In this document: positions 1-64,000 of the stretch, piece after piece | Layout: each line of letters begins with the position of its first letter | Position numbering within the stretch: position 1 is the stretch's first letter | NCBI GenBank assembly: GCA_035561095.1 | Contig: DATMYE010000042.1 | Coordinates: forward strand, 79,994 to 143,993 | Source: Clostridia bacterium | GTDB taxonomy: Bacteria; Bacillota; Clostridia; Christensenellales; CAG-138 | Direction: 5' to 3' | Length of the DNA stretch: 64,000 nt | Made by a program: the position numbers and the translations under genes | Notes under the pieces: generated by a model | Database searches by the model: none | The model's input: the letters and a program-made list of their open reading frames with translations, nothing else | What the model was told of the DNA's origin: nothing

Positions 1-100
1 GGATGTCAACATCAACCGCAAAGTCCTCGCCGACCTCGCCATCACCGATATGACCGCGTTCAAGGAACTCGTTGATATCGCCATGAAGGCTCGCGCGTAA
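1..100 (+). CDS. rplT: 50S ribosomal protein L20, C-terminal 32 codons (5' part lies upstream of the window)
   Basis: The frame from nt 2 reads DVNINRKVLADLAITDMTAFKELVDIAMKARA-stop (TAA 98-100). This matches the conserved L20 C-terminus (E. coli ...[30 protein letters not shown]). Confidence 0.8.
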   Translation, partial: DVNINRKVLADLAITDMTAFKELVDIAMKARA

Positions 101-115
101 GCATCACAAGAAATA

Positions 116-142
116 GAACCGTCGTAAGGCGGTTCTTTTTTT
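116..142 (+). terminator. Rho-independent terminator after rplT
   Basis: GAACCG (116-121) and CGGTTC (130-135) form a hairpin with an 8-nt loop, followed by T7 (136-142). Confidence 0.7.
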
Positions 143-182
143 GTCTTCTTTTTCGAAAACTTTTCTATTTTTTATGTATATC

Positions 183-212
183 TTGACGTTTCATATTGTG
201 TAACGATATAAT
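183..212 (+). promoter_or_regulatory. Sigma-70-type promoter for the ArsR-MFS pair
   Basis: TTGACG (183-188), an 18-nt spacer, then TATAAT (207-212). It lies 24 nt upstream of the ATG at 236. Confidence 0.5.
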
Positions 213-235
213 GTGTGCATCGTCAGGAGGTTGTT

Positions 236-796
236 ATGGAAACCATCGTATTGACCGGAAAAAAGGAACTCGATATCTACATGAATCCGCAACGGCAAAA
301 CATCCTGCGTTGTATGCAGATTCACGGTGCGCCCATGACCGCAAAGCAGATCGCGGATCAAATCGGTATCTCCGCCTCCTCGGTGCAGCACCACATCCGG
401 TTGCTGAAGGAGTTGGGGCTTGTGGAGCAGAGCCACACGGAACAGATCCACGGCATCACGGCGACGTATTTCCGCGTGCTGCCGGTCAATGTCCGCATCG
501 GCAGCTTCATGGCGGATGAGCACAGCAACCAGCGCATCGCGCTGCTGCAAACGCATCTCAATAGCGTATTCAACGGCTTTGTGGACTATTGCGGAGCAGC
601 CCCGGCACCAACTGATCGCGCGGTGCAATTCGGGGACATGCTCTCCGGCATTACCCACCTCAAGCCGGAGGAGGCAACGGAGCTCTACGCGCAGATCGCA
701 GCGTTTCTGGAGGCGCACGAGACCCCCGCGGAACACACCTCCGCCTGGGAATATGCGCTGATTGCGTATCCCGCCAAGGAGAAGCCGCATGCGTAA
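236..796 (+). CDS. ArsR-family winged-helix transcriptional regulator
   Basis: ORF track 215..796. The start is moved to ATG 236, which is preceded by AGGAGG (225-230). The HTH signature is NPQRQNILRCMQIHGAPMTAKQIADQIGISASSVQHHIRLLKELGLVE. The stop overlaps the start of the downstream MFS gene (ATGCGTAA). Confidence 0.8.
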   Translation: METIVLTGKKELDIYMNPQRQNILRCMQIHGAPMTAKQIADQIGISASSVQHHIRLLKELGLVEQSHTEQIHGITATYFRVLPVNVRIGSFMADEHSNQRIALLQTHLNSVFNGFVDYCGAAPAPTDRAVQFGDMLSGITHLKPEEATELYAQIAAFLEAHETPAEHTSAWEYALIAYPAKEKPHA

Positions 797-2021
797 AACG
801 ATTCAACTCGTCTATTTCCTGCGCTTCTTCGGCACGGGCGTCATCATCCCCGTGCTGTCGCTGATGCTGCTCTCGCGCGGCGCAACAATAGAGACCATCT
901 CGCTGCTCGTCGGGTTTTATTCGGTCACAGTGATCGCCGCCGAGTTTCCGAGCGGGGTGTTTGCCGATGTGTTCGGCAGAAGAAACGCGTTTTTGCTCTC
1001 CTGTGTCTTCTCGTTTGTGAGCTACGGTATCCTGCTGCTCTCGCGCTCGATTCCCCTGCTGCTCTGCGGTATGCTGCTGCACGGCCTCAGCCGTGCGTTT
1101 GCCTCCGGCAGCATCGAGGCGCTGATGATCGACCAGGCGACGACAGAGCATGTTCCGCTGGAGCGGGTGACCGCGCGGCTCTCGATTCTGGAGAGCGCGG
1201 GCTACGCGGGCGGCGCGCTCACGGGCGGCCTGCTCGCCGATGTCGGCGCGCGCTTCTCCGGCAACCTCGGCGCAAACATCATCGTCGCGGCGCTTTTGAT
1301 CGTGCTGACACTCCTCTTCGTGCACGAAAGCCCGCGGGAGCGCCCGCAGCACGCGGGAAAAACGCATCTGGAACTCTTCCGTACGCAGATCAAGGAGAGC
1401 GCCCGCTTCGCAAAACAGCGCGGCATCGTTCGCATTCTGCTCGTACTGTGCCTGCTGATGGGCTTTGTGCTGAGTGTCATCGAGATCTACTGGCAGCCCG
1501 CGCTCGCGCCGTATCAATCGACCTACTGGATCTTCGGCGCGGTCAGCTCCGGCGCGTTTGCGTTCGTGATCCTCGGCAGCTGGCTTGCCGAAAAGCTCCT
1601 GCGCCGCTATCAGAATGCGGGTCTGGGTCTTCTCCTGCTGCTTAAGCTTCCGCTCGGAATCGGGCTGATCGTGTTTTCGATGACGGCAAGCGAGTTTTCG
1701 ATCATCGGCGTCTATCTTGCGCTGTATCTGCTCATCGGCAGCGGCGGCGTGGTAGAGAACACCTATCTCAACCGCCTCGCGCCCGCCGAGAGCCGCGCGA
1801 GCATCCTCTCGCTGTTCTCGCTGGTGCTGCAGATCGGCGGCGTGTGCGCGTCTCTGGTTGGGTATCTGGTCAGCGCAAACGCAGCGTTTCAGAAGGTCTG
1901 GCTGCTGGCGGGCGTCGGCTTATTGATCTTCATCATCGTGACCGCCTTTTTGAAAAAGCGCGCGGAGATGCCTGCGGTTGCCGTTTCTCCGGAGCCGGAC
2001 GCAGCGCGGCAGGACGCGTAG
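789..2021 (+). CDS. MFS transporter
   Basis: ORF track 762..2021. ATG 789 overlaps the regulator's stop codon. The protein is multi-TM and hydrophobic and carries MFS motif A (GVFADVFGRRN). Confidence 0.85.
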   Translation: MRKTIQLVYFLRFFGTGVIIPVLSLMLLSRGATIETISLLVGFYSVTVIAAEFPSGVFADVFGRRNAFLLSCVFSFVSYGILLLSRSIPLLLCGMLLHGLSRAFASGSIEALMIDQATTEHVPLERVTARLSILESAGYAGGALTGGLLADVGARFSGNLGANIIVAALLIVLTLLFVHESPRERPQHAGKTHLELFRTQIKESARFAKQRGIVRILLVLCLLMGFVLSVIEIYWQPALAPYQSTYWIFGAVSSGAFAFVILGSWLAEKLLRRYQNAGLGLLLLLKLPLGIGLIVFSMTASEFSIIGVYLALYLLIGSGGVVENTYLNRLAPAESRASILSLFSLVLQIGGVCASLVGYLVSANAAFQKVWLLAGVGLLIFIIVTAFLKKRAEMPAVAVSPEPDAARQDA

Positions 2022-2104
2022 AAATATCGTTCCAAAAGGGAAAGTGGTCACTGTTGTCAGCGCGTTGTGTGCTATACTATACTGAAACAAAAAGGAGCAC
2101 AGCT

Positions 2105-2650
2105 ATGCAGCGCCTCGAAAGTGAACGACTCATCCTCCGCGGATTTACGGAGGCGGACACCTACGACCTCTATCGCTACGCGGTCGATCCGGAGGTCGGC
2201 CCGCGCGCAGGCTGGAAGCCACATGCCTCCCGCGAGGAATCGCTCTCGATCATCCAGATGTTCATCGCGGACGACAACGTCTTCGCCATCGAGCGCAAGA
2301 GCGACCATCGCATGATCGGCACCATTGGCCTGCACAAGGACAAGTGCCGCAACCTGCCGGATGTGAAGACGATCGGCTACGTCCTCGCGCAGGACTGCTG
2401 GGGGCAGGGATATATGAGCGAGGCGGTCAGGCGTGTGCTGCGATACTGCTTTGAGGAGATGCATCTGCGGATGGTGAGCATCTCGCACTACACCTTCAAC
2501 GATCAATCCCGCCGCGTGATTGAAAAATGCGGCTTTGTCTACGAGGGAACGCTGCGGCAGACCTTCCTGCGCTATGACGGCGCGGTGTTTGACGAGAGCA
2601 TGTACTCCATCACCAAAGAAGAATGGCAAAAGCATCAACTCATCGTTTGA
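2105..2650 (+). CDS. GNAT family N-acetyltransferase (RimJ/RimL-like)
   Basis: ORF track 1844..2650. ATG 2105 follows AAAGGAG. The N-terminus MQRLESERLILRGFTEADTYDLYRY and the segment CWGQGYMSEAVRRVLRYCFEE are typical of the Acetyltransf_3/RimJ family. Confidence 0.85.
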   Translation: MQRLESERLILRGFTEADTYDLYRYAVDPEVGPRAGWKPHASREESLSIIQMFIADDNVFAIERKSDHRMIGTIGLHKDKCRNLPDVKTIGYVLAQDCWGQGYMSEAVRRVLRYCFEEMHLRMVSISHYTFNDQSRRVIEKCGFVYEGTLRQTFLRYDGAVFDESMYSITKEEWQKHQLIV

Positions 2651-2686
2651 TGCGAAGCATATTGGATTAACCCCGAAAGGAGCTTT

Positions 2687-3442
2687 ATGCAAATGGTCAT
2701 CGAAAGCCGTTCCAACGAGCGCGTCAAGGAAGCGCGAAAGCTCCTGTTACGTAAGGAGCGCAAGGAGAGCGGGCTGCACCTCATCGAGAGCGAAAAGCTC
2801 GTACGCGAGGCGGTCTCCTCCGGCGCTGTGATCGTCTCCTGCTTTATTGAAGAAGGCTTTTCGTTCACGCCGCCGGAAGGCGCAATCGTCTATTCCGTCA
2901 CCCGCGCGGTGCTGGAATCCCTTTGCGAAAGCCAGACGCCGCAGGGCGTGGTCGCGGTCGTTAAAACGCCCGACCTTACGCCGCCGGAGGCATATCCACA
3001 AGGCCTCGTGCTCGTGCTCGACGGCGTACAGGACCCCGGCAACGTCGGCGCGATTCTGCGCTCGGCGGACGCGTTCGGAGCCGTTGGGCTGTTGCTCTCT
3101 CCTGCCTGTGCGGACGCCTACGCACCAAAGACGCTTCGCGCCGCGATGGGCTCAACATACCATCTGCCCGTCTGGCAGGGCGAACTGCTGCCGGAGCTTG
3201 CAAAGCTGCGTCAGCAGGGCTTTACGGCGCTCTGCGGCGACCTCAAGGGCAGCGAGCAGCTCCCCGCGCTCAAGAACAACGTCGCGCTCGTCATCGGCAG
3301 CGAAGGCAACGGCGTGAGTGAACCCGTTGCGGAATCATGCGAGCGGTTTCGTCTGACCATGCGCGGTCGTGCGGAGTCGCTCAATGCCTCCGTCGCGGCG
3401 GGCGTGCTGCTCTACGTCGTCTCCGAGGCCATGCCCCGCTAG
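2687..3442 (+). CDS. TrmH/SpoU-family RNA 2'-O-methyltransferase
   Basis: SpoU motifs are present: LVLDGVQDPGNVGAILRSA, LVIGSEGNGVS and ESLNASVAAGVLLY. The RBS AAAGGAG lies upstream of ATG 2687. Confidence 0.85.
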   Translation: MQMVIESRSNERVKEARKLLLRKERKESGLHLIESEKLVREAVSSGAVIVSCFIEEGFSFTPPEGAIVYSVTRAVLESLCESQTPQGVVAVVKTPDLTPPEAYPQGLVLVLDGVQDPGNVGAILRSADAFGAVGLLLSPACADAYAPKTLRAAMGSTYHLPVWQGELLPELAKLRQQGFTALCGDLKGSEQLPALKNNVALVIGSEGNGVSEPVAESCERFRLTMRGRAESLNASVAAGVLLYVVSEAMPR

Positions 3443-3474
3443 CACCCGACCAACCATCCAACAGGAGGTATCAT

Positions 3475-4035
3475 ATGGAACAGGCAAAGAATAATAAGGT
3501 TCTCGTCGTGGTCGACATGCAGAACGACTTCATCACGGGTTCGCTCGGCTCCAAAGAGGCGCAGGCGATCGTGGAGAACGTTGTCAAGCGCATCCTCGAT
3601 TTTGACGGGCTGATTCTCTACACGCTCGACACGCATACCGAGGACTACCTCAACACCAAGGAAGGCGAAAAACTCCCCGTCAAGCACTGCATCGCGGGAA
3701 CCGACGGTTGGGCGCCCAACTCCGCCGTCTGGATGGCGCTGATGCACAAAAACGTTGCGGACGAGCAGCATATGATCGCGAAGGACACCTTCGGCGGCGT
3801 GAGCCTGCCGATGCGCATCCACGAGCTGCTGGAGGGCAGCGAGCCGGAGTCGATCGACCTGATCGGCCTTTGCACGGACATCTGCGTGATCAGCAACGCA
3901 CTTCTCGTGAAGGCATTCTATCCCGAAGCCACAATCACCGTCGACGCCGCCGCCTGCGCGGGCGCAACGCCGGAAGGGCACAAAACCGCCCTCTCTGCGA
4001 TGAAAACCTGCCACATCGACATCGTGAACGAGTAA
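3475..4035 (+). CDS. Isochorismatase-family cysteine hydrolase (nicotinamidase-like)
   Basis: ORF track 3337..4035. ATG 3475 follows AGGAGG (3463-3468). The VLVVVDMQNDF motif and the catalytic-Cys context GLCTDICV are present. Confidence 0.8.
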   Translation: MEQAKNNKVLVVVDMQNDFITGSLGSKEAQAIVENVVKRILDFDGLILYTLDTHTEDYLNTKEGEKLPVKHCIAGTDGWAPNSAVWMALMHKNVADEQHMIAKDTFGGVSLPMRIHELLEGSEPESIDLIGLCTDICVISNALLVKAFYPEATITVDAAACAGATPEGHKTALSAMKTCHIDIVNE

Positions 4036-4055
4036 TTCAACAACACAAAGCACAA

Positions 4056-4083
4056 ACAAAAACGCCCGCAAGGGCGTTTTTTG
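4056..4083. terminator. Bidirectional terminator between the hydrolase gene and murD
   Basis: ACGCCC-GCAA-GGGCGT hairpin (4062-4077), flanked by an A-run on the left and a T-run on the right. Confidence 0.7.
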
Positions 4084-4104
4084 TTGTGTATATGTTTTTA
4101 TCTC

Positions 4105-5457
4105 TTACGCAAACCGGTTCACGATCTCCTTAAACACCCTGCCGCGCTGCTCGAAGTTATCGAACATATCCCAGCTCGCGCAGGCGGGCGATAGCAGCAC
4201 CGCGTCGCCGGGGGCAGCTAGCATGCGCGCGCAGGCGACGGTGTCCTCAAATGATCCTGTCGCGTGGCAGTAGCCAAGGTAGCCCGTGTCCCGCGCGGTG
4301 TCGAGAATCTTCTGCTTGGTCTCGCCGAGCACGACGATGGCCTTGAGCCGGCTTCCGCGGAAATTCTCGAACAGCTCGTGAAAATCGCTGTGCTTGTCGT
4401 AGCCGCCGAGGATCAGCACTGTCGGCCGCGTCATCGCCTGAATCGCCTTGATGGTCGAATCCGGGTTGGTGCCCTTGGAGTCGTTGATATAGCGCACGCC
4501 ATCAACCTCCCGCACAAACTCGATGCGGTGCTCCACGCCGGGGAATGTGCGCAGCGTCTCGCGCACAGCACTGGGCGTGATGCCCATGCCGAGCGCGAGC
4601 AGCGAACTCAGCATCGCGTTTTCGAGGTTGTGCCCGCCGGGGATCTTGATCTCGTCCGCGCGGATGAGGTCATATTCCCCGTTCTCGTCGCGGTAGACGA
4701 CCGTGTCCCCGCGCAGAAACAGCCCGCGCGGCACCTCGCCTTTGCGCGAAAAATAATACACGCGCGCGGGTGTGAGCCGCGCCATGTCGCGCACCACCGC
4801 GTCGTCGTAGTTCAGTACCGCGATATCCTCTGCGGTCTGGTGGTCGAAAATCTTGCACTTGGCGGCAATGTAGTTCTCCATCGTGCCGAAGTGGTCGAGG
4901 TGGTCTTCCGTGATGTTGCAGACGCCAGCCGCGCGCGCATGGAAGTGCACGTTGCCCTCCAGCTGGAGCCCCGCGGTCTCCGCGACGACAACGTCGCCCG
5001 CACGCGTTTCCAGCGCGTGCTCCGTGATCGGCACGCCGATGTTGCCGAGCACGAACGTGTGCCGCCCGCCGGTCTTGAAGATCTCTCCGGTCAGCGCGGT
5101 GCAGGTGGTCTTGCCGTTGGTGCCGGTGATGCAGACGAATTCCGCGTGGCTGTAGCGGTAGCCAAGCTCGATCTCGCTGATGACCTCAATGCCCCGCTCC
5201 TGCGCCGCGCGCACGAACGGAACCGTCATCGGGATGATCGGGCTGATGACGATGAGCGTTACACCCTCAAACAGCGTCTGCGGGTCTTCGCCCAGCCGCC
5301 AATCGACAGAAACGCCGCTGAGCGCTTCGCGGAGCCCCTCGATCTCTGTCTTTTTGTCGTTGATGATCACGTCCCAGCCGGTTGCGCTGAGCAGCTTTGC
5401 CGCGCCGACGCCGCTTTTTGCCATACCGACGATCAGCGCTTTGTTGCGTTGTTCCAT
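4105..5457 (-). CDS. murD: UDP-N-acetylmuramoylalanine--D-glutamate ligase
   Basis: ORF track 4105..5502, with the start set at MEQRNKALIVGMAKSGVGAAKLL. All Mur-ligase motifs are present: GTNGKTT, HNLENA, HRIEFV..INDSKGTN, GGYDK and SPACASWDMF. Confidence 0.93.
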   Translation of the reverse strand: MEQRNKALIVGMAKSGVGAAKLLSATGWDVIINDKKTEIEGLREALSGVSVDWRLGEDPQTLFEGVTLIVISPIIPMTVPFVRAAQERGIEVISEIELGYRYSHAEFVCITGTNGKTTCTALTGEIFKTGGRHTFVLGNIGVPITEHALETRAGDVVVAETAGLQLEGNVHFHARAAGVCNITEDHLDHFGTMENYIAAKCKIFDHQTAEDIAVLNYDDAVVRDMARLTPARVYYFSRKGEVPRGLFLRGDTVVYRDENGEYDLIRADEIKIPGGHNLENAMLSSLLALGMGITPSAVRETLRTFPGVEHRIEFVREVDGVRYINDSKGTNPDSTIKAIQAMTRPTVLILGGYDKHSDFHELFENFRGSRLKAIVVLGETKQKILDTARDTGYLGYCHATGSFEDTVACARMLAAPGDAVLLSPACASWDMFDNFEQRGRVFKEIVNRFA

Positions 5458-5536
5458 GAAATATTTGCCTCCGAAGTGTGTGTTCTTGCGCGGTCTGCGC
5501 AAGACGAAAATGGAGCGAATGATTGCATCCCTGCCT

Positions 5537-6571
5537 CTAGCGGAAAAACGGCAGCAGACAGAACGCGCAGATCACCGCGGTGAGAATCGTATACATCGTC
5601 GCAATCTGCGAGGGCGGATGCCCCAGCAGCTCATAATGCCGGTGAACAGGAACCGCGCGGAAGAGTTTCTTTCCTCCTTCGCGGGTTTTGGAAAACGCCT
5701 GCAGCACGATCGAGCCGATGCTTGCCAGCAGGCAAAAGCTCATCAGCGGCAGCAGAATGATCGAGCGGCTCAAAATCGCGAGCATCGCGACAGCGCCACC
5801 GAGCGAGAGTGTGCCGGTAGCGCCCGGCTGCACGCGCGCAGGAAACACATTGTAGCGCAGAAAACCGATGGTTGCCCCCGCGACAGCCGCGGCGAAGATT
5901 GCACTGCCCGCAAGGTTATCGCCCAAGAGCAGTTCGCCGTTCTGGTTTGCGACGCTTGCCATCGCGGCAAGGATGCCGATCTGCGCCAGCGTGTAGACAT
6001 GGCTCACGCCGGTCACAAGCCCGTCTACGCCGTCGCTGAGGCGCGCCGCGTTGACCTCCGCGACGATGACGATCATCACCAGCGGTACGTACCAGAAACC
6101 GATATCCCATTCTCCGCCGGAAAGCGGCAGATGCAGTTCGGAGCCGATTAACGGCGAGCGGTATGCCCAGATTGCAACGATGGCAGCGATGACGATCTCA
6201 ACGCCGAGCATGATCTCCGGGCGGAGACCGATGCCGTCGGGATCGCGCACGCGGATAAAATCGTCCACAAACCCAAGTACGCCGAAGGCGAGCACCGCCA
6301 CCAGCGCGGGCAGCGTGAACTCCATTCCGTCGAGGCCGAAGATCAGCGTCGGGATCGCAACCGCAAGTAGCACCATCACGCCTCCCATAGTCGGCGTGGG
6401 CGGTTTCGGCGGCGGCTCTTTCTTTTTCCGGCTCTTCTCCGGCGGCGGTTCGGGCGCGGGTTCCTGCTCCGTATGTTCGGGCTTGAGGCGCGCGAGCATC
6501 GGAATCACGAGCGGGCCCAGAATCCAGACGATTGCCAGCGAGACGAGCGCGGTTATCATGATTTGCAGCAT
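5537..6571 (-). CDS. mraY: Phospho-N-acetylmuramoyl-pentapeptide transferase homologue with atypical catalytic motifs
   Basis: Clear MraY topology and motifs: TPTMGG, GFVDDF and NAARLSDGVDGL. The consensus FMGDxGS reads QPGATGT, HHH reads HRH, and cytoplasmic loop 1 is Pro/Glu/Lys-rich. See findings. Confidence 0.85.
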   Translation of the reverse strand: MLQIMITALVSLAIVWILGPLVIPMLARLKPEHTEQEPAPEPPPEKSRKKKEPPPKPPTPTMGGVMVLLAVAIPTLIFGLDGMEFTLPALVAVLAFGVLGFVDDFIRVRDPDGIGLRPEIMLGVEIVIAAIVAIWAYRSPLIGSELHLPLSGGEWDIGFWYVPLVMIVIVAEVNAARLSDGVDGLVTGVSHVYTLAQIGILAAMASVANQNGELLLGDNLAGSAIFAAAVAGATIGFLRYNVFPARVQPGATGTLSLGGAVAMLAILSRSIILLPLMSFCLLASIGSIVLQAFSKTREGGKKLFRAVPVHRHYELLGHPPSQIATMYTILTAVICAFCLLPFFR

Positions 6572-6632
6572 ATCGGTATTATACCCCTCTCAATGTTCAC
6601 CGGACAATCCCCAAAAACCAAGAGGTGGGGTG

Positions 6633-6880
6633 TTTGCCGCCTGCGGCGGCATGCAAAAACGAAAGATATTTTTTCGGAGTGCGGGCGGATGATATCCGCC
6701 CCTACAAAGAAAGATGCGGTTGGAAAATTCTTTCCTTCGAAAACCATAAACGCGAAGCCTTTTGCCCGTGAACGCGAATATCCTTGTAGGGGCGGATATC
6801 ATCCGCCCGTGCCACAAATGCACCCGAAAACGCCGTTCCGCGTGATTTGCGGACTTTGCCGCCTGCGGCGGCATGCAAAA
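6633..6880. repeat. Nested palindromic (REP-like) repeat units in the murE-mraY spacer
   Basis: Unit A, TTTGCCGCCTGCGGCGGCATGCAAAA, occurs identically at 6633-6658 and 6855-6880 in direct orientation. Its core GCCGCC-TGC-GGCGGC is a hairpin. Unit B, GGGCGGATGATATCCGCCCCTACA (6683-6706), recurs as its exact reverse complement at 6785-6808, and each copy is itself a hairpin. Confidence 0.9.
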
Positions 6881-6909
6881 CCCGCATCCGGCTTGTTTGC
6901 CAAATGCGG
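6880..6909 (-). terminator. Hairpin/terminator immediately downstream of murE
   Basis: The minus strand reads CCCGCAT-N16-ATGCGGG followed by TTTTG. It begins 22 nt after the murE stop. Confidence 0.45.
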
Positions 6910-6930
6910 GTGTTGGTTCTGAATCAATTT

Positions 6931-8364
6931 TTACAGCTCGGAGAGCAATTCTTCGACAATCTCTTTGTCATCGAAGTGATACTTCGTGCCGTTGATCTCC
7001 TGATAGTTCTCGTGGCCTTTGCCGGCGATCATGATCACGTCGTCGGTCTGCGCGGAAGAGAGCGCATAGCGGATCGCTTCCTTGCGGTTTTCGATGACGG
7101 TGTACTTTGTTCCGCTGCGCTTGACGCCTTCCTCGATGGACTCGATGATCGACATCGGGTCTTCCGTGCGCGGGTTGTCGCTCGTGATGACCGCAAACTC
7201 GGAGAACCTTCCCGCGATTTCGCCCATGATCGGGCGCTTCGCGCGGTCGCGGTCGCCGCCGCAGCCAAAGACGCAGATGACGCGGCCCTTGGTGAACTGC
7301 TGCACGGTCTTGAGGACATTTTCCAACGCGTCGGGCGTATGCGCATAGTCGACAAACACGGAGAATCCGCGGTTTGTTCTAACCGGCTCGAGTCGTCCGG
7401 AGACGCTCGTGAGCGATTCCAGCCCCGCCTTGACGGCGCTGAGCTTCATGCCGACCGCAAGCGCCATCCCGGCTGCGCCCATCGCGTTGAACACCGAGAA
7501 CAGGCCGGGAATCGCGAGATTCATCAGCACTTCACCCTCCGGCGTATGCAGGTCAAAGCGCACGCCGTCGGTCGTGATGTCGATATCCGTCGCGGAGATG
7601 TCCGCGCGGTCGCGCACGCCGAAGGTCAGAATCGGGATCGTGAGTCCTTCCATGATGCGCGAGGAATAGGGATCGTCCACGTTGACGACCGCTTTTTTGC
7701 TGTTGAGGAACAGCGTCTTCTTCGCGGCAAGGTAGTTATCAAAGGACTTGTGATAGTCCAGATGATCCTGCGTGAGGTTCGTAAAGAGGCCGACATCGAA
7801 CTTGATGCCGTGCACACGATATTGCTCCAGCGCATGGGAGCTGGTCTCCATGACCACGAGATCGACATGCGCATCCGCCATCATGCGGAGGATACGGAAA
7901 AGATCGACCGATTCCGGCGTGGTGCGGTCGGTGTGGATGCTCTCGTTGCCGATGAGGTTGCGGATGGTGCCGATGACGCCAACCTTCTTGCCGGTCTGTT
8001 CGGCAATCGCCTTGACCATGTAGGTCGTGGTGGTCTTGCCGTTGGTACCGGTGACGCCGAGCATCATCATCTCGCGCTGGGGATAGCCGAAGAACGCGGC
8101 GGATATCTCCGCCATGGCCTTGCGCGCGTTTTTCACGACGAGCTGCGGCACCGCAAACGGAAGCTCTTTTTCCACCAGCAGCGCCGTTGCGCCGTTTGCA
8201 ATCGCGGCCTCTGCGAACGTGTGTCCGTCAAACAGGCTGCCGACGATGCAGCAGAAGAGGCTGCCTTTCTTCACTTTTCTGGAGTCATACTCGATGGAGA
8301 CGATGTCCGTGTCTTCGCCTTCATAGCGCAGGCCGGTTGCCATTGCCAGTTCCGAAAGCAGCAT
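6931..8364 (-). CDS. murE: UDP-N-acetylmuramoyl-L-alanyl-D-glutamate--2,6-diaminopimelate ligase
   Basis: ORF track 6931..8421, with the start set at MLLSELAMATGL, preceded by GGAGGT. Motifs present: GTNGKTTTT, ETSSHAL, TNLTQDHLDYH and DYAHTPDAL. The DNPR motif (ITSDNPRTEDP) is typical of meso-DAP-adding enzymes. Confidence 0.93.
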   Translation of the reverse strand: MLLSELAMATGLRYEGEDTDIVSIEYDSRKVKKGSLFCCIVGSLFDGHTFAEAAIANGATALLVEKELPFAVPQLVVKNARKAMAEISAAFFGYPQREMMMLGVTGTNGKTTTTYMVKAIAEQTGKKVGVIGTIRNLIGNESIHTDRTTPESVDLFRILRMMADAHVDLVVMETSSHALEQYRVHGIKFDVGLFTNLTQDHLDYHKSFDNYLAAKKTLFLNSKKAVVNVDDPYSSRIMEGLTIPILTFGVRDRADISATDIDITTDGVRFDLHTPEGEVLMNLAIPGLFSVFNAMGAAGMALAVGMKLSAVKAGLESLTSVSGRLEPVRTNRGFSVFVDYAHTPDALENVLKTVQQFTKGRVICVFGCGGDRDRAKRPIMGEIAGRFSEFAVITSDNPRTEDPMSIIESIEEGVKRSGTKYTVIENRKEAIRYALSSAQTDDVIMIAGKGHENYQEINGTKYHFDDKEIVEELLSEL

Positions 8365-8468
8365 GTCGTAACCTCCCGTCGCGCGGTTCTTCGCGCTCAA
8401 TAAAATGAAACAGTATTTCACCGCATTCCGGAAATCCGGGATGCGCTAGGAATGTTTGCCTGAAAGCC

Positions 8469-10679
8469 TTATCCCTCCGGCAGCGGCGTCGGCGGAGCCG
8501 GCGTGGCGTTCGGGTCGGGCGTGATCGAAGGCGAAGGCGAGGGCTTCGGGAACGTGACGTAGACCACCGTACCCGGGTCGACAAACGTGCCTTCCGCGAT
8601 CGACTGCGTGTCGATGACGCCGGTGCACTGCGTCTTATCAAAGCTCAGCACGAGGCCAATCGCCGCAAGCTTATCAAACGCATCCTGTCTGCGCCTGCCG
8701 ACGAGATTCGGCACCTGCACCTGCCCTTTGTAGAGTTCGTCGTCATTGTACGTGGTCACGCCCGTATACAGGATGATGGTCGAACCGGCTGGTACTTTTG
8801 TGTTGCCCGCAGGGAACTGATACGAAACGACCGCTGCATCCTCAGACTTGACCGTATATGCCATGAAGCCCGACTGTTGCAGCGTGTAGACCGCGTCCCG
8901 CGCCGTCATGTTGGTGACGTCCGGCACAGTGGCCATCTTGGTTTCCTGCGCGTTCGGCAAAATGCCGTAATACTGCACCAGATCCGAGAAGATCTTGCCG
9001 ACCCAGTAGCCCGCAATGCTCTTTGCTTCCATATAGGGTACCGCAGGCTCGTCGATGACCAGCATGCAGACGAGCTGCGGGCTGTCGTTGGCCGAAAGAT
9101 AGCCGATATACGAGGCGACGACGCGCATGCGCGAAGGCGTCACGCCGTCCTCTTCAAACTTGCGGGAAACGCCGCTGATTCCGCCGACCGTGTAGTTGGG
9201 CACCTGCGCGTTGTTGCCGAGGCCCTTGGTCGCGACGGTTTCCAGAAGCGAGCGCATCGTTGCAGAAGCGCTGGTGCTGATCACGCGGCGCAGAATGGTC
9301 GGCTCGTTTTTGACGATGACCGTTCCGTCCGTCGAGGTGATGTTGTCCACCACGTACGGCTGCATCAGCGTGCCGCCGTTGATGACCGCGCAGAAGGCAT
9401 TCGCCATCTGCATCGAGGTATTGGTAATGTTTTCGCCAAACGCGATGCGCGAAAGATCGCTCTCGCGGATGTACTTGCGATGGACGACCTCTCCGGTGTC
9501 TTCGCTCGGAATGCCGACATTGGTCTCCACGCCGAAGCCGAAGTTATAGATGTAGTCGTAAAACTTGTTGATCCCCGTCGCGAGCGCGATATCCGCCATC
9601 GAGAGATTGCAGGAGTTGCTGAGCGCTTCGGAAAGCGTCTGCAATTTGTGCCCCGCGGTGTCCCAGCAGGCGACCTTCTCCAGGCGGAAGATCTTGAAGC
9701 CTTCGCAGTCATATTGGGTGGAAAGCGTCGCAACGCCCGCATCGACGCCGGCTGCCGCCGTGATCACGTCAAACATAGAGCCGCTCTCGTAGGTATCGGT
9801 CACCATACGCATGCGGGACATGGACATGAGCTCGGTGACCATATCGCGCGGAGGCGCGTTGAGGTCAAACGAGGGATACGAGGAGATGGCCAGCACCTCG
9901 CCCGTGTTCGGATCCATGATGAGGCCCGAAACGGTGGCGGCGCGGTTGAGCTCATAGCACTGCTTGAGGTATTTCTCCAGATAGCTCTGCGTGACGGAGT
10001 CCGCCGTGAGCTTCATGTTGTAGCCTTCCACCGGCGCGAGATAATCCTCCTCGCCGTAGGAAAGCGGGTTGTTCTTTCGGTCTACCTCGATGACAAGCCG
10101 TCCCGCGGTGCCCGCGAGATAGGAGTTGTACTCCGCTTCCAATCCCGTCTGGCCTTCGGTTTCGATGCCGGTGAAGCCGACGAGCTGGGTAAAGAGGTTG
10201 CCAAAGGGATAGTAGCGCTTCATGTCCGTGGTATAGGAAATACCGTTGCCCAGCTGCAGCGCCTCCAGCTGGTCGATGACGGAGCTCTCCACCTGCCGCT
10301 TGAGCTGCACCTGCAGACGTTTCGGGTCGGAGATGCGCTCCAGCACGTAATCGTAGTTGAGGCCGAGCACTTCGGAGACCTCGGTGGCGACGCGGACGCG
10401 GTCGTCCGCCGCGATGGCGGGCGGGTTTGCGAGCACGCGGTAGGCGGTGCCGCTCTGCGCGAGTACGAGGCCGTTGCGGTCGGTGATCTTGCCGCGCTGG
10501 GCTGCGAGGTTCTGGCGGCGCGTCCACTGCACTTCCGCCTTGGCTTTGAGTTCAGGTCCCTGAACGATCATAACCTGCGTCAGGCGCAGTGCCAGCAGAA
10601 GCATGAGTAAGCCTGCAAATACCATCAGCAGGACAAGTTTGCGTTTAATCTTCGGCGCGGGGGCCGCTGTTTTAGCCAT
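8469..10679 (-). CDS. Class B penicillin-binding protein (FtsI/SpoVD/PBP2B family) with two PASTA domains and a Pro-rich tail; catalytic motifs degenerate
   Basis: The protein has an N-terminal TM anchor, a PBP dimerisation domain and a transpeptidase domain that aligns with SpoVD. PASTA repeats are TVPDVTNMTARDAVYTL... and VQVPNLVGRRRQDAFDKL.... Motif 1 reads SMFD and motif 3 reads ISG. See findings. Confidence 0.9.
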   Translation of the reverse strand: MAKTAAPAPKIKRKLVLLMVFAGLLMLLLALRLTQVMIVQGPELKAKAEVQWTRRQNLAAQRGKITDRNGLVLAQSGTAYRVLANPPAIAADDRVRVATEVSEVLGLNYDYVLERISDPKRLQVQLKRQVESSVIDQLEALQLGNGISYTTDMKRYYPFGNLFTQLVGFTGIETEGQTGLEAEYNSYLAGTAGRLVIEVDRKNNPLSYGEEDYLAPVEGYNMKLTADSVTQSYLEKYLKQCYELNRAATVSGLIMDPNTGEVLAISSYPSFDLNAPPRDMVTELMSMSRMRMVTDTYESGSMFDVITAAAGVDAGVATLSTQYDCEGFKIFRLEKVACWDTAGHKLQTLSEALSNSCNLSMADIALATGINKFYDYIYNFGFGVETNVGIPSEDTGEVVHRKYIRESDLSRIAFGENITNTSMQMANAFCAVINGGTLMQPYVVDNITSTDGTVIVKNEPTILRRVISTSASATMRSLLETVATKGLGNNAQVPNYTVGGISGVSRKFEEDGVTPSRMRVVASYIGYLSANDSPQLVCMLVIDEPAVPYMEAKSIAGYWVGKIFSDLVQYYGILPNAQETKMATVPDVTNMTARDAVYTLQQSGFMAYTVKSEDAAVVSYQFPAGNTKVPAGSTIILYTGVTTYNDDELYKGQVQVPNLVGRRRQDAFDKLAAIGLVLSFDKTQCTGVIDTQSIAEGTFVDPGTVVYVTFPKPSPSPSITPDPNATPAPPTPLPEG

Positions 10680-10702
10680 TGGTCAATCGTCCTTTCGTGA
10701 GA

Positions 10703-11290
10703 TCAACCGCCTGCAGGCGGCTGTTCCCCCCCGCCCGTAGTGCCTGGCTCAGTCGTTGTCGGGTCCGGCGTTGTCTCCGGCACCGGTGTTGTTGTCTCCG
10801 TTGTTCCCGTGGGCGAAGGCAGGCTGTTGTCAAACGGCAGCCGGTCGCCGATGCGGACATACTGATCCCTATCGGGATACTTCATTCCGTAGGCTTCCGC
10901 AACCTCCTGCGCGTCCTGAATGGTCACCGCGCATTCGATCTGAACGTCCAGCTCGTTGATTCGCAGATCCGTCAGGTCGATTTCGCTGTTGAGCGCGTTG
11001 ATGTCCGCGTATGCACGCGAAATACGCTCATATCCCGAGAGCGTAAAGAGAACCATGCCCGCAAAGATGAATCCGCTGATGATCAGGCCGATGCGGCCAA
11101 GCGACGTCATCTCCGGTTTTTCGACGCGAACACCGGGCTCCGGTGCTCGGCGAGCGCCGGATTTCGTGCGCGGTGCGCGCGATTCGCTTTCTTCAATCGC
11201 TTCCTTGGGCAAATAAAGCCTCGTCGTTGGCGAGCGGCCTTTTTTTCGGTCTTCTTCGAAGCGGATATCCAATGAACAATTCCCTTCCAA
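10703..11290 (-). CDS. ftsL: FtsL-like cell-division protein (bitopic, coiled coil, Thr/Pro-rich tail)
   Basis: It sits between rsmH and the bPBP. It has a single TM (IGLIISGFIFAGMVLFTLSGY) followed by a heptad-like stretch (INALNSEIDLTDLRINELDVQIE). The start codon is uncertain. Confidence 0.6.
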   Translation of the reverse strand: MEGNCSLDIRFEEDRKKGRSPTTRLYLPKEAIEESESRAPRTKSGARRAPEPGVRVEKPEMTSLGRIGLIISGFIFAGMVLFTLSGYERISRAYADINALNSEIDLTDLRINELDVQIECAVTIQDAQEVAEAYGMKYPDRDQYVRIGDRLPFDNSLPSPTGTTETTTPVPETTPDPTTTEPGTTGGGEQPPAGG

Positions 11291-11344
11291 TCAAGCGAAA
11301 ATTCCGCTCACCGGCGCGGTTCAGCGCCCGGGCGCACTTCTTCG

Positions 11345-12286
11345 CTAGATCTTTTCGATGCAGCGGAGCTTTGCGCTGGTCGAGCGGGAATTGCGCGTTT
11401 CCTCTTCTAGAGAGGCGGTCAGCGGTTTCTTGGTGAGGATCTTTGCCTTGGGTTCCTTTCCGCAGATGCAGATCGGCGCCGAAGGCGGGCAGGTGCAGGG
11501 ATTCTCAAAACGACGGAATGCCTGCTTGACGATTCGATCCTCCAGTGAATGAAATGTAATTATACACAGTCTTCCGCCTTTTTGCAACAGATCGCAGGCC
11601 TCCTCCACCGCGCGGTCAAGGCCGCTGAGCTCGCCGTTTACCTCGATGCGCAGCGCCTGAAAAGTGCGTCGCGCGGGGTGTTGCGGCTCATTTCGATACT
11701 TTGCGGGGATGGCGTCGCGCACGATCTGCGCCAGCTGAAGGGTGGTTTCGATCGGAGATTGTTCACGAATGTTACAAATTCTCTCCGCAATTCGTTTGCT
11801 GAAGCGCTCCTCTCCGTAGGCAAAGAAGATGCGCGTGAGTTCCGCTTCAGGATACTTGTTGATGATATCCCGTGCGGAAAACGCCGCGCTCTGATCCATG
11901 CGCATGTCCAACGGTGCATCCGTCTTATAGGAAAACCCGCGCTCCTGGGTGTCCAGCTGATGCGAGGATACACCCAGATCGAGGAGGATTCCGTTGACTT
12001 CATGCACGCCGACGCCGGAAAGCAGCGTCTTCATATCAAAAAAGTTGCCGTGCAGCGCGGTAAATCGGCTGCCGTAAACGGCGAGCCGTTCCCCGGCCGC
12101 GCGCACGGCTTCCCAGTCCCTGTCAATTCCAATGAGCCTGCCCGTCTGTAACAGGCGGGAAAGAACCGCCTCGGCATGGCCCCCGCCGCCGAGCGTTCCG
12201 TCGATGAATGTGCCGCCGCGCTCCGGAGCAAGATACTCCAGCGTCTCGTTCAGCAGCACGGGGATATGCGAAAATTGCTCGCTCAT
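11345..12286 (-). CDS. rsmH: 16S rRNA (cytosine1402-N4)-methyltransferase
   Basis: Motifs present: HIPVLLNE, DGTLGGGGHAEAVL, LDLGVSSHQLD..RGFSY and FHSLEDRIVK. Confidence 0.95.
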   Translation of the reverse strand: MSEQFSHIPVLLNETLEYLAPERGGTFIDGTLGGGGHAEAVLSRLLQTGRLIGIDRDWEAVRAAGERLAVYGSRFTALHGNFFDMKTLLSGVGVHEVNGILLDLGVSSHQLDTQERGFSYKTDAPLDMRMDQSAAFSARDIINKYPEAELTRIFFAYGEERFSKRIAERICNIREQSPIETTLQLAQIVRDAIPAKYRNEPQHPARRTFQALRIEVNGELSGLDRAVEEACDLLQKGGRLCIITFHSLEDRIVKQAFRRFENPCTCPPSAPICICGKEPKAKILTKKPLTASLEEETRNSRSTSAKLRCIEKI

Positions 12287-12735
12287 ATGCCGAGCGCCGC
12301 CAGATGCGCGAGTGCGTCCCCATAGTTCTCCTCGCAGGCCGCGTTATAGGCCGCGAGTGTTTCAGGATTCCAGATCTCCACCCGTTCGCCGACGCCGATG
12401 AGCGTCGCGTCCTTGCTTAGCCCCGCGAGATCGCGAAGCTGCGAAGGAATCAGGATGCGGCCCTGCTTGTCGATTTCGCAGGCAGCAGCCATCGAGTAGA
12501 TCTTTCTGCGGATCGCCTGCCCCTTGACGTCCGTCACGGGCAGCGCGGAGAGCTTGTGCGAAAAACGCTCCCACTCTTCCAGCGACATGCCGGAAAGGCA
12601 GGTTGCGGTTGCGGACTCTAACAGGCCGAGCGTGATGACGAGCGTATCGCCCACGTTTTCGCGCCATTTGGCCGGGATAAACACGCGGCCCTTCGCGTCC
12701 AGCATATGCTCGAATGAACCGATCAGCACACGCAC
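12283..12735 (-). CDS. mraZ: Transcriptional regulator MraZ
   Basis: Two DxxxR-type repeats are present (MLDAKGRVFIPAKWR and EIDKQGRILIPSQLR). The GTG start at 12735 is preceded by GGAGGAGGAG. The stop overlaps the rsmH start. Confidence 0.92.
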   Translation of the reverse strand: MRVLIGSFEHMLDAKGRVFIPAKWRENVGDTLVITLGLLESATATCLSGMSLEEWERFSHKLSALPVTDVKGQAIRRKIYSMAAACEIDKQGRILIPSQLRDLAGLSKDATLIGVGERVEIWNPETLAAYNAACEENYGDALAHLAALGI

Positions 12736-12813
12736 TCCTCCTCCAGCCAGTTTGCAACCGCGGAAACCGAATCTACCGAATCATAAGGATATAGTTTCCC
12801 CAATCCCACTGTG

Positions 12814-12842
12814 AGTATACACCACAATACCCCATTTGTCAC
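12814..12842 (-). promoter_or_regulatory. Candidate Pmra promoter overlapping GTGG-type repeats (possible MraZ boxes)
   Basis: The minus strand reads GTGACA (12842-12837), a 17-nt spacer, then TATACT (12819-12814). The surrounding sequence AGTGGTGACAAATGGGGTATTGTGGTGTATACTCACAGTGGGATTGGGG carries five GTGG/GGGG pentamers. Confidence 0.4.
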
Positions 12843-12954
12843 CACTTTCATGTATTTTTTTATGATTTTTTTTGAATTTTTTGAAAATAAACGTTTGTTT
12901 GCTTCATTCTGCGTGGTTCCTGCCCGGGCGGGGGTTTTTTCGCTCCACAAACTG

Positions 12955-12963
12955 TGGTATACT
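12955..12963 (+). promoter_or_regulatory. Extended -10 promoter candidate for the topoisomerase operon
   Basis: TGgTATACT lies at 12955-12963, about 165 nt upstream of ATG 13127. No good -35 element was found. Confidence 0.3.
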
Positions 12964-13126
12964 GACATTGGCTCTGTGCCAGATATGGTACTTGAGCACC
13001 AAACCCGCCGGCAAAACCCGCTAAAAAAGCGGTTTTCTTCATTTTTGCCGGGGTTCTTTGCGTCTGGAGGCGGGTTTTCTCCGCCTTGTCATCCGCCATC
13101 ATTTTTCGTCAGAATGGGAGCTGCTC

Positions 13127-15082
13127 ATGGCATCGGATTATACAGTAGATAAAATCAAAATCATGGAAGGTTTGGACGCAGTCCGTATGCGCCCGGGCAT
13201 GTACATCGGCTCGACGGGGCAGCGCGGACTCCACCACCTGCTCTGGGAGATCATCGATAACGCCATCGACGAGGCGGCGAACGGCTATGCCAACGAGATC
13301 GCTGTCACGCTCCATAAGGATAACTCCGTCACGGTCGTAGACAACGGCCGCGGCATCCCCGTGCAGATTCACGAGAAGATGGGCGTCTCCGGCGTGGAGG
13401 TCGTCTTTACCCAGCTGCACGCGGGCGGCAAATTCGGCAACGATTCCTACGGCTACTCCGGCGGTCTCCACGGCGTCGGCGCATCGGTCGTCAACGCGCT
13501 GTCCGAGTGGGTCGAGGTCGAGGTCGCAACCGACGGCAGGCTCTACAAAATCCGCTTCACAAGCGAGGAGGACGCCACCGGCAAGATCATCTCCGGCAAA
13601 GCTGTTGCCCCGCTGGAAGAGGTCGGGCGCACGCGCCGCCAGGGCACCAGCGTGACCTTTATGCCAGACGAGCGGGTCTTTGAAACCGTGGAGATGAGCT
13701 ACGACATCATCTCCAAGCGCATCCGCGAGCTCTCCTATCTCAACCGCGGCACGAAGATGATCCTCGTCGATGAGCATGCCAATCATCAGAAAAAGGTCGA
13801 GTATCAGTTCAACGGAGGCTTGAGCGACTTCGTCAGCTATCTCAACGCGGACAAGACGCCGCTCTACGATCCGCCGATCCACTTCATCGGCACGTCCGGC
13901 GGCATCGTCGTCGAAGTCGCGCTCCAGCACAACGACGGCTACGCGGACAACATCTTCTCCTATGTCAACAACATCCCGACCACTGAGGGCGGCACGCACG
14001 AGACGGGCCTCAAAGCCGCGCTGACCAAGGTGCTCAACGATTACTGCCGTAAGATGGGTTACCTCAAGGACAAGGATGCTCCGCTGACCGGCGAAGACTT
14101 CCGCGAGGGAATCACCGCCGTGCTCTCGCTCAAGATGCGCACGATCCAGTTTGAAGGGCAGACCAAGACCAAGCTGGGCAATACCGAAGCGCGCCCCGCG
14201 GTCGAGAGCGTCGTCATCGAACAGCTCGTGCCGTATCTGGAAGATCTCAAGCACGGCGAGGTCGCGACCATCATCGCGGAAAAAGCGGTCAAGGCCGCAA
14301 AGGTGCGCGAGGCCGCGCGCAAGGCAAAGGCCACCGCGCGCGAGAAGAACAAGCTCGAAAACGCGCCGCTGGTCGGCAAACTCAGCAGTTGCTCCGGCCG
14401 CGACTACAGCAAGAACGAGCTGTTCATCGTCGAAGGCGACAGCGCGGGCGGCTCCGCCAAGCAGGGCCGCGACCGCAGATTTCAGGCGATCCTGCCGCTG
14501 CGCGGCAAGCCGCTGAACGTGGAAAAAAAGCGCATCGATCAGGTGCTGCAAAACGAGGAGTTCCGTTCAATCATCACCGCGGTCGGCACCGGCATCGGCG
14601 AGGATTTCGACATCTCCTCGCTCAAATACGACAAGATTATCATCCTCTCGGACGCGGATCAGGACGGTGCGCACATCCGCGCAATCCTCTTGACGTTCTT
14701 CTATCGTTATATGAAGGAACTGGTCACGGAAGGGCATGTCTATATCGGCCTTTCCCCACTCTACAAGGTACAGAAGGACACAAAGCGTATCTATTGCTAT
14801 GACGACGAGGAGCTGCGCGCCGCGACCAAATCGGTCGGCAAGGGCTACACGATCCAGCGCTACAAGGGTCTTGGCGAGATGAACCCGGAGCAGCTCTGGG
14901 AGACGACCATGAACCCCGAAGGCCGCGCGCTGGTGCGGGTCACCATCGAGGACGCGGCGGACGTCGAACACCTCGTCACCGTGCTCATGGGCGACAAAGT
15001 CCAGTCGAGAAAAGAATACATCTTCGAAAACGCGGACTTTAATAAAAACGCAAGCGAGATGTTTGAGAAACTAAAAGACTAG
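13127..15082 (+). CDS. Type IIA DNA topoisomerase subunit B (GyrB/ParE family)
   Basis: ORF track 13058..15082. ATG 13127 follows GGGAG. Motifs present: GLDAVRMRPGMYIGS, LHHLLWEIIDNAIDE, GGLHGVGASVVNALS, the TOPRIM motif EGDSAGGSAKQGRDR, DADQDGAHI and RYKGLGEMN. Confidence 0.93.
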   Translation: MASDYTVDKIKIMEGLDAVRMRPGMYIGSTGQRGLHHLLWEIIDNAIDEAANGYANEIAVTLHKDNSVTVVDNGRGIPVQIHEKMGVSGVEVVFTQLHAGGKFGNDSYGYSGGLHGVGASVVNALSEWVEVEVATDGRLYKIRFTSEEDATGKIISGKAVAPLEEVGRTRRQGTSVTFMPDERVFETVEMSYDIISKRIRELSYLNRGTKMILVDEHANHQKKVEYQFNGGLSDFVSYLNADKTPLYDPPIHFIGTSGGIVVEVALQHNDGYADNIFSYVNNIPTTEGGTHETGLKAALTKVLNDYCRKMGYLKDKDAPLTGEDFREGITAVLSLKMRTIQFEGQTKTKLGNTEARPAVESVVIEQLVPYLEDLKHGEVATIIAEKAVKAAKVREAARKAKATAREKNKLENAPLVGKLSSCSGRDYSKNELFIVEGDSAGGSAKQGRDRRFQAILPLRGKPLNVEKKRIDQVLQNEEFRSIITAVGTGIGEDFDISSLKYDKIIILSDADQDGAHIRAILLTFFYRYMKELVTEGHVYIGLSPLYKVQKDTKRIYCYDDEELRAATKSVGKGYTIQRYKGLGEMNPEQLWETTMNPEGRALVRVTIEDAADVEHLVTVLMGDKVQSRKEYIFENADFNKNASEMFEKLKD

Positions 15083-15134
15083 TTTTCACTACGTCGCAAG
15101 CGAACATGATTGACGGACGATAAGGAAGCACGAT

Positions 15135-17531
15135 ATGCCGAAAGAACCCATTCAACTCAAACTTGAGAAGATCATCGAGCGCACCATGGACGAGGTCATG
15201 CACCAGTCCATGATGCCCTATGCCGAGCACGTCATCCTCGAGCGCGCGCTGCCGCGCGTAGAGGACGGCCTCAAGCCCGTGCAACGGCGCATCCTCTACA
15301 CCATGCTGGAGCTGAGCCTCACGCCCGACAAGCCGCACCGCAAGAGCGCGCGTATCGTCGGCGACTGCCTGGGTAAATACCATCCGCACGGCGACACCTC
15401 CGTCTATGACGCGATGGTGCGCATGGCGCAGCCGTATAACATGTGCGTGCAGCTGGTGGACGGCCACGGCAACTTCGGTAGCGTGGACGGCGACAGCGCG
15501 GCTGCGATGCGCTATACCGAAGCGCGCATGACGGAAGCCGCCATGCAGCTCTTGCGCGACATCGAGAAAGACACCGTCAGTTTTTCGTTTAACTTTGACG
15601 ACACGCTCAAGGAGCCGGATCTGCTGCCCGGACGCTTCCCGAACCTGCTCGTCAACGGTGCCAGCGGCATCGCGGTGGGTTTGGCCACCAACATCCCGCC
15701 GCACAACCCCGTGGAGGCGATCAACGCCGTCATCGCGGTGATGGAAAACCCGCGTATCACACTCGAAGAGCTGATGAAGATCATCCCCGCACCGGACTTC
15801 CCCACCGGCGGATTCATCCTTGAATCCTCCGAGGTGGAGCAGGCCTACCGCACCGGTCGCGGCAAGATCTACATGCGCGCCAAGACGCATTTTGAAGAGC
15901 AGAAGAACGGCAAGACGTTCATCGTCATCACCGAGCTGCCGTTTCAGGTCAACAAAGCGAACATGCTCGAGAAAATCCTCGCCGTCAGTCAGGAAAAGAA
16001 GGCGATGTTCTCCGGCATTGCGGATATTCGCGACGAAAGCGACCGCACGGGCATGCGCGCCGTCATCGAGGTCAAGAAGGACGGCGACCCGGAACGCATC
16101 CTCCAGTACCTGTTTAAGTATTCCGACCTGCAGATGACGTTCGGCGTCAACATGGTCGCCATCGCGGGCGGCAAACCGCAGCAGCTCAATCTCAAGCAGA
16201 TCATCGCGCACTACATCCGCCATCAGCGGGATGTGGTCACGCGCCGTACGCAGTTTGAGCTGGACGCGGCGCTCCGCCGCGAGCACATCTTAGCGGGCTT
16301 GATGATCGCGGTGGACAACCTCGACGCCGTCATTGCACTCATCCGCGCAAGCAAATCCCCCAAGGAAGCGCGCGAAGGGCTGATGAAGACCTTCTCTCTC
16401 TCCGAGGTGCAGGCGCAGGCGATCCTCGATCTGCGTTTGCAGCGCCTGACCAACATGGAGCTGATCACCATCAAGCGCGAATACGCCGAGGTGGTGCGCC
16501 TCATCGAAGAACTCCGCAGCATCCTCGCGAGTGAGAAAAAGCTCCTTGCGCTGATCAAAAAGGAACTCACCGAGATTCGCGAGCAGCTCGCGGTCTCCCG
16601 CAGGACGACGTTTGTCGCCTCCGACGATATGCCCGTCGACGAGTCGGAGGATTTCACCGTCGTGGAGGACGTCACCGTCTGCATCTGCGAAGGGCTGAAG
16701 GTGCGGCGCATGCCGACTAAGGCCTTCTCGCTCGCCGCAATTTCGGAAGACAAGCCGCTGTTCGTGCTCGAAACCCGCTCGAACCAGCGTATCCGCATCT
16801 TCACGGATCAGGGCGCGCTGCTCTCACTTGCGGTCGAGGAGCTGCCGGAGACCCGCGCGACTACAAGAGCCGCAAACCTCGCCTCGCTCCTGCCGTTTGA
16901 GAAGAACGAGAAGATCATCGCGCTCTATCCCGACGACGAGGACGGCGACTATCTCTTCTATCTGCGCGACGGCAACGTCAAGCGCACGCCTTGCTCCGAA
17001 TACCGCATCCGCGTCAAGCGCACCGCGGCGGTTGCGCTACGGGACAAGGACCGTGTGCTCCGCATTGAAAAATACGAACCGCGCTCGATTCTGATGGTCA
17101 CGAAGCTCGGCATGAGCATCCGCTTTGCGGCGGATACGATCCCCGCGATGGGCCGCGTCTCCGGCGGCGTGAAGTGCGTCAAGCTCGACAAAGGCGACGA
17201 GGTGATCTTTGCCGCCCTCGTGCCGGACGAAGCCGAGGTGTTGACCATCACCGACAAGGGCTTTGGCAAGCGTTCCCCGATGTTTGACTACGACCTGCAG
17301 GGCAGAAACGGCAAGGGCCTCAAGACCTTCGACCTCAAGAAAAACGGCTCCAACGGCACCTGCATCGCGGTTGTCGCGGTGCTGACCGAGCAGCAGACGC
17401 TGACGCTCCTCCAGCGGCACGGCGGAAAGACGCCGATCCGCACCAATGAGGTGCGCATCGAGCCGCGCGCCGGCAAGGGCAATATGCTCGTCGCAGTCGT
17501 GCTGGACGACGACGTGGTCGGGGTCGAGTAA
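15135..17531 (+). CDS. Type IIA DNA topoisomerase subunit A (GyrA/ParC family; ParC-like signatures)
   Basis: Motifs present: [41 protein letters not shown] (catalytic Tyr) and NFDDTLKEP. There is no QRRGGKG GyrA box at the start of the C-terminal domain. Confidence 0.93.
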
Positions 17532-17551
17532 CCAAACAAGAGCTACAACAA

Positions 17552-17588
17552 AAGGCACTCTCCTATTTCGGGCGAGTGCCTTTTCTTT
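17552..17588 (+). terminator. Rho-independent terminator after the topoisomerase operon
   Basis: GGCACTC (17554-17560) pairs with GAGTGCC (17574-17580), followed by TTTTCTTT. Confidence 0.6.
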
Positions 17589-17679
17589 ACGCGAAATTAT
17601 TATGATTCACATCATAGAGTGGTACGCTTATCATGTTTTTATGTTATGATCAGACCATCCTATCTTTATTGGAGGATCT

Positions 17680-18360
17680 ATGAAACTGGCAAAACAAATC
17701 ATTGTGCTCATGCTTCTTGTGTCTCTCTGCTTATCATTGCTTGCCTGTACAGATGCCAATGTTCTGGGTGTTCGCAACCCGACAACGCCACTGGCGGTCA
17801 GCGACGGTTCTATGATCAGCGATTCTGAAACGCCCGTTGCCTATCGCAATGACTATTTCAAATATACCTGCGAACTGCCGGACGATTGGTATGTGATGAA
17901 TGAAGATGAGATTGCTCAGATGGTCGGTTACACGACTGATGCGCTAGGAGAAGGCAGAACTGCCGATATCCTTAAGGAATCAATGGAAAAGGGCGAAAAT
18001 CTGATTGACTTCTATGCGGTTTCCGGCGACTTTTCTCAGACCACCAACGTTGTTATTGGGAAAGCCAAGACGCTTGAACTGCTCATTTCCGAGCAAGCAA
18101 TGATTGACGCAGGTGCAACGCTTTTGACCGACGGGCTAACCAACATGGGTGTAACGAACATTTCACACCGTTCGGAGCGTGTGGAGTTTCTCGGGAAAGA
18201 GCGTGTTGCGCTCTATGTTCAGGGAGATTACCAAGGTGGTGATTTATACGAAATCATCTTTATTATGCGCAAAGGGCTCTATATCTCAAATTTCGCATTC
18301 ACCGGTTCCAACCAATCTGCCGTAGCGAATTCCATCCAATACTTCCAACCCATCGATTGA
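17680..18360 (+). CDS. Lipoprotein of unknown function
   Basis: The signal peptide ends in a lipobox (MKLAKQIIVLMLLVSLCLSLLAC). The RBS GGAGGA lies at 17661-17666. The segment looks AT-richer than its neighbours. Confidence 0.75.
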   Translation: MKLAKQIIVLMLLVSLCLSLLACTDANVLGVRNPTTPLAVSDGSMISDSETPVAYRNDYFKYTCELPDDWYVMNEDEIAQMVGYTTDALGEGRTADILKESMEKGENLIDFYAVSGDFSQTTNVVIGKAKTLELLISEQAMIDAGATLLTDGLTNMGVTNISHRSERVEFLGKERVALYVQGDYQGGDLYEIIFIMRKGLYISNFAFTGSNQSAVANSIQYFQPID

Positions 18361-18379
18361 TCGAGCCATTCTGTTCCAC

Positions 18380-18414
18380 AAAAAAAAGCTGCCCCTGCGA
18401 GCAGCTTTTTTTTA
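18380..18414. terminator. Bidirectional terminator
   Basis: A8-GCTGCCCCTGCGAGCAGC-T9 between convergent genes. Confidence 0.7.
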
Positions 18415-18440
18415 TTGCGAAGTTGCGATGAAATAGCAGC

Positions 18441-18692
18441 TTACCGTTTCCCGATGATCAACCTGCTGATCAAAATCAGGATACACGCGCCACCGAGGGC
18501 GATGAAAAACCCGCCGATCGACCAGACGTTGCCGGAGCCGATGCCCGCGTAGTCCGCGAGCCAGCCGCCGACCACCGCGCCCGCGATCCCGACGATGATG
18601 TTGCGGATCAAGCCGCCCTTGCCGTGCATAATCTTGCTGGCAAGCCAGCCGATGAGCGCGCCGATCAATAACCAACCAAGAAAATTCCACAT
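18441..18692 (-). CDS. GlsB/YeaQ/YmgE-family (transglycosylase-associated) small membrane protein
   Basis: MWNFLGWLLIGALIGWLASKIM...NIIVGIAGAVVGGWLA is the characteristic Gly-zipper pattern of this family. Confidence 0.85.
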   Translation of the reverse strand: MWNFLGWLLIGALIGWLASKIMHGKGGLIRNIIVGIAGAVVGGWLADYAGIGSGNVWSIGGFFIALGGACILILISRLIIGKR

Positions 18693-18746
18693 AAACCGGT
18701 TCCTCCTAATCGTTGTTGTTTGAACTATTGCGCGAAAGTCTTCGCG

Positions 18747-19295
18747 TTATTCCGTCTTGTTCGTGTTTGGCGCGGTAGTCTGCGTGCCTGTCTGCATCTT
18801 CTTCTTGAAGAACACGCGGAAGATCACGTTTGCCACCGCCGCGATGACGGGGCCTAGGATCATGCCCGCTCCGCCGAAGAGTATCAGCCCACCCACAGAG
18901 GCAAGCAGCGTAATCCACGGGGAAACGCCTATGCTCTTGCCCGTGATGATGGGATCGAGAATCATCCGCAACACGACCATCGCGATATAGGTCGCTCCCA
19001 CGCAGATCGCCATATGCGGGTTTTTCGCGATCAGCGCGATGATCGCCCACGGCACAAACACGATGCCGCTGCCGATGACCGGCACGAGATCGAGTAGCCC
19101 GATCGCAATCGCGATCAAGGGCGACCACCAGCCGAGACCCGTGACGATCATGCCGATGGTGATGACCACGAAGTTGACCCCGAAGAGGATCAGCTGCGCC
19201 TTGCCGAATCCCAGCGCCGCGCTGCCGAGCTCCTTCAGCGCGGTGACCACGCGCTTTTTTGTTTCGATCTTTTTGTTGCCGTCCTGTTGTTCCAT
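18747..19295 (-). CDS. Half-size AI-2E (PerM/YtvI, UPF0118) family-like membrane protein
   Basis: GLLDLVPVIGSGIVFVPWAIIAL ... ILDPIITGKSIGVSPWITLLASVGGLILFGGAGMILGPVIAAV matches the C-terminal four TMs of AI-2E transporters. Only 182 aa are present, and no upstream N-terminal half was found. Confidence 0.6.
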   Translation of the reverse strand: MEQQDGNKKIETKKRVVTALKELGSAALGFGKAQLILFGVNFVVITIGMIVTGLGWWSPLIAIAIGLLDLVPVIGSGIVFVPWAIIALIAKNPHMAICVGATYIAMVVLRMILDPIITGKSIGVSPWITLLASVGGLILFGGAGMILGPVIAAVANVIFRVFFKKKMQTGTQTTAPNTNKTE

Positions 19296-19441
19296 GTGCT
19301 CTCTTTCTCATTCGGGATCTTCCCGAATGCTATGTCACGATTATACCGGAAAATCCGCTTGCATACAATCGAAAATACGTGAGGAATTCGTGACAAATGC
19401 ACAAAAGAGGAGGTCTCCCTCCTCTTTCACGCGTGTGATCG

Positions 19442-21157
19442 TTATCTGCGCACGATGCGGTAATACGTCCGCGCGGTCACGCGATAGATGCCGAAGTACA
19501 AGAGCGTAAACGCGACCAGCGTGCCGCATATACACGTCAGTACCAAGCCCCAGTCGTAGAGCATGAATGTCTTGAGCATCCACGCCATGAGCTTGGAGGC
19601 AAAGAACATGTGCAGCGCAGTTGCCGCGAGGGGCAGGAAGAACACCCAGAGCACCTGCGAGTTGATGGTCTTTTTCACCTGCTGGTCGTCCATGCCAACC
19701 TTTTGCAGAATCTCGAAGCGCTCCTTGTCCTCATAGCCCTCGGTCACCTGCTTGAAGTAGAGGATCAGCACCGCAACCGCGAGGAACAGCACCGCGAAGA
19801 ACGCGCCGAGGAACAGGAGCCCGCCGTAGAACCCGTAGCCGTCCTCCATCGCGGAATAGAAGTCCGACACGATCAGATTCGGCGTCTCCGAGAAGGATTG
19901 GCTGTACTGATCCCGCACCGCCTGCACAAACGCGAGGCAGTCCTCCGTCTTTCCCGAGATGTCCATGCGGAAGTTATCGTCGTAGAAGATCAGCGTCGGC
20001 ACCTCGACAAACTTACTGTCCTCCCAAACGAAGTTGTTGCGGCGGAACTCCTCGCCTTCCGGCAGCTGGGTGATGAGCTTGCTCTTGTCCGCGGAGAGCG
20101 TGACATTGTGTTCCGCGGCGATCCGGTTCAGCGTCGCGTCATAGTCTGCAATCTGCTGCGCGGTCGCCGTTTCCGGCACATACACCTGCGCGTCGAAGGG
20201 ATACATGCCGCGCATCATCTCGCCGCTGCCGAGATAGAGCGAAAGCGTGCCGGAGACGGTGACCACGAGCATGGTCGAGAGGATGCAGATCGTCGCCAAG
20301 CCCCGCGCGTTCTGGCGCATGCGGTGGAACATGCCGGAGATGGTCACAAAGTGATCCGGCTGATAGTAGAGGCTCTTCTTCATTCGCAGCAGCCGGAGCA
20401 CCACAATGCTTCCGCAAAGAAAGAGCAGGTAGGTCGCGATAATCACCGCGATCGCCAGCGGGAAGAAGATGCCGAGCGCGAGTCCGGGAATCTCCGTCGT
20501 CCACGCGAAATAGTACGCGCCGCCGAGCAGGATCAGGCCGAGAATCGCGAGCGGGAGCAGTCCTTTTTTGTCCTTCTCGCCGCTCTTTTCGCTGGAGAGC
20601 AGCGAAATCGGACTCGCGGTATGCACGCGGATGACGTTCGCAATCGACGTCACAAGGAACACGAGGAAAAACAGCGCGAGCATCAGTCCGTAGGCCACGA
20701 GCGGAATTGAGAACGTGCTGCCCGGAACCGCGTGAATCAGCTTCATCAGCAGCAGGAACAGAAGCCGCCCGAATACGAGCGCAATCACCGTGCCGCAGGC
20801 AAGTCCACCGCCGATGACAAACGTGTTTTCCCAGACGAGCACGCGCCCGACGTGCCGCTTGTCGAGACCCAGGATGCCGTAAAGCCCGAACTCCTTCTTC
20901 CTGCGCTTGATCAGGAAGTTGTTGATGTAGAGCATGAAGAAGAAGGTAAACAGCGCATAGACCACAAGCCCGAAGGCGAACAGCATCCTTGCGGTAGCGC
21001 CGCTGGGCGTATTGGTCAGCCCCTTGGAAAAGAGCAGGCCGGAAATCAAGAGAAACACGCCGCTCATGACCGCGGTTGCGATCAGGTAAGGCAGATACGT
21101 GAGCTTGTTGCGCCGGACATTGCTCAACGCAAGTTTAAAATAGAAGAATTTACGCAT
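19442..21157 (-). CDS. FtsX-domain ABC transporter permease (BceB-type)
   Basis: 571 aa. The N-terminus MRKFFYFKLALSNVRRNKLTYLPY is typical of BceB-like permeases. It has about 10 TM segments with a large extracytoplasmic domain and follows a MacB-type ATPase gene. Confidence 0.85.
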   Translation of the reverse strand: MRKFFYFKLALSNVRRNKLTYLPYLIATAVMSGVFLLISGLLFSKGLTNTPSGATARMLFAFGLVVYALFTFFFMLYINNFLIKRRKKEFGLYGILGLDKRHVGRVLVWENTFVIGGGLACGTVIALVFGRLLFLLLMKLIHAVPGSTFSIPLVAYGLMLALFFLVFLVTSIANVIRVHTASPISLLSSEKSGEKDKKGLLPLAILGLILLGGAYYFAWTTEIPGLALGIFFPLAIAVIIATYLLFLCGSIVVLRLLRMKKSLYYQPDHFVTISGMFHRMRQNARGLATICILSTMLVVTVSGTLSLYLGSGEMMRGMYPFDAQVYVPETATAQQIADYDATLNRIAAEHNVTLSADKSKLITQLPEGEEFRRNNFVWEDSKFVEVPTLIFYDDNFRMDISGKTEDCLAFVQAVRDQYSQSFSETPNLIVSDFYSAMEDGYGFYGGLLFLGAFFAVLFLAVAVLILYFKQVTEGYEDKERFEILQKVGMDDQQVKKTINSQVLWVFFLPLAATALHMFFASKLMAWMLKTFMLYDWGLVLTCICGTLVAFTLLYFGIYRVTARTYYRIVRR

Positions 21158-21198
21158 GTGCTTTGCCCTCCATTTGGGGAAAGCCGCGCAAAAGAAGA

Positions 21199-21960
21199 TT
21201 ACGCAATGTCGCCACCTCCCAGAATGGACAGGTTCGCGACGATCCGGTCAAAGAACGCGCGGTTGTTCTCCTCGCCGCGATAGAGCTGCGAAAAGAGCGC
21301 GCCGTCGGAGATGAACAGCACGCGGGAGGCATAGCTCGCCGCCATCGCGCTGTGCGTAACCATCACGATGGTCTTGCCGATCTGATGCAGGTCGGTGAGC
21401 TGGCTTAAGAGGCTTGCGGAAGCTTTGCTGTCCAGCGCGCCCGTGGGCTCGTCCGCGAGCAGGATGCGCGGGTCGGTGATCACCGCGCGCGCAATCGCCG
21501 CGCGCTGCTTCTCGCCGCCGGACACCTCAAAGGGGTATTTGTTCAGCAGCTGCGTGATGCCGAGCTGCCGCGCGATGGGCAGCAGGCGCTCCTCCATCTC
21601 GCGCACGGGCGTCTGCATCAGCACGAGCGGAAGCAGGATGTTGTCCTTGATCGAGAAGGTGTCCAGCAGGTTGAAATCCTGAAACACGAAACCGAGATGC
21701 TTTCTGCGGAATTCGGAAAGATCGCGGTCGGCAATCGACGAAAAGCTCGTGCCATCGAGCAGCACATCGCCCGTGGTGGGCTTGTCCAGCGACGCGAGGA
21801 TGTTTAATAGCGTGGTCTTGCCGCTGCCGGAAGCTCCCATGATGGCGACAAACTCGCCTTCGATGACCTCAAAGCTCACGCTCTTGAGCGCGACGCACTG
21901 CCGCATGCCGAGTTTGGTGTTATAGACCTTTCCCAGTCCTTTTACCTGAAGAAGAGACAC
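21199..21960 (-). CDS. ABC transporter ATP-binding protein (BceA/MacB-type)
   Basis: ORF track 21199..21975 begins with TTG. GTG at 21960 is better placed 7 nt after GGAGGA. Walker A is GASGSGKTT, the signature is SGGEKQR, and Walker B is ILLADEPTGALD. Confidence 0.9.
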   Translation of the reverse strand: MSLLQVKGLGKVYNTKLGMRQCVALKSVSFEVIEGEFVAIMGASGSGKTTLLNILASLDKPTTGDVLLDGTSFSSIADRDLSEFRRKHLGFVFQDFNLLDTFSIKDNILLPLVLMQTPVREMEERLLPIARQLGITQLLNKYPFEVSGGEKQRAAIARAVITDPRILLADEPTGALDSKASASLLSQLTDLHQIGKTIVMVTHSAMAASYASRVLFISDGALFSQLYRGEENNRAFFDRIVANLSILGGGDIA

Positions 21961-22052
21961 GGAAATTTCCTCCAATGATTCTTGATGCGGCTATTGTACG
22001 AAAAATGTGCGTTGCCCTGCCATCGAACTGTCTTACAAAAGACGTTTGCAAT

Positions 22053-22069
22053 CTTACGTTTTTGTCACT
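22053..22069 (-). promoter_or_regulatory. Candidate BceR-type response-regulator box upstream of the ABC genes
   Basis: The minus strand reads TGACA-AAAA-CGTAAGA, compared with the B. subtilis BceR-type site TNACA-N4-TGTAA. A further GTAAGA half-site lies at 22031-22036 and a TACAAT -10 at 21993-21998. Confidence 0.35.
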
Positions 22070-22076
22070 TGCGCGA

Positions 22077-23066
22077 CTACATCTGCGCGAACTCGTTGAG
22101 CACCGGAAAGCGCAGCGTCACCCGCGTTCCCTTACCGAGCTCGGAGGCGACCTCCACGCGGATGCCGAGTGCGTCCGCCGCGCGCTTGACGAGATAGAGC
22201 CCTATGCCGCTCGCGCGGGTGTCCATGCGGCCGTTGTAGCCCGTATAACCCTTCTCGAAGATGCGCGGCAGATCTTCCTTGCGGATGCCGATGCCGGTGT
22301 CCTCCACCACGAGCGCGTTTTGTTCCATATAGATGCGCACGCCGCCCGTGTGGGTATATTTCACGCTGTTGGACAGCAGCTGGCAGAGGATGAACTCTAG
22401 CCACATGCGGTCGCAAGGGATGTCCCGCGCCAGCGGGTCGATCGAAACCGTGAGCCTGCTGTAGACGAACAAGAGCGAATATTTCTTCACCGCCGCGCGC
22501 GCGATCTCATTCAGATCGCACCGCTCGATGATCAGATCCGACGCGATATCGCCAAGCTTGACGAACTTGAGCGCGAGATCGGCATACTGATCCACCTTGA
22601 ACAGCTCCTGCTTGAGGAGCTTGCCCTCGTCGCCGCTCTCTTTGTCGAGTAGCAAGCGCATCGCAGAGATCGGCGTTTTGATCTGATGCACCCAGAGGGT
22701 GTAGTATTCCTTCTGCTCCTCCTGCTGGCGGATGCTCTCGGTCTTGAGCCGTTCGTTCTCCTGCGTCAGCGCACGGATAACCGCGTCATAGTCCCCCGCG
22801 AGTCCGTCCAGCGGCTCCGGCAGCTCGCGCGGGAGCAGCTCCGTGCGCAGGTGCAGCTGCTCCATGCGGCGGCGGCTTCTGCGGTAGCGCGCGCCGTCGC
22901 CCAGCAACACGCAGACGAACACAAAGCTGATGAGAATGCACGCATAGCGCACAAAGACCGCGTCCTGCTGCGCTAAAAAACCCAGCAGCAGCACGGTGCA
23001 CACGCTGAGCACATATAGTAGAAGCAACGCCCGCCGCGAGGCAAAGTAATCCAGCAATTTTCGCAT
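22077..23066 (-). CDS. Intramembrane-sensing histidine kinase (BceS-type)
   Basis: Two N-terminal TMs sit with almost no extracellular loop. H-box: LWVHQIKTPISAM. HATPase_c elements: LSNSVKYT, VEDTGIGI and GIGLYLV. Confidence 0.88.
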   Translation of the reverse strand: MRKLLDYFASRRALLLLYVLSVCTVLLLGFLAQQDAVFVRYACILISFVFVCVLLGDGARYRRSRRRMEQLHLRTELLPRELPEPLDGLAGDYDAVIRALTQENERLKTESIRQQEEQKEYYTLWVHQIKTPISAMRLLLDKESGDEGKLLKQELFKVDQYADLALKFVKLGDIASDLIIERCDLNEIARAAVKKYSLLFVYSRLTVSIDPLARDIPCDRMWLEFILCQLLSNSVKYTHTGGVRIYMEQNALVVEDTGIGIRKEDLPRIFEKGYTGYNGRMDTRASGIGLYLVKRAADALGIRVEVASELGKGTRVTLRFPVLNEFAQM

Positions 23067-23102
23067 CCCAACCCTCTATCTGCCGCAAAAAGAGCGCGGC
23101 GG

Positions 23103-23774
23103 TCAGCCTTCGATCGAGTACCCCTGCCCTTTGTGCGTCTTTACGCAGTCGCCAAGCCCCGCCTCGGAGAGCGTTTTGCGCAGGCGGTTGACATTGACGG
23201 TCAGCGTGTTGTCATCCACAAACTCGTCGCTGTCCCAGAGCTTGAGCATCAGCTCCTCGCGGCTGACGATTGCCCCGCGCTTTTCCAGAAGAGCGCCGAG
23301 AATCCGGCTCTCGTTCTTGGTGAGCTCCCGCTTGTTCTCGCCGACGAGGACGCTGTTTGCCGCCGCGTCAAACTCCGCGCCCAAAAAGCGCAGGTTTGCG
23401 TTTGTTTCATAATCATACGCGCGACGGAGCATCGCCTGCACCTTCGCGATCAGTAGCTCCATCACGACCGGCTTTGCGATGTAGTCGTCGCCGCCCATGT
23501 TGACCGCCATGACCACGTCCGCCGTGTCCGCGCGCGAGGAGAGGAACACGATCGGCACCTTGGATGTTCGGCGGATGCGTTCGCACCAATAGTAGCCATT
23601 ATAAAACGGCAGCGAGATATCCATGATCACAAGCTGCGCACAGGCCTGCGCAAACTCCTCGTCGATGCGGTCGAACGCGGTCGCCATCACGGCATCAAAG
23701 CCCCAGCTGCCGAGGCTTTTCGCCACTTCCTGTGCGATAATCGCGTCGTCTTCCACGATAAAAATCCGAATCAT
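23103..23774 (-). CDS. OmpR-family response regulator (BceR-type)
   Basis: ORF track 23103..23873. The start is set at MIRIFIVEDD, preceded by GGGAG. It has a receiver domain and a winged-helix output (LTKNESRILGALLE...VKTHKGQGYSI). Confidence 0.9.
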   Translation of the reverse strand: MIRIFIVEDDAIIAQEVAKSLGSWGFDAVMATAFDRIDEEFAQACAQLVIMDISLPFYNGYYWCERIRRTSKVPIVFLSSRADTADVVMAVNMGGDDYIAKPVVMELLIAKVQAMLRRAYDYETNANLRFLGAEFDAAANSVLVGENKRELTKNESRILGALLEKRGAIVSREELMLKLWDSDEFVDDNTLTVNVNRLRKTLSEAGLGDCVKTHKGQGYSIEG

Positions 23775-24006
23775 GCGGTCTACTCCCGTCTCTTTGGTTC
23801 GTGTATGAACCATATAATACACCCTGCCATTCGTTCTGGCAAGCACGCAGGTTGTGCTGCCCATTTTCCGCAAAAAACAGAACCGTGAACGCGCACAAGT
23901 TTTTATGCACTCAAAATGAATTTTTGTATATAGTTGTTCCGGAAAACCCAGATTCTATCAGTCTTTTGCCACTGAATAAATATACTATATATTTCACGCC
24001 GTGCCG

Positions 24007-24035
24007 TTGACACCGTACCCAGCAGCGCATAGGAT
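24007..24035 (+). promoter_or_regulatory. Candidate promoter of the buk operon
   Basis: TTGACA (24007-24012), a 17-nt spacer, then TAGGAT (24030-24035). Confidence 0.35.
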
Positions 24036-24093
24036 AACATCAGCGGTTTTGTAGCACAACAAGTACACAAGCCGAGAAACCGGAGGACTGTAT

Positions 24094-25170
24094 TTGCGCA
24101 TACTCGTCATCAACCCCGGCGCCACCTCGACCAAAATTGCCGTTTACGAAGACGAAGCGGAGGTATTCTCCGCCTCTCTTACCCACGCGCCGGAGGAGCT
24201 TTCGGGCTTTTCGCGCGTCGTTGACCAGCTGCCGCTGCGCGAATCGCTCGTGCGCGAGTCGCTTCAAAAAGCGGGCTACACGCCCGCCTCGTTTGACGCA
24301 GTCTGCAGCCGCGGCGGATTGGTGCGCCATATCCCCAGCGGAACCTACGAAATCGACGATCAGGTCATTCACGATATCTACAATCCCCCGTTTGGCGAGC
24401 ATGCCTCCTCTCTTGGCCCCGTCATCGCGCGCAAAATCGCGGACGAAGCGAAGATTCCGGCATATCTTGTCGATCCGGTTTCGGTGGACGAGCTGCAGCC
24501 GCTTGCCCGCGTCACGGGCTTGAAAGGCATGGAGCGCGAGAGCTTCTTCCACGCGCTGAACCAGAAGGCGGTCGCACGTAAGGTTGCGCTTGATCTCGGC
24601 AAACCCTATGAATCACTCAATCTCATCGTCGTGCATATGGGCGGCGGCGTCTCCGTCGCGGCGCACGAAAAAGGTCGTGTCGTGGACGTCTACAACGTCA
24701 AGGACGAAGGCAGCTTCTCCCTCGACCGTGCGGGCGGTCTGCCCGTCAACGCGCTCGTCAACCTCTGCTACTCCGGCGTATCAAAACAGGATTTAAAGCG
24801 CAAGCTCTCGTTTGAAGCGGGCGTGTTTTCCTATCTTGGCACGCGGGATTTTCGCGAAGTTCAGCAGCGCATGCTGGACAGCGACGCGGAAGCAACGCTG
24901 ATCTATCAGGCGATGGCATATCAGCACGCAAAGGACATCGGAGCGATGGCGGCGGTGCTGCGCTACAACGTGGACGCAATCGTGCTCACGGGCGGCATCG
25001 CGCACTCCGAGCGCTTCTGCGCGGAGATTGGGAGCTACGTGGAGAAGATCGCGCCGATCCTCCGCTACCCCGGCGAAGAGGAGATGCGCGCGCTTGCCCT
25101 CGGTGCGCTGCGCGTGCTGCGCGGGGAAAAAGCCAGATCGTATTCCGAAACCATTCAACATACGAAATAA
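24094..25170 (+). CDS. buk: Butyrate (short/branched-chain acyl) kinase
   Basis: TTG start 7 nt after GGAGGA. The N-terminus (M)RILVINPGATSTKIAVYEDE and VVHMGGGVSVAAHEKGRVVDV match the ASKHA butyrate kinase family. Confidence 0.9.
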   Translation: MRILVINPGATSTKIAVYEDEAEVFSASLTHAPEELSGFSRVVDQLPLRESLVRESLQKAGYTPASFDAVCSRGGLVRHIPSGTYEIDDQVIHDIYNPPFGEHASSLGPVIARKIADEAKIPAYLVDPVSVDELQPLARVTGLKGMERESFFHALNQKAVARKVALDLGKPYESLNLIVVHMGGGVSVAAHEKGRVVDVYNVKDEGSFSLDRAGGLPVNALVNLCYSGVSKQDLKRKLSFEAGVFSYLGTRDFREVQQRMLDSDAEATLIYQAMAYQHAKDIGAMAAVLRYNVDAIVLTGGIAHSERFCAEIGSYVEKIAPILRYPGEEEMRALALGALRVLRGEKARSYSETIQHTK

Positions 25171-25206
25171 CCAGTTTCACATATCACAAGAAGGAGACAC
25201 CATCGC

Positions 25207-26112
25207 ATGAAACACACCCTGAATGAGTTTGTCGAAGGCGCGCAAGGCTTAAACCTCCGCGTCGCCGTCGCCAGTGCGCACGACACCGAGGTCATCGAGG
25301 CCCTGCTTGCCGCGCGCGAAAAAGGCATCTGCAAAGGCCTGCTGTTCGGCAAAGCAGCGGAGATTCACAACATCTTCGCCACCCTCGGCGCGGACGAAAC
25401 GGGCTTCACCATCGTCGAGCCGGAAGACGGCAGCGATGTCGCCTGTGCGCACGCGGCGGTGCACGCGGTCGAAACAGGCGAGGCGGACTATCTCATGAAG
25501 GGCATCCTGAACACGACGGATTTCCTCCGCGCGGTAGTGCACTCGGAGCTGCTCACGGGCGGGCTTCTCTCGCACGTGATGATCTTCGAGTTCCCGACGT
25601 ATCACAAGCTTCTCTACATCAGCGACGGTGCCATGAATCCCGCGCCGGACTTCGAAAAAAAGCGCGTGATTTTGGAAAACGCCGCTCGACTTTTGCAGTT
25701 GATCGGGTATAATACCATAAACGCAGGCATCCTCAGCGGCAGCGAGGTCGTCAGCGAAAAGATTCCCTCGACCGTGGACGCAAAAGCGCTCGCAGAGCTC
25801 GACTGGACGCGCTACCACATGAACGTGTTCGGCCCCGCCGCGCTCGATCTTTGCATCAGCAAAGAATCCTGCGCGCACAAGAAATATACGGCGGTTGGCG
25901 CAGGCGACGCGGATCTGCTGATCATGCCCAACTATGAAACCGGCAACGCGCTCGGTAAGTCCCTGACCTATTTTGCGCACGCGCGTACGGCAGGCATCGT
26001 CCTCGGCGCGCGCTGCCCGATCGTGCTTGTGTCCCGCGCGGACCCGGCGGACGCGAAGCTCACCTCCCTCGCCCTCGGCGCAATCGCCGCGCATGAAGGA
26101 GGCAAGGCATGA
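25207..26112 (+). CDS. ptb: Phosphate butyryltransferase (phosphate acyltransferase, PTA_PTB family)
   Basis: 301 aa. The PTA_PTB pattern is present (MKGILNTTDFLRAVV ... PNYETGNALGKSL ... GARCPIVLVSRAD). The stop overlaps the iorA start. Confidence 0.85.
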   Translation: MKHTLNEFVEGAQGLNLRVAVASAHDTEVIEALLAAREKGICKGLLFGKAAEIHNIFATLGADETGFTIVEPEDGSDVACAHAAVHAVETGEADYLMKGILNTTDFLRAVVHSELLTGGLLSHVMIFEFPTYHKLLYISDGAMNPAPDFEKKRVILENAARLLQLIGYNTINAGILSGSEVVSEKIPSTVDAKALAELDWTRYHMNVFGPAALDLCISKESCAHKKYTAVGAGDADLLIMPNYETGNALGKSLTYFAHARTAGIVLGARCPIVLVSRADPADAKLTSLALGAIAAHEGGKA

Positions 26113-27878
26113 GCAAGCGTGAACTCCTGACCGGAAACGAAGCCATCGCGCGCGGCGCTTATGAAGCGGGGGTCACCGTCTGCTCCGCCTATCCCGGCAC
26201 GCCGAGCACCGAGATTTTCGAAAATCTCGCGCAGTACAAGGATTCCCTCTATGCCGAGTGGGCGCCGAACGAAAAGGTTGCAACCGAAGTCGCCTACGGG
26301 GCTTCCATCGCAAACGCGCGGTCTCTCACCGCGATGAAGCACGTCGGCCTCAACGTCGCAGCGGATCTCGTGTTCACGGCGGCGTACAACGGCGTCGGCG
26401 CGGGCTTCGTCATCGTGACGGCGGACGATCCGGACATGCACTCCTCGCAAAACGAGCAGGACAACCGCCGCTATGCGCAGTTTGCAAAGATTCCGCTGAT
26501 TGAGCCTAGCGACTCGCAGGAATGCAAGGACTTCATGAAGGAAGCCTACGAAATCTCCGAGCGGTTCGATATCCCGGTGCTGTTCCGCACCACCACGCGC
26601 GTGAGCCACAGCAAGAGCCTCGTCGCCCTTGGCGAGCGCGAGGAGCAAACGCCCGCGCGCTATGTGCGCAACATCCCGAAGTTTGTCTGCACGCCCGCCA
26701 ACGCACGCAGGCACCGTCCGGAGCTGGAAGAAAAGCTCAAAGGACTGGAAGCCTACGCGAACACAAGCCCCCTCAACAGCATGGAACTAAACGGCGGCAA
26801 GATCGGCGTGCTCTCGGCCTCGATCGCCTACCAGTACGCAAAAGAAGTCTTCCCCGCTGATACGTCCTTCCTCAAGCTCGGCTTTACGTGGCCGCTGCCG
26901 ATGGATCTCATCCGCACCTTTGCCTCCAAGGTCGAGACGCTCTACGTCGTGGAGGAGCTGGAACCCTTCATGGAGGAGCAGCTCAAGGCCGCGGGTATTG
27001 CCTGCATCGGCAAGCAGCTGATTCCGCCGATGTACGAGCTCAACCCGGAGATCGTCCGCCGCAGCATCTTCGGCACCGAGCCGAACGTCGCGAACCTCGA
27101 ACTCGACATGGTCGCGCGTCCGCCGGCGCTCTGCCCCGGCTGCCCGCACCGCGGATTCTTCTATGTGCTCAGCAAGCGTAAGGATTTCGTGATCACGGGC
27201 GATATCGGCTGCTATACGCTTGGCTACGCCGCTCCGCTCTCCGCGATGGACACCTGCGCCTGCATGGGCGGCGGTTTCTCGCTCGGCATGGGCATGGCGA
27301 AGGCCTTTGCGCAACAGGGCGTGACCGACAAGAAGATTTTCGGCGTGGTCGGAGACTCCACCTTCTTCCACAGCGGCCTCACGGGCGCGGTCGAAATTCT
27401 CTACAACAAAGGCAACATGATCCCCTGCGTGCTGGATAACTCCATCACCGGCATGACGGGACATCAGGATAATCCCGGCACGGGCTTCACGCTCGAAGGC
27501 GAGATCGCGAACAAGATCGCCATCGAGGACGTGCTCACGAGCTTCGGGTTTGAAAACGTGATTATCGTTGATCCGCAGGACCTCAAGGCGATGCAAAAGG
27601 CCGTCGACGACGCACTGGCGAGCACGGTTCCCGCCGCGATCATCGTCCGCAGACCGTGTGTGCTGATCAAGCGCATCAAGCACGACATCGGCAAATGCGA
27701 GGTTGACCGCGACAAGTGCCGCAGCTGCAAGATCTGCCTCAAGGTCGCCTGCCCCGCCCTCCACATGAAGGACGGCAAGACCGAGATCGACCAGACGCTC
27801 TGCGTGGGCTGCAAGGTCTGCGCGCAGGCGTGCCCGTTTGATGCAATCTCCCGCATCGGCGAGCAGAAAGGAGAATGA
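26109..27878 (+). CDS. iorA: Indolepyruvate:ferredoxin oxidoreductase subunit alpha
   Basis: 589 aa. The N-terminus LLTGNEAIARGAYEAGVTVCSAYPGTPSTEI is followed by a TPP-binding region. The C-terminus carries two [4Fe-4S] motifs (CRSCKICLKVACP and CVGCKVCAQACP). Confidence 0.88.
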   Translation: MSKRELLTGNEAIARGAYEAGVTVCSAYPGTPSTEIFENLAQYKDSLYAEWAPNEKVATEVAYGASIANARSLTAMKHVGLNVAADLVFTAAYNGVGAGFVIVTADDPDMHSSQNEQDNRRYAQFAKIPLIEPSDSQECKDFMKEAYEISERFDIPVLFRTTTRVSHSKSLVALGEREEQTPARYVRNIPKFVCTPANARRHRPELEEKLKGLEAYANTSPLNSMELNGGKIGVLSASIAYQYAKEVFPADTSFLKLGFTWPLPMDLIRTFASKVETLYVVEELEPFMEEQLKAAGIACIGKQLIPPMYELNPEIVRRSIFGTEPNVANLELDMVARPPALCPGCPHRGFFYVLSKRKDFVITGDIGCYTLGYAAPLSAMDTCACMGGGFSLGMGMAKAFAQQGVTDKKIFGVVGDSTFFHSGLTGAVEILYNKGNMIPCVLDNSITGMTGHQDNPGTGFTLEGEIANKIAIEDVLTSFGFENVIIVDPQDLKAMQKAVDDALASTVPAAIIVRRPCVLIKRIKHDIGKCEVDRDKCRSCKICLKVACPALHMKDGKTEIDQTLCVGCKVCAQACPFDAISRIGEQKGE

Positions 27879-28468
27879 CCACGATGGCAAACTTTACCGG
27901 AAAGAGCATTCTCATCTGCGGCGTCGGCGGCCAGGGCACCCTGCTCATGAGCAAAACCCTCACCGCGGGACTCGTGGCAGCTGGCTACGATGTCAAGATG
28001 AGCGAAGTACACGGCATGGCGCAGCGCGGCGGCTCCGTCTCCACGCAGGTGCGCTATGGCGAAAAGGTCTATTCCCCGATCATCGGGCGCGGCGAGGCGG
28101 ATGTGCTCGTCGCGTTTGAAAAGCTCGAAGGCGCGCGGTATTCCGACCTGCTCAAGCCCGGCGGCACCGCGCTGATCAACGATTACGAGGTGTTCCCGCT
28201 GCCCGTCTCCAGCGGCGCCGCGGAATATCCCGCTAACATCTATGACGAGATGAAGAAGGCGTTTGACCTTCGCGTCATTCCCGCGAGCACGATTGCAAAG
28301 TCGCTGGGCAACATCCGCTGCACCAACATCGTGCTGCTGGGCGCGCTCGTCCGCGCGTTCTCGCTCGAGTCCATCGACTGGAACGCCGCGCTGACCGCGT
28401 CCGTGCCGCCGAAGGTGCTGGAGATGAACCTCAAGGCGTTCGAGGCGGGCTATCAGTTCGAAGGCTAA
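27875..28468 (+). CDS. iorB: Indolepyruvate:ferredoxin oxidoreductase subunit beta
   Basis: 197 aa. ILICGVGGQGTLLMSKTL...SEVHGMAQRGGSVSTQVRYG is the POR gamma-domain pattern. The start overlaps the iorA stop (ATGA). Confidence 0.88.
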   Translation: MTTMANFTGKSILICGVGGQGTLLMSKTLTAGLVAAGYDVKMSEVHGMAQRGGSVSTQVRYGEKVYSPIIGRGEADVLVAFEKLEGARYSDLLKPGGTALINDYEVFPLPVSSGAAEYPANIYDEMKKAFDLRVIPASTIAKSLGNIRCTNIVLLGALVRAFSLESIDWNAALTASVPPKVLEMNLKAFEAGYQFEG

Positions 28469-28510
28469 TTTCCCCGCCGTTTGGCGGGTTTGCCAGAGAG
28501 GAAGACACAC

Positions 28511-29707
28511 ATGGTATCCAAGGATATGCTCAATCTGGGGCGTGTGCGCTCCGCCATCCGCGAGCTCTTCGAGTTCGGGCGCAAGCGCGCGGCCATCGTC
28601 GGCAGCGAGAACGTGTACGATTTTTCGATCGGCAACCCGTCCGTCCCCCCGCCCGCCGCGCTGACGCAGGAGATGGTCGATCTGCTCTCGAGCTGCGATC
28701 CCTCCGCGCTGCACGGCTACACAAGCGCGCCGGGCGCAAACGAGACGCGGGACGCGATTGCGAACAACCTCAACCGCCGCTACGGCACGTCTTTTACCCG
28801 CCGGAATCTCTACATCACCTGTGGCGCGGCAGCCGCCTTAACCTCCGTTCTGCGCGCGCTGACAGTGGAAACGGGCACCGAGTTTATCGCCATCGCGCCT
28901 TATTTTCCGGAGTATGGCATCTTTGCTGCCACCGCGGGCGGCAAGCTCGTGGTCGTCGAAGCCGACATGGCGCATTTCCAGATCGACTTTGCCGCGCTGG
29001 AACGCACGATCAACACGAACACCCAGGCGGTGATCATCAACTCGCCCAACAACCCCTCCGGCGTGATCTATTCTGAGGAGACGATCGTCAAGCTCGCCGC
29101 GCTGCTGACCAAAAAGAGCGCGGAGCTGGGACATCCGGTCTATCTGATCTCGGACGAGCCCTACCGCGAGCTGAACTATACGGGCAAGCCCGTGCCGTTC
29201 GTGACGAACTATTATGCGGCAAGCATCATCACGTATTCGTATTCCAAGAGCCTCTCGCTGCCGGGCGACCGCATCGGCTATGTGCTCCTCGGCAACGACA
29301 TGCCCGACTTTGACGATGTCTACGACGCCATCGCTGGCAGCGCGCGCGTGCAGGGCTATGTCTGCGCCCCGGCGCTGCTGCAAAAGGCCATCGCGAGCGC
29401 GATGGATCTCGACATGGTGCCGGAGCTTTCGAGCTATCAGAAGAACCGCGACGCGCTCTACAACGGTCTCAAATCGTTCGGCTATCGCTGCATGCCGCCG
29501 GACGGCGCGTTCTATCTCTTCCTCGAAGCGCCGGGCGGAGACGGAGACGCCTTTGCCGAGGCCGCGAAGGACGAGGATATCCTGATCGTCTCCGGCCGCA
29601 GCTTCGGCTGTCCCGGTTATCTGCGCATCGCGTACTGTGTCGCGTACGATACCATCATTCGTGCGTTGCCGGGTTTCGGGCGTCTCTACGAGAGATTCTG
29701 TAAATAA
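28511..29707 (+). CDS. PLP-dependent aminotransferase, class I/II (AspC/AlaT-like)
   Basis: ORF track 28481..29707. ATG 28511 follows GAGAGGAAG. Motifs: NPSVPPP, INSPNNPSG, and the PLP-lysine context YSYSKSLSLPGDRIGY. Confidence 0.85.
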   Translation: MVSKDMLNLGRVRSAIRELFEFGRKRAAIVGSENVYDFSIGNPSVPPPAALTQEMVDLLSSCDPSALHGYTSAPGANETRDAIANNLNRRYGTSFTRRNLYITCGAAAALTSVLRALTVETGTEFIAIAPYFPEYGIFAATAGGKLVVVEADMAHFQIDFAALERTINTNTQAVIINSPNNPSGVIYSEETIVKLAALLTKKSAELGHPVYLISDEPYRELNYTGKPVPFVTNYYAASIITYSYSKSLSLPGDRIGYVLLGNDMPDFDDVYDAIAGSARVQGYVCAPALLQKAIASAMDLDMVPELSSYQKNRDALYNGLKSFGYRCMPPDGAFYLFLEAPGGDGDAFAEAAKDEDILIVSGRSFGCPGYLRIAYCVAYDTIIRALPGFGRLYERFCK

Positions 29708-29732
29708 GTAATCATACAACAAACAACGCAAC

Positions 29733-29764
29733 AGCGCCGCGGGTCACCGCGGCGCTTGTGTTTT
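29733..29764. terminator. Bidirectional terminator
   Basis: AGCGCCGCGG-GTCA-CCGCGGCGCT hairpin followed by TGTGTTTT, between convergent operons. Confidence 0.65.
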
Positions 29765-29786
29765 ATGCGTGTTTTATTGTTTTTTT

Positions 29787-30464
29787 CTATAGTCTCCAGC
29801 TCTTGAGAAACACTCTGGTGCTCTCCGCTTGCGGGTCTAACAGCACCTGCGCGGTGTCACCCAGTTCCTCGATTCTCCCGCCGTCCAGCGCAAGCACGCG
29901 CGTGGAGAGCCGCATCGCCTGCGACGGCGCATGGGATGAGAACACGAGCGCACAGCCCGTCTGGCTGACGTAGTCGAGAATCGCGCGCTCGATCAGCTCG
30001 ATGGCTGCGATGTCCGCGCTTGCGGTCGGCTCGTCGAGCAAAAGGAGTTTGCGCGGCTTTGCGAGCACGCGCGCGAGCGCCATGCGCTGCGTCTCCCCAC
30101 CGGAGAGGCGGTTTGCACGCGCTTTACAGAGGTGCAGCAACCCGACGCGCTCCAGCGCTTCCTGTGCAAGCCTGGTCTTATCCCGCTCGCCTTCCAGCGC
30201 GAGCTCGACGTTTTTCAGCACACTCATGTCAAACGCATACGGCTTCTGCGGCAGATAGCCGATGTCGCCGCGGCTTAAGTTCCCGCGGTCGATCGTTCCG
30301 CCGTCTGGCGCAAGCACGCCCGCAAAAAGCCGCAGCAGCGTGCTCTTGCCGCTGCCGTTCGGGCCGATGACCGCAAGGCGTTCACTCGCATCGATGGATA
30401 ATGTCGGGATGTCGAGCGCAATCCTCGCGCCGTATCGCTTCTGCACATTCACAAACTCCATCAT
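29787..30464 (-). CDS. tupC: ABC transporter ATP-binding protein (tungstate TupC-like)
   Basis: Walker A GPNGSGKST, signature SGGETQR, Walker B LLLLDEPT. It is the last gene of the tupABC-like operon, and its start overlaps the permease stop. Confidence 0.8.
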   Translation of the reverse strand: MMEFVNVQKRYGARIALDIPTLSIDASERLAVIGPNGSGKSTLLRLFAGVLAPDGGTIDRGNLSRGDIGYLPQKPYAFDMSVLKNVELALEGERDKTRLAQEALERVGLLHLCKARANRLSGGETQRMALARVLAKPRKLLLLDEPTASADIAAIELIERAILDYVSQTGCALVFSSHAPSQAMRLSTRVLALDGGRIEELGDTAQVLLDPQAESTRVFLKSWRL

Positions 30465-31147
30465 ACGCCCACGCTCCTTTGCAGAAGCTGCGCCACGATA
30501 TTGACGACGAGAGAGATGAGCAGAAGCAGTATGCCCAGCGCGAGCGCATAGGAAAAGTTGCCCATATTGGTATACATCATGATCGCGGTGGTCATGACGT
30601 TGGTCTTATAGGCGATCGCGCCGCCGACCATCGAGACCGCGCCAACCTCCGCCATCGCGCGGCCAAAGCCGAGCAGATAGGACGAAAACAGCGCGTACTT
30701 GCTCTCGTTGAGGGTCAGCAGGAATGTCCGCCCGCGTGTCAGCCCCATGCCGCGCGCGCTCTCGCGAATCGGCTCCACCATCGGCGTAATCGCGGTCTCC
30801 ATGCTGCCCGCAATGATTGGCGTAATCAGCAGCACTTGAGCTACCACCATGCCCGCGACGGTAAACAACAGGTGCAGCCCGCGCATGGGTCCTGTGCCGG
30901 AAAACAGGATGTAGCAGATCAGACCGCAGACCACGGGCGGAAGCCCGGTCAGCGTGCGGTTGATCAAAATGAGCGCCTTTCGCCCGGGAAAGCGCGCGGA
31001 AGCGAGCAGCACGCCATACGGCGCCCCCAAAAGGAGCGCCGTACAGGAGCTGAATAGCGTCATTGTCATCGTCACGCGCAGGATGCTGATCAGGAGCGGA
31101 TCGCCCGCAAACAGCAGCGTGAGCGCGCGCGAAAGTGCGCTTCCCAT
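30461..31147 (-). CDS. tupB: ABC transporter permease (TupB-like)
   Basis: ORF track 30461..31216 overlaps tupA. The start is set at MGSALSRALTLLF (31147). It is a BPD_transp_1-type six-TM permease. Confidence 0.75.
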   Translation of the reverse strand: MGSALSRALTLLFAGDPLLISILRVTMTMTLFSSCTALLLGAPYGVLLASARFPGRKALILINRTLTGLPPVVCGLICYILFSGTGPMRGLHLLFTVAGMVVAQVLLITPIIAGSMETAITPMVEPIRESARGMGLTRGRTFLLTLNESKYALFSSYLLGFGRAMAEVGAVSMVGGAIAYKTNVMTTAIMMYTNMGNFSYALALGILLLLISLVVNIVAQLLQRSVGV

Positions 31148-31154
31148 GCTGGCG

Positions 31155-32189
31155 TCAGCCGACTGCGCCGCCGCTGGCCTGGAAGGCGAGGAACGTTGCC
31201 TTGTCAGAAAGGACATAGCCGTCCATCTCGTTCGCCATCGTCAGGCAAACGCCCATGCCGGCGTTGCTGGAAAGATACCAGTCGCTGTAGGCGGCAACGC
31301 TTGCCGGATCGACGGTGATGCCCAGCGATTCCGGCCAGAGGGAGACTTCCTTGGTGTGGGTGCCGCTCTGGTCTCCGCGGGAGACGAACGGGAATTTGCC
31401 TTCGGCGATGCGCGCAAAGGCGTCCTTGACGCTGGCTGCTTCCGCGCACTTGGCGGGATCACCCACCGGGCCAACCAGCACAAAGTAGTTATACATAAAC
31501 GTCAGGCGTTCGCTGTCGAAGCCGTCTAGCTTCATGGCGTATCCGTCCGCGATGAACTTCTCCTCCTGCGATTTGCTGTGCACGAGGATCAGGTCAGCGT
31601 TGCCCATCGTCGCCGCGGCGATAGCCTTGCCCGTTCCGGCGGCGCTGACTTCAACGGTGTAGCCATACTTTTCCTGGAACACGGGCAGCAGCGCGTCCAG
31701 AAGCCCGCTGTCCTGCACGGATGTGGTTGTCGAAAGCCGGATGGTCTTGGTTGCGTCCGTCGCCATCGGGATTTCGCCCTTGTAGACCGGTTTGCCATCC
31801 TTGAGCATGAAGAGCGCCTCGCCGTAGTCCGCGACACCGTAGCTCGCAATCAGCTGCGCCGCTTCGTCGCTCATGAGCCAGTCGACCAGTGCCTGCGCGC
31901 CCGCGGTATTGATCGCAACCCCGCTGACCGCATTGCCGTCCGCGTCCTTAAAAGGCGCGGCATCGCTGACTGCGATCACAGAATAGTTGTTCATCATGTC
32001 GTCGTCCTGCTCCAGCAGGATCTTGATGCCGAGGCCTTCGGTCGCTTCCGGCGTCGCCGTGGCTTCGGCAACGGGCTCGACGGCTACCGCAGCATCTGCG
32101 GGCGTTGCGACGGGCGCGGCTTTTGCGCAGCCAACCGCCGCGAGTGCGTACAGGACAATAAAAATAACGAGGCAAATGCGTTTGGTCAT
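31155..32189 (-). CDS. tupA: Tungstate-binding lipoprotein TupA homologue with apparently permuted domain order
   Basis: ORF track 31155..32213 begins with TTG. ATG 32189 follows GGAGAGG. Lipobox: LAAVGC. The TupA core is present: RLSTTTSVQDSGLLDALLPVF, AAGTGKAIAAATMGNADLILVHS, FVSRGDQSGTHTKE and NAGMG. See findings. Confidence 0.8.
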   Translation of the reverse strand: MTKRICLVIFIVLYALAAVGCAKAAPVATPADAAVAVEPVAEATATPEATEGLGIKILLEQDDDMMNNYSVIAVSDAAPFKDADGNAVSGVAINTAGAQALVDWLMSDEAAQLIASYGVADYGEALFMLKDGKPVYKGEIPMATDATKTIRLSTTTSVQDSGLLDALLPVFQEKYGYTVEVSAAGTGKAIAAATMGNADLILVHSKSQEEKFIADGYAMKLDGFDSERLTFMYNYFVLVGPVGDPAKCAEAASVKDAFARIAEGKFPFVSRGDQSGTHTKEVSLWPESLGITVDPASVAAYSDWYLSSNAGMGVCLTMANEMDGYVLSDKATFLAFQASGGAVG

Positions 32190-32254
32190 GATGTTCCTCT
32201 CCTTTTTGTACAAGGAAAATCACGTGCCCGCTCGCCGTTGCGCCCGTCGTGTAT

Positions 32255-32365
32255 TTTCGGTGGAATCCCCTTTGCAAATGTGGCAGGCAGACCCGTTACC
32301 GGTTCCACCCATTGGCCGGGGCAACCTCTTGTTCGGGCTGCGAGGGCTCGGGAATTTTCCTTGCG
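32255..32365 (-). promoter_or_regulatory. Candidate Moco/Tuco (molybdenum/tungsten cofactor) riboswitch
   Basis: The minus strand reads GGAAAAUUCCCGAGCCCUCGCAGCCCGAACAAGAGGUUGCCCCGGCCAAUGGGUGGAACCGGUAACGGGUCUGCCUGCCACAUUUGCAAAGGGGAUUCCACC. The UUCCC/GGGGA closing stem, CCGAGCC 5' box and CAAAGG 3' box are recalled hallmarks of the Moco RNA motif. The location upstream of tupA fits the known genomic context. Confidence 0.5.
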
Positions 32366-32443
32366 TATTCAGTTTTTTTGTGCCAACAACCCGATCAATT
32401 GGTTCCGATGTGATCGCAAACGTTGTTCGCTGAGGGTATTATT

Positions 32444-33058
32444 TCACAACGCTTCCGGCTTGTCAAACCCTGTGGGAAACCCGCCCGCGCGCGCCTGCCC
32501 ACGCAAGAGGTTCTGCGCCGCTGCCGAAAGTTTTTGCAGCAGCTGGGCTGTTTCCGGCGAAACGCCGATCTCGCGGACGATGCCGCCCGCGTCCGCACCA
32601 GGCGCCGCATATTCGGGTCGCAGGTAGATGAGCTTGGTCTGTTTGCTGGTTCTTAGCGCGTCCTCGCGGCACATCGGCTCGCTGTAGCGCGTAAAATTCT
32701 CCTGTTCAGTTGCGTGGATCGCGCGGATCGCGTCCCGCCGTTGCCAGAGGCGCATCAAAAGCGGCACAACCAGCGCAAGACCGAGGAAGATATCGCCGAT
32801 GATCATGCCTGTCACATTCCGCGAAAACGCGGCAAGCAGCGCGCCGATGGGCAGAAACACGACCGGCCAGAGCAGCAGTTCGCCGCGCAGGTGCCGGTCT
32901 TTCTTGATGTTTTCGATATAGGCGCGCAGGCAGTCTGCGCAAACGCCGCGGTAGATCACGCCCTGAAACGTCTCCCGTTCGCTGAACCGCGCATAGGCAA
33001 ACACAAACTCCGCGGTATCCTCGCAGAGAAAGCACTTGACCTGAATTGGCTGTTCCAA
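32444..33058 (-). CDS. Hypothetical membrane protein with an N-terminal CxxC...CxxC zinc-ribbon-like motif
   Basis: ORF track 32444..33136. The first 26 codons are AT-rich and look non-coding. TTG at 33058 lies 8 nt after AAGGAG. Features: CFLCED...CADCL, two TM helices, and a soluble C-terminal tail. Confidence 0.55.
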   Translation of the reverse strand: MEQPIQVKCFLCEDTAEFVFAYARFSERETFQGVIYRGVCADCLRAYIENIKKDRHLRGELLLWPVVFLPIGALLAAFSRNVTGMIIGDIFLGLALVVPLLMRLWQRRDAIRAIHATEQENFTRYSEPMCREDALRTSKQTKLIYLRPEYAAPGADAGGIVREIGVSPETAQLLQKLSAAAQNLLRGQARAGGFPTGFDKPEAL

Positions 33059-33222
33059 GAGACTCACTCCTTCTGGAATACTGGTTTGTTGTGAATCGTT
33101 TACAAAAGAATGATTGTTTACGAATGATAATACCATTTTCTAAACAATAAAACAATATTATTCGATTATTTTACTGTTTTCACCGTCTTTTCGCCAATAA
33201 CCAACCAATCATCAGCATGAGT

Positions 33223-34122
33223 TTAATACGCCGGCTGGAACAACCTGTAAAACACGAACTGAATACACAAACCAACAAAAAGTACGATATACATCATTGA
33301 TGTCGCATCGTATATCAACATCCCAATAAAGAAGCTTGTAAAGTTTGCGGTAAATGCATACAGGATCCGAGTCCCGATCTTTCTTCCTTGCATGTACTTT
33401 GCGTATACAATTGCTTCGATGGTCGGAATCAACAATTCCATAATGAACAAAACCGACCAATTGTCCTGTATGAACTCATAATAGTGCGTCACGAAAAGGA
33501 CGACATTTAGGAGAAGCTGCGTGGCCAAATTCGTGAAAACAACCAAGCGCAGATTCTTCTTGAAAGAGAACTCGAACGGAAAGAGCAGCAGTGTTTCTAC
33601 GAACAGAGTCACCCCGACCGCGATTAAAACCCGTCTGCCGTAGTCCAGATAGTTGATATCCTGTGTGAGCTGATTGGTTTCTAAATCGTACGTTGCTTCG
33701 TTTGCATAGTCGCGATGAAACACAGGGTTAGTCGCATGAACCTTTCCGCTCTCCGTCACGAGGATAATGCGGTACTCCTTCATGGATTGCGTGACGGTAG
33801 CCCACTCAATTTTAGAAGTGCCCTCAGCTTGAAAGAGTCCGACGTTCGGAACTTCCGTCACAGGAAACCATCCTTCGTCAGCCAGCGAAAACAATCCCGC
33901 TATCATCTTGCGGTGTTCGGGATGTACGTCGCTCATATAAACGCTCTGCGATACACCAGGTTCGCGTGTGAGGATGGTGATGGCGTACGCTTCATTCGGC
34001 GCATGAACCAACTGCAACGTAAACTCTATACTTGGCCCCGGAGCGGGTGAGTTCGCGCTCGCCGAAGCGGGAATCATCAGGATCAAATAGAGCAGCAGTA
34101 TCCAGCGCCAGCGTCGTTTCAT
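33223..34122 (-). CDS. Hypothetical secreted/membrane protein (signal peptide, ~170-aa ectodomain, C-terminal multi-TM region)
   Basis: ORF track 33223..34221. ATG 34122 follows GGAGGG. The signal peptide is MKRRWRWILLLYLILMIPASASA. No family was recognised. Confidence 0.6.
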   Translation of the reverse strand: MKRRWRWILLLYLILMIPASASANSPAPGPSIEFTLQLVHAPNEAYAITILTREPGVSQSVYMSDVHPEHRKMIAGLFSLADEGWFPVTEVPNVGLFQAEGTSKIEWATVTQSMKEYRIILVTESGKVHATNPVFHRDYANEATYDLETNQLTQDINYLDYGRRVLIAVGVTLFVETLLLFPFEFSFKKNLRLVVFTNLATQLLLNVVLFVTHYYEFIQDNWSVLFIMELLIPTIEAIVYAKYMQGRKIGTRILYAFTANFTSFFIGMLIYDATSMMYIVLFVGLCIQFVFYRLFQPAY

Positions 34123-34237
34123 GCACCCTCCGCAAAGCAAATCTGTTGTACTTTTTTCGATTGTAACACAAAGCGCGCGGTTTGTCCCGCGCGCCTGTTG
34201 TTTCCGTCTCCGGCAAAACAATTATTGTTTATTCGCG

Positions 34238-34645
34238 TCAGATCATCGTGATGGCATGTACAAGAAACGCAAGAATGAGCGCGATGACCGCGCCCCGGTG
34301 CGCCCAAAGCATCGCGGGTGTACGCTTTTTCGCTTTAAACATGATGCCACCCAGAATAGCGGTGATCACCGCAAGCGACGCCGTGACAATTCCGGTGATC
34401 GAGACCCACTTGTACGTGACCTGAAGGATGATGTGCGCCACCATCAGCGCGACCGCGGCAAAGGCGAAGAAGCGATGGTTCTTGACAAGAAACTTCATGA
34501 CCTTTATATATTCGGCCTTAAACTTGCTTTCTTTCGGGAGCTTGACGACCCATTTGCGGTTGACGAACTTAATCACGAAATTCATGATTGCAAGGCTGAA
34601 CGTTATCGCGGTAAGAATGCCGATGTAGTGACCGAGTTGACTCAT
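34238..34645 (-). CDS. Hypothetical small integral membrane protein (about 4 TM)
   Basis: ORF track 34238..34690. ATG 34645 follows AAAGGGG. No family was recognised. Confidence 0.55.
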   Translation of the reverse strand: MSQLGHYIGILTAITFSLAIMNFVIKFVNRKWVVKLPKESKFKAEYIKVMKFLVKNHRFFAFAAVALMVAHIILQVTYKWVSITGIVTASLAVITAILGGIMFKAKKRTPAMLWAHRGAVIALILAFLVHAITMI

Positions 34646-34807
34646 ACTAGTAAGCCCCTTTTCTGATCGTTGTTGGAATAACGGTATCACTTACTCGATG
34701 GATAGGCAAGTTCAAATTTTTCGAATGTTCACTTCTGTTGTCAGATTTTTACGCGTACTATAGATATATTGGATGAGAATTCTCAATACACTACAGGAGG
34801 TTCCATC

Positions 34808-35350
34808 ATGGATGCTGTCACCGATCTGCTCCGGCGCGATCCGGAACGCGCGCTCGATCAAATGCTGCGCGCGTATACGGGCTTGGTCTATCACGCTGCC
34901 GCCGCAGTCCTCGGGCGCAACTCTCACGAGGAGATTGAAGAATGTGTCAGCGATGCGTTTCTGGTCATCTACAAAAGTCGGGAACGGCTGGATTTTTCGC
35001 AGGGTTCCGTCAAGGCATATCTTTGCGCAACGGCGCGAAACCTCGCGATCAATCGTCTGAAGAAAAGCGCGTCCTCGCCGCTGTCCGCATTGAACGAACT
35101 CATGCAATCAACCGAGGAAACGGAATCCTCCGCTTTGCGAAATCTGGAGGCGGATGAACTCATTCAGGCCGTATTGTCGTTGGGTGAACCGGATAGCAGG
35201 ATCATCCTCTATCGTTACTACTTTGATATGCCATCAAAACAGATAGCAAAGCTGCTCGGCATAAAGCCGAATACCGTCGACCAGCGGCTCCGCCGCGCGC
35301 TGAAAAAACTCAACCACCTCTCGAAAGGAGGTCTGTCTCATGGAGAATAA
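34808..35350 (+). CDS. ECF-type RNA polymerase sigma-70 family factor
   Basis: ORF track 34769..35350. ATG 34808 follows AGGAGG (34795-34800). It has a region 2 (VSDAFLVIYKSRERLD...YLCATARNLAINRLKK) and a region 4 HTH (SKQIAKLLGIKPNTVDQRLRRALKKL). Confidence 0.88.
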   Translation: MDAVTDLLRRDPERALDQMLRAYTGLVYHAAAAVLGRNSHEEIEECVSDAFLVIYKSRERLDFSQGSVKAYLCATARNLAINRLKKSASSPLSALNELMQSTEETESSALRNLEADELIQAVLSLGEPDSRIILYRYYFDMPSKQIAKLLGIKPNTVDQRLRRALKKLNHLSKGGLSHGE

Positions 35351-36800
35351 TCTTTCCTTCCGCTTCCCTGACCTCAGCGTCAGGCAAACACAACATTTGC
35401 TCACCGGCGTGTCATTCCTTCCGCTCGCTTCTTCCGCCGCGCGGAAAATCCGCGCTACTGTGATGAAAGAAGCCGCGCCGCGGGCGCTCGCTCGCAACCG
35501 CATCCGCAAAACATTTCTGCCCATCGCGGCGTGTCTGCTCGCAGTTGTGATGTTCTCTCTCGCGTTTCCGAAGGCCGCTCTTGCGGTTTCCGAATTCATC
35601 GGGCGCATCTTTACCCCAAGCCGGTATATGAATCAAGACCCGGCGGAACGCACGCCTGTTCCGTCGATCGACGAGGCAATTGCCGCCGCGGCGCCTGCTG
35701 ATGGAGACTACACCATTACACTCTTGTCTGAGTTGCCGAACGCACAGGAGTTTATCGATTATCGTACGCAGAACGGTCTGCCGGAATTCTCGGAGGAGAA
35801 CTGGGGATGGTTGCGCAATATCCGTCCGGAGATTGCAGAGGTGCTTTATGACGGAAATCAGCTGATTTGGAACACGAATCTTTACACGACCAACGAGCAC
35901 GTAAGGGAGTTTATGGAAGGGTTTGGTATGAAATCCGGAAGTAAATTGTCGGTCGACGCATTGATGGACGATGTCACCTATACGGTGGCGGGAGACCCAA
36001 ATGTGTATGAGCTCCAGGTCAGCGGGCACGGCATCACGCCGATTCAGGATGATGCATCGCTTGCGGCTGCCGATCACGTTGTTCTGTACTCTGATTTTGA
36101 CATCGATCCGGAGCAACCGTTGCCCGATGGTGTGCTGACCATTACGCAAAACATCCGTGTCTGCGAAAACGACGCGATGGACTACGGCGCGACGGTTGCG
36201 ATCATCACGCACACGTTCACTTTTGACACAACGAAGGGAAATACGCAATCTGCTGAGGATGCAGAAACACTCATTCCTCTTTCCGGAGAGTACTACCTCA
36301 CCATCACGCATAATGGCGAGGGCAATGAATCCTCGACAATGGAAACCAAGAAGGTCTCTCTAGATGGTATTCAGCTCAAAGCGTGCTATGAATATCTTCC
36401 TACCGGCATTATCGCGCACATCACGCTCGCAGAAGCTCCTGATCATTGGACAAGCGATATGATCAGCAGTCTCTTGGAAGTAACATGGCGTGATATATAT
36501 GATAAGTTCACCAAAGACGGGATTGCAAACGATCTATACATCGATGATACATTTGCGTCCGAAGCTCCGGTTCCGGATCGTTTCGGACTTGATGAGCTCA
36601 CTTTCATCCTGCCCGTTTTTCCCGATCAATACGAAAGCAGTCCTTCTGTCGTCATGAAACTCTACCTTGCTTACATCGAGACTTATAATGGAACCGACTT
36701 GCTTAACGGCGAACTATACACGCGTCAAAGCGGAGAGGTAAAGACTCAAACCAACTTTGCTCCCCTCGTCGAAATCCCCGTCCCGTTGCCGAAAAGCTAA
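35340..36800 (+). CDS. Putative anti-sigma factor (single-pass membrane protein with large extracytoplasmic domain)
   Basis: The start overlaps the sigma gene stop by 11 nt. A short cytoplasmic N-terminus is followed by one TM (FLPIAACLLAVVMFSLAF) and about 400 aa outside. This is the usual architecture of ECF partners in Firmicutes. Confidence 0.65.
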   Translation: MENNLSFRFPDLSVRQTQHLLTGVSFLPLASSAARKIRATVMKEAAPRALARNRIRKTFLPIAACLLAVVMFSLAFPKAALAVSEFIGRIFTPSRYMNQDPAERTPVPSIDEAIAAAAPADGDYTITLLSELPNAQEFIDYRTQNGLPEFSEENWGWLRNIRPEIAEVLYDGNQLIWNTNLYTTNEHVREFMEGFGMKSGSKLSVDALMDDVTYTVAGDPNVYELQVSGHGITPIQDDASLAAADHVVLYSDFDIDPEQPLPDGVLTITQNIRVCENDAMDYGATVAIITHTFTFDTTKGNTQSAEDAETLIPLSGEYYLTITHNGEGNESSTMETKKVSLDGIQLKACYEYLPTGIIAHITLAEAPDHWTSDMISSLLEVTWRDIYDKFTKDGIANDLYIDDTFASEAPVPDRFGLDELTFILPVFPDQYESSPSVVMKLYLAYIETYNGTDLLNGELYTRQSGEVKTQTNFAPLVEIPVPLPKS

Positions 36801-36813
36801 ACAAACGCAACTG

Positions 36814-36852
36814 AAAAAGGGTGCCGTCAGTCGACGGCACCCTTTTGTGTTT
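36814..36852. terminator. Bidirectional terminator
   Basis: AAGGGTGCCGTC-AGTC-GACGGCACCCTT hairpin flanked by an A-run and a T-rich run. Confidence 0.7.
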
Positions 36853-36863
36853 CTCTTAATTAC

Positions 36864-38477
36864 TCAGCTCCAAAGCTCCCGCATGCGCTTCACGTCTTCG
36901 TTCTCGATGTATTCGTCATATGCCTCGCGCTTGTCTATCACGCCGCCGGGGAGAATCTCCATGATGCGGTTTGCGACCGTCTGTGTGATCTGATGATCGT
37001 GCGAGGTAAAGAGCATCACGCCCGTGAACTCTGTCATGCCTTCGTTGAGCGCGGTGATCGCCTCAAGGTCGAGGTGGTTCGTCGGCTCGTCGAGCAGCAG
37101 CACGTTTGCGCCGGAGAGCATCATCTTGGCGAGGATGCAGCGGTTCTTCTCTCCGCCGGAGAGCACGCGCGCTTCCTTGAGCGCTTCCTCGCCGGAGAAG
37201 AGCAGCCGTCCCAGCCAGCCGCGGATCGTGGTCTCGTACTGATCTTTGGAAAACTGCCGCAGCCAATCGACCAGCGAATACGTCACGCCGTCGAAATACG
37301 CGCTGTTGTCGCTCGGCATATACGACTGCGTGATGGTCACGCCCCACTTGAAGCTGCCGGAATCCGGCTCCATCTCGCCCATCAGGATCTGGAACAGCGT
37401 CGTGCGCGCGAGTTCATCCTCGCCCACAAACGCGATCTTGTCCCCGCCGACGACCACAAAGCTCACGTTGTTGAGCACGTTTCTGCCGCCGATGTTTTTC
37501 GTGAGGTTATTCACGGAGAGGATGTCGTTGCCCACCTCGCGGTCGGGCTTGAAGTGGATAAACGGATATCTGCGCGAGGACGGCGCGAAGTTGCCCATGT
37601 CGAGGTTATCGAGCATCTTCTTGCGCGAGGTCGCCTGCTTACTCTTGCTGGCGTTCGCGGAGAAGCGCATGATGAACTCCTGCAGTTCTTTCGCCTTCTG
37701 CTCGTTCTGCTTGCGCTTGTCCTTTTCCTGACGCGCGGCAAGCTGTGTGTATTCATACCAGAAATCGTAGTTGCCGACGTACATCTGCATCTTGCTGTAG
37801 TCGATGTCCACGATGTGCGTGCAGACCTTGTTCAAAAAATGGCGGTCATGGGAGACGACGATGACCGTATTCGGAAAATCGAGCAAAAACTCTTCGAGCC
37901 AATGGATGGCGTAGATGTCGAGGTTGTTCGTCGGTTCGTCGAGCAGCAGGATGTCCGGCTTTGCAAACAACGCCTGCGCAAGCAGCACCTTGACCTTGAC
38001 CGGACCGTCCAGCTCCGACATGGGCGCATAGTGCAGCTCGCCGGGGATGCCGAGGCCGTTGAGCAGGATTTCGACGTTCGATTCCGCGCTCCAGCCGTCG
38101 CGCTCGGCAAACTCGCCTTCGAGCTCGGCAAGGCGGATGCCGTCCTCGTCGTTGAAGTCCGCTTTCGCGTAGAGCTCTTCCTTTAGCTGCGTGAGTTCAT
38201 ACAGCCGCTCATAGCCCATGATGACCGTCTCCATGACGGTGTACTGGTCGAACGCATAGTGATCCTGCCGGAGCACCGCGATGCGTTCGCCGGGGGTCAC
38301 GGAGATTTCGCCCTTGTTCGGCTCCAGCTCGCCGGAGAGGATGCGGAGAAACGTCGATTTCCCCGTGCCGTTCGCGCCGATGAGGCCGTAGCAATTGCCG
38401 TTGGTAAACTGTATATCCACGTGTTCAAACAGCGGCCGTCCGCCGAATTGAAGGGATACGTTGCGTGCGCTGATCAT
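36864..38477 (-). CDS. ABC-F family ATPase (YbiT-like)
   Basis: 537 aa with two ABC cassettes and no TM domain. It is near-colinear with E. coli YbiT (GLIGANGTGKSTFLRIL..., LLLDEPTNNLD, FSANASKSKQATSRKK, LSGGEKNR). Confidence 0.9.
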   Translation of the reverse strand: MISARNVSLQFGGRPLFEHVDIQFTNGNCYGLIGANGTGKSTFLRILSGELEPNKGEISVTPGERIAVLRQDHYAFDQYTVMETVIMGYERLYELTQLKEELYAKADFNDEDGIRLAELEGEFAERDGWSAESNVEILLNGLGIPGELHYAPMSELDGPVKVKVLLAQALFAKPDILLLDEPTNNLDIYAIHWLEEFLLDFPNTVIVVSHDRHFLNKVCTHIVDIDYSKMQMYVGNYDFWYEYTQLAARQEKDKRKQNEQKAKELQEFIMRFSANASKSKQATSRKKMLDNLDMGNFAPSSRRYPFIHFKPDREVGNDILSVNNLTKNIGGRNVLNNVSFVVVGGDKIAFVGEDELARTTLFQILMGEMEPDSGSFKWGVTITQSYMPSDNSAYFDGVTYSLVDWLRQFSKDQYETTIRGWLGRLLFSGEEALKEARVLSGGEKNRCILAKMMLSGANVLLLDEPTNHLDLEAITALNEGMTEFTGVMLFTSHDHQITQTVANRIMEILPGGVIDKREAYDEYIENEDVKRMRELWS

Positions 38478-38530
38478 GATATCTTACCTGCTTTCCTGTC
38501 AAAACAACCGATATCATACCACAGATTGCC

Positions 38531-38559
38531 GAAAAAACCTAGAAAAACCGCGCGTTTTC
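38531..38559 (-). terminator. Terminator after the HD-domain gene
   Basis: The minus strand reads GAGAAAACGCGCGGTTTTTC followed by TAGGTTTTTT, directly after the TGA at 38560-38562. Confidence 0.45.
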
Positions 38560-39048
38560 TCAGGAAAAGTACAGCTGATTCATCAGTTCGATGCCGGTGT
38601 TGGTGCGGAAGAGCTTCTCCCGCACAGTGCGGATCGCGTCCTCGTCCATCTCGTCCTCGAAAGCGTTGACAAGGAAGTCCGCCTCGATCAGAATCTGGTA
38701 GTCCATGCCCTGAATATCCGTGTAGGTGTGGTGGTGCGCGATCAGCCAGCAGACGCGCTCGATGACCGCTTCGTCGGCGCCGAGTGACGCAAGCAGCGCC
38801 CGCGCTTCCGGTGGGCCCTCCTGCTGCTGATGCTCGCCGGAGCAGTTGCCGTATTTGCGCTCGCTGTTGCGGATGCCGATGTCGTGCGTCAGCGCGGCGA
38901 TCTCGAGTATCTCCTGCGTGCGCGCGTCCAGTCCCTCCCGCTCGCCGATGGTCCTGGCAAAGCCGTATACCTTGAGCAGGTGGTTGACCCGCCGCGCGTC
39001 GCCCGCGTTGTAGACGACCATAGCCGCCGAAACATCTCCGCTCTTCAT
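38560..39048 (-). CDS. HD-domain phosphohydrolase
   Basis: ORF track 38560..39153. ATG 39048 follows AAAGAGGG. The motif H...HD (LTHDIG) and a later HHH are present. Confidence 0.75.
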   Translation of the reverse strand: MKSGDVSAAMVVYNAGDARRVNHLLKVYGFARTIGEREGLDARTQEILEIAALTHDIGIRNSERKYGNCSGEHQQQEGPPEARALLASLGADEAVIERVCWLIAHHHTYTDIQGMDYQILIEADFLVNAFEDEMDEDAIRTVREKLFRTNTGIELMNQLYFS

Positions 39049-39215
39049 GCTGCGCCCTCTTTCACGTTCACTTTCCTGTATTCTACCCGCTTTTGCGCGC
39101 CGCGTACAGCGAGAATCAAAAGTTCTGTGCGGTTGACCTTGTTTGCGATACAATCTCTGGTGTAAGATTGGATGACGGCTCTTTCAGCCGATTTTGATTC
39201 CGACAAAGGTATTTC

Positions 39216-40286
39216 ATGGAGAGCAATTCCGTTCCGGAAAAACAACCGGTTCAGCCGATGCGCATATCCGACACGTTTGCCATCAAACAGGGTCTGATGG
39301 GCTTTGCCGCGCTGTGGATCTATATCTACCACGTCTGGCAGCCGATGTTCGGCGCGGTTCCTGTGCTCGGGCGGCTGGAAGCGATCGTCAAATACGTCGG
39401 CTTTTCCGGCGTGGATCTCTTCTTCTTCCTCTCCGGCGGCGGGCTGGTGTTTTCGATTCAAAAGGGCACAATCTGGCGCTTCTATCAGCGGAGGCTCGAG
39501 CGCATCCTGATTCCGTATCTGATCCTCGGCGTCTGCTTCGCGCTTGCGTATCAGTGGAGCTTCCCGCTGTTTCTCGCGCGTATCTCCGGCGTCTATTTCT
39601 ACACGAAGTCGATGTATGGCTTCTTGTGGTATATCCCCGCGATCCTGACATTCTACCTCTTCTTCCCTGCCTACTACGCGCTCTTCTCGCGCAGCAAAAA
39701 CCGCACGCTGTTCACCGCAATCGTGCTCGCGGTTTGGCTTGCGCTTTCGATTCTGCTCAAAAACACCCTGCGTGAAGACCTCTATGGCTTCACCAACCGC
39801 ATCCCGATCTTCCTCATCGGCGTTTATTGCGGGCAGAAAACGAAGGATGGAAACGATACACTTCCGCGCTGGTTCGCGCTCGTTTCCGCGGGGCTGCTGC
39901 TCGGCGGTATCGCGCTGAGTTACCTGACCAACGTGAGAAAGGTCGAGCTCCTCTTCCCCGTTTCCAACGCGGCGTTTCCGAATATCCTGCTCACGCTCGG
40001 CATCGCATTTCTCGTGCCGTGGATTGGCAAGCGGGTCATCCGGCGTCCGCTGCCGCTGTTATCGCGCTTCTTCGGGTTCTTCGGCATGATCAGCCTGACG
40101 TTCTATTGCACGCAGGAGCTGCTCTTAAACCTCTATGGCCGTGTGGTCGGGCTTCATCATCCGCTGCTCGATAATCTTGGGCTGTTCGCGCTCGTCACTT
40201 GCGCGAGCTATCTGCTGTATCGTCTGGTCGAGTGGCTACTGCGTCTGCTCAAAGGCAAGCCCGCGCAGCCGAAAACCGAATCCTGA
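39216..40286 (+). CDS. Acyltransferase family 3 (membrane O-acyltransferase)
   Basis: About 10 TMs. The N-terminal pattern GLMGFAALWIYIYHVW...GVDLFFFLSG is typical of Acyl_transf_3. Confidence 0.85.
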   Translation: MESNSVPEKQPVQPMRISDTFAIKQGLMGFAALWIYIYHVWQPMFGAVPVLGRLEAIVKYVGFSGVDLFFFLSGGGLVFSIQKGTIWRFYQRRLERILIPYLILGVCFALAYQWSFPLFLARISGVYFYTKSMYGFLWYIPAILTFYLFFPAYYALFSRSKNRTLFTAIVLAVWLALSILLKNTLREDLYGFTNRIPIFLIGVYCGQKTKDGNDTLPRWFALVSAGLLLGGIALSYLTNVRKVELLFPVSNAAFPNILLTLGIAFLVPWIGKRVIRRPLPLLSRFFGFFGMISLTFYCTQELLLNLYGRVVGLHHPLLDNLGLFALVTCASYLLYRLVEWLLRLLKGKPAQPKTES

Positions 40287-40289
40287 ATA

Positions 40290-40322
40290 ACAAAAAACGA
40301 AGCATGCGCTTCGTTTTTTTGT
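40290..40322. terminator. Bidirectional terminator
   Basis: AACGAAGC-ATGC-GCTTCGTT hairpin flanked by A6 and T7. Confidence 0.7.
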
Positions 40323-40326
40323 TGCG

Positions 40327-41367
40327 TTACTTGTGCTCCTGTTCGTGCTTTAAGAGCCAGTCCTTTCGCCAGAGCCCGCCGCCGTAGCCGGTCAGCGCGC
40401 CGGTAGCTCCAATCACACGATGGCACGGAATCATGATCGCGATGCGATTCATGCCGTTTGCGGTGCCCACCGCGCGCACCGCCTTGGGTTCGCCCATCGC
40501 GGACGCGATCTCGCCGTAGGAACGGATTTCGCCAAACGGAATCTTCCGCAGCTGCGCCCAGACGCGCTGCTGAAAGTCCGTTCCCGTCGCGTGCAGCGGC
40601 ACGGAGAATGTCTTCCTCGTGCCCGCAAAGTACTCCGTGATCTGCCGGATCGCTTCTTTGGTCAGTTCGTTTGATCCGGGCAGCAGCACTGCGCTGAGCC
40701 GCTTCTGCAGATCGGTAAACTCGCTCTCCAGCATGCGCCGATCGCCAAACTCCAAGAGGCAAAGCCCCTGTTCGCTCGTGACCGCGACCATCGGCCCAAG
40801 CGGCGCATCGAATCGCTCGTAGATCAGCACGTTATTGGGTTTCTTCTTCGCCTTGCCGGGCGCCTGGCCTACGATCTTGTCAAACGCGCTGGAAAACCCG
40901 CTGGTCGAAGCGTACCCGCTGTCCAGCGCCGCGTCCAGCACACTGTTGCCGTCGCGGATCGCGCCGAACGCCGTGTTGATCCGGTTCATTCGGCAAAACG
41001 CCTGAAAGGTCATGCCGTAGTGCTTCTGAAACCATCTGCGCAGGGTGTTGGGGTCAAACCCGCGCTGTTTGAGCTCCCATTCCGTGATTCGGAACTGCGG
41101 GTTTGCCTGCACTTCGGCAAGCAGCGCCGCGATCTCCTGCGGAATATGATCCGCGCTCTCCATGGGTCTGCAGATTTTGCACGGGCGGTAGCCCGCGGAC
41201 AGCGCATCGTGAATCGAATCATAAAAACGCACGTTCTCGCGTTTGGGTTTGCGCGCGGTGCAGGTCGTCCGGCAGAAGATGCCGGTGGTCTTCACAGCCG
41301 CGAAAAACGCGCCGTCGTACGCGGGGTCTTTCTCCACCAGTGCGGTGTATTTTTCTTGTTCTGTCAT
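40327..41367 (-). CDS. ada: Bifunctional Ada-type regulator / methylated-DNA-protein-cysteine methyltransferase
   Basis: The N-terminus is an Ada Zn-binding domain (FCRTTCTARKPKRENVRFYD...YRPCKICRP). It is followed by an AraC-type HTH and a C-terminal MGMT domain with the PCHRV active site. Confidence 0.88.
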   Translation of the reverse strand: MTEQEKYTALVEKDPAYDGAFFAAVKTTGIFCRTTCTARKPKRENVRFYDSIHDALSAGYRPCKICRPMESADHIPQEIAALLAEVQANPQFRITEWELKQRGFDPNTLRRWFQKHYGMTFQAFCRMNRINTAFGAIRDGNSVLDAALDSGYASTSGFSSAFDKIVGQAPGKAKKKPNNVLIYERFDAPLGPMVAVTSEQGLCLLEFGDRRMLESEFTDLQKRLSAVLLPGSNELTKEAIRQITEYFAGTRKTFSVPLHATGTDFQQRVWAQLRKIPFGEIRSYGEIASAMGEPKAVRAVGTANGMNRIAIMIPCHRVIGATGALTGYGGGLWRKDWLLKHEQEHK

Positions 41368-41567
41368 TGTTTGTCGCCTCGCTTCTGGCGTGAGTATAGC
41401 ACATGTGCCTGCGCGCGCTCCACCGAAAAAACGTCAAGTATGTGGGTTTTATGCTGCCCGTTTTACCGCTCCCCGTGGTAATTTGCGAGAATATATGGTA
41501 TTCTCTATCGGGTATCCGTTGTGTCGATTCATTCGCTGGTTGACCGCGCGCGGTCGGAGAGGATCTC

Positions 41568-43454
41568 ATGGAAAAGCTTCCGAACTGGAACCGCATCTGG
41601 ACATGGATTCTTGCGGCTGGAACAGGCGTCATCGCGGTGTTGTTTGCCGCAAGCCTGCTGTTTCCGGCGTTTGCGCTGTTCCGCGTGAATGTCAGCGGCA
41701 TCAATCTTTGTCATTTTCTCCTGAGCGTCTGGGCGTGGGTTCTGCTCGTATGGCTGTTTTTGCAGGTGAAGGCGCTCACAGGCGTTCATTTTTCACATCA
41801 AAACCGGATCGCGTTTAGTGTCGTTATCCTGCTCGTGCTCGGTTACTATGCGTATAGCGTTGCGACGCGAAGCTTCATCTATTATTGGGATTTTTCAAAT
41901 TATTACCGCAAGCAGATCGACACTGCGGTGAGCTTTCAGGCCGATGGCTTTGCGCTTTCGGTGATCGGCGTGGTCAAAAGCATCTGGTATTTTGCGTATT
42001 CCAGGTTCATCAGCGTCTTCCTTGCGGCGCCATACGCCTTTGTGCCGCAGACGCCGGACTGGTTTGTGACCGTCAGCGCATTTACGATTCTTCCGTTTCT
42101 TTACTGGGCAATCGCAATCTGCCTCAAGCTGCTAGAACAATTTCTGGAGCCGAAGCGCAGCGGGTTATTTTTCGCCGCAGGAATGCTGCTCTGTGGATGC
42201 CTGCCGCTGATCCATCAGGCGCTGCTCTACGGGCAGCCGGACGTACTCGGCCTTGTGTTCGCGCTGCTGATCATCGCGCTGACGGTTTCCTGCGACTTTG
42301 CGAAGCCTGACCCGCTGCGGTACGCGCTGCTTGCGCTCATAACGGTTATGGCAATTGCCACACGCCGCTGGTATCTCTTCTGGGTGGTCGTGTATTACGC
42401 CTGTTACGCCGCGAGTGTTGTCTTGCGCGTGCTGCGCGAAAAACGCACGGACAAGCTCAAGCACTTCCTGACGTTTGCGCTCTTTGCGGGCGGCGCGGTT
42501 TGCGTCATCCTGTTTCCGATGATTTATTCGTTGTTGCGTGCAAACAATGCGGCAAGCTACAGCTTTTATAACGACGGCGGTTTCCCGGTTGAACTGCTCC
42601 ATCAGGCGCATTATCTAGGTATCGGCCTTTTGATTCTCCTGTTTGCCGGTGTCCTCGTCGGCGTAATCCGCAGGAAAACACGCGCGCTTACGCTCTTCGC
42701 GCTGTCGGATCTGCTGCTGACGATGCTTCTCTTTACGCGCATCCAGAACATGGGGTTCCACCACACGCTGATTCTCGTTCCCGCCTATCTGCTGCTGATG
42801 CTCCTGTGCCTTGCGGCTGTCAGCGGGCTGGAAAAGCGTGCCGTCTTCTGCGGTTCTGCGGCGCTCATGCTGGGCTTTTCGCTTGCAAACACTGCCGTCT
42901 GCACGCAGACAAGCACGCAAAAAGACTTCAGTGTGTTCTCTTACACGCCTTTAAAGCTACCGCCGCGCGACGACATTGCGGAGATTCGTGCCGTGAACAG
43001 CTGGATTATCGGGCATTGCTCCGGCGTCGGCAACGATTGCGCGTATATGATTCCGCACGGGCTTCCCTATAATCCGGATATCTTCCGCTGCTGCGATATG
43101 CCGGATCAAAGCGTCAGCATCCGCCTGCCGTATGGCTCCGCGGTGCTCGGCACGCATCCGTTCCCGAACGAGCTGCTGTTGTATCGATACATTCTGACCT
43201 GCGATCCGTTCTGCAACACCAGCATCGCAGAAAAGTTCAACGCCGCATTTCTAAGCGCGATTCCGCAATCGCATTTTACGAAAGTCGCCACGTTCGACAT
43301 GGGCAACGGGTACATCTTCACCGCCTATGAGCGCACAAAGCCCATGGATCGCGAAGAGATTCTGTTCTATCAGGACTATTTTGCAGAGGAAGATGCGCAG
43401 TTTCCGGATCTGTTCTCCGGCGTGCTGGAACCGTTGCTGGAACAAGTCGATTGA
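41568..43454 (+). CDS. Large polytopic membrane protein, function unknown (possibly GT-C-like glycosyltransferase)
   Basis: 628 aa. More than 10 TM segments are followed by a soluble ~200-aa C-terminal domain. The RBS GGAGAGG precedes ATG 41568. The functional assignment is a guess from architecture only. Confidence 0.6.
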   Translation: MEKLPNWNRIWTWILAAGTGVIAVLFAASLLFPAFALFRVNVSGINLCHFLLSVWAWVLLVWLFLQVKALTGVHFSHQNRIAFSVVILLVLGYYAYSVATRSFIYYWDFSNYYRKQIDTAVSFQADGFALSVIGVVKSIWYFAYSRFISVFLAAPYAFVPQTPDWFVTVSAFTILPFLYWAIAICLKLLEQFLEPKRSGLFFAAGMLLCGCLPLIHQALLYGQPDVLGLVFALLIIALTVSCDFAKPDPLRYALLALITVMAIATRRWYLFWVVVYYACYAASVVLRVLREKRTDKLKHFLTFALFAGGAVCVILFPMIYSLLRANNAASYSFYNDGGFPVELLHQAHYLGIGLLILLFAGVLVGVIRRKTRALTLFALSDLLLTMLLFTRIQNMGFHHTLILVPAYLLLMLLCLAAVSGLEKRAVFCGSAALMLGFSLANTAVCTQTSTQKDFSVFSYTPLKLPPRDDIAEIRAVNSWIIGHCSGVGNDCAYMIPHGLPYNPDIFRCCDMPDQSVSIRLPYGSAVLGTHPFPNELLLYRYILTCDPFCNTSIAEKFNAAFLSAIPQSHFTKVATFDMGNGYIFTAYERTKPMDREEILFYQDYFAEEDAQFPDLFSGVLEPLLEQVD

Positions 43455-43495
43455 GCAAGATAGTTGCGTCTGCGCTGATCCGTGCAAGTCAAATA

Positions 43496-43948
43496 TTATT
43501 CAGGATGTTTGCCTGATTTGGCGCTGGCTGAGTCTCTCCAAGTCTTATATTCTGCAACGTCGTCGTGCACGAGTTTGAATGCGAGCGTGAGCACCGCCGC
43601 GTCATCCACAAGCCCAATTGCTGGCAGCAGGTCTGGAATCAAGTCTATTGGACTCAGGAAGTAAAGAAGTGCACCGACTATAGCGATGATGGATCCGATC
43701 GGAATTTCCAGATACCGCTTCTCGATATACGCCTTGACTAGCGCTACTAAAGTCGGGATTTCTGATAATATTCCTCCAACCACTGGAATATGCGCCAATT
43801 TCTTCTCAAGGCGCTCGAGGAGATGATCCATTTTGTCTTTGTCTTCAAGAATCTTCTTTGCCTTCTCCTTGCTCTTCTCAAAACGTGCCTGAACCTCTTC
43901 TTCGGTTAAAACTTCTTCAACCTGAACCTGAGAAATGTCTTCTGTCAT
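43496..43948 (-). CDS. DUF1232 (YkvA-like) family membrane protein
   Basis: YFLSPIDLIPDLLPAIGLVDDAAVL is the DUF1232 signature. The RBS AAGGAGAG is present. The gene looks AT-richer than the flanks. Confidence 0.8.
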   Translation of the reverse strand: MTEDISQVQVEEVLTEEEVQARFEKSKEKAKKILEDKDKMDHLLERLEKKLAHIPVVGGILSEIPTLVALVKAYIEKRYLEIPIGSIIAIVGALLYFLSPIDLIPDLLPAIGLVDDAAVLTLAFKLVHDDVAEYKTWRDSASAKSGKHPE

Positions 43949-44427
43949 ACTAATCTCTCCTTTACATTATTAATTGAATACTACAGGATATCCTTTAAAT
44001 TCACAATAATTAATGTTGGTTTTGCACCAAAATACTACAATATAAGATAAACTTCCTCCATGCAAGTCATTCACTATATGCTATGTTTTTTTCGCGGAAA
44101 GAATTGTATGTAGGTTGTCATTTTTTTGCATGCCATAGCCCTGTTTGTCTTTCTTAAGAGGATAAACAACTTGGGTCCTTTGCATAAATCGAAAATGCAG
44201 TTTTTTGTGTATTCGCATGCCGGTTATGGACATTTTCCCAAATCAACTATACAATAATAAGCGTTTCTGAATGCTGTATTTTTCTTAAGTGCGCCGGAGA
44301 GGAAAAACGAAGTCCTGCGCGCAAAGCGTAATTGAAACTCCTTATGGAAAGAACATCGTTGTGGTTGAAAGACTTAGAAAGTGATTTGTTTCCGGCACTG
44401 ACATTGCCGGGTAGAGAGGGAAAGAAC

Positions 44428-44994
44428 ATGAAAAAGATCATCTGCATTTTTGCAGTTCTGCTGTTGCTAACGGGTTGCGCCTCCGAGAACGGTATCGGCT
44501 TTGGAGCACAGCAGACAAGCAGTCCGTCTCCTGAAGTAGTCGAGGTGACCAGCATCACGGCGACGCCCGAAGTTACCCTGACGCCTGCGCCGACACCGAC
44601 CGCGACGCCCAGCCCGACGCCGCGTTTATACGGCCGTCTTTCCTCGATGACGCTCAAGGAAGACATCGACGAGCTGATCAAAGCGGGCGCGGATATCACG
44701 GACATTGTGGAGTATGATGCTGCTGCCGTCGCAAACTCGGCAACCGGAAAACTGGAAGCGTATACGCAGCGGATCGATTTCACGCTCAACGGGACGATCG
44801 ACTGCGTCGCCGAAGCATATGCGAGCACAGATGCCGCAACAGCGCGCGCGGATTACTACACCCGAATCAGTGAAACTGCCGCCATCGGCGCCTATATCTA
44901 TCAATTTGATATGACGGTCATCCGCGTCAAGAAAACTGCGACACCCGAAGAAGCGGAAGCGTTCAAGCAGCTTCTTGTGCAGGTCGATCAATAA
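44428..44994 (+). CDS. Lipoprotein of unknown function
   Basis: ORF track 44332..44994. ATG 44428 follows AGAGAGGGAAAG. The lipobox is in MKKIICIFAVLLLLTGC, followed by a Thr/Pro-rich linker. Confidence 0.75.
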   Translation: MKKIICIFAVLLLLTGCASENGIGFGAQQTSSPSPEVVEVTSITATPEVTLTPAPTPTATPSPTPRLYGRLSSMTLKEDIDELIKAGADITDIVEYDAAAVANSATGKLEAYTQRIDFTLNGTIDCVAEAYASTDAATARADYYTRISETAAIGAYIYQFDMTVIRVKKTATPEEAEAFKQLLVQVDQ

Positions 44995-45056
44995 AAGCGT
45001 GCTGCGCAGATCAGACGATTGCCACACATCAACTCACTTACGTCTCCAGTGCCACA

Positions 45057-45082
45057 AAGAACCCGCAAGGGTTCTTTTTTTG
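45057..45082 (+). terminator. Rho-independent terminator
   Basis: GAACCC-GCAA-GGGTTC hairpin followed by T7. Confidence 0.7.
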
Positions 45083-45205
45083 CCGTGTTGACGAATCCAA
45101 AGGAGGATGTATGGTTGCATCGCACCTATCGTTTTGCTACAATTCAGACAATTGATAGTTGTCGGTCAACCCATTCAAAATAAGCGGGAAGGACATCGAG
45201 CAACC

Positions 45206-46366
45206 ATGCAGAAGGAAGAATCTCTCGGGAGCGTGGAAATAAGCAAGGACATGCATTCCGGTATGCCGAGGCAATCCAATATCGAATTGCTTCGCATCTT
45301 TGCCATGTTTTTTATCGTCATGCACCATTATGTGATGCATGGCACGACCAGCTTTGTTTACCTCGATTCTCCGTTAACGCTGCAAAATGTGTTCGCTTTG
45401 TTCCTTGCGTCGCTGGGTCGGCCGGCCGTCGGGATTTTTGTTTTGATCTGCGGCTATTTCTCCATCAAAAGTGATTTCAAGTTGCCTCGCTTCGTTACCC
45501 TGATTGCGCAGGTGTTTTCATACAGTGTGGTGCTCCTGCTGTTGGCGAAATTCGTCTTGCCCGTTGGGGCTTCGATCGGGCGCGCTGAGATATTGTCATC
45601 GGTCTTCCCGACCGCATATGGCACCTACTGGTTCATGACTTCCTACGCCGTCCTGATTCTGCTTTCTCCATACATCAACAAGTTACTGTTGCTGCTGACG
45701 CAGAAACAGCACAAAGCCCTCATCTTGCTTTTTGTTGCGATCTGGTGCATTTCCCCCACCATATTGGGGGCCAACTTTGCCGGAAGCGATCTTGCGTATT
45801 TCGTTGCTTTCTATTCCATCGCAGCATATTTTCGTCTTTATCCATCAAAAGCAAATCCTTCGCGGTATTTTGCTCTGTTTGGATTTTGGGCACTCGTTGT
45901 TCTGGCTTCGATCGCGTCGGCGTCGTTTTTATTGAATTATTCAGGTGTTTTCCGAAAATATATCACATATTTCTCCGAGTACAACAGGCTTCCGGGCGCG
46001 ATGTGCGCAATCGAATTATTTCTGGCACTGTCGCAATCGAAACCGTTTTATTCAAAATGGATCAATGGAATCGCCTCAACCTCCTTTGGCATCTATCTGA
46101 TCCATGAAAACCCGTTTATCCGGCCGCTCCTTTGGGGAAAATTATTCGATAGCTCCGCTTATGTCAACACCCCGCTTTATTTTGTGCACCTTCTCGTCTC
46201 TGTCATCATCGTGTTTGCCGGTTGTGCGGTCATCGATACACTCTTCTGGAAACTATCCGTTGGCACGCTTTTCTGTATGCTGCGGGATAAGTATCTGGAC
46301 AAATTCGTCGCCTTCGTCAAATCTCTGTATTTTGCAATTGAGAAGTTCTTTGTGAAGTTGATTTAG
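45206..46366 (+). CDS. Acyltransferase family 3 (membrane O-acyltransferase)
   Basis: ORF track 45107..46366, with the start set at MQKEESLG. The N-terminal pattern NIELLRIFAMFFIVMHHYVMHG is typical of Acyl_transf_3, and the protein is multi-TM. The gene looks AT-richer than the flanks. Confidence 0.8.
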   Translation: MQKEESLGSVEISKDMHSGMPRQSNIELLRIFAMFFIVMHHYVMHGTTSFVYLDSPLTLQNVFALFLASLGRPAVGIFVLICGYFSIKSDFKLPRFVTLIAQVFSYSVVLLLLAKFVLPVGASIGRAEILSSVFPTAYGTYWFMTSYAVLILLSPYINKLLLLLTQKQHKALILLFVAIWCISPTILGANFAGSDLAYFVAFYSIAAYFRLYPSKANPSRYFALFGFWALVVLASIASASFLLNYSGVFRKYITYFSEYNRLPGAMCAIELFLALSQSKPFYSKWINGIASTSFGIYLIHENPFIRPLLWGKLFDSSAYVNTPLYFVHLLVSVIIVFAGCAVIDTLFWKLSVGTLFCMLRDKYLDKFVAFVKSLYFAIEKFFVKLI

Positions 46367-46469
46367 GGGACAAACGTGGCGGGTGATCATAAAAAAATCC
46401 ACGATCATGTATGCAGACAAATTTCCCCTCTGGTTATTCGGCTATATTCCGTTTGAACTTGCTGCCAAA

Positions 46470-46521
46470 AAACAAAACGCCCGCTTGGGCGTTTGTTTTT
46501 TGGTGGAGGCGGGGAGAATCG
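46470..46521 (-). repeat. Orphan duplicate of the tmRNA 3' end (21 nt) plus its own terminator hairpin
   Basis: TGGTGGAGGCGGGGAGAATCG at 46501-46521 is identical to 46694-46714, the 3' acceptor/T-arm end of ssrA. It is followed on the minus strand by the hairpin AACAAACGCCC-AAGC-GGGCGTTTTGTT and a T-run. Confidence 0.85.
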
Positions 46522-46656
46522 GGCATCGCAATCGATGGCAGGATTGCTTGTGCTTCGCACTGCACAATCCGCCCGTTTGACTCAACCACGGCCCGGAAAA
46601 TCGCAGCACTACTGCGATTTTTTGCCGGGCTTCGATTCTCCTCTCATGCTTGCACC

Positions 46657-46693
46657 CAAAAACAAAACAGACCCTTTCGGGTCTGTTTGTTTT
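46657..46693 (-). terminator. Terminator of ssrA
   Basis: The minus strand, directly after CCA, reads AAAAACAAACAGACCC-GAAA-GGGTCTGTTTTGTTTTT. Confidence 0.75.
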
Positions 46694-47044
46694 TGGTGGA
46701 GGCGGGGAGAATCGAACTCCCGTCCGAAAACCCCTCAACCAGACTTTCTACGAGCGTATCCGGTGTTTTAACATTCCCTCTGCCGCTCTCCCTCCGTCAG
46801 GATAGCGGGTTTAGTAGCTTCATAAGTCCGGCCCGCCGCAAAGCTTAAGCGGGTTCGTTCCCTACCCTAAATGACGCCCGTATCTGAGACAGTAGGTTTT
46901 CTCAGGCGAACGGTCACTGCTTAAGCAGCGACAGCTAAAGTAGTTTTGTCAGTTACTTTAATCTGTTCCCGCTTTTAACGAAGCTCGGGTCTTCGGCTCG
47001 CTTATCCAACATCAGCGATCCCCGTCGAAACCAGGTTCGCCCCC
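46694..47044 (-). ncRNA. ssrA: tmRNA (SsrA), standard one-piece form
   Basis: The minus-strand 5' end is GGGGGCGAACCTGGTTTCGACGGGG. The 3' end is GGGAGTTCGATTCTCCCCGCCTCCACCA (T-arm plus acceptor with a G3:U pair). The tag reading frame ends GAC AAA ACT ACT TTA GCT GTC GCT GCT TAA (...DKTTLAVAA-stop; plus strand 46921-46950). Confidence 0.95.
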
Positions 47045-47075
47045 ACGAATGCGCGAATATTCTCCGCGCAATCCT

Positions 47076-47104
47076 ATTGTAATCATGTCTGCCGCGTGCG
47101 TCAA
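47076..47104 (-). promoter_or_regulatory. Promoter of ssrA
   Basis: The minus strand reads TTGACG (47104-47099), a 17-nt spacer, then TACAAT (47081-47076). It lies about 30 nt upstream of the mature tmRNA 5' end. Confidence 0.55.
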
Positions 47105-47156
47105 GCGATCCGGGAGAATGTTTCCGCCTGTTCACGCCCGCGTGGCAAGTTGCCCC

Positions 47157-48407
47157 TTACAGAGGCAGATTCAGGATATCCAGCGTGTTGAAATAATCCT
47201 GCGGCGTCTCCGCGCGGCGGATGAGCTCCGCGCGGCCGTCGGGCTTTAAGAGCACCTCCGCGCTTCTGAGCTTGCCGTTGTAGTTATATCCCATCGCGAA
47301 TCCGTGCGCGCCGGTGTCGTGGATGACCAGAAGGTCTCCCGGCTCCGTGCGCGGCAGCGGGCGGTCGATGGCAAACTTGTCGTTATTCTCGCAGAGCGAA
47401 CCCACAACATCATAGACGTTCGTCAGCGGGGCGTCTTCCTTGCCCATCACGGTGATGTGGTGGTAGGCGCCGTACATCGCAGGGCGCATGAGGTTCACCG
47501 CGCAGGCGTCCACGCCGATATACTTCTTGTGCGTCTCCTTTTTGTGGATCGCGCGGGTGACGAGATACCCAAACGGTCCCGTGATATAGCGGCCAAGCTC
47601 GGTGAAGATACGAATCTTGAGCCCGCTGGGGGTTACGATGCGGTCGTACTGGTGCCTGACCTCTTCACCGATATAGCGGATATCCGTCTCTTTCTCGTAA
47701 GGACGGTACGGGATGCCGATGCCGCCGGAGAGGTTGACAAACGTGAAGTTCGCGCCCGTCTCCTCGTGCAGCTCCACCGCAGTTTTGAAGAGCTTCTTCG
47801 CCAGCGCAGGATAATAATCATCGTCGGTCGTGTTGCTCACAAGGAACGCATGCAGGCCGAATTCGACTGCCCCAAGCGCCATGAGCTTCTTCACACCAAC
47901 ACTAAGCTGCTCGCGCGTCATGCCGTACTTCGCCTCGCCAGGGTTTCCCATGATGGTGTTGCCGAGCAGAAACTCGCCGCCGGGGTTGAAGCGCAGGCAG
48001 ACGGTCTTCGGGATGCCGCCGTTTTCCGCGAGAAAATCGATGTGCGTAATATCGTCGAGGTTGATGAGCACGCCCATCTCGCTCGCAAGTTTAAATTCAC
48101 TTGCCGGCGTGTCGTTCGAGGAGAACATCACGTCGTGCCCCGTCACGCCGATGGCGCGCGAGAGCAGCAGCTCCGTCATCGAGGAGCAATCCATACCGCA
48201 GCCGCTGTCAAAGAGCAGCTTCATGATCATGGGGTTGGGCAGCGCCTTGACGGCGAAATATTCGCGGAAGCCTTCATTCCAGGAGAACGATTCCTGCAGG
48301 CGTTTGACGTTTGCGCGGATACCGGCCTCATCGTAGATGTGGAAAGGTGTCGGGAACTGTTCGACGATGGCCTCCAGGGCATCCTTCGTAAACGGCAAAT
48401 TTCTCAT
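47157..48407 (-). CDS. lysA: Diaminopimelate decarboxylase-like PLP enzyme (Orn/DAP/Arg decarboxylase family 2)
   Basis: Motifs: PTPFHIYDE, the PLP-Lys context [27 protein letters not shown] and [15 protein letters not shown]. The ATG overlaps the smpB stop (ATGA). Confidence 0.7.
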
Positions 48408-48871
48408 GATCTGTCCTCCTTGATCCGTCGTTCCATCTCGCGGTCTGCGTCGCGCTCGGCTGTCGTGTGGCGCTTGTCGTAGAGCTTTTTGCCCTTGGCA
48501 ATCGCAAGCTCCAGCTTCATGCGCCCATCTTTGAGGTAAATCTCCAGCGGCACCAAGCTCATACCATCCTTCTGGGACGCTTCCTGCAGCTTCCGGATCT
48601 CGCTCTTGTGTGCCAGCAGTTTCCGTGTTCGGAAGGGATCTTTGTTGAAGATGTTCCCCTGCTCATACGGGCTGATGTGCATGCCGATGATGAAGAGCTC
48701 GCCGTTTTTTACCTGCGCATAGCTGTCCTTGAGATTACATGCGCCTTTACGGAGCGACTTCACCTCGGTGCCGAAGAGTTCGATTCCGCACTCAAGCGTT
48801 TCCTCGATAAAGTAGTCATGGCGCGCTTTTCGGTTCTGCGCAACAGGCTTAATACCACGTTTTACGGCCAT
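48404..48871 (-). CDS. smpB: SsrA-binding protein
   Basis: [29 protein letters not shown] ... HISPYEQGN...DPFRTRKLL is the canonical SmpB pattern. Confidence 0.95.
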
Positions 48872-49071
48872 AGAGCAGGCCTCTCACTTTCCGACGGAAA
48901 ATAATATATTATTTTACAATCATTCTAATCGTTCTCGCGGTACAAAGTCAAGCGTTTGCGGCGCGTATCACAAAGAAGATGACTGTCCGTTCCGTCTTGT
49001 TCTGTCTGTGCAATGAGCGAAAAAAGCGGCGCACCCTTTGGCACGCCGCATTTGGTTACCCTGAACCGATC

Positions 49072-49308
49072 TTAGAAGATGGTCAAAAGCAGCGCAAGCA
49101 AGCCAACGATAGACGCGAGGACGATCGTCAGTTTCTGCAGTTTCGCTTCACGACTGGCTGCCTTACCCTTCTGGGTAAAGGACGTGGTTTCCCCGCCGAA
49201 GGAAGCGCCGAGGCCGGAGCTTTTCGTCTTCTGCAGCAGAACGACGACGACGAGCAAAATAGAGATCAACATCAGCGCGATGCGAATGATAAGCGCCGCA
49301 GTACTCAT
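49072..49308 (-). CDS. secG: Preprotein translocase subunit SecG
   Basis: 78 aa with two TMs. ILLVVVVLLQKTKSSGLGASFGG is the SecG signature. The RBS GGAGGA is present. Confidence 0.88.
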   Translation of the reverse strand: MSTAALIIRIALMLISILLVVVVLLQKTKSSGLGASFGGETTSFTQKGKAASREAKLQKLTIVLASIVGLLALLLTIF

Positions 49309-49487
49309 GGTAACATTCCTCCAATTTTGATCTCCGATTCGCGGGTAGTTTCGCCGCAGCCGGAGCGATCAGCAATATTACGCTCCTGCACTGGTTTTTC
49401 CAGCGCCCAAGCCTAGTGATTATAACACGCACAAGGCTGCAATGCAAGCCTGAATGCGCGTCTGTCCTCGTGAAAATCCCGAAGAAA

Positions 49488-51035
49488 TCAGCCCTGAATC
49501 AGCGATTTTCCGGTCATGTCCTGCGGCACCGGCAGGTTCAGAAGCTGTAGCAGCGTGGGCGCAAGATCGCTGAGCCTTCCGCCCGTGCGGAGTGTGACGT
49601 TCTTGCGGGTGTCGTCCACGAGGATGCACGGCACGGGGTTTGTCGTGTGCGCGGTAAACGGCACGTTTTCGACCTCGTCCCACATCTTTTCGCAGTTGCC
49701 GTGGTCGGCGGTGATGATACATCTGCCGCCGGTCTTCAGGATTGCGTCCACGACCTTTGCGGCGCAGGCGTCCACCGCGTGTACGGCTGCGGTTGCTGCC
49801 GACATCACGCCCGTGTGCCCGACCATGTCCGGGTTGGCGAAGTTGAGAATCATCACATCATACTTGCCGCCTTCGATGCGTCTCACCGCTTCGTCCGCCA
49901 CCTCAAACGCGCTCATCTCCGGTTTCATATCATACGTTGCAACCTTCGGCGAGGCGATCAGCGCGCGGTCTTCCCCGGGGTTCGGCGCTTCCACGCCACC
50001 GTTGAAGAAGAAGGTCACGTGCGCATATTTCTCCGTCTCCGCGATACGAAGCTGGGTCAGCCCCTTCTCGGCGAGATACTGGCCAAAGGTGTTGTCGAGC
50101 GATTCGGGGCGGTACGCCACGTGTACGCGCTCTCCGAAGGTCTTGTCGTACTGCGTGAGGCAGACATAGTAGAGCGGGAAGAATCCGTTCTTGCGCGGGA
50201 AGGTGTCAAAGTCGTCAAACACCAGCGTACGGGTGATTTCACGCGCGCGGTCGGGACGGAAGTTGAAGAAGATCACGCTGTCGTTTGCCGAGATCTTGCC
50301 GACGGGTTTGCCGTCCTCCATCACAACAGTGGGCAGCACAAACTCGTCCGTCTCGCCCTTGTCATAGCTGTTCTGCATGGCTTCTTCGCCGCTCGCGGCC
50401 GTCAAGCCTTCGCCGTAGACAAGCGCACTGTAGGCCTTCTCCACGCGCTCAAAGCGGTTGTCGCGGTCCATGGCATAATAGCGTCCCATCACGGTCGCGA
50501 TCTTGCCCGTACCGATCTGCTTGAGCTTTGCGTCCAGCTCTTCGACATAGCACTTGCCGCTGCTCGGCGGCACGTCGCGTCCGTCCATGAAGCAATGCAC
50601 GAACACCTTCGTCAGCCCCGCCTTTTTCGCCATCTCGACGAGGGCGTAGAGGTGCGTGTTGTGCGAATGCACGCCGCCGTCGGAGAGTAGCCCCATCAGG
50701 TGCAGCGCAGTACCGTTCTGCTTGCAGTTTTCAATCGCGCCCAGCAGCGCCTTGTTCTCGTAGAAGTCGCCGTCCATGATCGCTTTTGTGATGCGCGTGA
50801 GCTCCTGATAAACGATCCGGCCTGCGCCGATGTTCAGGTGTCCCACCTCGCTGTTGCCCATCTGCCCTTCCGGGAGGCCGACGTCCATACCGCTTGCCGC
50901 GATCTGTACATGCGGATACTCGTTCCAGAGGCGCGAGATATTCACCGCACCGTCGGCTTTGATGGCGTTAAATTCCTTCTCCGTGGAGCAGCCGAAGCCG
51001 TCCAGGATGATCAATGCGGTAATCGGTTTCGTCAT
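49488..51035 (-). CDS. gpmI: 2,3-bisphosphoglycerate-independent phosphoglycerate mutase
   Basis: 515 aa. Motifs: ILDGFG, GNSEVGHLNIGAGR, SDGGVHSH, ADHGN and TAHT. Confidence 0.95.
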   Translation of the reverse strand: MTKPITALIILDGFGCSTEKEFNAIKADGAVNISRLWNEYPHVQIAASGMDVGLPEGQMGNSEVGHLNIGAGRIVYQELTRITKAIMDGDFYENKALLGAIENCKQNGTALHLMGLLSDGGVHSHNTHLYALVEMAKKAGLTKVFVHCFMDGRDVPPSSGKCYVEELDAKLKQIGTGKIATVMGRYYAMDRDNRFERVEKAYSALVYGEGLTAASGEEAMQNSYDKGETDEFVLPTVVMEDGKPVGKISANDSVIFFNFRPDRAREITRTLVFDDFDTFPRKNGFFPLYYVCLTQYDKTFGERVHVAYRPESLDNTFGQYLAEKGLTQLRIAETEKYAHVTFFFNGGVEAPNPGEDRALIASPKVATYDMKPEMSAFEVADEAVRRIEGGKYDVMILNFANPDMVGHTGVMSAATAAVHAVDACAAKVVDAILKTGGRCIITADHGNCEKMWDEVENVPFTAHTTNPVPCILVDDTRKNVTLRTGGRLSDLAPTLLQLLNLPVPQDMTGKSLIQG

Positions 51036-51781
51036 TAGAAGTGAACCACCTTTGAGAAATCTTCGCTCTTGAGCGAAGCGCCGCCGATGAGACCGCCGTC
51101 GATCTCCGGCATCGCCATGAGCTCGCTTGCGTTCTTTGCGTTCATGCTTCCGCCGTACTGGATGCGCACTTCGTCCGCGACCTTCTGGCCGTAGACGCCC
51201 GCGATCGCATCACGGATGACCTTGATGGTGTTGTTCGCGTCGTCGTTGGTCGCGGTCTTGCCGGTGCCGATCGCCCAGATGGGTTCGTAGGCGATCACCG
51301 AGCGGACGACTTCCTCCGCTGTGAAACCCGCGAGCGCCGCGATGGTCTGCTTGCTCACGATGGTATCGGTCACGCCGCCTTCGCGCTGCTCCAGCGTTTC
51401 GCCGACGCAGATGATGGGTGTGATGTTTGCTTCCAGCGCGGCTTTCGCGCGCTTGTTGACGGTCTCGTCCGTCTCGCCGAAGTACTGCCTACGTTCGCTG
51501 TGGCCGACGATGGCGTGGCTCACGCCCATGGCGAGCAGCATATCCGCGCTGATTTCGCCCGTGAACGCGCCCTTGGGTGCCCAGTGGATGTTCTGCGCGC
51601 CGAGTTTGATGTTGGTGCCGACGAGCAGCTTGCCAACGAGAGCTAAGTCAACATACGGCGGGCAGACGACGACTTCGCAAGCCGCGTCCTTCACCAGCGG
51701 GATCAGCTCGACGACGAGGCGCTCTGCCTCCGCCGGGGTCATGTTCATTTTCCAGTTGCCTGCGATGATAGGTGTTCTCAT
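51035..51781 (-). CDS. tpiA: Triosephosphate isomerase
   Basis: Motifs: IIAGNWKMN, VGHSERR, AYEPIWAIGTG and GGASLK. The stop overlaps the gpmI start (TAATG). Confidence 0.95.
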   Translation of the reverse strand: MRTPIIAGNWKMNMTPAEAERLVVELIPLVKDAACEVVVCPPYVDLALVGKLLVGTNIKLGAQNIHWAPKGAFTGEISADMLLAMGVSHAIVGHSERRQYFGETDETVNKRAKAALEANITPIICVGETLEQREGGVTDTIVSKQTIAALAGFTAEEVVRSVIAYEPIWAIGTGKTATNDDANNTIKVIRDAIAGVYGQKVADEVRIQYGGSMNAKNASELMAMPEIDGGLIGGASLKSEDFSKVVHF

Positions 51782-51865
51782 ACTGATACTTCCTTTCGAT
51801 TGCGTTTATTGTTAAAACTCTATCTTTTGACCGTTTGAGCGGTCGATTTATCAAACTTATGAAAC

Positions 51866-51892
51866 CGCCGGAGCGCGATCAACGCTCCGGCG
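51866..51892 (-). terminator. Hairpin between pgk and tpiA (possible attenuator or processing site)
   Basis: CCGCCGGAGCG-NNNNNNN-CGCTCCGGCGG is a perfect 11-bp stem. On the minus strand it is followed by TTTCATAAGTTT, which is only weakly U-rich. Confidence 0.35.
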
Positions 51893-51906
51893 GACGAAGG
51901 TGTCGC

Positions 51907-53091
51907 TTACTTATCGTTGAGCACTGCCACGCCCGGGAGCACCTTGCCCTCGAGATATTCGAGGGATGCGCCGCCGCCGGTGGAGATGTGGGTCATCTGC
52001 TTGGCAAAGCCGAGCTTCTTAACCGCGGAGGCAGAGTCGCCGCCGCCGATGATGGTCGTGCCCTTGCAGTCCGCACAGGCCTGCGCAACCGCGCGGGTGC
52101 CTTCGGCGAACGCTGGCATTTCAAACACGCCCATGGGTCCGTTCCAGATGACGGTCTTGGCTTCGATGATCGTCTTGCGGAAGAGTTCGCGGGTCTTGGG
52201 CCCGATGTCGAGGCCCATCCAGCCTTCGGGGATGTTGTCGGAATCGATGGTCTTGTTTTCCGCATCCGGCGCATAAGCGACCGCCACAACGTTGTCGATG
52301 GGCAGCAGGAAATTCACGCCCTTGGCTTTCGCTTTCGCCATGATTTCCTTTGCGAGTTCGACGCTGTCCGCATCCAGCAGCGAGGTGCCGATTTCATAGC
52401 CCTGCGCCTTGAAGAAGGTGTAGGCCATGCCGCCGCCGATGATCAGAGAATCGCACTTGTCGAGCAGGTTCGTGATCACGCCGATCTTGTCGGAGACCTT
52501 CGCGCCGCCGAGAATCGCGACAAACGGACGCTCCGGATCTTCCAGGGCTTTGCCCATGATGCCGAGCTCTTTGCCGATCAAAAAGCCGGCAACTGCGGGC
52601 AGATAGGCGGCAACGCCCGCCGTGGAGGCATGCGCGCGGTGCACGGTGCCAAACGCGTCGGACACATACAGATCCGCGAGGCTCGCCAGCTCTTTGGCAA
52701 ACGCGGGATCGTTCTTTTCCTCTTCGGGATGGAAGCGGACGTTCTCCAGAAGGACGATTTCGCCTTCCTTCATATCATCCACCGTGGCTTTCACGGACTC
52801 GCCGATGCAGTCGTCCGTCATCCAGATGCGCGTATCGGGCAGCAGCTCGCTCAGACGCTCGCCGACGGGGGCAAGCGAAAACTCAGGGGTAACGCCTTTG
52901 GGACGGCCCAGATGGGAGCAGAGAATGACCTTCGCTTTGTGATCAAGCAGATACTGAATCGTCGGGAGCGCGGCGACAATGCGCTTGTCGTCTCCGACTT
53001 TTCCTTCGGGCGTGAGCGGGACGTTGAAGTCTACGCGCACCAATACGCGTTTCCCTGCGACATCAATATCCTCAATCGTTTTCTTGGCCAT
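51907..53091 (-). CDS. pgk: Phosphoglycerate kinase
   Basis: ORF track 51907..53121. ATG 53091 follows GGAGGAAG. Motifs: [20 protein letters not shown] and GGGDSA. Confidence 0.95.
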
Positions 53092-53308
53092 GTTGTTCTT
53101 CCTCCATGTTTTTATATTCAATCTCTTTTTATCGATTTATTATAGCATGCCTGCTGTTTTTTGAACAGAAAGCGGAAGCTCCGTCAGGGAAAATTTACGT
53201 GCTGCGAGCACACGGAAAGCGGGCGGAACCGCGCGTAAGCGCGCGAACTGCCGCCAAAATGGTGGTATTTGGCCAGTTTATCGCTCTTTCAAGCGAAAAC
53301 GGATAAAA

Positions 53309-54037
53309 CTAGATACAATACCGCCCTCGTTCTTGTACCACAACTGCGGAGGGAAAGTCAATCTCTTTTTTTACCTCGGCCTCGGTATCGTATTTTCCCC
53401 ACATATGGGTGAGATACAGGGTTTTCACGCCCGCGTCCCGCGCAAGCGTGCAGGCCTCTTTTACGTTCATGTGCGGGCCGGTCTGCGAGGCGTTGACGAA
53501 GCACGCGTCTGCCAGCAGCGCGTCCGCGCCCATCGGCCCCTGCTCCATGCCGGGATAGGGTTTTGTATCCCCCGTAAAGAAGAGCACCGCGCCGTCGGAG
53601 CCGGTGATCCGCATACCGTTGGTCGGCACGGGGTGTGCCATCGGCACAAACGAAAAGTGCAGCGTCCCGATCTGTAGCTCATCCCCGCCTTTGACCGTGT
53701 GCTGCGCAAACAGCGCTCCGGTCGTGATCGCCTTGAGCGTCTCGTAGGGTTCCGCGGGGGTATAGAGCGGCACGCGCCGCTTCTCCTCTCCCTCGCGCAC
53801 CTCCTGCTGATCCAGCGCATAGCGCATCACAAACAGGTCGGAACAATGGTCAAAGTGCAGATGCGAGAGCACGATTGCATCCAGATGTGCAGGATGCACA
53901 TGTTCCATGATGCGCGAAAGTACGCCGCTGCCGCAGTCGATCAGCACGCGCGTGGGGCCATCTTCGATCAGATAGCCGCTGCATGCCCCGCCGGGTCGCG
54001 GATACGGGCCGTGTCTGCCCAGTACGGTTAAAAACAT
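53309..54037 (-). CDS. MBL-fold metallo-hydrolase
   Basis: The HxHxDH motif is present (LSHLHFDHCSDL) within a beta-lactamase-fold pattern. The RBS GGAGGA is present. Confidence 0.85.
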   Translation of the reverse strand: MFLTVLGRHGPYPRPGGACSGYLIEDGPTRVLIDCGSGVLSRIMEHVHPAHLDAIVLSHLHFDHCSDLFVMRYALDQQEVREGEEKRRVPLYTPAEPYETLKAITTGALFAQHTVKGGDELQIGTLHFSFVPMAHPVPTNGMRITGSDGAVLFFTGDTKPYPGMEQGPMGADALLADACFVNASQTGPHMNVKEACTLARDAGVKTLYLTHMWGKYDTEAEVKKEIDFPSAVVVQERGRYCI

Positions 54038-54048
54038 GGCTCCTCCGA

Positions 54049-54600
54049 TCAGTCGGCAGGTCTGCGGATCTCCAGCATCTTATCCGGCTGCATCACCGGC
54101 ATATAGCGCAGCACCACCGCGCCGACGAGCGTGCAGACAACCGCCTGCGCGAGCTGCAGCAGCAAAGTGACGCCGACGACCGCGAATTCGCGGATGATGA
54201 CAAAGTCGTAAACAAGAAACAGTGCCAGCATGATGGCTTCCATCACACCCGCGACTACAAAGCTCTTCTTCCAGTCATCGACCTTTGCGGCAAACGCAAG
54301 CGCAAACAGCGCCATCAGGCTGCGGATGATGATGTTCCCGATGATGAAGCTCTTGCTGCCCATCACGATATCGCCGATCACGATGCCGACCACAGATGCA
54401 ATGATGCCCCAGGGCGAGCCGAGCGCCATTACGGAGGCGATGATGCCCGCGTCCTGCAGGGACGCGTATGCATTCACAGCCCCGATGGCAGAGGTGTTTG
54501 CGTCCACCTGCACGCGGATGATCGAGAGCAGAAATGTGCCGATGGTGCAGAGTAAAATCGTGATGACTTGCTTTTGGTCGATGTCCTTCCAGTTCATCAT
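54049..54600 (-). CDS. Small polytopic membrane protein, unknown function
   Basis: 183 aa with about 5-6 TMs. The RBS AGGAGG is present. It lies in the same transcriptional direction as the ruv/DivIVA-like genes and 12 nt upstream of the MBL gene. Confidence 0.65.
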   Translation of the reverse strand: MMNWKDIDQKQVITILLCTIGTFLLSIIRVQVDANTSAIGAVNAYASLQDAGIIASVMALGSPWGIIASVVGIVIGDIVMGSKSFIIGNIIIRSLMALFALAFAAKVDDWKKSFVVAGVMEAIMLALFLVYDFVIIREFAVVGVTLLLQLAQAVVCTLVGAVVLRYMPVMQPDKMLEIRRPAD

Positions 54601-54636
54601 GGAACCTCCTGCAACTATTTTCCCGGATCAGGCCGG

Positions 54637-56937
54637 TCAGTCTCCGGCCTTGATGATTTCGTCCAGCAAATCGTCCAGCGAGATATCGTCGCTGCTTGCC
54701 GATTGCCCCATATAGCGCGAAACGGTCGGAATATCCCCCATGTCGGGTTCGGGTTCCGGCTCCCATTCGCGGATTTCGCCGTACTCGTTGTATTTGCGCT
54801 TATTCGGTGCGGGTTCCGGCTCTTCCTCTTCCTCCGGCTCCTGTACCGCGACGATGGAAGCCCCCTCCGCCTGCGGCTCATACTCGCTCACGTTCGGCGT
54901 ATATGCCCAGGCTTCTGCGGAATACGGCTCCGGCGCGGTCGCGGGCGCAATCTCCGGCGTGCGGGGCATGCTCGGCGCAAACACGTCGATCTGGGAGAGC
55001 ATATCGTCGATGGTCTCCTGCGTGCCCGCCTCGGCGGCTTTGGGCGCGGTTGTCTTTTCTTCTACGGGTGCGCCGGCTGCCGGTGTAAAGGTCGGCTCGT
55101 AGGCGTTGACGTCTGCAAAGAGTGCCCCTTCCGCCTGCGGTTCGTGGTCGCTGGCCAGCGCGCTCTGTTCCCAGGCCGTCTGCGAATACGGTTCCACGGC
55201 TGCAGCAGGTTCGCCCTTGCCGAGCAGATTGAGGTAATCGTCAAAAGCGTGCTCCGCCTCGCTCGCGGAGACGGGCGCGTTGATCTCAAATATGCCGTGC
55301 GCGGTCGGTACAAACTGTCCCGCAGCGGCAGCCGAAGCTGGCACAAAGTCCGGCAGGCTCGCGTTCACGTTGTCAAACAGCGTGCCTTCCGCCTGCGGCT
55401 CGAGGTCGCTCATCATGCTGCTGTGCACCCATGCCTTCTCCGAATACGGACTCGGCGCGGCAGCGGGCGCAGCATCCGGCGCTTTCGGCATCGTCGGCGC
55501 GTAGACGTCGATCTGGTCAAAGTAATCGTCCAACGCGTCAGACATCTCGCCCGGCGAGAGCTGCTTGCTGACGGCGGCGGGCTTGGGTTCGGGTTGCGTC
55601 GCTTCCAACGGGGCTGGCGCGGCTGCAATCGCCTCCGCTGCCTGCTCTGCCTCCGCGTTCACGTCGGCAAAGAGCGTTCCCTCCGCCTGCGGCTCCAGAT
55701 CGCTCATGACATCGCTCTGTGCCCAGAGCTGCTCGGAATACGGTTCCGGCATAGCGGCGGGAGCCGCCACTTCGGGAGCCGCGCCCTGCGGGCCTTCGGC
55801 CTGCTCGGGCGGCACTTCGTCCTGCGCCTTCTTTCCGCTGGGCTCAAATGCCGTGTCAAAATATTCGTCCACCGTGCGCACGGTCTCGGCAAGCGGCTGG
55901 TCGCCCATTCGGGCTGCAACCACTGCGCTGCCGAGGGGTATCGCAACCGCAGGTGCCGCCGTCTGCTGATCGGTGACGAGCTCGTCAAACACGCTCTGCG
56001 TCTCCTCCTGCGAGACGGCGCAGGCATCCTGTTGGATTGTATAGTCGCTCTGGACATAGTCCGGGTCAAACACGCGCGTAAACTCCGCCTGCGGCTCGCT
56101 CTCGCTGCGCAGCGCGTCGTTTGCCCATGCAGCAGCCGAAAACGGTTCGTTCATCCTGCGCTCGTCCGCGCCGCTGCCGTCCTCCATCGGGAAAGCGGGC
56201 TTTTCTTCCGTGCTCTCGATGGTGGCTTTGGCGGGCTCTGCAGAAAAGGCAGTGCTCTCCGCGTGTTCCATGTTCTCCAGCCGGTCTTCCGGCAGCGGAC
56301 GGTTTTGCATGCGGTAGATGTTTTGCATCAATACTGCGGGGTTCTCGCTCGAATCCGGCAAGCCGGGCTCGTTCATCTCGCCGACGGATTTATAGAATGC
56401 GTCGCCGTCCAGCCGCGATTCAGAGCGGTCGATCTTGCGGTTTTTCACAAACTCGGCAAAGCGCGCCGCTGTAATCTCCAGCTCGCTTGCGTTCTGCTCC
56501 AGCATGGCGTTGAACGACTCGACCATCTCTTCGTATTCGCGCTTGATGATCTGCGCGTCCTTAAACATCCGCTCGCTGTCCGCGCGGATATCCGCGGTCA
56601 TTTCGTTTCCTTTGCGCTCCGCCTCTTCCTTGAGCGTGGTGGCGGTCAAAATCGCTTTTGCGAGCAGTGCCTCCGCCTCATCGGCCGCGCTCTTGCGGAT
56701 TTTCTCCGCCTCCGCGCGCACGGCATCTGCCTCCGCGATGATCTGCGCGCCTTCGGCTTTCGCCTGTTCCAGCGCTTTTGCCGCGTTTTCCTTCGCGGCG
56801 GTCAGCGTGTTAAAAATCGACTGCTCGCGCACACGGTAGCCTTCGACCAGTTGGTCGAGGGTATCGATGCGCGTCTCCAGCAGCGCGATCCGCTCAAAGC
56901 GTTCTTCCAGGAGGAGTTTCATCTCTCTGCGTTTCAT
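54637..56937 (-). CDS. DivIVA-like coiled-coil protein with a long acidic C-terminal region of five repeat modules
   Basis: The N-terminal ~170 aa match the DivIVA coiled-coil pattern ([39 protein letters not shown]...). The rest is Asp/Glu/Pro/Ala-rich with five PYSxxAW...EPQAEGxLF modules. The ATG overlaps the ruvB stop (ATGA). Confidence 0.8.
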
Positions 56938-57959
56938 TCTTCAACCTCCAGTTTCAACTGCTGCGTGTCCGCCTGATATCCCATATGCACATAGCCCGCG
57001 GGCATCACGATGCGCCCGCGCGGTGTCCGCGCCAGAAAGCCAAGCCGTAGCAGATATGGTTCATATACGTCTTCGATCGTGGTTGCGTCCTCTCCGGTTG
57101 CCGCCGCGATGGTATCGAGGCCGACCGGACGCCCGCAGAATTTCACGATCATGGTTTGCAGCATGCGTCGATCCACCTCGTCCAACCCCAGCTCGTCCAC
57201 GCCGAGCATGTCGAGGCCTTCCTTGGCGGATTCAAGGTCGATGACGCCGTCCTTGCGCACCTCCGCGTAGTCGCGGATGCGCCGGAGCAGGCGGTTTGCC
57301 ACGCGCGGGGTTCCGCGCGCGCGGGAGCCGATCTCAACGGCTCCGTCTTCCGAGATTGCGATGCCGAGGATGCCCGCGCTGCGCACGATGATCTCCTGGA
57401 GTGATTCGGAATCATACATCGCGAGCTGTTCCTTGATGCCGAAGCGGTCGCGAAGCGGCGAGGTCAATAGCCCCATGCGCGTGGTCGCGCCGATGAGCGT
57501 GAACTTCGGCAAGTCGAGCCGGATGCTCCGCGCGGATGGGCCTTTGCCGATGATGATATCGAGCGCGTAATCCTCCATCGCGGGATACAGCACCTCTTCC
57601 ACATTCGCGTTGAGGCGGTGGATTTCGTCGATGAACAGCACGTCTCCAGGGGACAGGTTGGTCAGCAGCGCCGCAAGATCGCCCGCATGGGTGATCGCAG
57701 GACCGCTGGTGACGCGGAGAGACACTCCCATCTCGTTTGCGACGATGCCCGCAAGCGTCGTCTTGCCGAGTCCCGGCGGGCCGTAAAACAGCGCGTGATC
57801 GAGCGGTTCGCTCCGCTTGAGCGCCGCGTCGATATAGATGCGCATGTGATCCTTCACCGCGTACTGTCCGATGTATTCGGAGAGCGTGCGCGGGCGAAGG
57901 GAATATTCTGTTTTCGCTTCGTCCTCGCGCATCGAGGAGCTGATCAGGCGTTCGTCCAT
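56934..57959 (-). CDS. ruvB: Holliday junction branch migration DNA helicase RuvB
   Basis: Motifs: [12 protein letters not shown], Walker [10 protein letters not shown], Walker [10 protein letters not shown], and [17 protein letters not shown]. Confidence 0.96.
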
Positions 57960-57999
57960 GCTGTTCCTTATCTATGTTCCGGCCGAATCGTCGGCAGAT

Positions 58000-58578
58000 T
58001 TATTTCGCCATCCTGCGCAGCGCCGCGGTGATGAGTGCTTCCACGCTCTCCGCCTTCTCGATCGCCGCAACCGCCTTGCCCGCAGCAAGCCCGTCATAGC
58101 CCAGCGACACGAGCGCTGCGACCGCCTCAGAGCGGATATCCGGCGCGTCTGTGTTTGCGCTTCCTCCCAGCATCTCGCTGGCCTCCACGCGTTCCTTAAG
58201 CTCCAGAAGCACCCGTTGCGCGGTCTTTCTGCCCATGCCGCTGACACGGTCAAATGCCGCGGCGTTGTTGGTCACAATCGCTCCTGCAACGTCGCTCGGC
58301 GTGAGCACCGAGAGCACCGAGAGCGCGAGCTTCGGGCCAACGCGCGTCACGGTCAAGAGCCTGCGAAACATGTCCTTCTCCTCCGGCTCGTAAAAGCCGT
58401 AGAGCGCCATGATGCCTTCCGCAAGGTGCAGGTGGGTATAGAGCCGCTCCTTCTGCCCCGCGCGGAGGCGTTTGAGCGTCATCGCGCTGCAGAAGAGTTC
58501 GTATCCAACGCCGCCCGCTTCCAGCACAGCGCGGTCGGTCAAAAGTTCGTCGACGATTCCGGTGATGTATGCGTACAA
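58000..58578 (-). CDS. ruvA: Holliday junction DNA helicase subunit RuvA
   Basis: TTG start after GGAGGAAC. (M)YAYITGIV...GGVGYEL... and the HhH motifs (VTRVGPKLALSVLS, VSGMGRKTAQRVLLEL) are present. Confidence 0.93.
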   Translation of the reverse strand: MYAYITGIVDELLTDRAVLEAGGVGYELFCSAMTLKRLRAGQKERLYTHLHLAEGIMALYGFYEPEEKDMFRRLLTVTRVGPKLALSVLSVLTPSDVAGAIVTNNAAAFDRVSGMGRKTAQRVLLELKERVEASEMLGGSANTDAPDIRSEAVAALVSLGYDGLAAGKAVAAIEKAESVEALITAALRRMAK

Positions 58579-58599
58579 GGAATGTTCCTCCGTGTTCGT

Positions 58600-59100
58600 T
58601 TATCGGATGCGGTATTCTTCCGCCGCGGGGCCGATCGTACAACCGTGGCAGATGGCGGCAGCCAGGGCGTCCGCCGCGTCGTCCGGCTTTGGCACACTCT
58701 TGAGCGAGAGCAGGAGCTTGACCATGCTCTGCACGGCGCGCTTGTCCGCGTGCCCGTTTCCCGTGACCGCGAGCTTGATCTGCATCGGCGTGTATTCATA
58801 CAGCGGAATATTTGCCCGCTGCGCCGCGAGGATCGCGACGCCTCTGCCCGCGCCGACCGCAAGCGCCGTCGTGGTGTTGCGGTAGAAGAACAGCTCCTCA
58901 AACACCGCCATGTCGGGATGAAACTGCTCGATCAGCGCGCAGGTGCCGTCATAGAGGCGGTTGAGCCGCTCCGGCAGGCGCTCATCCGGCGTGGTCTCGA
59001 TCACACCATAATCGACAGGCGAAAGTTTCGTTCCCGTCACGTCCACGACGCCATAGCCAAGTATGGCATATCCTGGGTCGATTCCGAGAATTCTCATCAC
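58600..59100 (-). CDS. ruvC: Crossover junction endodeoxyribonuclease RuvC
   Basis: RILGIDPGYAILGYGV...(E)ELFF...DAADALAAAICH carries the RuvC catalytic acidic-residue pattern. Confidence 0.93.
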   Translation of the reverse strand: MMRILGIDPGYAILGYGVVDVTGTKLSPVDYGVIETTPDERLPERLNRLYDGTCALIEQFHPDMAVFEELFFYRNTTTALAVGAGRGVAILAAQRANIPLYEYTPMQIKLAVTGNGHADKRAVQSMVKLLLSLKSVPKPDDAADALAAAICHGCTIGPAAEEYRIR

Positions 59101-59256
59101 TGCACCTGCCTGCGTATAGTCATCTTATTTTAGCATGATCACGGGCGGGTGTAAATGAACGCCTACTGCTGTGGGATAGTTTCACTGTCCGTTCATATCT
59201 GTTTGTCTACCCGTATCGTAGCCCATGGCAGCACAAACCGTCTGTGCAAAAGCAAC

Positions 59257-59288
59257 GAAAAACAGCCGCGCGGAAACTGCAGCGGCTG
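59257..59288 (-). terminator. Terminator after the CotH gene
   Basis: The minus strand reads CAGCCGC-N12-GCGGCTG followed by TTTTT. Confidence 0.5.
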
Positions 59289-59304
59289 CTTTGATCAGGT
59301 TGTG

Positions 59305-62300
59305 TTATTGCTTGTATTTTGCGATCAGCTCGTCGAGCCTTGCCTGCGAGATGCCGAAGTATTTGCGCATGTTTTCCAGCGCATACTGCGGGCGCTCCTG
59401 CACAAAATACCGCAGCTGACTGACGGAGTCTTCCCATTCGCTCATGCTGTCCGGCTTGCCCCAGCGCGCAATCTGGCGCGGCATCTCCGGGCGGATGGCG
59501 GCGACCATCTCATCCAGCAGCGCGGTCGCGCGGTTCGAGTTGAAGTACTTTTCCACCACCTCGACATACCGCTCGACGCAGTAGTCCCGCCACGCTGCGT
59601 TTTCCTTGAGCCCGATATAGATTTCGAAATACGTCAGCGTTTTATCCGCGGAAGGTACGCCGTTTACGTTGAAATACTGCCCGATCATGTCGCGCTGCGC
59701 GGTTTTGAACGCAAAATCGAGGTCAAAGAACACAGGGCGCCATTTGATCGCGTAGTCGGTCGTGCGCCAGTACTTCTGGTTAAACATATCGCTGTTGCAG
59801 ATGTAAGTCTGCGCGATGAAATAGTCCGTGAAGTAGTCCACGTCGATCCACTGCTTGAACTCTTCAAACACCGCGTCGTCGCTGAGGTTTTCACTCTCGG
59901 CAAACTGGCGCACGCGCTTGATGTCCTTGCTGCTGCCCTTGATGGGAGTCTGGTTTCTGCGGATAAACTCGACAAGGTCGCCGTTGACGCCGTAGTGCGT
60001 CTCCAGGAATTCGCCGTTCTGATCTTCGTTGAGGTCGTACAGGCCGTTGTAAACGCCGTTGATGTAGACCACGACCGGGCGGGTTGCGGAGTTGTCGAGA
60101 TACATGCCCTCGACAAGCCTGCTCGTAAACGAGTCGCGGATGCGTGCCGCGCTCCAGTCCTGCCCGCCGTTTCGCACGACGAGTGCGGAGAACGTGTTGA
60201 AATCGTACCCAGGCCAGAACGGATAGGTCACGCTGCTCTGGCCGTAGCCGGAGCGGAGGTTGATGCTCAGCGACTTTTGCGCGTAGACGACCGTGCCTGC
60301 GCCCTTGGGCTTGATGCCCGCCGGGAACGACACGCCGAGCGAGCCATCCGCCTCGTAGAAGGAGATGTATGCAAGGCGCTCGACCTTTTCGTCCTTGTCG
60401 TTGACGCGCATCACCTCATGGATACGGTCGGGATTGCCGACAATGCAAATCACCGGAACGGTGTGCTTTTCCTCAAAGAGATACGTCGCGGAGGTGATCT
60501 CGCTCTGCCGCTTGCCGCTGACATAGGAGATCGCGCGGAGCGGTGTATTGCTGCTGATCTCGACCGGCGCCGTATAGCGCGTCGAGTCCATCGAGGGCTC
60601 GTCGCCGTCCGTGGTGTAGTAGATCTCGGCATTGGGGTCATCGCAGGAGATCGTCACGGAAAACGCGCTGCTGTGATAGAGCGAAAGGTCGGAAAACGCG
60701 GGCTGCGAGGCAACGCCGGTGGTGATGTCCGTGTCGTTCGCCTCTCCGCGCGTGGCGTTTTCGAAAAAAACGCGCGCAATCGTCGTGTCGTTTTCCAGTC
60801 TGCCGCTCGTGATTCCCGGCGCGAGCGCACCGGAGTCAAACGCGTCGACCAGCGTTCCCTCCGCATTTTTGAGCAGGAAGGTTTCGCCGGAGGCGTTGAT
60901 GGAAAACGGCGCGATGCCCGCGCCCTGTTTGACGGACGAGTTTGTGCACTCCAGCACGAGATAGCCGCCCGCCTCGATGGTTTCGCCGGCGAAGGTATAG
61001 GCCGTGGTCGCGTTCCTGCCGTCGGCGAGTGTCCAGCCGGTCAGATCGACGGTTTGGTCGGAGCCGTTGTGCAGCTCGATCCAGTCGTTTTCCCCGCTCT
61101 TGATCTCATTGGTTGCGGAAACCTCGCTGATAAAAACGCCCAGATTGTCGAAACAGCCGATCTGGTCGGCTGTTTCAAATCCGTGCACGTTGTCGCTGCC
61201 GGGTGTCGGCGTCGCGTAATATCGAATGTTTCTCTCGCTGTCGAGACCGATCGAGATGTTCTCCCGTGTGATGTTTGCAAGCGACATGCTCTCGGTTCGC
61301 ATCCCGCTCAGCGTTGTGAAGAAGAGCTCCGTCTCGTCATCCGCAAGCGAGAAGTTTGCGTGGAGTTCCCCGCTCGTGCGGTCCTTGCCGGAGAGGAAGA
61401 TCACCTTACATTCGCCCGGCTGGAGCGTCACATCCGGCAGCGCCCATTTGTAAAGGTCGTCCGGATCATCGGAGAGGAAGTAGCCGAGCAGCGTCTGCGC
61501 TTCGTTCGAGAAGTTTTTGAGTTCGACCCATTCTTCGCGGTCGCCGTCGGCGTCGATGGCGGAGAGCGTGTTGTATTTGAGCACCTCGTTGATGTGCACC
61601 GGATCGCTCTGATCCATCACCGTCATCTCAAGCGAGGTAAAGGTAAGTTCGCTGTTTGCGGCTTCAAATGTCGGGTATGCGGTGTAAACCACGGCTCCCG
61701 TCGCATCCTTGACCACCGATACGCCGCCGGGTACGCCTGCCTGCCAGCTCACGCGGTCGATCAGGTTGCCCTGCAGGTCGGAGAGCAGAACCGTCGTGTC
61801 CTCGCTGCTGAGGCGGAACGGCGCATGCGTGCCGTTGGTGCCGTCGCTGCCGAGGCCGGAAAGATAGATGCACGCGTAGCCCTTTGCGGGCACGGTGCCG
61901 GAAGAGATCTGCCACTTGAGCGCGTTGGTCTCGTCGTCCGAGAGGCAGTAGTTTTCGAGGCGGATGGCGCTGTCGCTGTTGTTGTAGAGCTCGACCCAGC
62001 GGTAGCCCGTTGCATCGTCGGTCGGCATCACTTCGCTGATGGACAGCGCGTTGAGGTTTTGCGAGGCAAACACGCCGGAGAGCGTCATATAGATCTCGCC
62101 GGTGTTCTCCGCGCCGGGCGTGGGAACGCCGCTGTACCCAAACGTGCCGTCGACTGCCCGCGCGTAGGAAACATCGGTGTACAGCACCGGAATCTCCATC
62201 TGCGCCACAAGGCCGAAATATGCATCCGTAATGAAGAGATAGTCGCCGCTCTTGCTCAGGCCAAAATTCGTGATATACGGGCTAGATGTATCCTCGCTCG

Positions 62301-62625
62301 AACTCATCGCGTACAGCACAAGGTATTCCCCCGCGCCAAGGACGGTGCCTTCGGGCACGACATACTTGTGCAGATCCCGCATGTTGTCCGAGATGCCATA
62401 GCCGGAGATGTCCAGCGGTGTCGAGCCGGAGTTGTAGAGCTCGATCCAGTCCGGCGTGCCGAGATTTTCGTCCACCAGAGAACGCTTATTGCTGGAGACA
62501 ACCTCATTGACCACCAGCGCGCTGCTGTTTCCGGCGGGTGCTTCTGCGGTGCACGCAAAAAGCAGCGGCAGAAATGCCGCAACCAAAGCGATGATAATGA
62601 ATTTCTTTGTACTCGTAGACTTCAT
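59305..62625 (-). CDS. Large lipoprotein with four lamin-tail (LTD) domains and a C-terminal CotH kinase-family domain
   Basis: ORF track 59305..62667, with the start set at MKSTSTKKFIIIALVAAFLPLLFAC (lipobox). The LTD repeats are VNEV..DWIELYN, ISEV..RWVELYN, INEV..EWVELKN and ISEV..DWIELHN. The CotH region is KPKGAGT...NGGQDWSAARIRD...VYINGVYNGLYDL...ICNSDMFNQKYW. Confidence 0.88.
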   Translation of the reverse strand: MKSTSTKKFIIIALVAAFLPLLFACTAEAPAGNSSALVVNEVVSSNKRSLVDENLGTPDWIELYNSGSTPLDISGYGISDNMRDLHKYVVPEGTVLGAGEYLVLYAMSSSEDTSSPYITNFGLSKSGDYLFITDAYFGLVAQMEIPVLYTDVSYARAVDGTFGYSGVPTPGAENTGEIYMTLSGVFASQNLNALSISEVMPTDDATGYRWVELYNNSDSAIRLENYCLSDDETNALKWQISSGTVPAKGYACIYLSGLGSDGTNGTHAPFRLSSEDTTVLLSDLQGNLIDRVSWQAGVPGGVSVVKDATGAVVYTAYPTFEAANSELTFTSLEMTVMDQSDPVHINEVLKYNTLSAIDADGDREEWVELKNFSNEAQTLLGYFLSDDPDDLYKWALPDVTLQPGECKVIFLSGKDRTSGELHANFSLADDETELFFTTLSGMRTESMSLANITRENISIGLDSERNIRYYATPTPGSDNVHGFETADQIGCFDNLGVFISEVSATNEIKSGENDWIELHNGSDQTVDLTGWTLADGRNATTAYTFAGETIEAGGYLVLECTNSSVKQGAGIAPFSINASGETFLLKNAEGTLVDAFDSGALAPGITSGRLENDTTIARVFFENATRGEANDTDITTGVASQPAFSDLSLYHSSAFSVTISCDDPNAEIYYTTDGDEPSMDSTRYTAPVEISSNTPLRAISYVSGKRQSEITSATYLFEEKHTVPVICIVGNPDRIHEVMRVNDKDEKVERLAYISFYEADGSLGVSFPAGIKPKGAGTVVYAQKSLSINLRSGYGQSSVTYPFWPGYDFNTFSALVVRNGGQDWSAARIRDSFTSRLVEGMYLDNSATRPVVVYINGVYNGLYDLNEDQNGEFLETHYGVNGDLVEFIRRNQTPIKGSSKDIKRVRQFAESENLSDDAVFEEFKQWIDVDYFTDYFIAQTYICNSDMFNQKYWRTTDYAIKWRPVFFDLDFAFKTAQRDMIGQYFNVNGVPSADKTLTYFEIYIGLKENAAWRDYCVERYVEVVEKYFNSNRATALLDEMVAAIRPEMPRQIARWGKPDSMSEWEDSVSQLRYFVQERPQYALENMRKYFGISQARLDELIAKYKQ

Positions 62626-62652
62626 GCTTGCAAAAAACCTCACGTGGCAATT

Positions 62653-62681
62653 ATTATACCACAGCAAAACCTGTATTTGAA
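62653..62681 (-). promoter_or_regulatory. Candidate promoter of the CotH gene
   Basis: The minus strand reads TTCAAA (62681-62676), a 17-nt spacer, then TGG-TATAAT (extended -10; TATAAT at 62658-62653). Confidence 0.4.
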
Positions 62682-62718
62682 GAAAGCCGTTTTTATTGCG
62701 AAAAAAGTTACAATCTAG

Positions 62719-62752
62719 GAGAAAGGGTACTCCGTTAAGAGTACCCTTTCTC
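62719..62752. terminator. Perfect 12-bp hairpin downstream of the DUF3892 gene
   Basis: GAGAAAGGGTAC-N10-GTACCCTTTCTC. The flanks are only moderately T-rich. Confidence 0.45.
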
Positions 62753-62759
62753 TCGTTTC

Positions 62760-63038
62760 TTATTCTCGCGGTAAAGCGAGAAGGTTATCTGACTCAGTAT
62801 CATTCGGTTCTGACCGAACATACTTCTCGTTCTTCGAGCTCACTGCGGGGACAACATAAGGTTGCACTCCGCGATTTACTCTTATTGTGCCTGGATGGAG
62901 CTTTAGATAATCATGGATAGATTCCTTTGTTCGATAACTATTGAACCCATCCCCGATCAAGTAAACCGAGTTGATATCCAAACAGTTCTTGGAATTGCCA
63001 TACCCATAGTTCATCTTGATCTTCATAGCGTATATCAT
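62760..63038 (-). CDS. DUF3892-like small protein
   Basis: ORF track 62760..63095. ATG 63038 follows GGAGGG. The C-terminal pattern ...KYVRSEPNDTESDNLLALP resembles the DUF3892 signature (...YLRTxxDxxxxDNLLSLP). The segment is AT-rich. Confidence 0.6.
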   Translation of the reverse strand: MIYAMKIKMNYGYGNSKNCLDINSVYLIGDGFNSYRTKESIHDYLKLHPGTIRVNRGVQPYVVPAVSSKNEKYVRSEPNDTESDNLLALPRE

Positions 63039-63039
63039 T

Positions 63040-63213
63040 CTATTTCCCTCCACTATGTTTTGTCTTGTCAACAAGAGTGAACGTCGTTGCGCCACTCTTG
63101 GTCGGAGGTACTTTATTGTCCTTAACGAACGTTACCTCCGTCTTGCTTCCGGTTGGTCTGTACTGGCCTGAAACGGGCACAGTGCCCCCTGTTTTTACAA
63201 TTGTGTTTTTCAT
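63040..63213 (-). CDS. Small ORF (57 aa) not in the ORF track, YjzC-like
   Basis: Hand translation of the minus strand gives MKNTIVKTGGTVPVSGQYRPTGSKTEVTFVKDNKVPPTKSGATTFTLVDKTKHSGGK-stop. The RBS AAAGGTG precedes ATG 63213. The stop lies 1 nt before the ATG of the DUF3892 gene. The pattern G..P.SG.Y...G....V....G...PP resembles YjzC-family proteins from memory only. Confidence 0.5.
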   Translation of the reverse strand: MKNTIVKTGGTVPVSGQYRPTGSKTEVTFVKDNKVPPTKSGATTFTLVDKTKHSGGK

Positions 63214-63307
63214 GTCAAAAACACCTTTCTATAATATTTTTTATAGAAACAGTAATTCAGAGGGTTTTGCAGACCACACCTCCTGCGACAAAACCTAGCG
63301 GAATCAT

Positions 63308-63336
63308 TTGACAATTTGTAAACCATTAGATACAAT
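63308..63336 (+). promoter_or_regulatory. Near-consensus sigma-70 promoter with no protein gene downstream
   Basis: TTGACA (63308-63313), a 17-nt spacer, then TACAAT (63331-63336). Confidence 0.5.
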
Positions 63337-63342
63337 ATAAAT

Positions 63343-63424
63343 GGTCTTATGTAATCCAATAGGGTTACGATTATCCGCTTAGCTCTGCCAAATGTAGTGA
63401 TTTGGCAGGGCTTTCTCTTTTTTA
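63343..63424 (+). ncRNA. Candidate small RNA (~80 nt)
   Basis: It runs from the predicted TSS after the promoter above to an intrinsic terminator. The terminator is CTGCCAAA (63385-63392) paired with TTTGGCAG (63401-63408), then GGCTTTCTCTTTTTT. A 5' hairpin is GUAAUCC-AAUA-GGGUUAC (63351-63368). The only ORF inside is 13 codons with no RBS. Confidence 0.35.
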
Positions 63425-63442
63425 CTGGAATATGATTATTCT

Positions 63443-63847
63443 TTAAATCTCTTTTTGTACGTCAATAACTAATAAATTGCTCCCGCCTTTTGTGACACTA
63501 TATTTTTTGGTTTTATCGCCCATTTCTCCAAACAGCGCAATAATAAGATTCTTGGAGTTTATGTTTAAGCCCTCCGTAAATTCGCCTTTGTATCTCCGCC
63601 TTGTTAACGACAGTCCGTTTTCGCCCTTTTCGCTATTAAGAAACACTCCGATCCTGTTAATCTTATTGTTCTCGTCTTTTGCAACTTTGATTTCCACGTA
63701 TGGTAGCGAATAAACATCATCTACCAATGCGCACGCAGCTGGCGAAAGCGAGATTCTTGCTTCGCTTACAGTCGCTATTGCTTCTCCGTTTCTTCTCGTA
63801 TTCTGCTTTACGTCTACGGTTTCCCATAAGTAATCCATATTTGCCAC
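63443..63847 (-). CDS. Hypothetical protein (134 aa), no recognisable family
   Basis: ORF in an AT-rich segment. The RBS GAGAGGTGG precedes ATG 63847, with a promoter-like element upstream. Confidence 0.55.
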   Translation of the reverse strand: MANMDYLWETVDVKQNTRRNGEAIATVSEARISLSPAACALVDDVYSLPYVEIKVAKDENNKINRIGVFLNSEKGENGLSLTRRRYKGEFTEGLNINSKNLIIALFGEMGDKTKKYSVTKGGSNLLVIDVQKEI

Positions 63848-63862
63848 CTCTCTCTTGAAATC

Positions 63863-63891
63863 ATTTTAATTCCCGTTAGTCCAAAAGTCAA
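63863..63891 (-). promoter_or_regulatory. Candidate promoter of the 134-aa gene
   Basis: The minus strand reads TTGACT (63891-63886), a 17-nt spacer, then TAAAAT (63868-63863). Confidence 0.45.
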
Positions 63892-64000
63892 TACATCATT
63901 TTCTTAATTTTGATTCTGCCATTGATCCATTACGTCATCCGTTTTGTTTTGTTTTCGTCAGTCTTTTAAATATCCATTGTTACTTTTTGGTTAGAAACGT

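What the first reader, a model, noticed from the sequence alone, without database searches (positions are those of the whole stretch)
5537..6571. MraY homologue lacks the third essential Asp (GDxGS reads GATGT), has HHH changed to HRH, and has a replaced cytoplasmic loop
Four deviations or partial deviations from consensus are visible.
- The consensus PAxVFMGDxGSLxLGG is here PARVQPGATGTLSLGG. The Ala codon gct lies at plus 5819-5821, and I translated the DNA by hand to confirm. The Asp in this motif (E. coli D267) is one of three aspartates shown by mutagenesis to be essential in MraY, and it is conserved across the PNPT superfamily.
- The PxHHHxE motif reads VPVHRHYE (about 5630-5647).
- The highly conserved loop FGQxIRxxGPxSHxxKxGTPTMGG is replaced by KPEHTEQEPAPEPPPEKSRKKKEPPPKPPTPTMGG (about 6398-6484).
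- The DD pair (GFVDDF) and DGxDGL are retained.

Together with the degenerate bPBP, both membrane-step enzymes of this cluster look catalytically compromised. The cytoplasmic ligases MurD and MurE keep every motif.
Basis: partly seen in the sequence, partly recalled or inferred. Interest (0 to 1): 0.62.

Follow-up and report, generated by a model that had tools for sequence, protein, structure and literature searches.

The report
MraY without its magnesium-binding aspartate
The gene in the normal mraY slot of this uncultured Christensenellaceae bacterium, and of about 20 related species, is intact, transcribed and under selection, but it lacks several residues that every studied MraY needs to make the cell-wall precursor lipid I, so either the enzyme works in a new way or these bacteria make lipid I by another route.

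Summary
ORF 5537-6571(-) encodes a 344-aa MraY-fold protein lying between murE and murD. GDxGS reads GATGT, so the Mg2+-binding Asp (D265 in Aquifex, D267 in E. coli) is Ala251. HHH reads HRH. The first cytoplasmic loop carries proline-rich inserts.

This is not a pseudogene or an error:
- 72 protein clusters and 21 GTDB species share the pattern.
- The gene sits in the same dcw slot as canonical mraY in sister genomes.
- omega is about 0.2.
- Metatranscriptome contigs cover it.

Constraint has shifted. MraY diverges 2.7 times as fast as MurD here, against 1.0 times in canonical relatives. The extra change lies in the cytoplasmic active-site loops.

D117, D118, D193, D196, H324, H326 and a K70 equivalent are kept, and Arg311 and Ala306 are newly fixed.

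A younger lineage made the same moves independently (D to G, M to A, then H to R). Other Clostridia lineages also lack this Asp.

I slightly favour a remodelled but working enzyme (0.40) over a non-catalytic relic (0.35).

The parts
5537..6571 (-). mraY orthologue, 344 aa, with a remodelled active site (P0001)
   Evidence: Pfam PF00953 scores 85 bits. TIGR00445 scores 192.1 against a cutoff of 192.05. PDB sequence hits to MraY reach 1.7e-43. The AlphaFold2 model has pTM 0.80, and Foldseek gives TM 0.80-0.85 to MraY structures.
5819..5821 (-). Ala251 codon (gct), at the position of the Mg2+-binding Asp (Aquifex D265, E. coli D267, B. subtilis D231)
   Evidence: Across the clade this position is S, A, N, Y or G. 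It is Ser in 19 of 21 species.
5636..5644 (-). H310-R311-H312, the HHH motif with the middle His (Aquifex H325) changed to Arg
   Evidence: R311 is invariant in 21 of 21 variant species and absent from all canonical relatives.
6041..6043 (-). Arg177, at the position of N190 (B. subtilis N171), within NAARLSDGVDGL
   Evidence: The position is variable in the clade: H, R, Q or Y in the 21 species, and also K, E, A and L in the wider set of clusters.
5828..5830 (-). Gln248, at the position of the uracil-stacking F262
   Evidence: The role of F262 is taken from PMC6606608.
6209..6211 (-). Met121, at the position of K133 (B. subtilis K116) in the GLxxxxK motif
   Evidence: (5JNQ alignment). The Lys is lost only in the inner subclade of 51 clusters that includes the window.
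6401..6484 (-). Proline-rich loop A, residues 30-57, with two inserts relative to canonical FGQxERELGPESHKKKQG
   Evidence: pLDDT is below 50 for residues 32-57. Entropy is 23 times that of canonical relatives.
6260..6265 (-). D103-D104, the retained DD pair (Aquifex D117 and D118)
   Evidence: Invariant in the variant clade.
6023..6034 (-). D180-G-V-D183, the retained DGxDG (Aquifex D193 and D196)
   Evidence: D183 is invariant. D180 is D or E in nearly all members.
4105..5502 (-). murD, directly downstream
   Evidence: Pfam MurD-like_N, Mur_ligase_M and Mur_ligase_C. It is 85-94% identical across variant species.
6931..8421 (-). murE, upstream, separated from mraY by a 359-bp spacer
   Evidence: Pfam hits. 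It is 89-96% identical across variant species, with omega 0.04-0.06.
8469..10679 (-). Class B PBP with PASTA domains. SxxK reads SMFD and KTG reads ISG.

Best explanation
**What it is (shown).** This is the true positional orthologue of dcw mraY. In one sublineage of uncultured Christensenellaceae it has lost the classical Mg2+ site (D265, N190) and the uracil-stacking Phe. In the window's own subclade it has also lost K133.

**How I think it works (inferred).**
- It most likely still binds undecaprenyl phosphate and UDP-MurNAc-peptide and still makes lipid I, using a rebuilt site that does not depend on the Asp.
- The retained core is D103/D104, D180/D183, H310/H312, Lys56/Thr61 and Gly250.
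- The newly fixed Arg311, Arg297 in most species, and the Gly/Ser-rich G-[SA]-[ST]-G-[ST] loop would hold the diphosphate that D265-bound Mg2+ normally holds.
- Glu125 is a newly fixed carboxylate one helical turn from the K133 position. It could be a relocated metal ligand.
- The enzyme is under clearly weaker constraint on its cytoplasmic loops than canonical MraY.

Catalysis itself is not shown.
For: **Orthology**
- The synteny gyrBA | mraZ-rsmH-ftsL-PBP-murE-mraY-murD is the same in variant and canonical genomes.
- The variant clade is nested inside canonical sequences with SH-aLRT 99.

**Selection and expression**
- omega is 0.14-0.27. It is 0.23 in the loops and 0.20 elsewhere.
- Metatranscriptome contigs of a relative about 92% identical cover the whole gene.

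**A site core is still conserved**
- D103, D104, D183, R311, H312, G250, P308, K49, P60, G63 and G64 are invariant across 39 sequences that are 53-83% identical to the window protein.

**Directional, repeatable change**
- The independent young lineage (P0079 cluster, locus L052) has D to G and M320 to A in all 13 members read.
- It has H325 to R in 11 of 13, and N190 to S or H in some members.
- Its genome is otherwise nearly identical to a canonical one: MurE is 98.7% identical against 90.4% for MraY.
- 15 of the 22 changes on its branch lie in cytoplasmic loops (p = 3e-7).
- Three of those 22 changes (V292A, M306A, H311R) reach the exact residues diagnostic of the main clade, against 2 of 96 in controls.

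**Basic residues recur at the former Mg site in other Asp-less lineages**
- D to R or K, N190 to R or H, F262 to R, H325 to R.
- One such gene is tightly packed (4-bp overlap with murE) in a complete dcw operon with intact PBP motifs.

**The pathway still needs a translocase**
- MurD and MurE stay strongly constrained.
- No close canonical paralogue from the complete variant chromosomes appears among hits down to 48% identity.
- There is one locus per genome in 44 species.
- No second MraY-like ORF occurs in 950 kb of fetched flanks.
Against: - D265 and its equivalents are essential in every MraY tested, and the position is conserved across the superfamily (PMC5039524, PMC6606608).
- Four of the eight catalytically important residues are changed.
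- Positions 251, 177 and 121 are variable within the clade, so no defined replacement residue sits at those positions.
- The cytoplasmic loops are the most conserved part of canonical relatives (entropy 0.18 against 0.44). Here they are the least conserved (0.90 against 0.71). Loop omega rises from 0.063 to 0.229.
- MraY diverges 2.7 times as fast as MurD, against 1.0 times in canonical relatives. That looks like loss of catalytic constraint.
- The TIGR00445 score decays stepwise along the series: 320, 284, 221, 192.
- The absence of a second lipid I synthase was not tested.
Confidence: 0.4

Rival explanations
1. Pseudo-MraY. The protein has lost translocase activity and is kept for a non-catalytic role, for example as a membrane scaffold of the division wall-synthesis machinery or as a binder of undecaprenyl phosphate. 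The catalytically dead bPBP next to it would be a parallel case. Lipid I would be made by another enzyme encoded elsewhere: a xenologous mraY, another PNPT, or something unknown.
For: - Essential residues were lost and then drift at those positions.
- The acceleration is sustained and gene-specific, and it is concentrated in the active-site loops.
- Erosion is progressive: K133 is lost only in the inner subclade, and the TIGR00445 score declines stepwise.
- Loop A became a low-confidence, proline-rich linker.
- Both origins seen inside this family fall in the group that already tolerates a dead dcw PBP.
Against: - No second mraY was seen among hits down to 48% identity from the complete genomes, nor in any fetched flank.
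- Canonical members of the same family show normal MraY constraint (ratio to MurD 1.1), so no pre-existing redundancy is apparent.
- DD, D196, H324 and H326 remain invariant, and R311 and A306 are newly fixed. A pure scaffold does not predict this.
- Identical substitutions recurred independently.
- Loop omega of 0.2 is far from neutral.
Confidence: 0.35
2. Changed reaction. The protein is still a polyprenyl-phosphate transferase but uses a different donor or has relaxed donor specificity, for example a shortened or modified stem peptide. That would explain the re-fixed TM9b/loop E specificity region.
For: - Loop E and TM9b show a shift followed by conservation: V292A, L297R, M306A, A307V, H311R, and loss of E320.
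- These residues border Q305, A321 and H325, which bind the peptide-like parts of inhibitors (PMC6606608).
- murF is not in the cluster, and the cluster PBP cannot use D-Ala-D-Ala donors.
Against: - murF is also absent from the cluster in canonical relatives, so its absence here says nothing.
- The changes hit the metal and uridine parts of the site, not only the peptide side.
- MurD and MurE are unchanged.
- No genome-wide check of murF or ddl was possible.
Confidence: 0.12
3. Pseudogene, or a sequencing or assembly artefact.
For: None beyond the missing motifs.
Against: - The ORF is intact in 72 clusters from many sources and in 21 species.
- omega is about 0.2.
- The fold prediction is confident.
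- RNA contigs cover the gene.
Confidence: 0.01

Closest known systems
Canonical bacterial MraY (phospho-MurNAc-pentapeptide translocase, EC 2.7.8.13; TIGR00445; structures 4J72, 5JNQ, 8G01)
   Same: - Same fold (TM-score 0.80-0.85) and same ten-helix layout.
- Same dcw position between murE and murD.
- Retains D117, D118, D193, D196, H324, H326, T75, G264 and a K70 equivalent.
   Different: - Lacks the Mg2+ ligand D265.
- Lacks N190, F262, H325 (now Arg) and K133.
- Loop A carries proline-rich inserts.
- The cytoplasmic loops evolve about 3.6 times faster.
- It scores exactly at the TIGR00445 cutoff.
Closest canonical orthologues in the same family (e.g. P0074; the genomes OY771363.1, OY764017.1 and OY762278.1)
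   Same: - 56-60% identical to the window protein.
- Same truncated cluster: mraY-murD, then isochorismatase, SpoU and the L20 genes.
- Same dead bPBP.
   Different: They keep KNFDH at the five diagnostic positions, keep the short FGQxERELGPESHKKKQG loop, and show normal loop constraint.
B. subtilis PBP2B, whose transpeptidase activity is dispensable while the protein itself is essential. This is cited in the earlier-scan note e1-4624467 as PMC5656894, which I did not read.
   Same: It is a conceptual precedent for the rival reading: a dcw-encoded wall enzyme kept for a structural role after losing catalysis.
   Different: It is a different protein family. In B. subtilis a second PBP supplies the activity, and no such backup is known for MraY.
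Other PNPT superfamily members (WecA, TagO, human DPAGT1/GPT)
   Same: Shared fold. DPAGT1 structures are the next-best Foldseek hits (TM about 0.68).
   Different: According to the literature read here, they also keep the Asp equivalent to D265. Its loss therefore puts this protein outside every characterised PNPT active site.

Membership tests
MraY (TIGR00445 / PNPT superfamily) | PF00953 Glycos_transf_4 domain | tested here: met
   85.4 bits against a cutoff of 27.
MraY (TIGR00445 / PNPT superfamily) | Score above the NCBIfam equivalog cutoff for mraY | tested here: inconclusive
   192.1 bits against a cutoff of 192.05, met by only 0.05 bit. The canonical relative P0074 scores 320.1.
MraY (TIGR00445 / PNPT superfamily) | MraY fold | tested here: met
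   The AlphaFold2 model has pTM 0.80. The top 24 Foldseek PDB hits are all MraY structures, with TM 0.67-0.89.
MraY (TIGR00445 / PNPT superfamily) | Position in the dcw cluster between murE/murF and murD | tested here: met
MraY (TIGR00445 / PNPT superfamily) | DDD motif: D117, D118 and the Mg2+-binding D265 | tested here: not met
   D103 and D104 are present. The D265 position is Ala251.
MraY (TIGR00445 / PNPT superfamily) | PxHHHxE motif in loop E | tested here: not met
   It reads PVHRHYE. H324 and H326 are kept, and H325 is Arg.
MraY (TIGR00445 / PNPT superfamily) | The other residues shown to matter in B. subtilis MraY: K116, N171 and D174 | tested here: not met
   K116 is Met121, N171 is Arg177, and D174 is kept as D180.
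MraY (TIGR00445 / PNPT superfamily) | Uridine pocket: K70, G194, L195, D196 and F262 | tested here: inconclusive
   Lys56, G181 and D183 are kept. L195 is Val182 and F262 is Gln248.
MraY (TIGR00445 / PNPT superfamily) | MraY signature 1 (PF10555) in loop A | tested here: not met
   P0001 gives no PF10555 hit. It is present in the canonical relative P0120 (25.3 bits).
MraY (TIGR00445 / PNPT superfamily) | Mg2+-dependent transfer of phospho-MurNAc-pentapeptide to C55-P | not testable with these tools
   This needs a biochemical assay or a complementation test.
Pseudoenzyme (non-catalytic homologue alongside an active paralogue) | An active paralogue or other source of the reaction in the same genome | not testable with these tools
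- Indirect checks found none nearby or closely related.

The most novel reading that the evidence does not exclude
The Asp-less protein is the only lipid I synthase of these bacteria. On this reading the PNPT fold can carry out phospho-MurNAc-peptide transfer without the conserved metal-binding Asp and Asn. An arginine from loop E and a Gly/Ser-rich loop would hold the diphosphate instead. Several Clostridia lineages would have reached this solution independently.
Probability: 0.35. Interest if true: 0.85.

Novelty: new variant of a known kind. Interest (0 to 1): 0.7.

Why it matters
MraY is essential, nearly universal and a major antibiotic target. D265, N190, F262 and H325 are exactly the residues contacted by the natural nucleoside inhibitors (PMC6606608).

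A lineage-wide MraY without these residues, still in place and under selection, leads to one of two conclusions:
- The accepted catalytic model is not the only way this fold can work. Such an enzyme would probably be insensitive to several inhibitor classes.
- Some Clostridia make lipid I with an enzyme that has not been recognised.

The young variant and its canonical sister are 90% identical in MraY and 98.7% identical in MurE. They form a natural near-isogenic pair that makes the question directly testable. I found no paper describing this.

Tried and rejected
The window's genome could not be searched for a second mraY.

**Substitutes that did not settle the second-copy question**
- I used contig length as a genome tag in the homologue list. 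No second hit came from the complete variant chromosomes, but only hits with at least 48% identity were listed.
- An FtsW query was meant to locate the relocated division genes in variant genomes. FtsW is so conserved that variant genomes did not reach the top 120.
- In a canonical genome with the truncated cluster, ftsW-ftsQ lie 240 kb away with no mraY beside them.
- An HMM scan of the window and of 950 kb of loci found one MraY per locus.
- Pfam annotation of the rest of the window found no murF, murG, ftsW or second PNPT.

**Other dead ends**
- My last homologue search used P0280, hoping for a cultured host. It belongs to uncultured Clostridia.
- Literature searches for MraY with Christensenellales, with Ruminococcus albus, or with pseudoenzyme found nothing relevant.
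- The structure model gives no coordinates, so I could not measure distances from R311, R177 or E125 to the metal site.

**Readings I rejected**
- Pseudogene or artefact.
- A duplication at the locus.
- A necessary link between the PBP and MraY defects.

Full report
**1. Observation**

The ORF at 5537-6571 on the minus strand is open for 344 codons. It matches Pfam PF00953 at 85 bits. It also matches solved MraY structures by sequence: 5JNQ at 1.7e-43 and 4J72 at 2.1e-39.

In those alignments:
- Ala251 (codon gct, 5821-5819) lies opposite the Asp of GDxGS.
- Arg311 lies opposite the middle His of HHH.
- D103/D104 (the DD pair) and D180/D183 (DGxDG) are kept.

- NAVNLTDGLDGL reads NAARLSDGVDGL, so N190 is Arg177.
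- VFMGD reads VQPGA, so F262 is Gln248.
- GLxxxxK reads GLRPEIM, so K133 is Met121.

Loop A is not wholly replaced. PE, KKK and PTMGG are inherited, two proline-rich inserts of 4 and 6 residues were added, and Lys56 sits where K70 does relative to T75.

The literature gives these residues defined roles:
- D265 coordinates Mg2+.
- K70, G194, L195, D196 and F262 form the uracil pocket.
- T75, N190, D193 and G264 form the adjacent pocket.
- H325 contacts most inhibitors (PMC6606608).
- D98, D99, K116, N171, D174, D231, H289 and H290 are catalytically important in B. subtilis MraY (PMC5039524).

Four of those eight residues are changed here.

**2. It is a lineage trait in the true mraY slot**

A search of 5.8 billion proteins found a graded series of relatives. 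All 72 full-length clusters with at least 61% identity share the Asp loss, HRH, the Gln (rarely Glu) at position 248 and the long loop. All 42 canonical relatives, at 58% identity or less, read KNFDH at the five diagnostic positions.

In a maximum-likelihood tree the variant clade is nested inside canonical sequences:
- It groups with an intermediate, P0098, which reads KSSSR and has a short loop.
- The grouping has SH-aLRT 99 and sits on a long stem (0.17 + 0.31).
- K133 is lost only in an inner subclade of 51 clusters that contains the window.

Synteny is conserved in complete variant chromosomes and in canonical relatives. The order is gyrB-gyrA | mraZ-rsmH-ftsL-bPBP-murE-mraY-murD.

A scan of GTDB species genomes returned 44 loci:
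- All are uncultured Christensenellaceae or Clostridiales MAGs.
- Together with loci fetched earlier, they give 21 variant and 24 canonical species.
- Each genome has one locus.

**3. Order of events**

Outer relatives have the longer cluster (murD-ftsW-murA-ftsQ) and a bPBP with SIFK, SCN and KTG.

A middle group has the truncated cluster and a bPBP that has lost SxxK and KTG, yet keeps a fully canonical MraY.

The variant clade arose inside that middle group. The PBP defect is therefore older than the MraY change and separable from it.

**4. Selection**

The variant is under purifying selection, with pairwise omega 0.14-0.27. Its constraint has nonetheless changed in a gene-specific way.

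| Measure | Variant | Canonical |
|---|---|---|
| MraY / MurD divergence | 2.67 (153 pairs) | 0.97 (210 pairs) |
| MraY / MurE divergence | 5.2 | 1.8 |
| Entropy, cytoplasmic loops | 0.90 | 0.18 |
| Entropy, rest of protein | 0.71 | 0.44 |
| omega, loops | 0.229 | 0.063 |
| omega, rest | 0.196 | 0.153 |

In canonical relatives the five cytoplasmic loops are the most conserved part. In the variant clade they are the least conserved. Loop A entropy is 23 times, and loop C 7.6 times, the canonical value.

Former key positions now vary:
- Position 251 is S or A, plus N, Y or G in the wider set of clusters.
- Position 177 is H, R, Q or Y, plus K, E, A or L in the wider set.
- Position 121 is M, L or V.

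Against that, a core stays invariant: D103, D104, D183, G250, P308 and H312.

Several new residues are fixed or nearly fixed:
- R311, 21 of 21
- A306, 21 of 21
- E125, 20 of 21
- R297, 18 of 21
- A292, 18 of 21
- Ser251, 19 of 21

**5. Independent repeats**

The P0079 cluster has 28 members from several sources, of which 13 were aligned here:
- All 13 have D265 changed to Gly and M320 changed to Ala.
- 11 of 13 have HRH and 2 keep HHH, so the Asp loss came first.
- N190 is N, S or H.

Its locus, L052, lies in the same dcw slot. Its genome is almost identical to the canonical species OY771363.1: MurE 98.7% and PBP 94% identical, against 90.4% for MraY.

On its branch there are 22 amino-acid changes against 4 on the sister branch. 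Fifteen of the 22 lie in cytoplasmic loops, where 18% would be expected (p = 3e-7). Three of them (V292A, M306A, H311R) reach the exact states diagnostic of the main clade, against 2 of 96 in control branches.

A profile search of 1.84 billion representatives found further Asp-less lineages:
- A clade of P0280, P0351 and P0376, with D to R or E, N190 to H or R, and F262 to R or T.
- P0318, with D to K and HRH.

P0280 sits in a tightly packed, complete dcw operon whose bPBP has intact STFK, SCN and KTG. Among about 130 representatives that keep the Asp, none has Arg at position 325.

**6. Structure, classification and expression**

- The AlphaFold2 model has mean pLDDT 78.8 and pTM 0.80. Confidence is low only in residues 32-57 and 284-307.
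- The best Foldseek hits are all MraY structures, with TM about 0.8.
- The TIGR00445 score is 192.1, exactly at the 192.05 cutoff. The series runs 320 for a canonical relative, 284 for the young variant, 221 for P0098 and 170 for P0280, which NCBI calls hypothetical.
- Biofilm metatranscriptome contigs from a relative about 92% identical cover mraY end to end in four runs. Depth from contigs is a poor measure of expression, and DNA carry-over cannot be excluded.
- The organism occurs in soil, sediment, rhizosphere, groundwater and sludge metagenomes.

**7. Interpretation**

*Shown:*
- The gene is the orthologous mraY.
- It is real, conserved and probably expressed.
- The classical Mg2+/uridine site is dismantled.
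- The special constraint on the catalytic loops is gone.
- The change is repeatable.

*Not shown:* whether the protein still makes lipid I.

The relaxation and the drift at former key positions favour loss of catalysis. Four things favour a working but rebuilt site:
- The invariant DD, D196, H324 and H326 core.
- The fixation of the same new residues in independent lineages.
- The recurrent appearance of basic residues at the former metal site.
- The strong constraint on MurD and MurE, together with no sign of a backup.

I put 0.40 on a remodelled active enzyme, 0.35 on a non-catalytic relic with lipid I made elsewhere, and 0.12 on a changed substrate.

**8. Limits**

The decisive whole-genome search for a second mraY or PNPT was therefore not possible.
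- Earlier-scan notes on similar genes in other genomes describe the same dilemma, and one speaks of an 'unfound gene'. These are e1-4845868, e1-2281994, e1-3018541 and e1-3923732. I treat them as leads only.
- No coordinates were available from the model, so the proposed roles of R311, R297, E125 and the Gly/Ser loop are inference.

Noticed in passing
window 8469-10679 (-), and loci L004-L006, L020-L035: The dcw class B PBP has lost SxxK (SMFD here; TMFD, DMFS or TAFD in relatives) and KTG (ISG or ITG). This holds in every genome with the truncated cluster, including 14 genome loci whose MraY is canonical. Outer relatives with the full cluster keep SIFK, SCN and KTG. The PBP defect therefore predates the MraY change.
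   Followed up: partly
L051 (OY764017.1, 2.69 Mb): In a canonical genome with the truncated dcw cluster, ftsW-ftsQ lie about 240 kb from mraZ-murD, among unrelated genes. No mraY, murG or murF is beside them.
   Followed up: partly
window 6553-6840 (murE-mraY spacer): Metatranscriptome contig depth is 5-20 times higher over the 359-bp spacer than over mraY in two of four runs. Contigs also show 77-78-bp and 241-bp skips there. That fits a multi-copy palindromic repeat element or a small RNA.
   Followed up: no
L018 11092-11670 (+): One variant genome has a 192-aa P-loop gene (MKIYTVIGGVNGAGKSSL...) inserted between mraY and murD. It looks like a zeta-toxin/AAA-type kinase. Another genome (L002) has a HEPN_AbiU2 gene directly after murD.
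   Followed up: no
window 39216-40286 (+) and 45107-46366 (+): There are two Acyl_transf_3 membrane acyltransferase genes 5 kb apart. They could modify the envelope. A lower-GC stretch (0.51-0.55) spans roughly 32-48 kb.
   Followed up: no
P0122-type FtsW compared with MraY across the family: In the canonical relatives, FtsW stays at 76% identity or more across its top 120 hits. Where both proteins can be compared on one genome (contig of 131,450 bp), FtsW is 81% identical to the L003 copy, while canonical MraYs in this family are 73-84% identical to one another. I have no FtsW from any variant genome.
   Followed up: no

Follow-up and report, generated by a model that had tools for sequence, protein, structure and literature searches.

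A dcw-encoded class B penicillin-binding protein without its two catalytic lysines, probably retained as a non-enzymatic division subunit in Christensenellaceae-like Clostridia

Class B penicillin-binding proteins (bPBPs) are the classic targets of beta-lactams and are generally regarded as the enzymes responsible for cross-linking the septum. Laboratory mutants of B. subtilis, C. difficile and other species have suggested that their indispensable job may be a non-catalytic one, namely the activation and organisation of SEDS polymerases. B. subtilis cannot do without the PBP2B protein but can do without its transpeptidase activity, the PBP2B(S309A) variant supporting division (Sassine et al. 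2017, PMC5656894), which indicates that PBP2B acts in the divisome as a structural or activating component (PMC5656894). In C. difficile, asymmetric division can proceed with SpoVD(S311A), but only when the cell also has SpoVE, the SEDS partner (PMC12713402). A Zn2+ motif has been defined in serine PBPs as two Cys/Asp residues, an invariant His and a Cys at the X of SxN (Sacco et al. 2022, PMC9334274). A 2025 global survey of morphogenetic synthases reported pseudogenised ftsI but not intact genes with degenerate motifs, and nothing relevant was found in the literature on naturally inactive bPBPs or PBP pseudoenzymes.

The window, by which is meant the whole 64-kb stretch of DNA analysed, was found to carry a dcw cluster whose only bPBP lacks both lysines of the active site (Table 1). 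The parallel with PBP2B drawn in the first-pass annotation of this DNA is accurate by the published account (PMC5656894) and extends to SpoVD(S311A) of C. difficile (PMC12713402). No published description of a divisome bPBP with the double substitution was found. The gene order mraZ-rsmH-(FtsL-like)-PBP-murE-mraY-murD is shared by the window and all 36 related loci, and the PBP gene, lying between the FtsL-like gene and murE, does occupy the ftsI/spoVD slot first assigned to it; this stretch of dcw, from ftsL to murE, is the position of a divisome bPBP. The FtsL-like protein gave no match with Pfam or NCBIfam, and the position of its gene is conserved in 36/36 loci. Downstream of murD the window contains no SEDS gene, ftsQ, ftsA or ftsZ, the next genes being unrelated and on the other strand. 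A 3.4-kb insertion found after murD in some loci was considered as the site of the missing SEDS gene, and was found to encode a catalase-peroxidase and a Fur-like regulator. The fast evolution of MraY was likewise considered as a change specific to the lineage; MraY is equally divergent when compared with relatives carrying an active bPBP, and is therefore not tied to inactivation of the bPBP.

Table 1 Features of the dcw cluster and of its class B PBP in the window. Residue numbers refer to the 736-aa protein.
Feature	Position	Strand	Basis or remark
mraZ	12283..12735	(-)	PF02381
rsmH (mraW), 16S rRNA methyltransferase	11345..12286	(-)	PF01795, 408 bits
FtsL-like small membrane protein	10703..11290	(-)	Position alone: ftsL slot between rsmH and PBP
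Class B PBP gene, 736 aa, ATG start	8469..10679	(-)	Degenerate active-site motifs; sole bPBP of dcw cluster
N-terminal TM anchor, residues 11-38	10566..10649	(-)	Single long AF2 helix; hydrophobic IKRKLVLLMVFAGLLMLLLALRLTQVMI
Pedestal / PBP dimerisation domain, residues 59-206	10062..10505	(-)	PF03717, 78.4 bits
Transpeptidase-fold domain, residues 253-557, predicted non-catalytic	9009..9923	(-)	PF00905, 186.8 bits
Motif 1, SxxK replaced by S301-M-F-D304	9768..9779	(-)	D304 under SxxK lysine of solved bPBPs
SpoVD/PBP3-type predicted Zn2+ motif	9609..9707	(-)	Aligned with Cys/Cys/His/Cys of C. difficile SpoVD
Predicted Zn ligands C325; C338; H344; C357	9705-9707; 9666-9668; 9648-9650; 9609-9611	(-)	
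Motif 2, SxN kept as S356-C357-N358 (SCN)	9606..9614	(-)	C357 doubles as fourth predicted Zn ligand
Motif 3, KTG replaced by I501-S-G	9171..9179	(-)	I501 under KTG/KSG lysine of solved bPBPs
Two PASTA domains, residues about 580-640 and 653-712	8544..8942	(-)	PF03793, 2 stretches, 62.2 bits
Pro/Ser/Thr-rich C-terminal tail, residues 713-736, PSPSPSITPDPNATPAPPTPLPEG	8472..8543	(-)	Low pLDDT
murE	6931..8421	(-)	Three Mur ligase domains
mraY	5537..6571	(-)	PF00953; TIGR00445 192.1 bits vs cutoff 192.05
murD, final gene of cluster	4105..5502	(-)	MurD-like_N + Mur ligase domains

The protein has the membrane anchor, pedestal and transpeptidase fold of a class B PBP. Pfam assigned the PBP_dimer, Transpeptidase and two PASTA stretches along its 736 aa, and the AF2 model (pLDDT 82) shows the N-terminal helix, so that the earlier description of an intact ORF with a TM anchor, a dimerisation domain and two PASTA domains holds. 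The best NCBIfam match was spoVD_pbp (TIGR02214) at 466.8 bits, the equivalog cutoff of 688 not being reached. Foldseek matched the model with SpoVD, PBP2x, PBP3 and FtsI of the FtsWIQBL complex, with TM scores of 0.80-0.85 to SpoVD and PBP3, the top match being 7rcz SpoVD (TM 0.84). In known complexes the pedestal is the contact region for SEDS and FtsL.

In active bPBPs, SxxK supplies the nucleophilic Ser and the general-base Lys, while the Thr following KTG binds the carboxylate of the substrate; to our knowledge, no PBP or serine beta-lactamase functions without both lysines. The first-pass reading of SxxK as SMFD and of KTG as ISG proved exact to the nucleotide, and that of SxN as retained SCN was confirmed (Table 1), motif 1 lying within TDTYESGSMFDVITAAA (9750-9800) and motif 3 within NYTVGGISGVSRKFE (9153-9197). 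The motif columns were set by phmmer alignment to three solved bPBPs, 7rcz (C. difficile SpoVD), 5uy7 and 3equ (N. gonorrhoeae PBP2). In all three alignments D304 falls under the SxxK lysine (STFK/SIMK/SAIK) and I501 under the KTG/KSG lysine, so that this check of the columns placed no lysine at either functional position. After ISG the protein reads V-S-R-K-F where the consensus has T-A-Q-K-Y, the carboxylate-binding Thr being replaced by Val (V504). All four ligand positions of the Zn2+-binding PBP definition are present, and a Zn2+ site is predicted on this basis. A compensating gain of lysine was sought by comparing the lysine-less sequences with their sister group and with the solved bPBPs, and none was found; the sole Lys gained, K372 (67%), was considered as a migrated (WNK-like) lysine and rejected, since it is also Lys in the active C. 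difficile SpoVD.

The homologues were aligned as the query plus 120 clusters built at 90% identity. Both lysines are absent from 85 of these 121 sequences, and the sequences in this state, about 85 protein clusters, form a monophyletic clade with a single origin, which includes full-length proteins from 32 GTDB species representatives of uncultured Christensenellaceae-like Clostridia. Each of 33 full-length genes (32 from GTDB species representatives plus that of the window) is intact, with no frameshift or stop, and in the same degenerate state. Counted over the 81 full-length clusters, position 304 is D75/G3/S2/E1, with Lys in 0/81, and position 501 is I60/F12/V9; the comparison of orthologues proposed with the first annotation thus finds the Asp kept in 75/81 and a hydrophobic I, F or V in 81/81. 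The nucleophile position 301 is S56/T22/D3, Ser having been lost in 25/81, about a third of the clade, as is expected only if acylation had already been abolished. In SxN, the Ser is kept in 78/81 and the Asn in 67/81, and some deep branches have lost the motif (SSS/SNS). The flank of motif 3 has changed as a block, with T504V in 91% and A505S, Q506R and Y508F in 100% of members, and the four predicted Zn-ligand positions are kept in 75-81 of 81. At the replacement residues synonymous codons vary (GAC/GAT for D304, ATC/ATT for I501, and likewise for R506). These columns, together with the losses of Ser across the clade, support the earlier prediction that the protein is acylation-dead.

Estimates of dN/dS, approximate in absolute value because the majority of pairs are close to saturation in dS (median 1.17), were about 0.06-0.15 for the transpeptidase domain of the lysine-less clade, 0.04-0.09 for the pedestal and 0.03-0.05 for murE, taken as control gene. 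By these sequence comparisons the gene is under purifying selection and not decaying, and the protein would be a pseudoenzyme on both counts, in the loss of catalytic residues and in purifying selection across many species. The constraint differs between domains. Of the sites conserved in the active sister group, 88/92 are still kept in the pedestal and 26/27 in PASTA, against 115/169 in the transpeptidase domain, where 20 of the remaining sites have switched to another residue and 34 are relaxed; the difference in loss between transpeptidase domain and pedestal is significant (Fisher p = 4.6e-8). Within the clade the pedestal is more conserved than the transpeptidase domain (identity 0.855 > 0.755), the order being reversed in the active relatives (0.710 < 0.733), and residues 1-45 have 82% mean pairwise identity. 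The earlier view of a gene maintained rather than decaying is borne out by this selection and by the better conservation of pedestal, PASTA and TM anchor than of the catalytic domain.

A polymerase partner was sought with a profile of four SEDS proteins, which recovered FtsW equivalogs of the clade (P0490 and P0495; 381 bits on TIGR02614, cutoff 337.5) with the catalytic-Asp ESDF motif kept. On the SpoVE model the clade FtsW scored 370, the cutoff of 448.8 not being reached. Both proteins share 72-73% identity with the SEDS that active relatives encode in dcw, and their genes adjoin ftsQ on other contigs of two MAGs that carry lysine-less bPBP loci (L033 and L034); the link between FtsW and these bPBPs relies on MAG binning, in which two independent MAGs, other than the window genome, agree. 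A search with the gut-clade FtsW of locus L039 was dominated by human-gut Christensenellales, with no match tied to the lysine-less clade. As FtsW is not adjacent to the bPBP in the clade, the pairing rests on homology and on there being no other bPBP beside FtsW. By tblastn, no second PBP was found anywhere in the window, nor in the 36 related loci up to 10 kb from the gene, and a Pfam or NCBIfam scan of about 45 larger ORFs of the window gave no further PBP, no SEDS and no YkuD protein.

Thus, the window protein is probably a catalytically dead divisome bPBP, no longer acylated and kept in the division machinery as a subunit without enzymatic function. As the catalytic residues are lost and the gene is nevertheless kept intact across the lineage, it most likely serves as a non-enzymatic partner of FtsW. 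The TM helix and pedestal would still dock onto FtsW and the FtsQ/FtsL-type subcomplex, and the docked protein would act as scaffold and allosteric activator, as a bPBP must for its SEDS polymerase. The forming of peptide cross-links would have passed to other enzymes, for example a class A PBP, a further bPBP or L,D-transpeptidases. The remodelled, conserved pocket and the PASTA domains may still help to position the complex on peptidoglycan.

A role going beyond that of a passive scaffold, and overlapping with the one just described, is conceivable but seems rather unlikely, namely that of a neofunctionalised sensor or regulator in which the transpeptidase-like pocket, the Zn-thiolate site and PASTA form a non-catalytic ligand or redox module. 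Its ligands might be stem peptides or lipid II, or it might react to oxidants, and it might thereby gate FtsW or some other effector. The 20 switched sites bear on this most directly, the new residues being 81-100% conserved (they include D304, V504, S505, R506, F508, A552, G557, Y558, N487, E416 and M361), which suggests that the domain does something specific beyond staying folded. The clear purifying selection on the domain points the same way, as does the CCHC motif, which 75-81 of 81 clade members and every other degenerate lineage have kept, and a redox-sensor role has been proposed for the Zn motif (PMC9334274). Against this, several of the new residues, R506 and F508 (ARKF) among them, also occur in active bPBPs such as N. 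gonorrhoeae PBP2, and their presence there means that they do not point to a new site. At position 501 I, F and V are all tolerated, as are S, T and D at position 301, a pattern that suggests relaxed rather than new specificity, and neither a ligand nor an output partner is identifiable.

It is very improbable that the protein is still an enzyme that cross-links or trims peptidoglycan by an unconventional mechanism, such as a Ser/Thr-Asp dyad or Zn assistance, and could be insensitive to beta-lactams. The nucleophile position is Ser or Thr in 78/81 members with the highly conserved Asp304 one helical turn off, SxN is kept in most members and the domain is under purifying selection, all of which would suit such an enzyme. 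However, three clusters have Asp at the nucleophile position, some deep branches lack SxN, the carboxylate-binding KTG(T) strand is dismantled (I/F/V-x-G-V), and we know of no working PBP or serine beta-lactamase that is lysine-less. In the solved homologue, moreover, the Zn site is of the closed Cys3His type and has a structural role (PMC9334274).

Equally poor is the prospect that the gene is a sporulation-specific spoVD orthologue, needed only for the cortex or the asymmetric septum and not for vegetative division. The best family match is indeed spoVD_pbp, the best solved homologue is C. difficile SpoVD, and the dcw bPBP/SEDS pair is sporulation-specific in many Clostridia (PMC10693644). 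Nevertheless, the spoVD_pbp score of 466.8 is far under its cutoff of 688, the SEDS of the clade passes the FtsW cutoff, fails that of SpoVE and adjoins ftsQ, and sporulation is reported to be absent from all cultured relatives in Christensenellales (PMC12694931). Catalysis by SpoVD is essential for cortex synthesis (PMC12713402), where a dead SpoVD could thus not serve, and sporulation genes were sought among the window ORFs and none was seen. Last, errors at two codons or a pseudogene en route to loss, for which nothing speaks beyond the unusual residues themselves, are refuted by the same substitutions in 85 independent clusters from many studies, by 33/33 intact full-length genes, by dN/dS far below 1 and by the synonymous variation at the replacement residues.

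Within Christensenellales this dcw gene has degenerated independently several times, and the window clade represents the largest case. At least five further lineages of the order independently carry a degenerate bPBP as the sole bPBP of the same slot. The other degenerate dcw bPBPs found are P0255, P0267, P0272, P0274, P0304/P0324/P0344, P0305/P0328, P0108/P0256 and P0109, and wherever an organism is given for them it belongs to Christensenellales or Christensenellaceae. The emphasis of the first-pass annotation on one gene is to be corrected in this respect, since the case is not unique. These proteins belong to the same family as those of the window clade, keep the CCHC motif and have lost SxxK and/or KTG, but they stem from independent events with different replacements, e.g. 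TLFG/GCT/KGG and QAYG/NCG/YTG. Where context was read (P0255, P0267, P0274, P0304 and P0305), each is the sole bPBP in the dcw slot. A SEDS gene, of FtsW type with the catalytic Asp, still follows murD in P0255, P0274, P0304 and P0305, whereas the cluster of the window clade ends at murD; the P0267 contig ends before this position. No description of these other degenerate bPBPs was found in the literature.

Taken further, these losses allow the tentative and rather doubtful proposal that in the order Christensenellales as a whole the polymerisation of septal glycan is no longer coupled to the D,D-transpeptidase activity of the divisome bPBP, the dcw bPBP having become a non-catalytic regulatory subunit repeatedly (at least six times). 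Pocket, Zn-thiolate site and PASTA would then sense the state of the wall or the redox state to gate FtsW, and all cross-linking at the septum would fall to enzymes other than the bPBP, for instance L,D-transpeptidases or a class A PBP. If so, this would be a distinct mode of bacterial division in which the core bPBP is not a beta-lactam target. Christensenellales include health-associated gut bacteria, and the repeated loss points to redundant or alternative cross-linking and to an unusual intrinsic response to beta-lactams. As for the window clade, it looks like a natural experiment in which the lysines were lost once and the lysine-less protein was kept while at least 32 species-level lineages diverged, so that non-catalytic function alone appears enough to keep the protein, and the kept versus released sites would map that function residue by residue.

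When set against the described systems, the window PBP shares its position (after ftsL, before murE) and fold with FtsI/PBP3 of the FtsWIQBL complex (P. aeruginosa 8BH1), and genomes of its clade contain a cognate FtsW equivalog and ftsQ, as in that divisome. FtsI, however, is active, beta-lactam-sensitive and without PASTA, whereas the window PBP has PASTA and has lost its catalytic motifs, and ftsW and ftsQ of the clade have moved away from the cluster. C. difficile SpoVD (7RCZ) is the closest solved homologue (E = 1.9e-86, TM 0.84) and has the same architecture and Cys-Cys-His-Cys motif; it differs in its intact SxxK/SxN/KTG, in being sporulation-specific and in needing catalysis for the cortex, while the cultured members of the order of the window clade do not sporulate (PMC12694931). 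The four ligand positions C325, C338, H344 and C357 are common to the window PBP and the Zn2+-binding serine PBPs of anaerobic Firmicutes, yet the latter are active enzymes (PMC9334274), whereas the window clade keeps its predicted Zn motif beside what appears to be a dismantled active site. PBP2B of B. subtilis is, like the window PBP, a dcw-encoded, PASTA-bearing division bPBP, and its S309A form is a point mutant made in the laboratory, for which one particular second bPBP, PBP3, compensates. In the window clade, by contrast, the loss is natural, affects both lysines and often the Ser too, and has been fixed in the clade through extensive speciation.

The class B PBP (bPBP) in the ftsI/spoVD slot of the dcw cluster, a 736 aa protein, was matched in Pfam to PBP_dimer, Transpeptidase (186.8 bits) and two PASTA stretches, in agreement with the first-pass annotation of an otherwise intact ORF with a dimerisation domain and two PASTA domains. 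Its top NCBIfam model was spoVD_pbp, at 466.8 bits and below the cutoff of 688. The same annotation had read SxxK as SMFD, KTG as ISG and SxN as SCN, and all three strings were found at the positions claimed. Alignment by phmmer with three solved bPBPs, C. difficile SpoVD (7rcz), 5uy7 and N. gonorrhoeae PBP2 (3equ), showed that the columns of the SxxK lysine and the KTG/KSG lysine are occupied by D304 and I501, respectively, and hence both motif lysines are indeed gone; in addition, Val stands in place of the Thr after KTG. An AlphaFold2 model (pLDDT 82, pTM 0.72, from a 53-sequence alignment) matched SpoVD (TM 0.84), PBP2x, P. aeruginosa PBP3 and FtsI in the FtsWIQBL complex. No compensating lysine was seen, K372 being Lys in active SpoVD too, and R506 and F508 are both present in the active gonococcal PBP2. 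C325, C338, H344 and C357 align with the SpoVD Zn ligands, the Zn-binding motif consisting of two Cys, a His and the SxN Cys (Sacco et al., PMC9334274), and these putative ligands are kept in 75–81 of the 81 members of the clade described below. Fold, architecture and gene position make the protein a divisome-type member of the Zn-binding, SpoVD-like bPBPs; as two of the three PBP-defining catalytic motifs failed, bPBP-derived pseudoenzyme is the most fitting name for it.

Coordinates of the bPBP gene, its motifs, neighbouring genes and related loci (positions are those of the window unless a locus, L, with flanks of up to 10 kb is named)
Feature	Coordinates	Strand	Remark
bPBP ORF	8469-10679	-	736 aa
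Motif-1 stretch	9750-9800	-	TDTYESGSMFDVITAAA; SMFD at 9768-9779
SxN motif	9606-9614	-	SCN, retained
Motif-3 stretch	9153-9197	-	NYTVGGISGVSRKFE; ISG at 9171-9179
murD	4105-5502	-	last gene of cluster
mraY	5537-6571	-	
murE	6931-8421	-	next after bPBP
FtsL-like ORF	10703-11290	-	between rsmH and bPBP
rsmH	11345-12286	-	
mraZ	12283-12735	-	
gyrB-gyrA	13058-17531	+	divergent, upstream, adjoining mraZ
ORF antisense to bPBP gene	8877-10610	+	577 aa
ECF-type sigma factor	34769-35350	+	11-nt overlap with start of 486-aa ORF
486-aa ORF	35340-36800	+	no family match
Acyl_transf_3 acyltransferase	39216-40286	+	membrane protein
628-aa ORF	41568-43454		no family match
Acyl_transf_3 acyltransferase	45107-46366	+	membrane protein
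766-aa ORF	54637-56937	-	downstream of ruvB
CotH-kinase protein	59305-62667	-	1120 aa
Insertion after murD, L002	16400-19800		~3.4 kb
dcw region for comparison, L039	10001-22268		gut Christensenellales; SEDS-murA-ftsQ-like-ftsA-ftsZ after murD
Degenerate bPBP gene, L041	938-3151		
Degenerate bPBP gene, L042	10001-12154		
Degenerate bPBP gene, L044	10001-12271		
Degenerate bPBP gene, L045	442-2538		
Degenerate bPBP gene, L046	10001-12208		

A database search gave 120 homologue clusters (51–96% identity), which together with the query made up a MAFFT alignment of 121 sequences. Both lysines are absent in 85 of these, the motifs taking the forms (S/T/D)-x-F-(D) and (I/V/F)-(T/S/G)-G-V-S-R-K-F, while 35 retain SIFK / SCN / KTGTAQKY. 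In a neighbour-joining tree, 81 of 82 full-length degenerate sequences, the window's group, form one clade with two active sequences, P0077 and P0085, as sisters, which indicates that both lysines were lost once. Position 304 in this dead clade is D in 75 members, G in three, S in two and E in one, position 501 is I in 60, F in 12 and V in nine, and the nucleophile position 301 is S in 56, T in 22 and D in three; SxN was additionally lost on some deep branches. Loss of the serine subsequent to the lysines is expected if acylation was already abolished. Scanning one genome per GTDB species yielded 36 loci, all from MAGs of uncultured organisms labelled Christensenellaceae, Christensenella, Clostridiales or Eubacteriales, several of which are complete chromosomes of 2.9–3.9 Mb. 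The synteny of the window is common to all 36, and the replaced residues show synonymous variation (GAC/GAT for D304, ATC/ATT for I501, five codons for R506). To judge from these sequences, the degenerate motifs are a clade-wide state and not an error.

The gene had been proposed to be maintained rather than decaying, and this was borne out both by the full-length genes, 33 of 33 being intact ORFs and all degenerate, and by dN/dS values (Nei-Gojobori, pairs binned by dS; unbinned values agree) far below 1. For dS of 0.05–0.6, 0.6–1.0 and 1.0–1.5, respectively, these values, approximate because most pairs approach dS saturation, were 0.057, 0.128 and 0.145 for the transpeptidase domain, 0.036, 0.067 and 0.091 for the pedestal (the dimerisation domain), and 0.032, 0.047 and 0.054 for the murE control. 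Sites with 90% conservation or more in active relatives were compared with the dead clade, in which 88 of 92 are retained for the pedestal, 26 of 27 for PASTA and 115 of 169 for the transpeptidase domain; in the last, 20 now carry a different residue, itself conserved, and 34 are relaxed (pedestal versus transpeptidase domain, Fisher's exact p = 4.6e-8). The changed sites are concentrated in helix alpha2 after SxxK, around SxN, in strands beta3 and beta4, and where the last helix begins. Mean pairwise identity in the dead clade is 0.855 for the pedestal versus 0.755 for the transpeptidase domain, and in active relatives 0.710 versus 0.733.

In a HMMER search of 1.84 billion representatives, all three motifs were present in 131 of the 150 closest 50%-identity clusters, which were the ones examined. 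About ten of the 150 are full-length and degenerate with differing motif losses: P0255 (TLFG/GCT/KGG), P0267 (PVFE/ACA/IAG), P0272 (SLFK/SCN/MAA), P0274 (SSFG/SCN/TTG), P0304 (SIFN/MCI/LAG), P0305 (KLMG/GCK/MTD), P0324 (QAYG/NCG/YTG), and also P0328 and P0344. All have the CCHC motif except P0274 (CCYC). They occupy at least five separate branches of a neighbour-joining tree, all of them within the set of representatives closest to the query, and the organism, where named by the source, is Christensenellales or Christensenellaceae. P0255, P0267, P0274, P0304 and P0305 are each the sole bPBP in the same dcw slot; murE-mraY-murD-SEDS lies downstream of all but P0267, whose contig (L045) ends after mraY, short of the SEDS position, and ftsQ, ftsA or ftsZ genes are near. 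The SEDS proteins (FtsW/SpoVE-type polymerases) at these loci have the catalytic Asp motif intact, with scores of 311–366 bits on the FtsW model. Two more partial degenerations, P0108 and P0109, fall within the active sister group. Catalysis by the divisome bPBP thus looks, from motif comparison, to have been lost recurrently in Christensenellales.

Beyond murD the window continues with unrelated plus-strand genes. No second PBP was found in the 64 kb by tblastn, nor any SEDS protein or L,D-transpeptidase among ~45 scanned ORFs. In gut Christensenellales murD is followed by a SEDS-murA-ftsQ-like-ftsA-ftsZ block (L039, L040), and the more distant active relative P0118, itself of gut Christensenellales, has murD-SEDS-murA-(569 aa)-ftsA-ftsZ; this block is missing after murD in the window. 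At the locus of the active sister P0077 (L037) the cluster already ends after murD, so the rearrangement predates inactivation. An initial search for SEDS proteins gave no hit that could be tied to the dead clade. A second, with a profile built from four different SEDS sequences, retrieved a 381-aa group, two members of which sit in MAGs with a dead bPBP: P0490 (JBDKRL010000019.1; bPBP locus L033, JBDKRL010000001.1) and P0495 (JBDKTD010000035.1; bPBP locus L034, JBDKTD010000263.1). Both lie above the FtsW equivalog cutoff (381 bits versus 337.5) and below that of SpoVE, share 72–73% identity with the dcw-encoded SEDS of an active relative, and keep an ESDF motif, the Asp of which corresponds in alignment to residue 275 of P. 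aeruginosa FtsW, taken here to be the catalytic Asp. ftsQ follows directly (loci L047, L050), and no PBP lies within 10 kb. The clade therefore appears to keep an intact FtsW and FtsQ, relocated from the dcw cluster, a reading that rests on MAG binning and on which two independent MAGs agree.

Upstream, gyrB-gyrA lies beside mraZ in every dead-clade locus that reaches far enough, as well as in the active L037 and L039; in L042 the pair is placed after the SEDS gene instead. No murF lies between murE and mraY (6571-6931) or anywhere else in the cluster, nor at that place in the related loci read, active relatives included, and it must be elsewhere in the genome. MraY is unusually divergent (TIGR00445, 192.1 bits versus a cutoff of 192.05; clade-wide identity 55–83% versus 84–96% for MurE), which is not tied to bPBP inactivation since its identity to active relatives is ~50–53% as well. 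Some clade members (L002, L006, L010, L027) carry a ~3.4-kb insertion after murD; that of L002 encodes a catalase-peroxidase of the KatG type together with a Fur-family regulator, a notable finding for bacteria presumed to be strict anaerobes.

Elsewhere in the window, the CotH-kinase protein, with four lamin-tail domains, Fn3-associated/CHB_HEX_C modules and the kinase domain at the C-terminus, is large and probably either secreted or displayed on the surface. The two acyltransferases could O-acetylate peptidoglycan or polysaccharide, and the 486-aa ORF could encode the anti-sigma factor of the adjoining sigma factor. The 766-aa ORF had a weak, sub-threshold DivIVA match (21.7 bits) and none in NCBIfam. 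The ORF antisense to the bPBP gene and many further long antisense ORFs score poorly in the codon-usage model and appear to be shadow ORFs in DNA with 57% G+C rather than genes.

In active bPBPs the SxxK lysine activates the serine, the KTG lysine and the next Thr bind the substrate carboxylate, and the SEDS partner is allosterically activated by the bPBP. We infer that the window protein is a dead transpeptidase retained as an FtsW-activating and scaffolding subunit. A role confined to sporulation is unlikely: cultured relatives are non-sporulating (PMC12694931), the SEDS of the clade is FtsW-like, and SpoVD catalysis is required for cortex synthesis (PMC12713402). With the protein as an FtsW-activating subunit, cross-links would be supplied by other enzymes, candidates being a class A PBP, as in C. 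difficile division (PMC10693644), or L,D-transpeptidases, which in C. difficile are essential and make ~70% of cross-links (PMC11348318, PMC13344953). As first suspected, no account of an intact dcw bPBP with naturally degenerate motifs turned up in the literature searches; ftsI losses in a 2025 survey were frameshifted pseudogenes only. The parallel first drawn with B. subtilis holds, PBP2B being essential there as a protein with dispensable transpeptidase activity, as the S309A mutant divides using PBP3 (PMC5656894), and C. difficile SpoVD(S311A) supports asymmetric division, only with SpoVE (PMC12713402).
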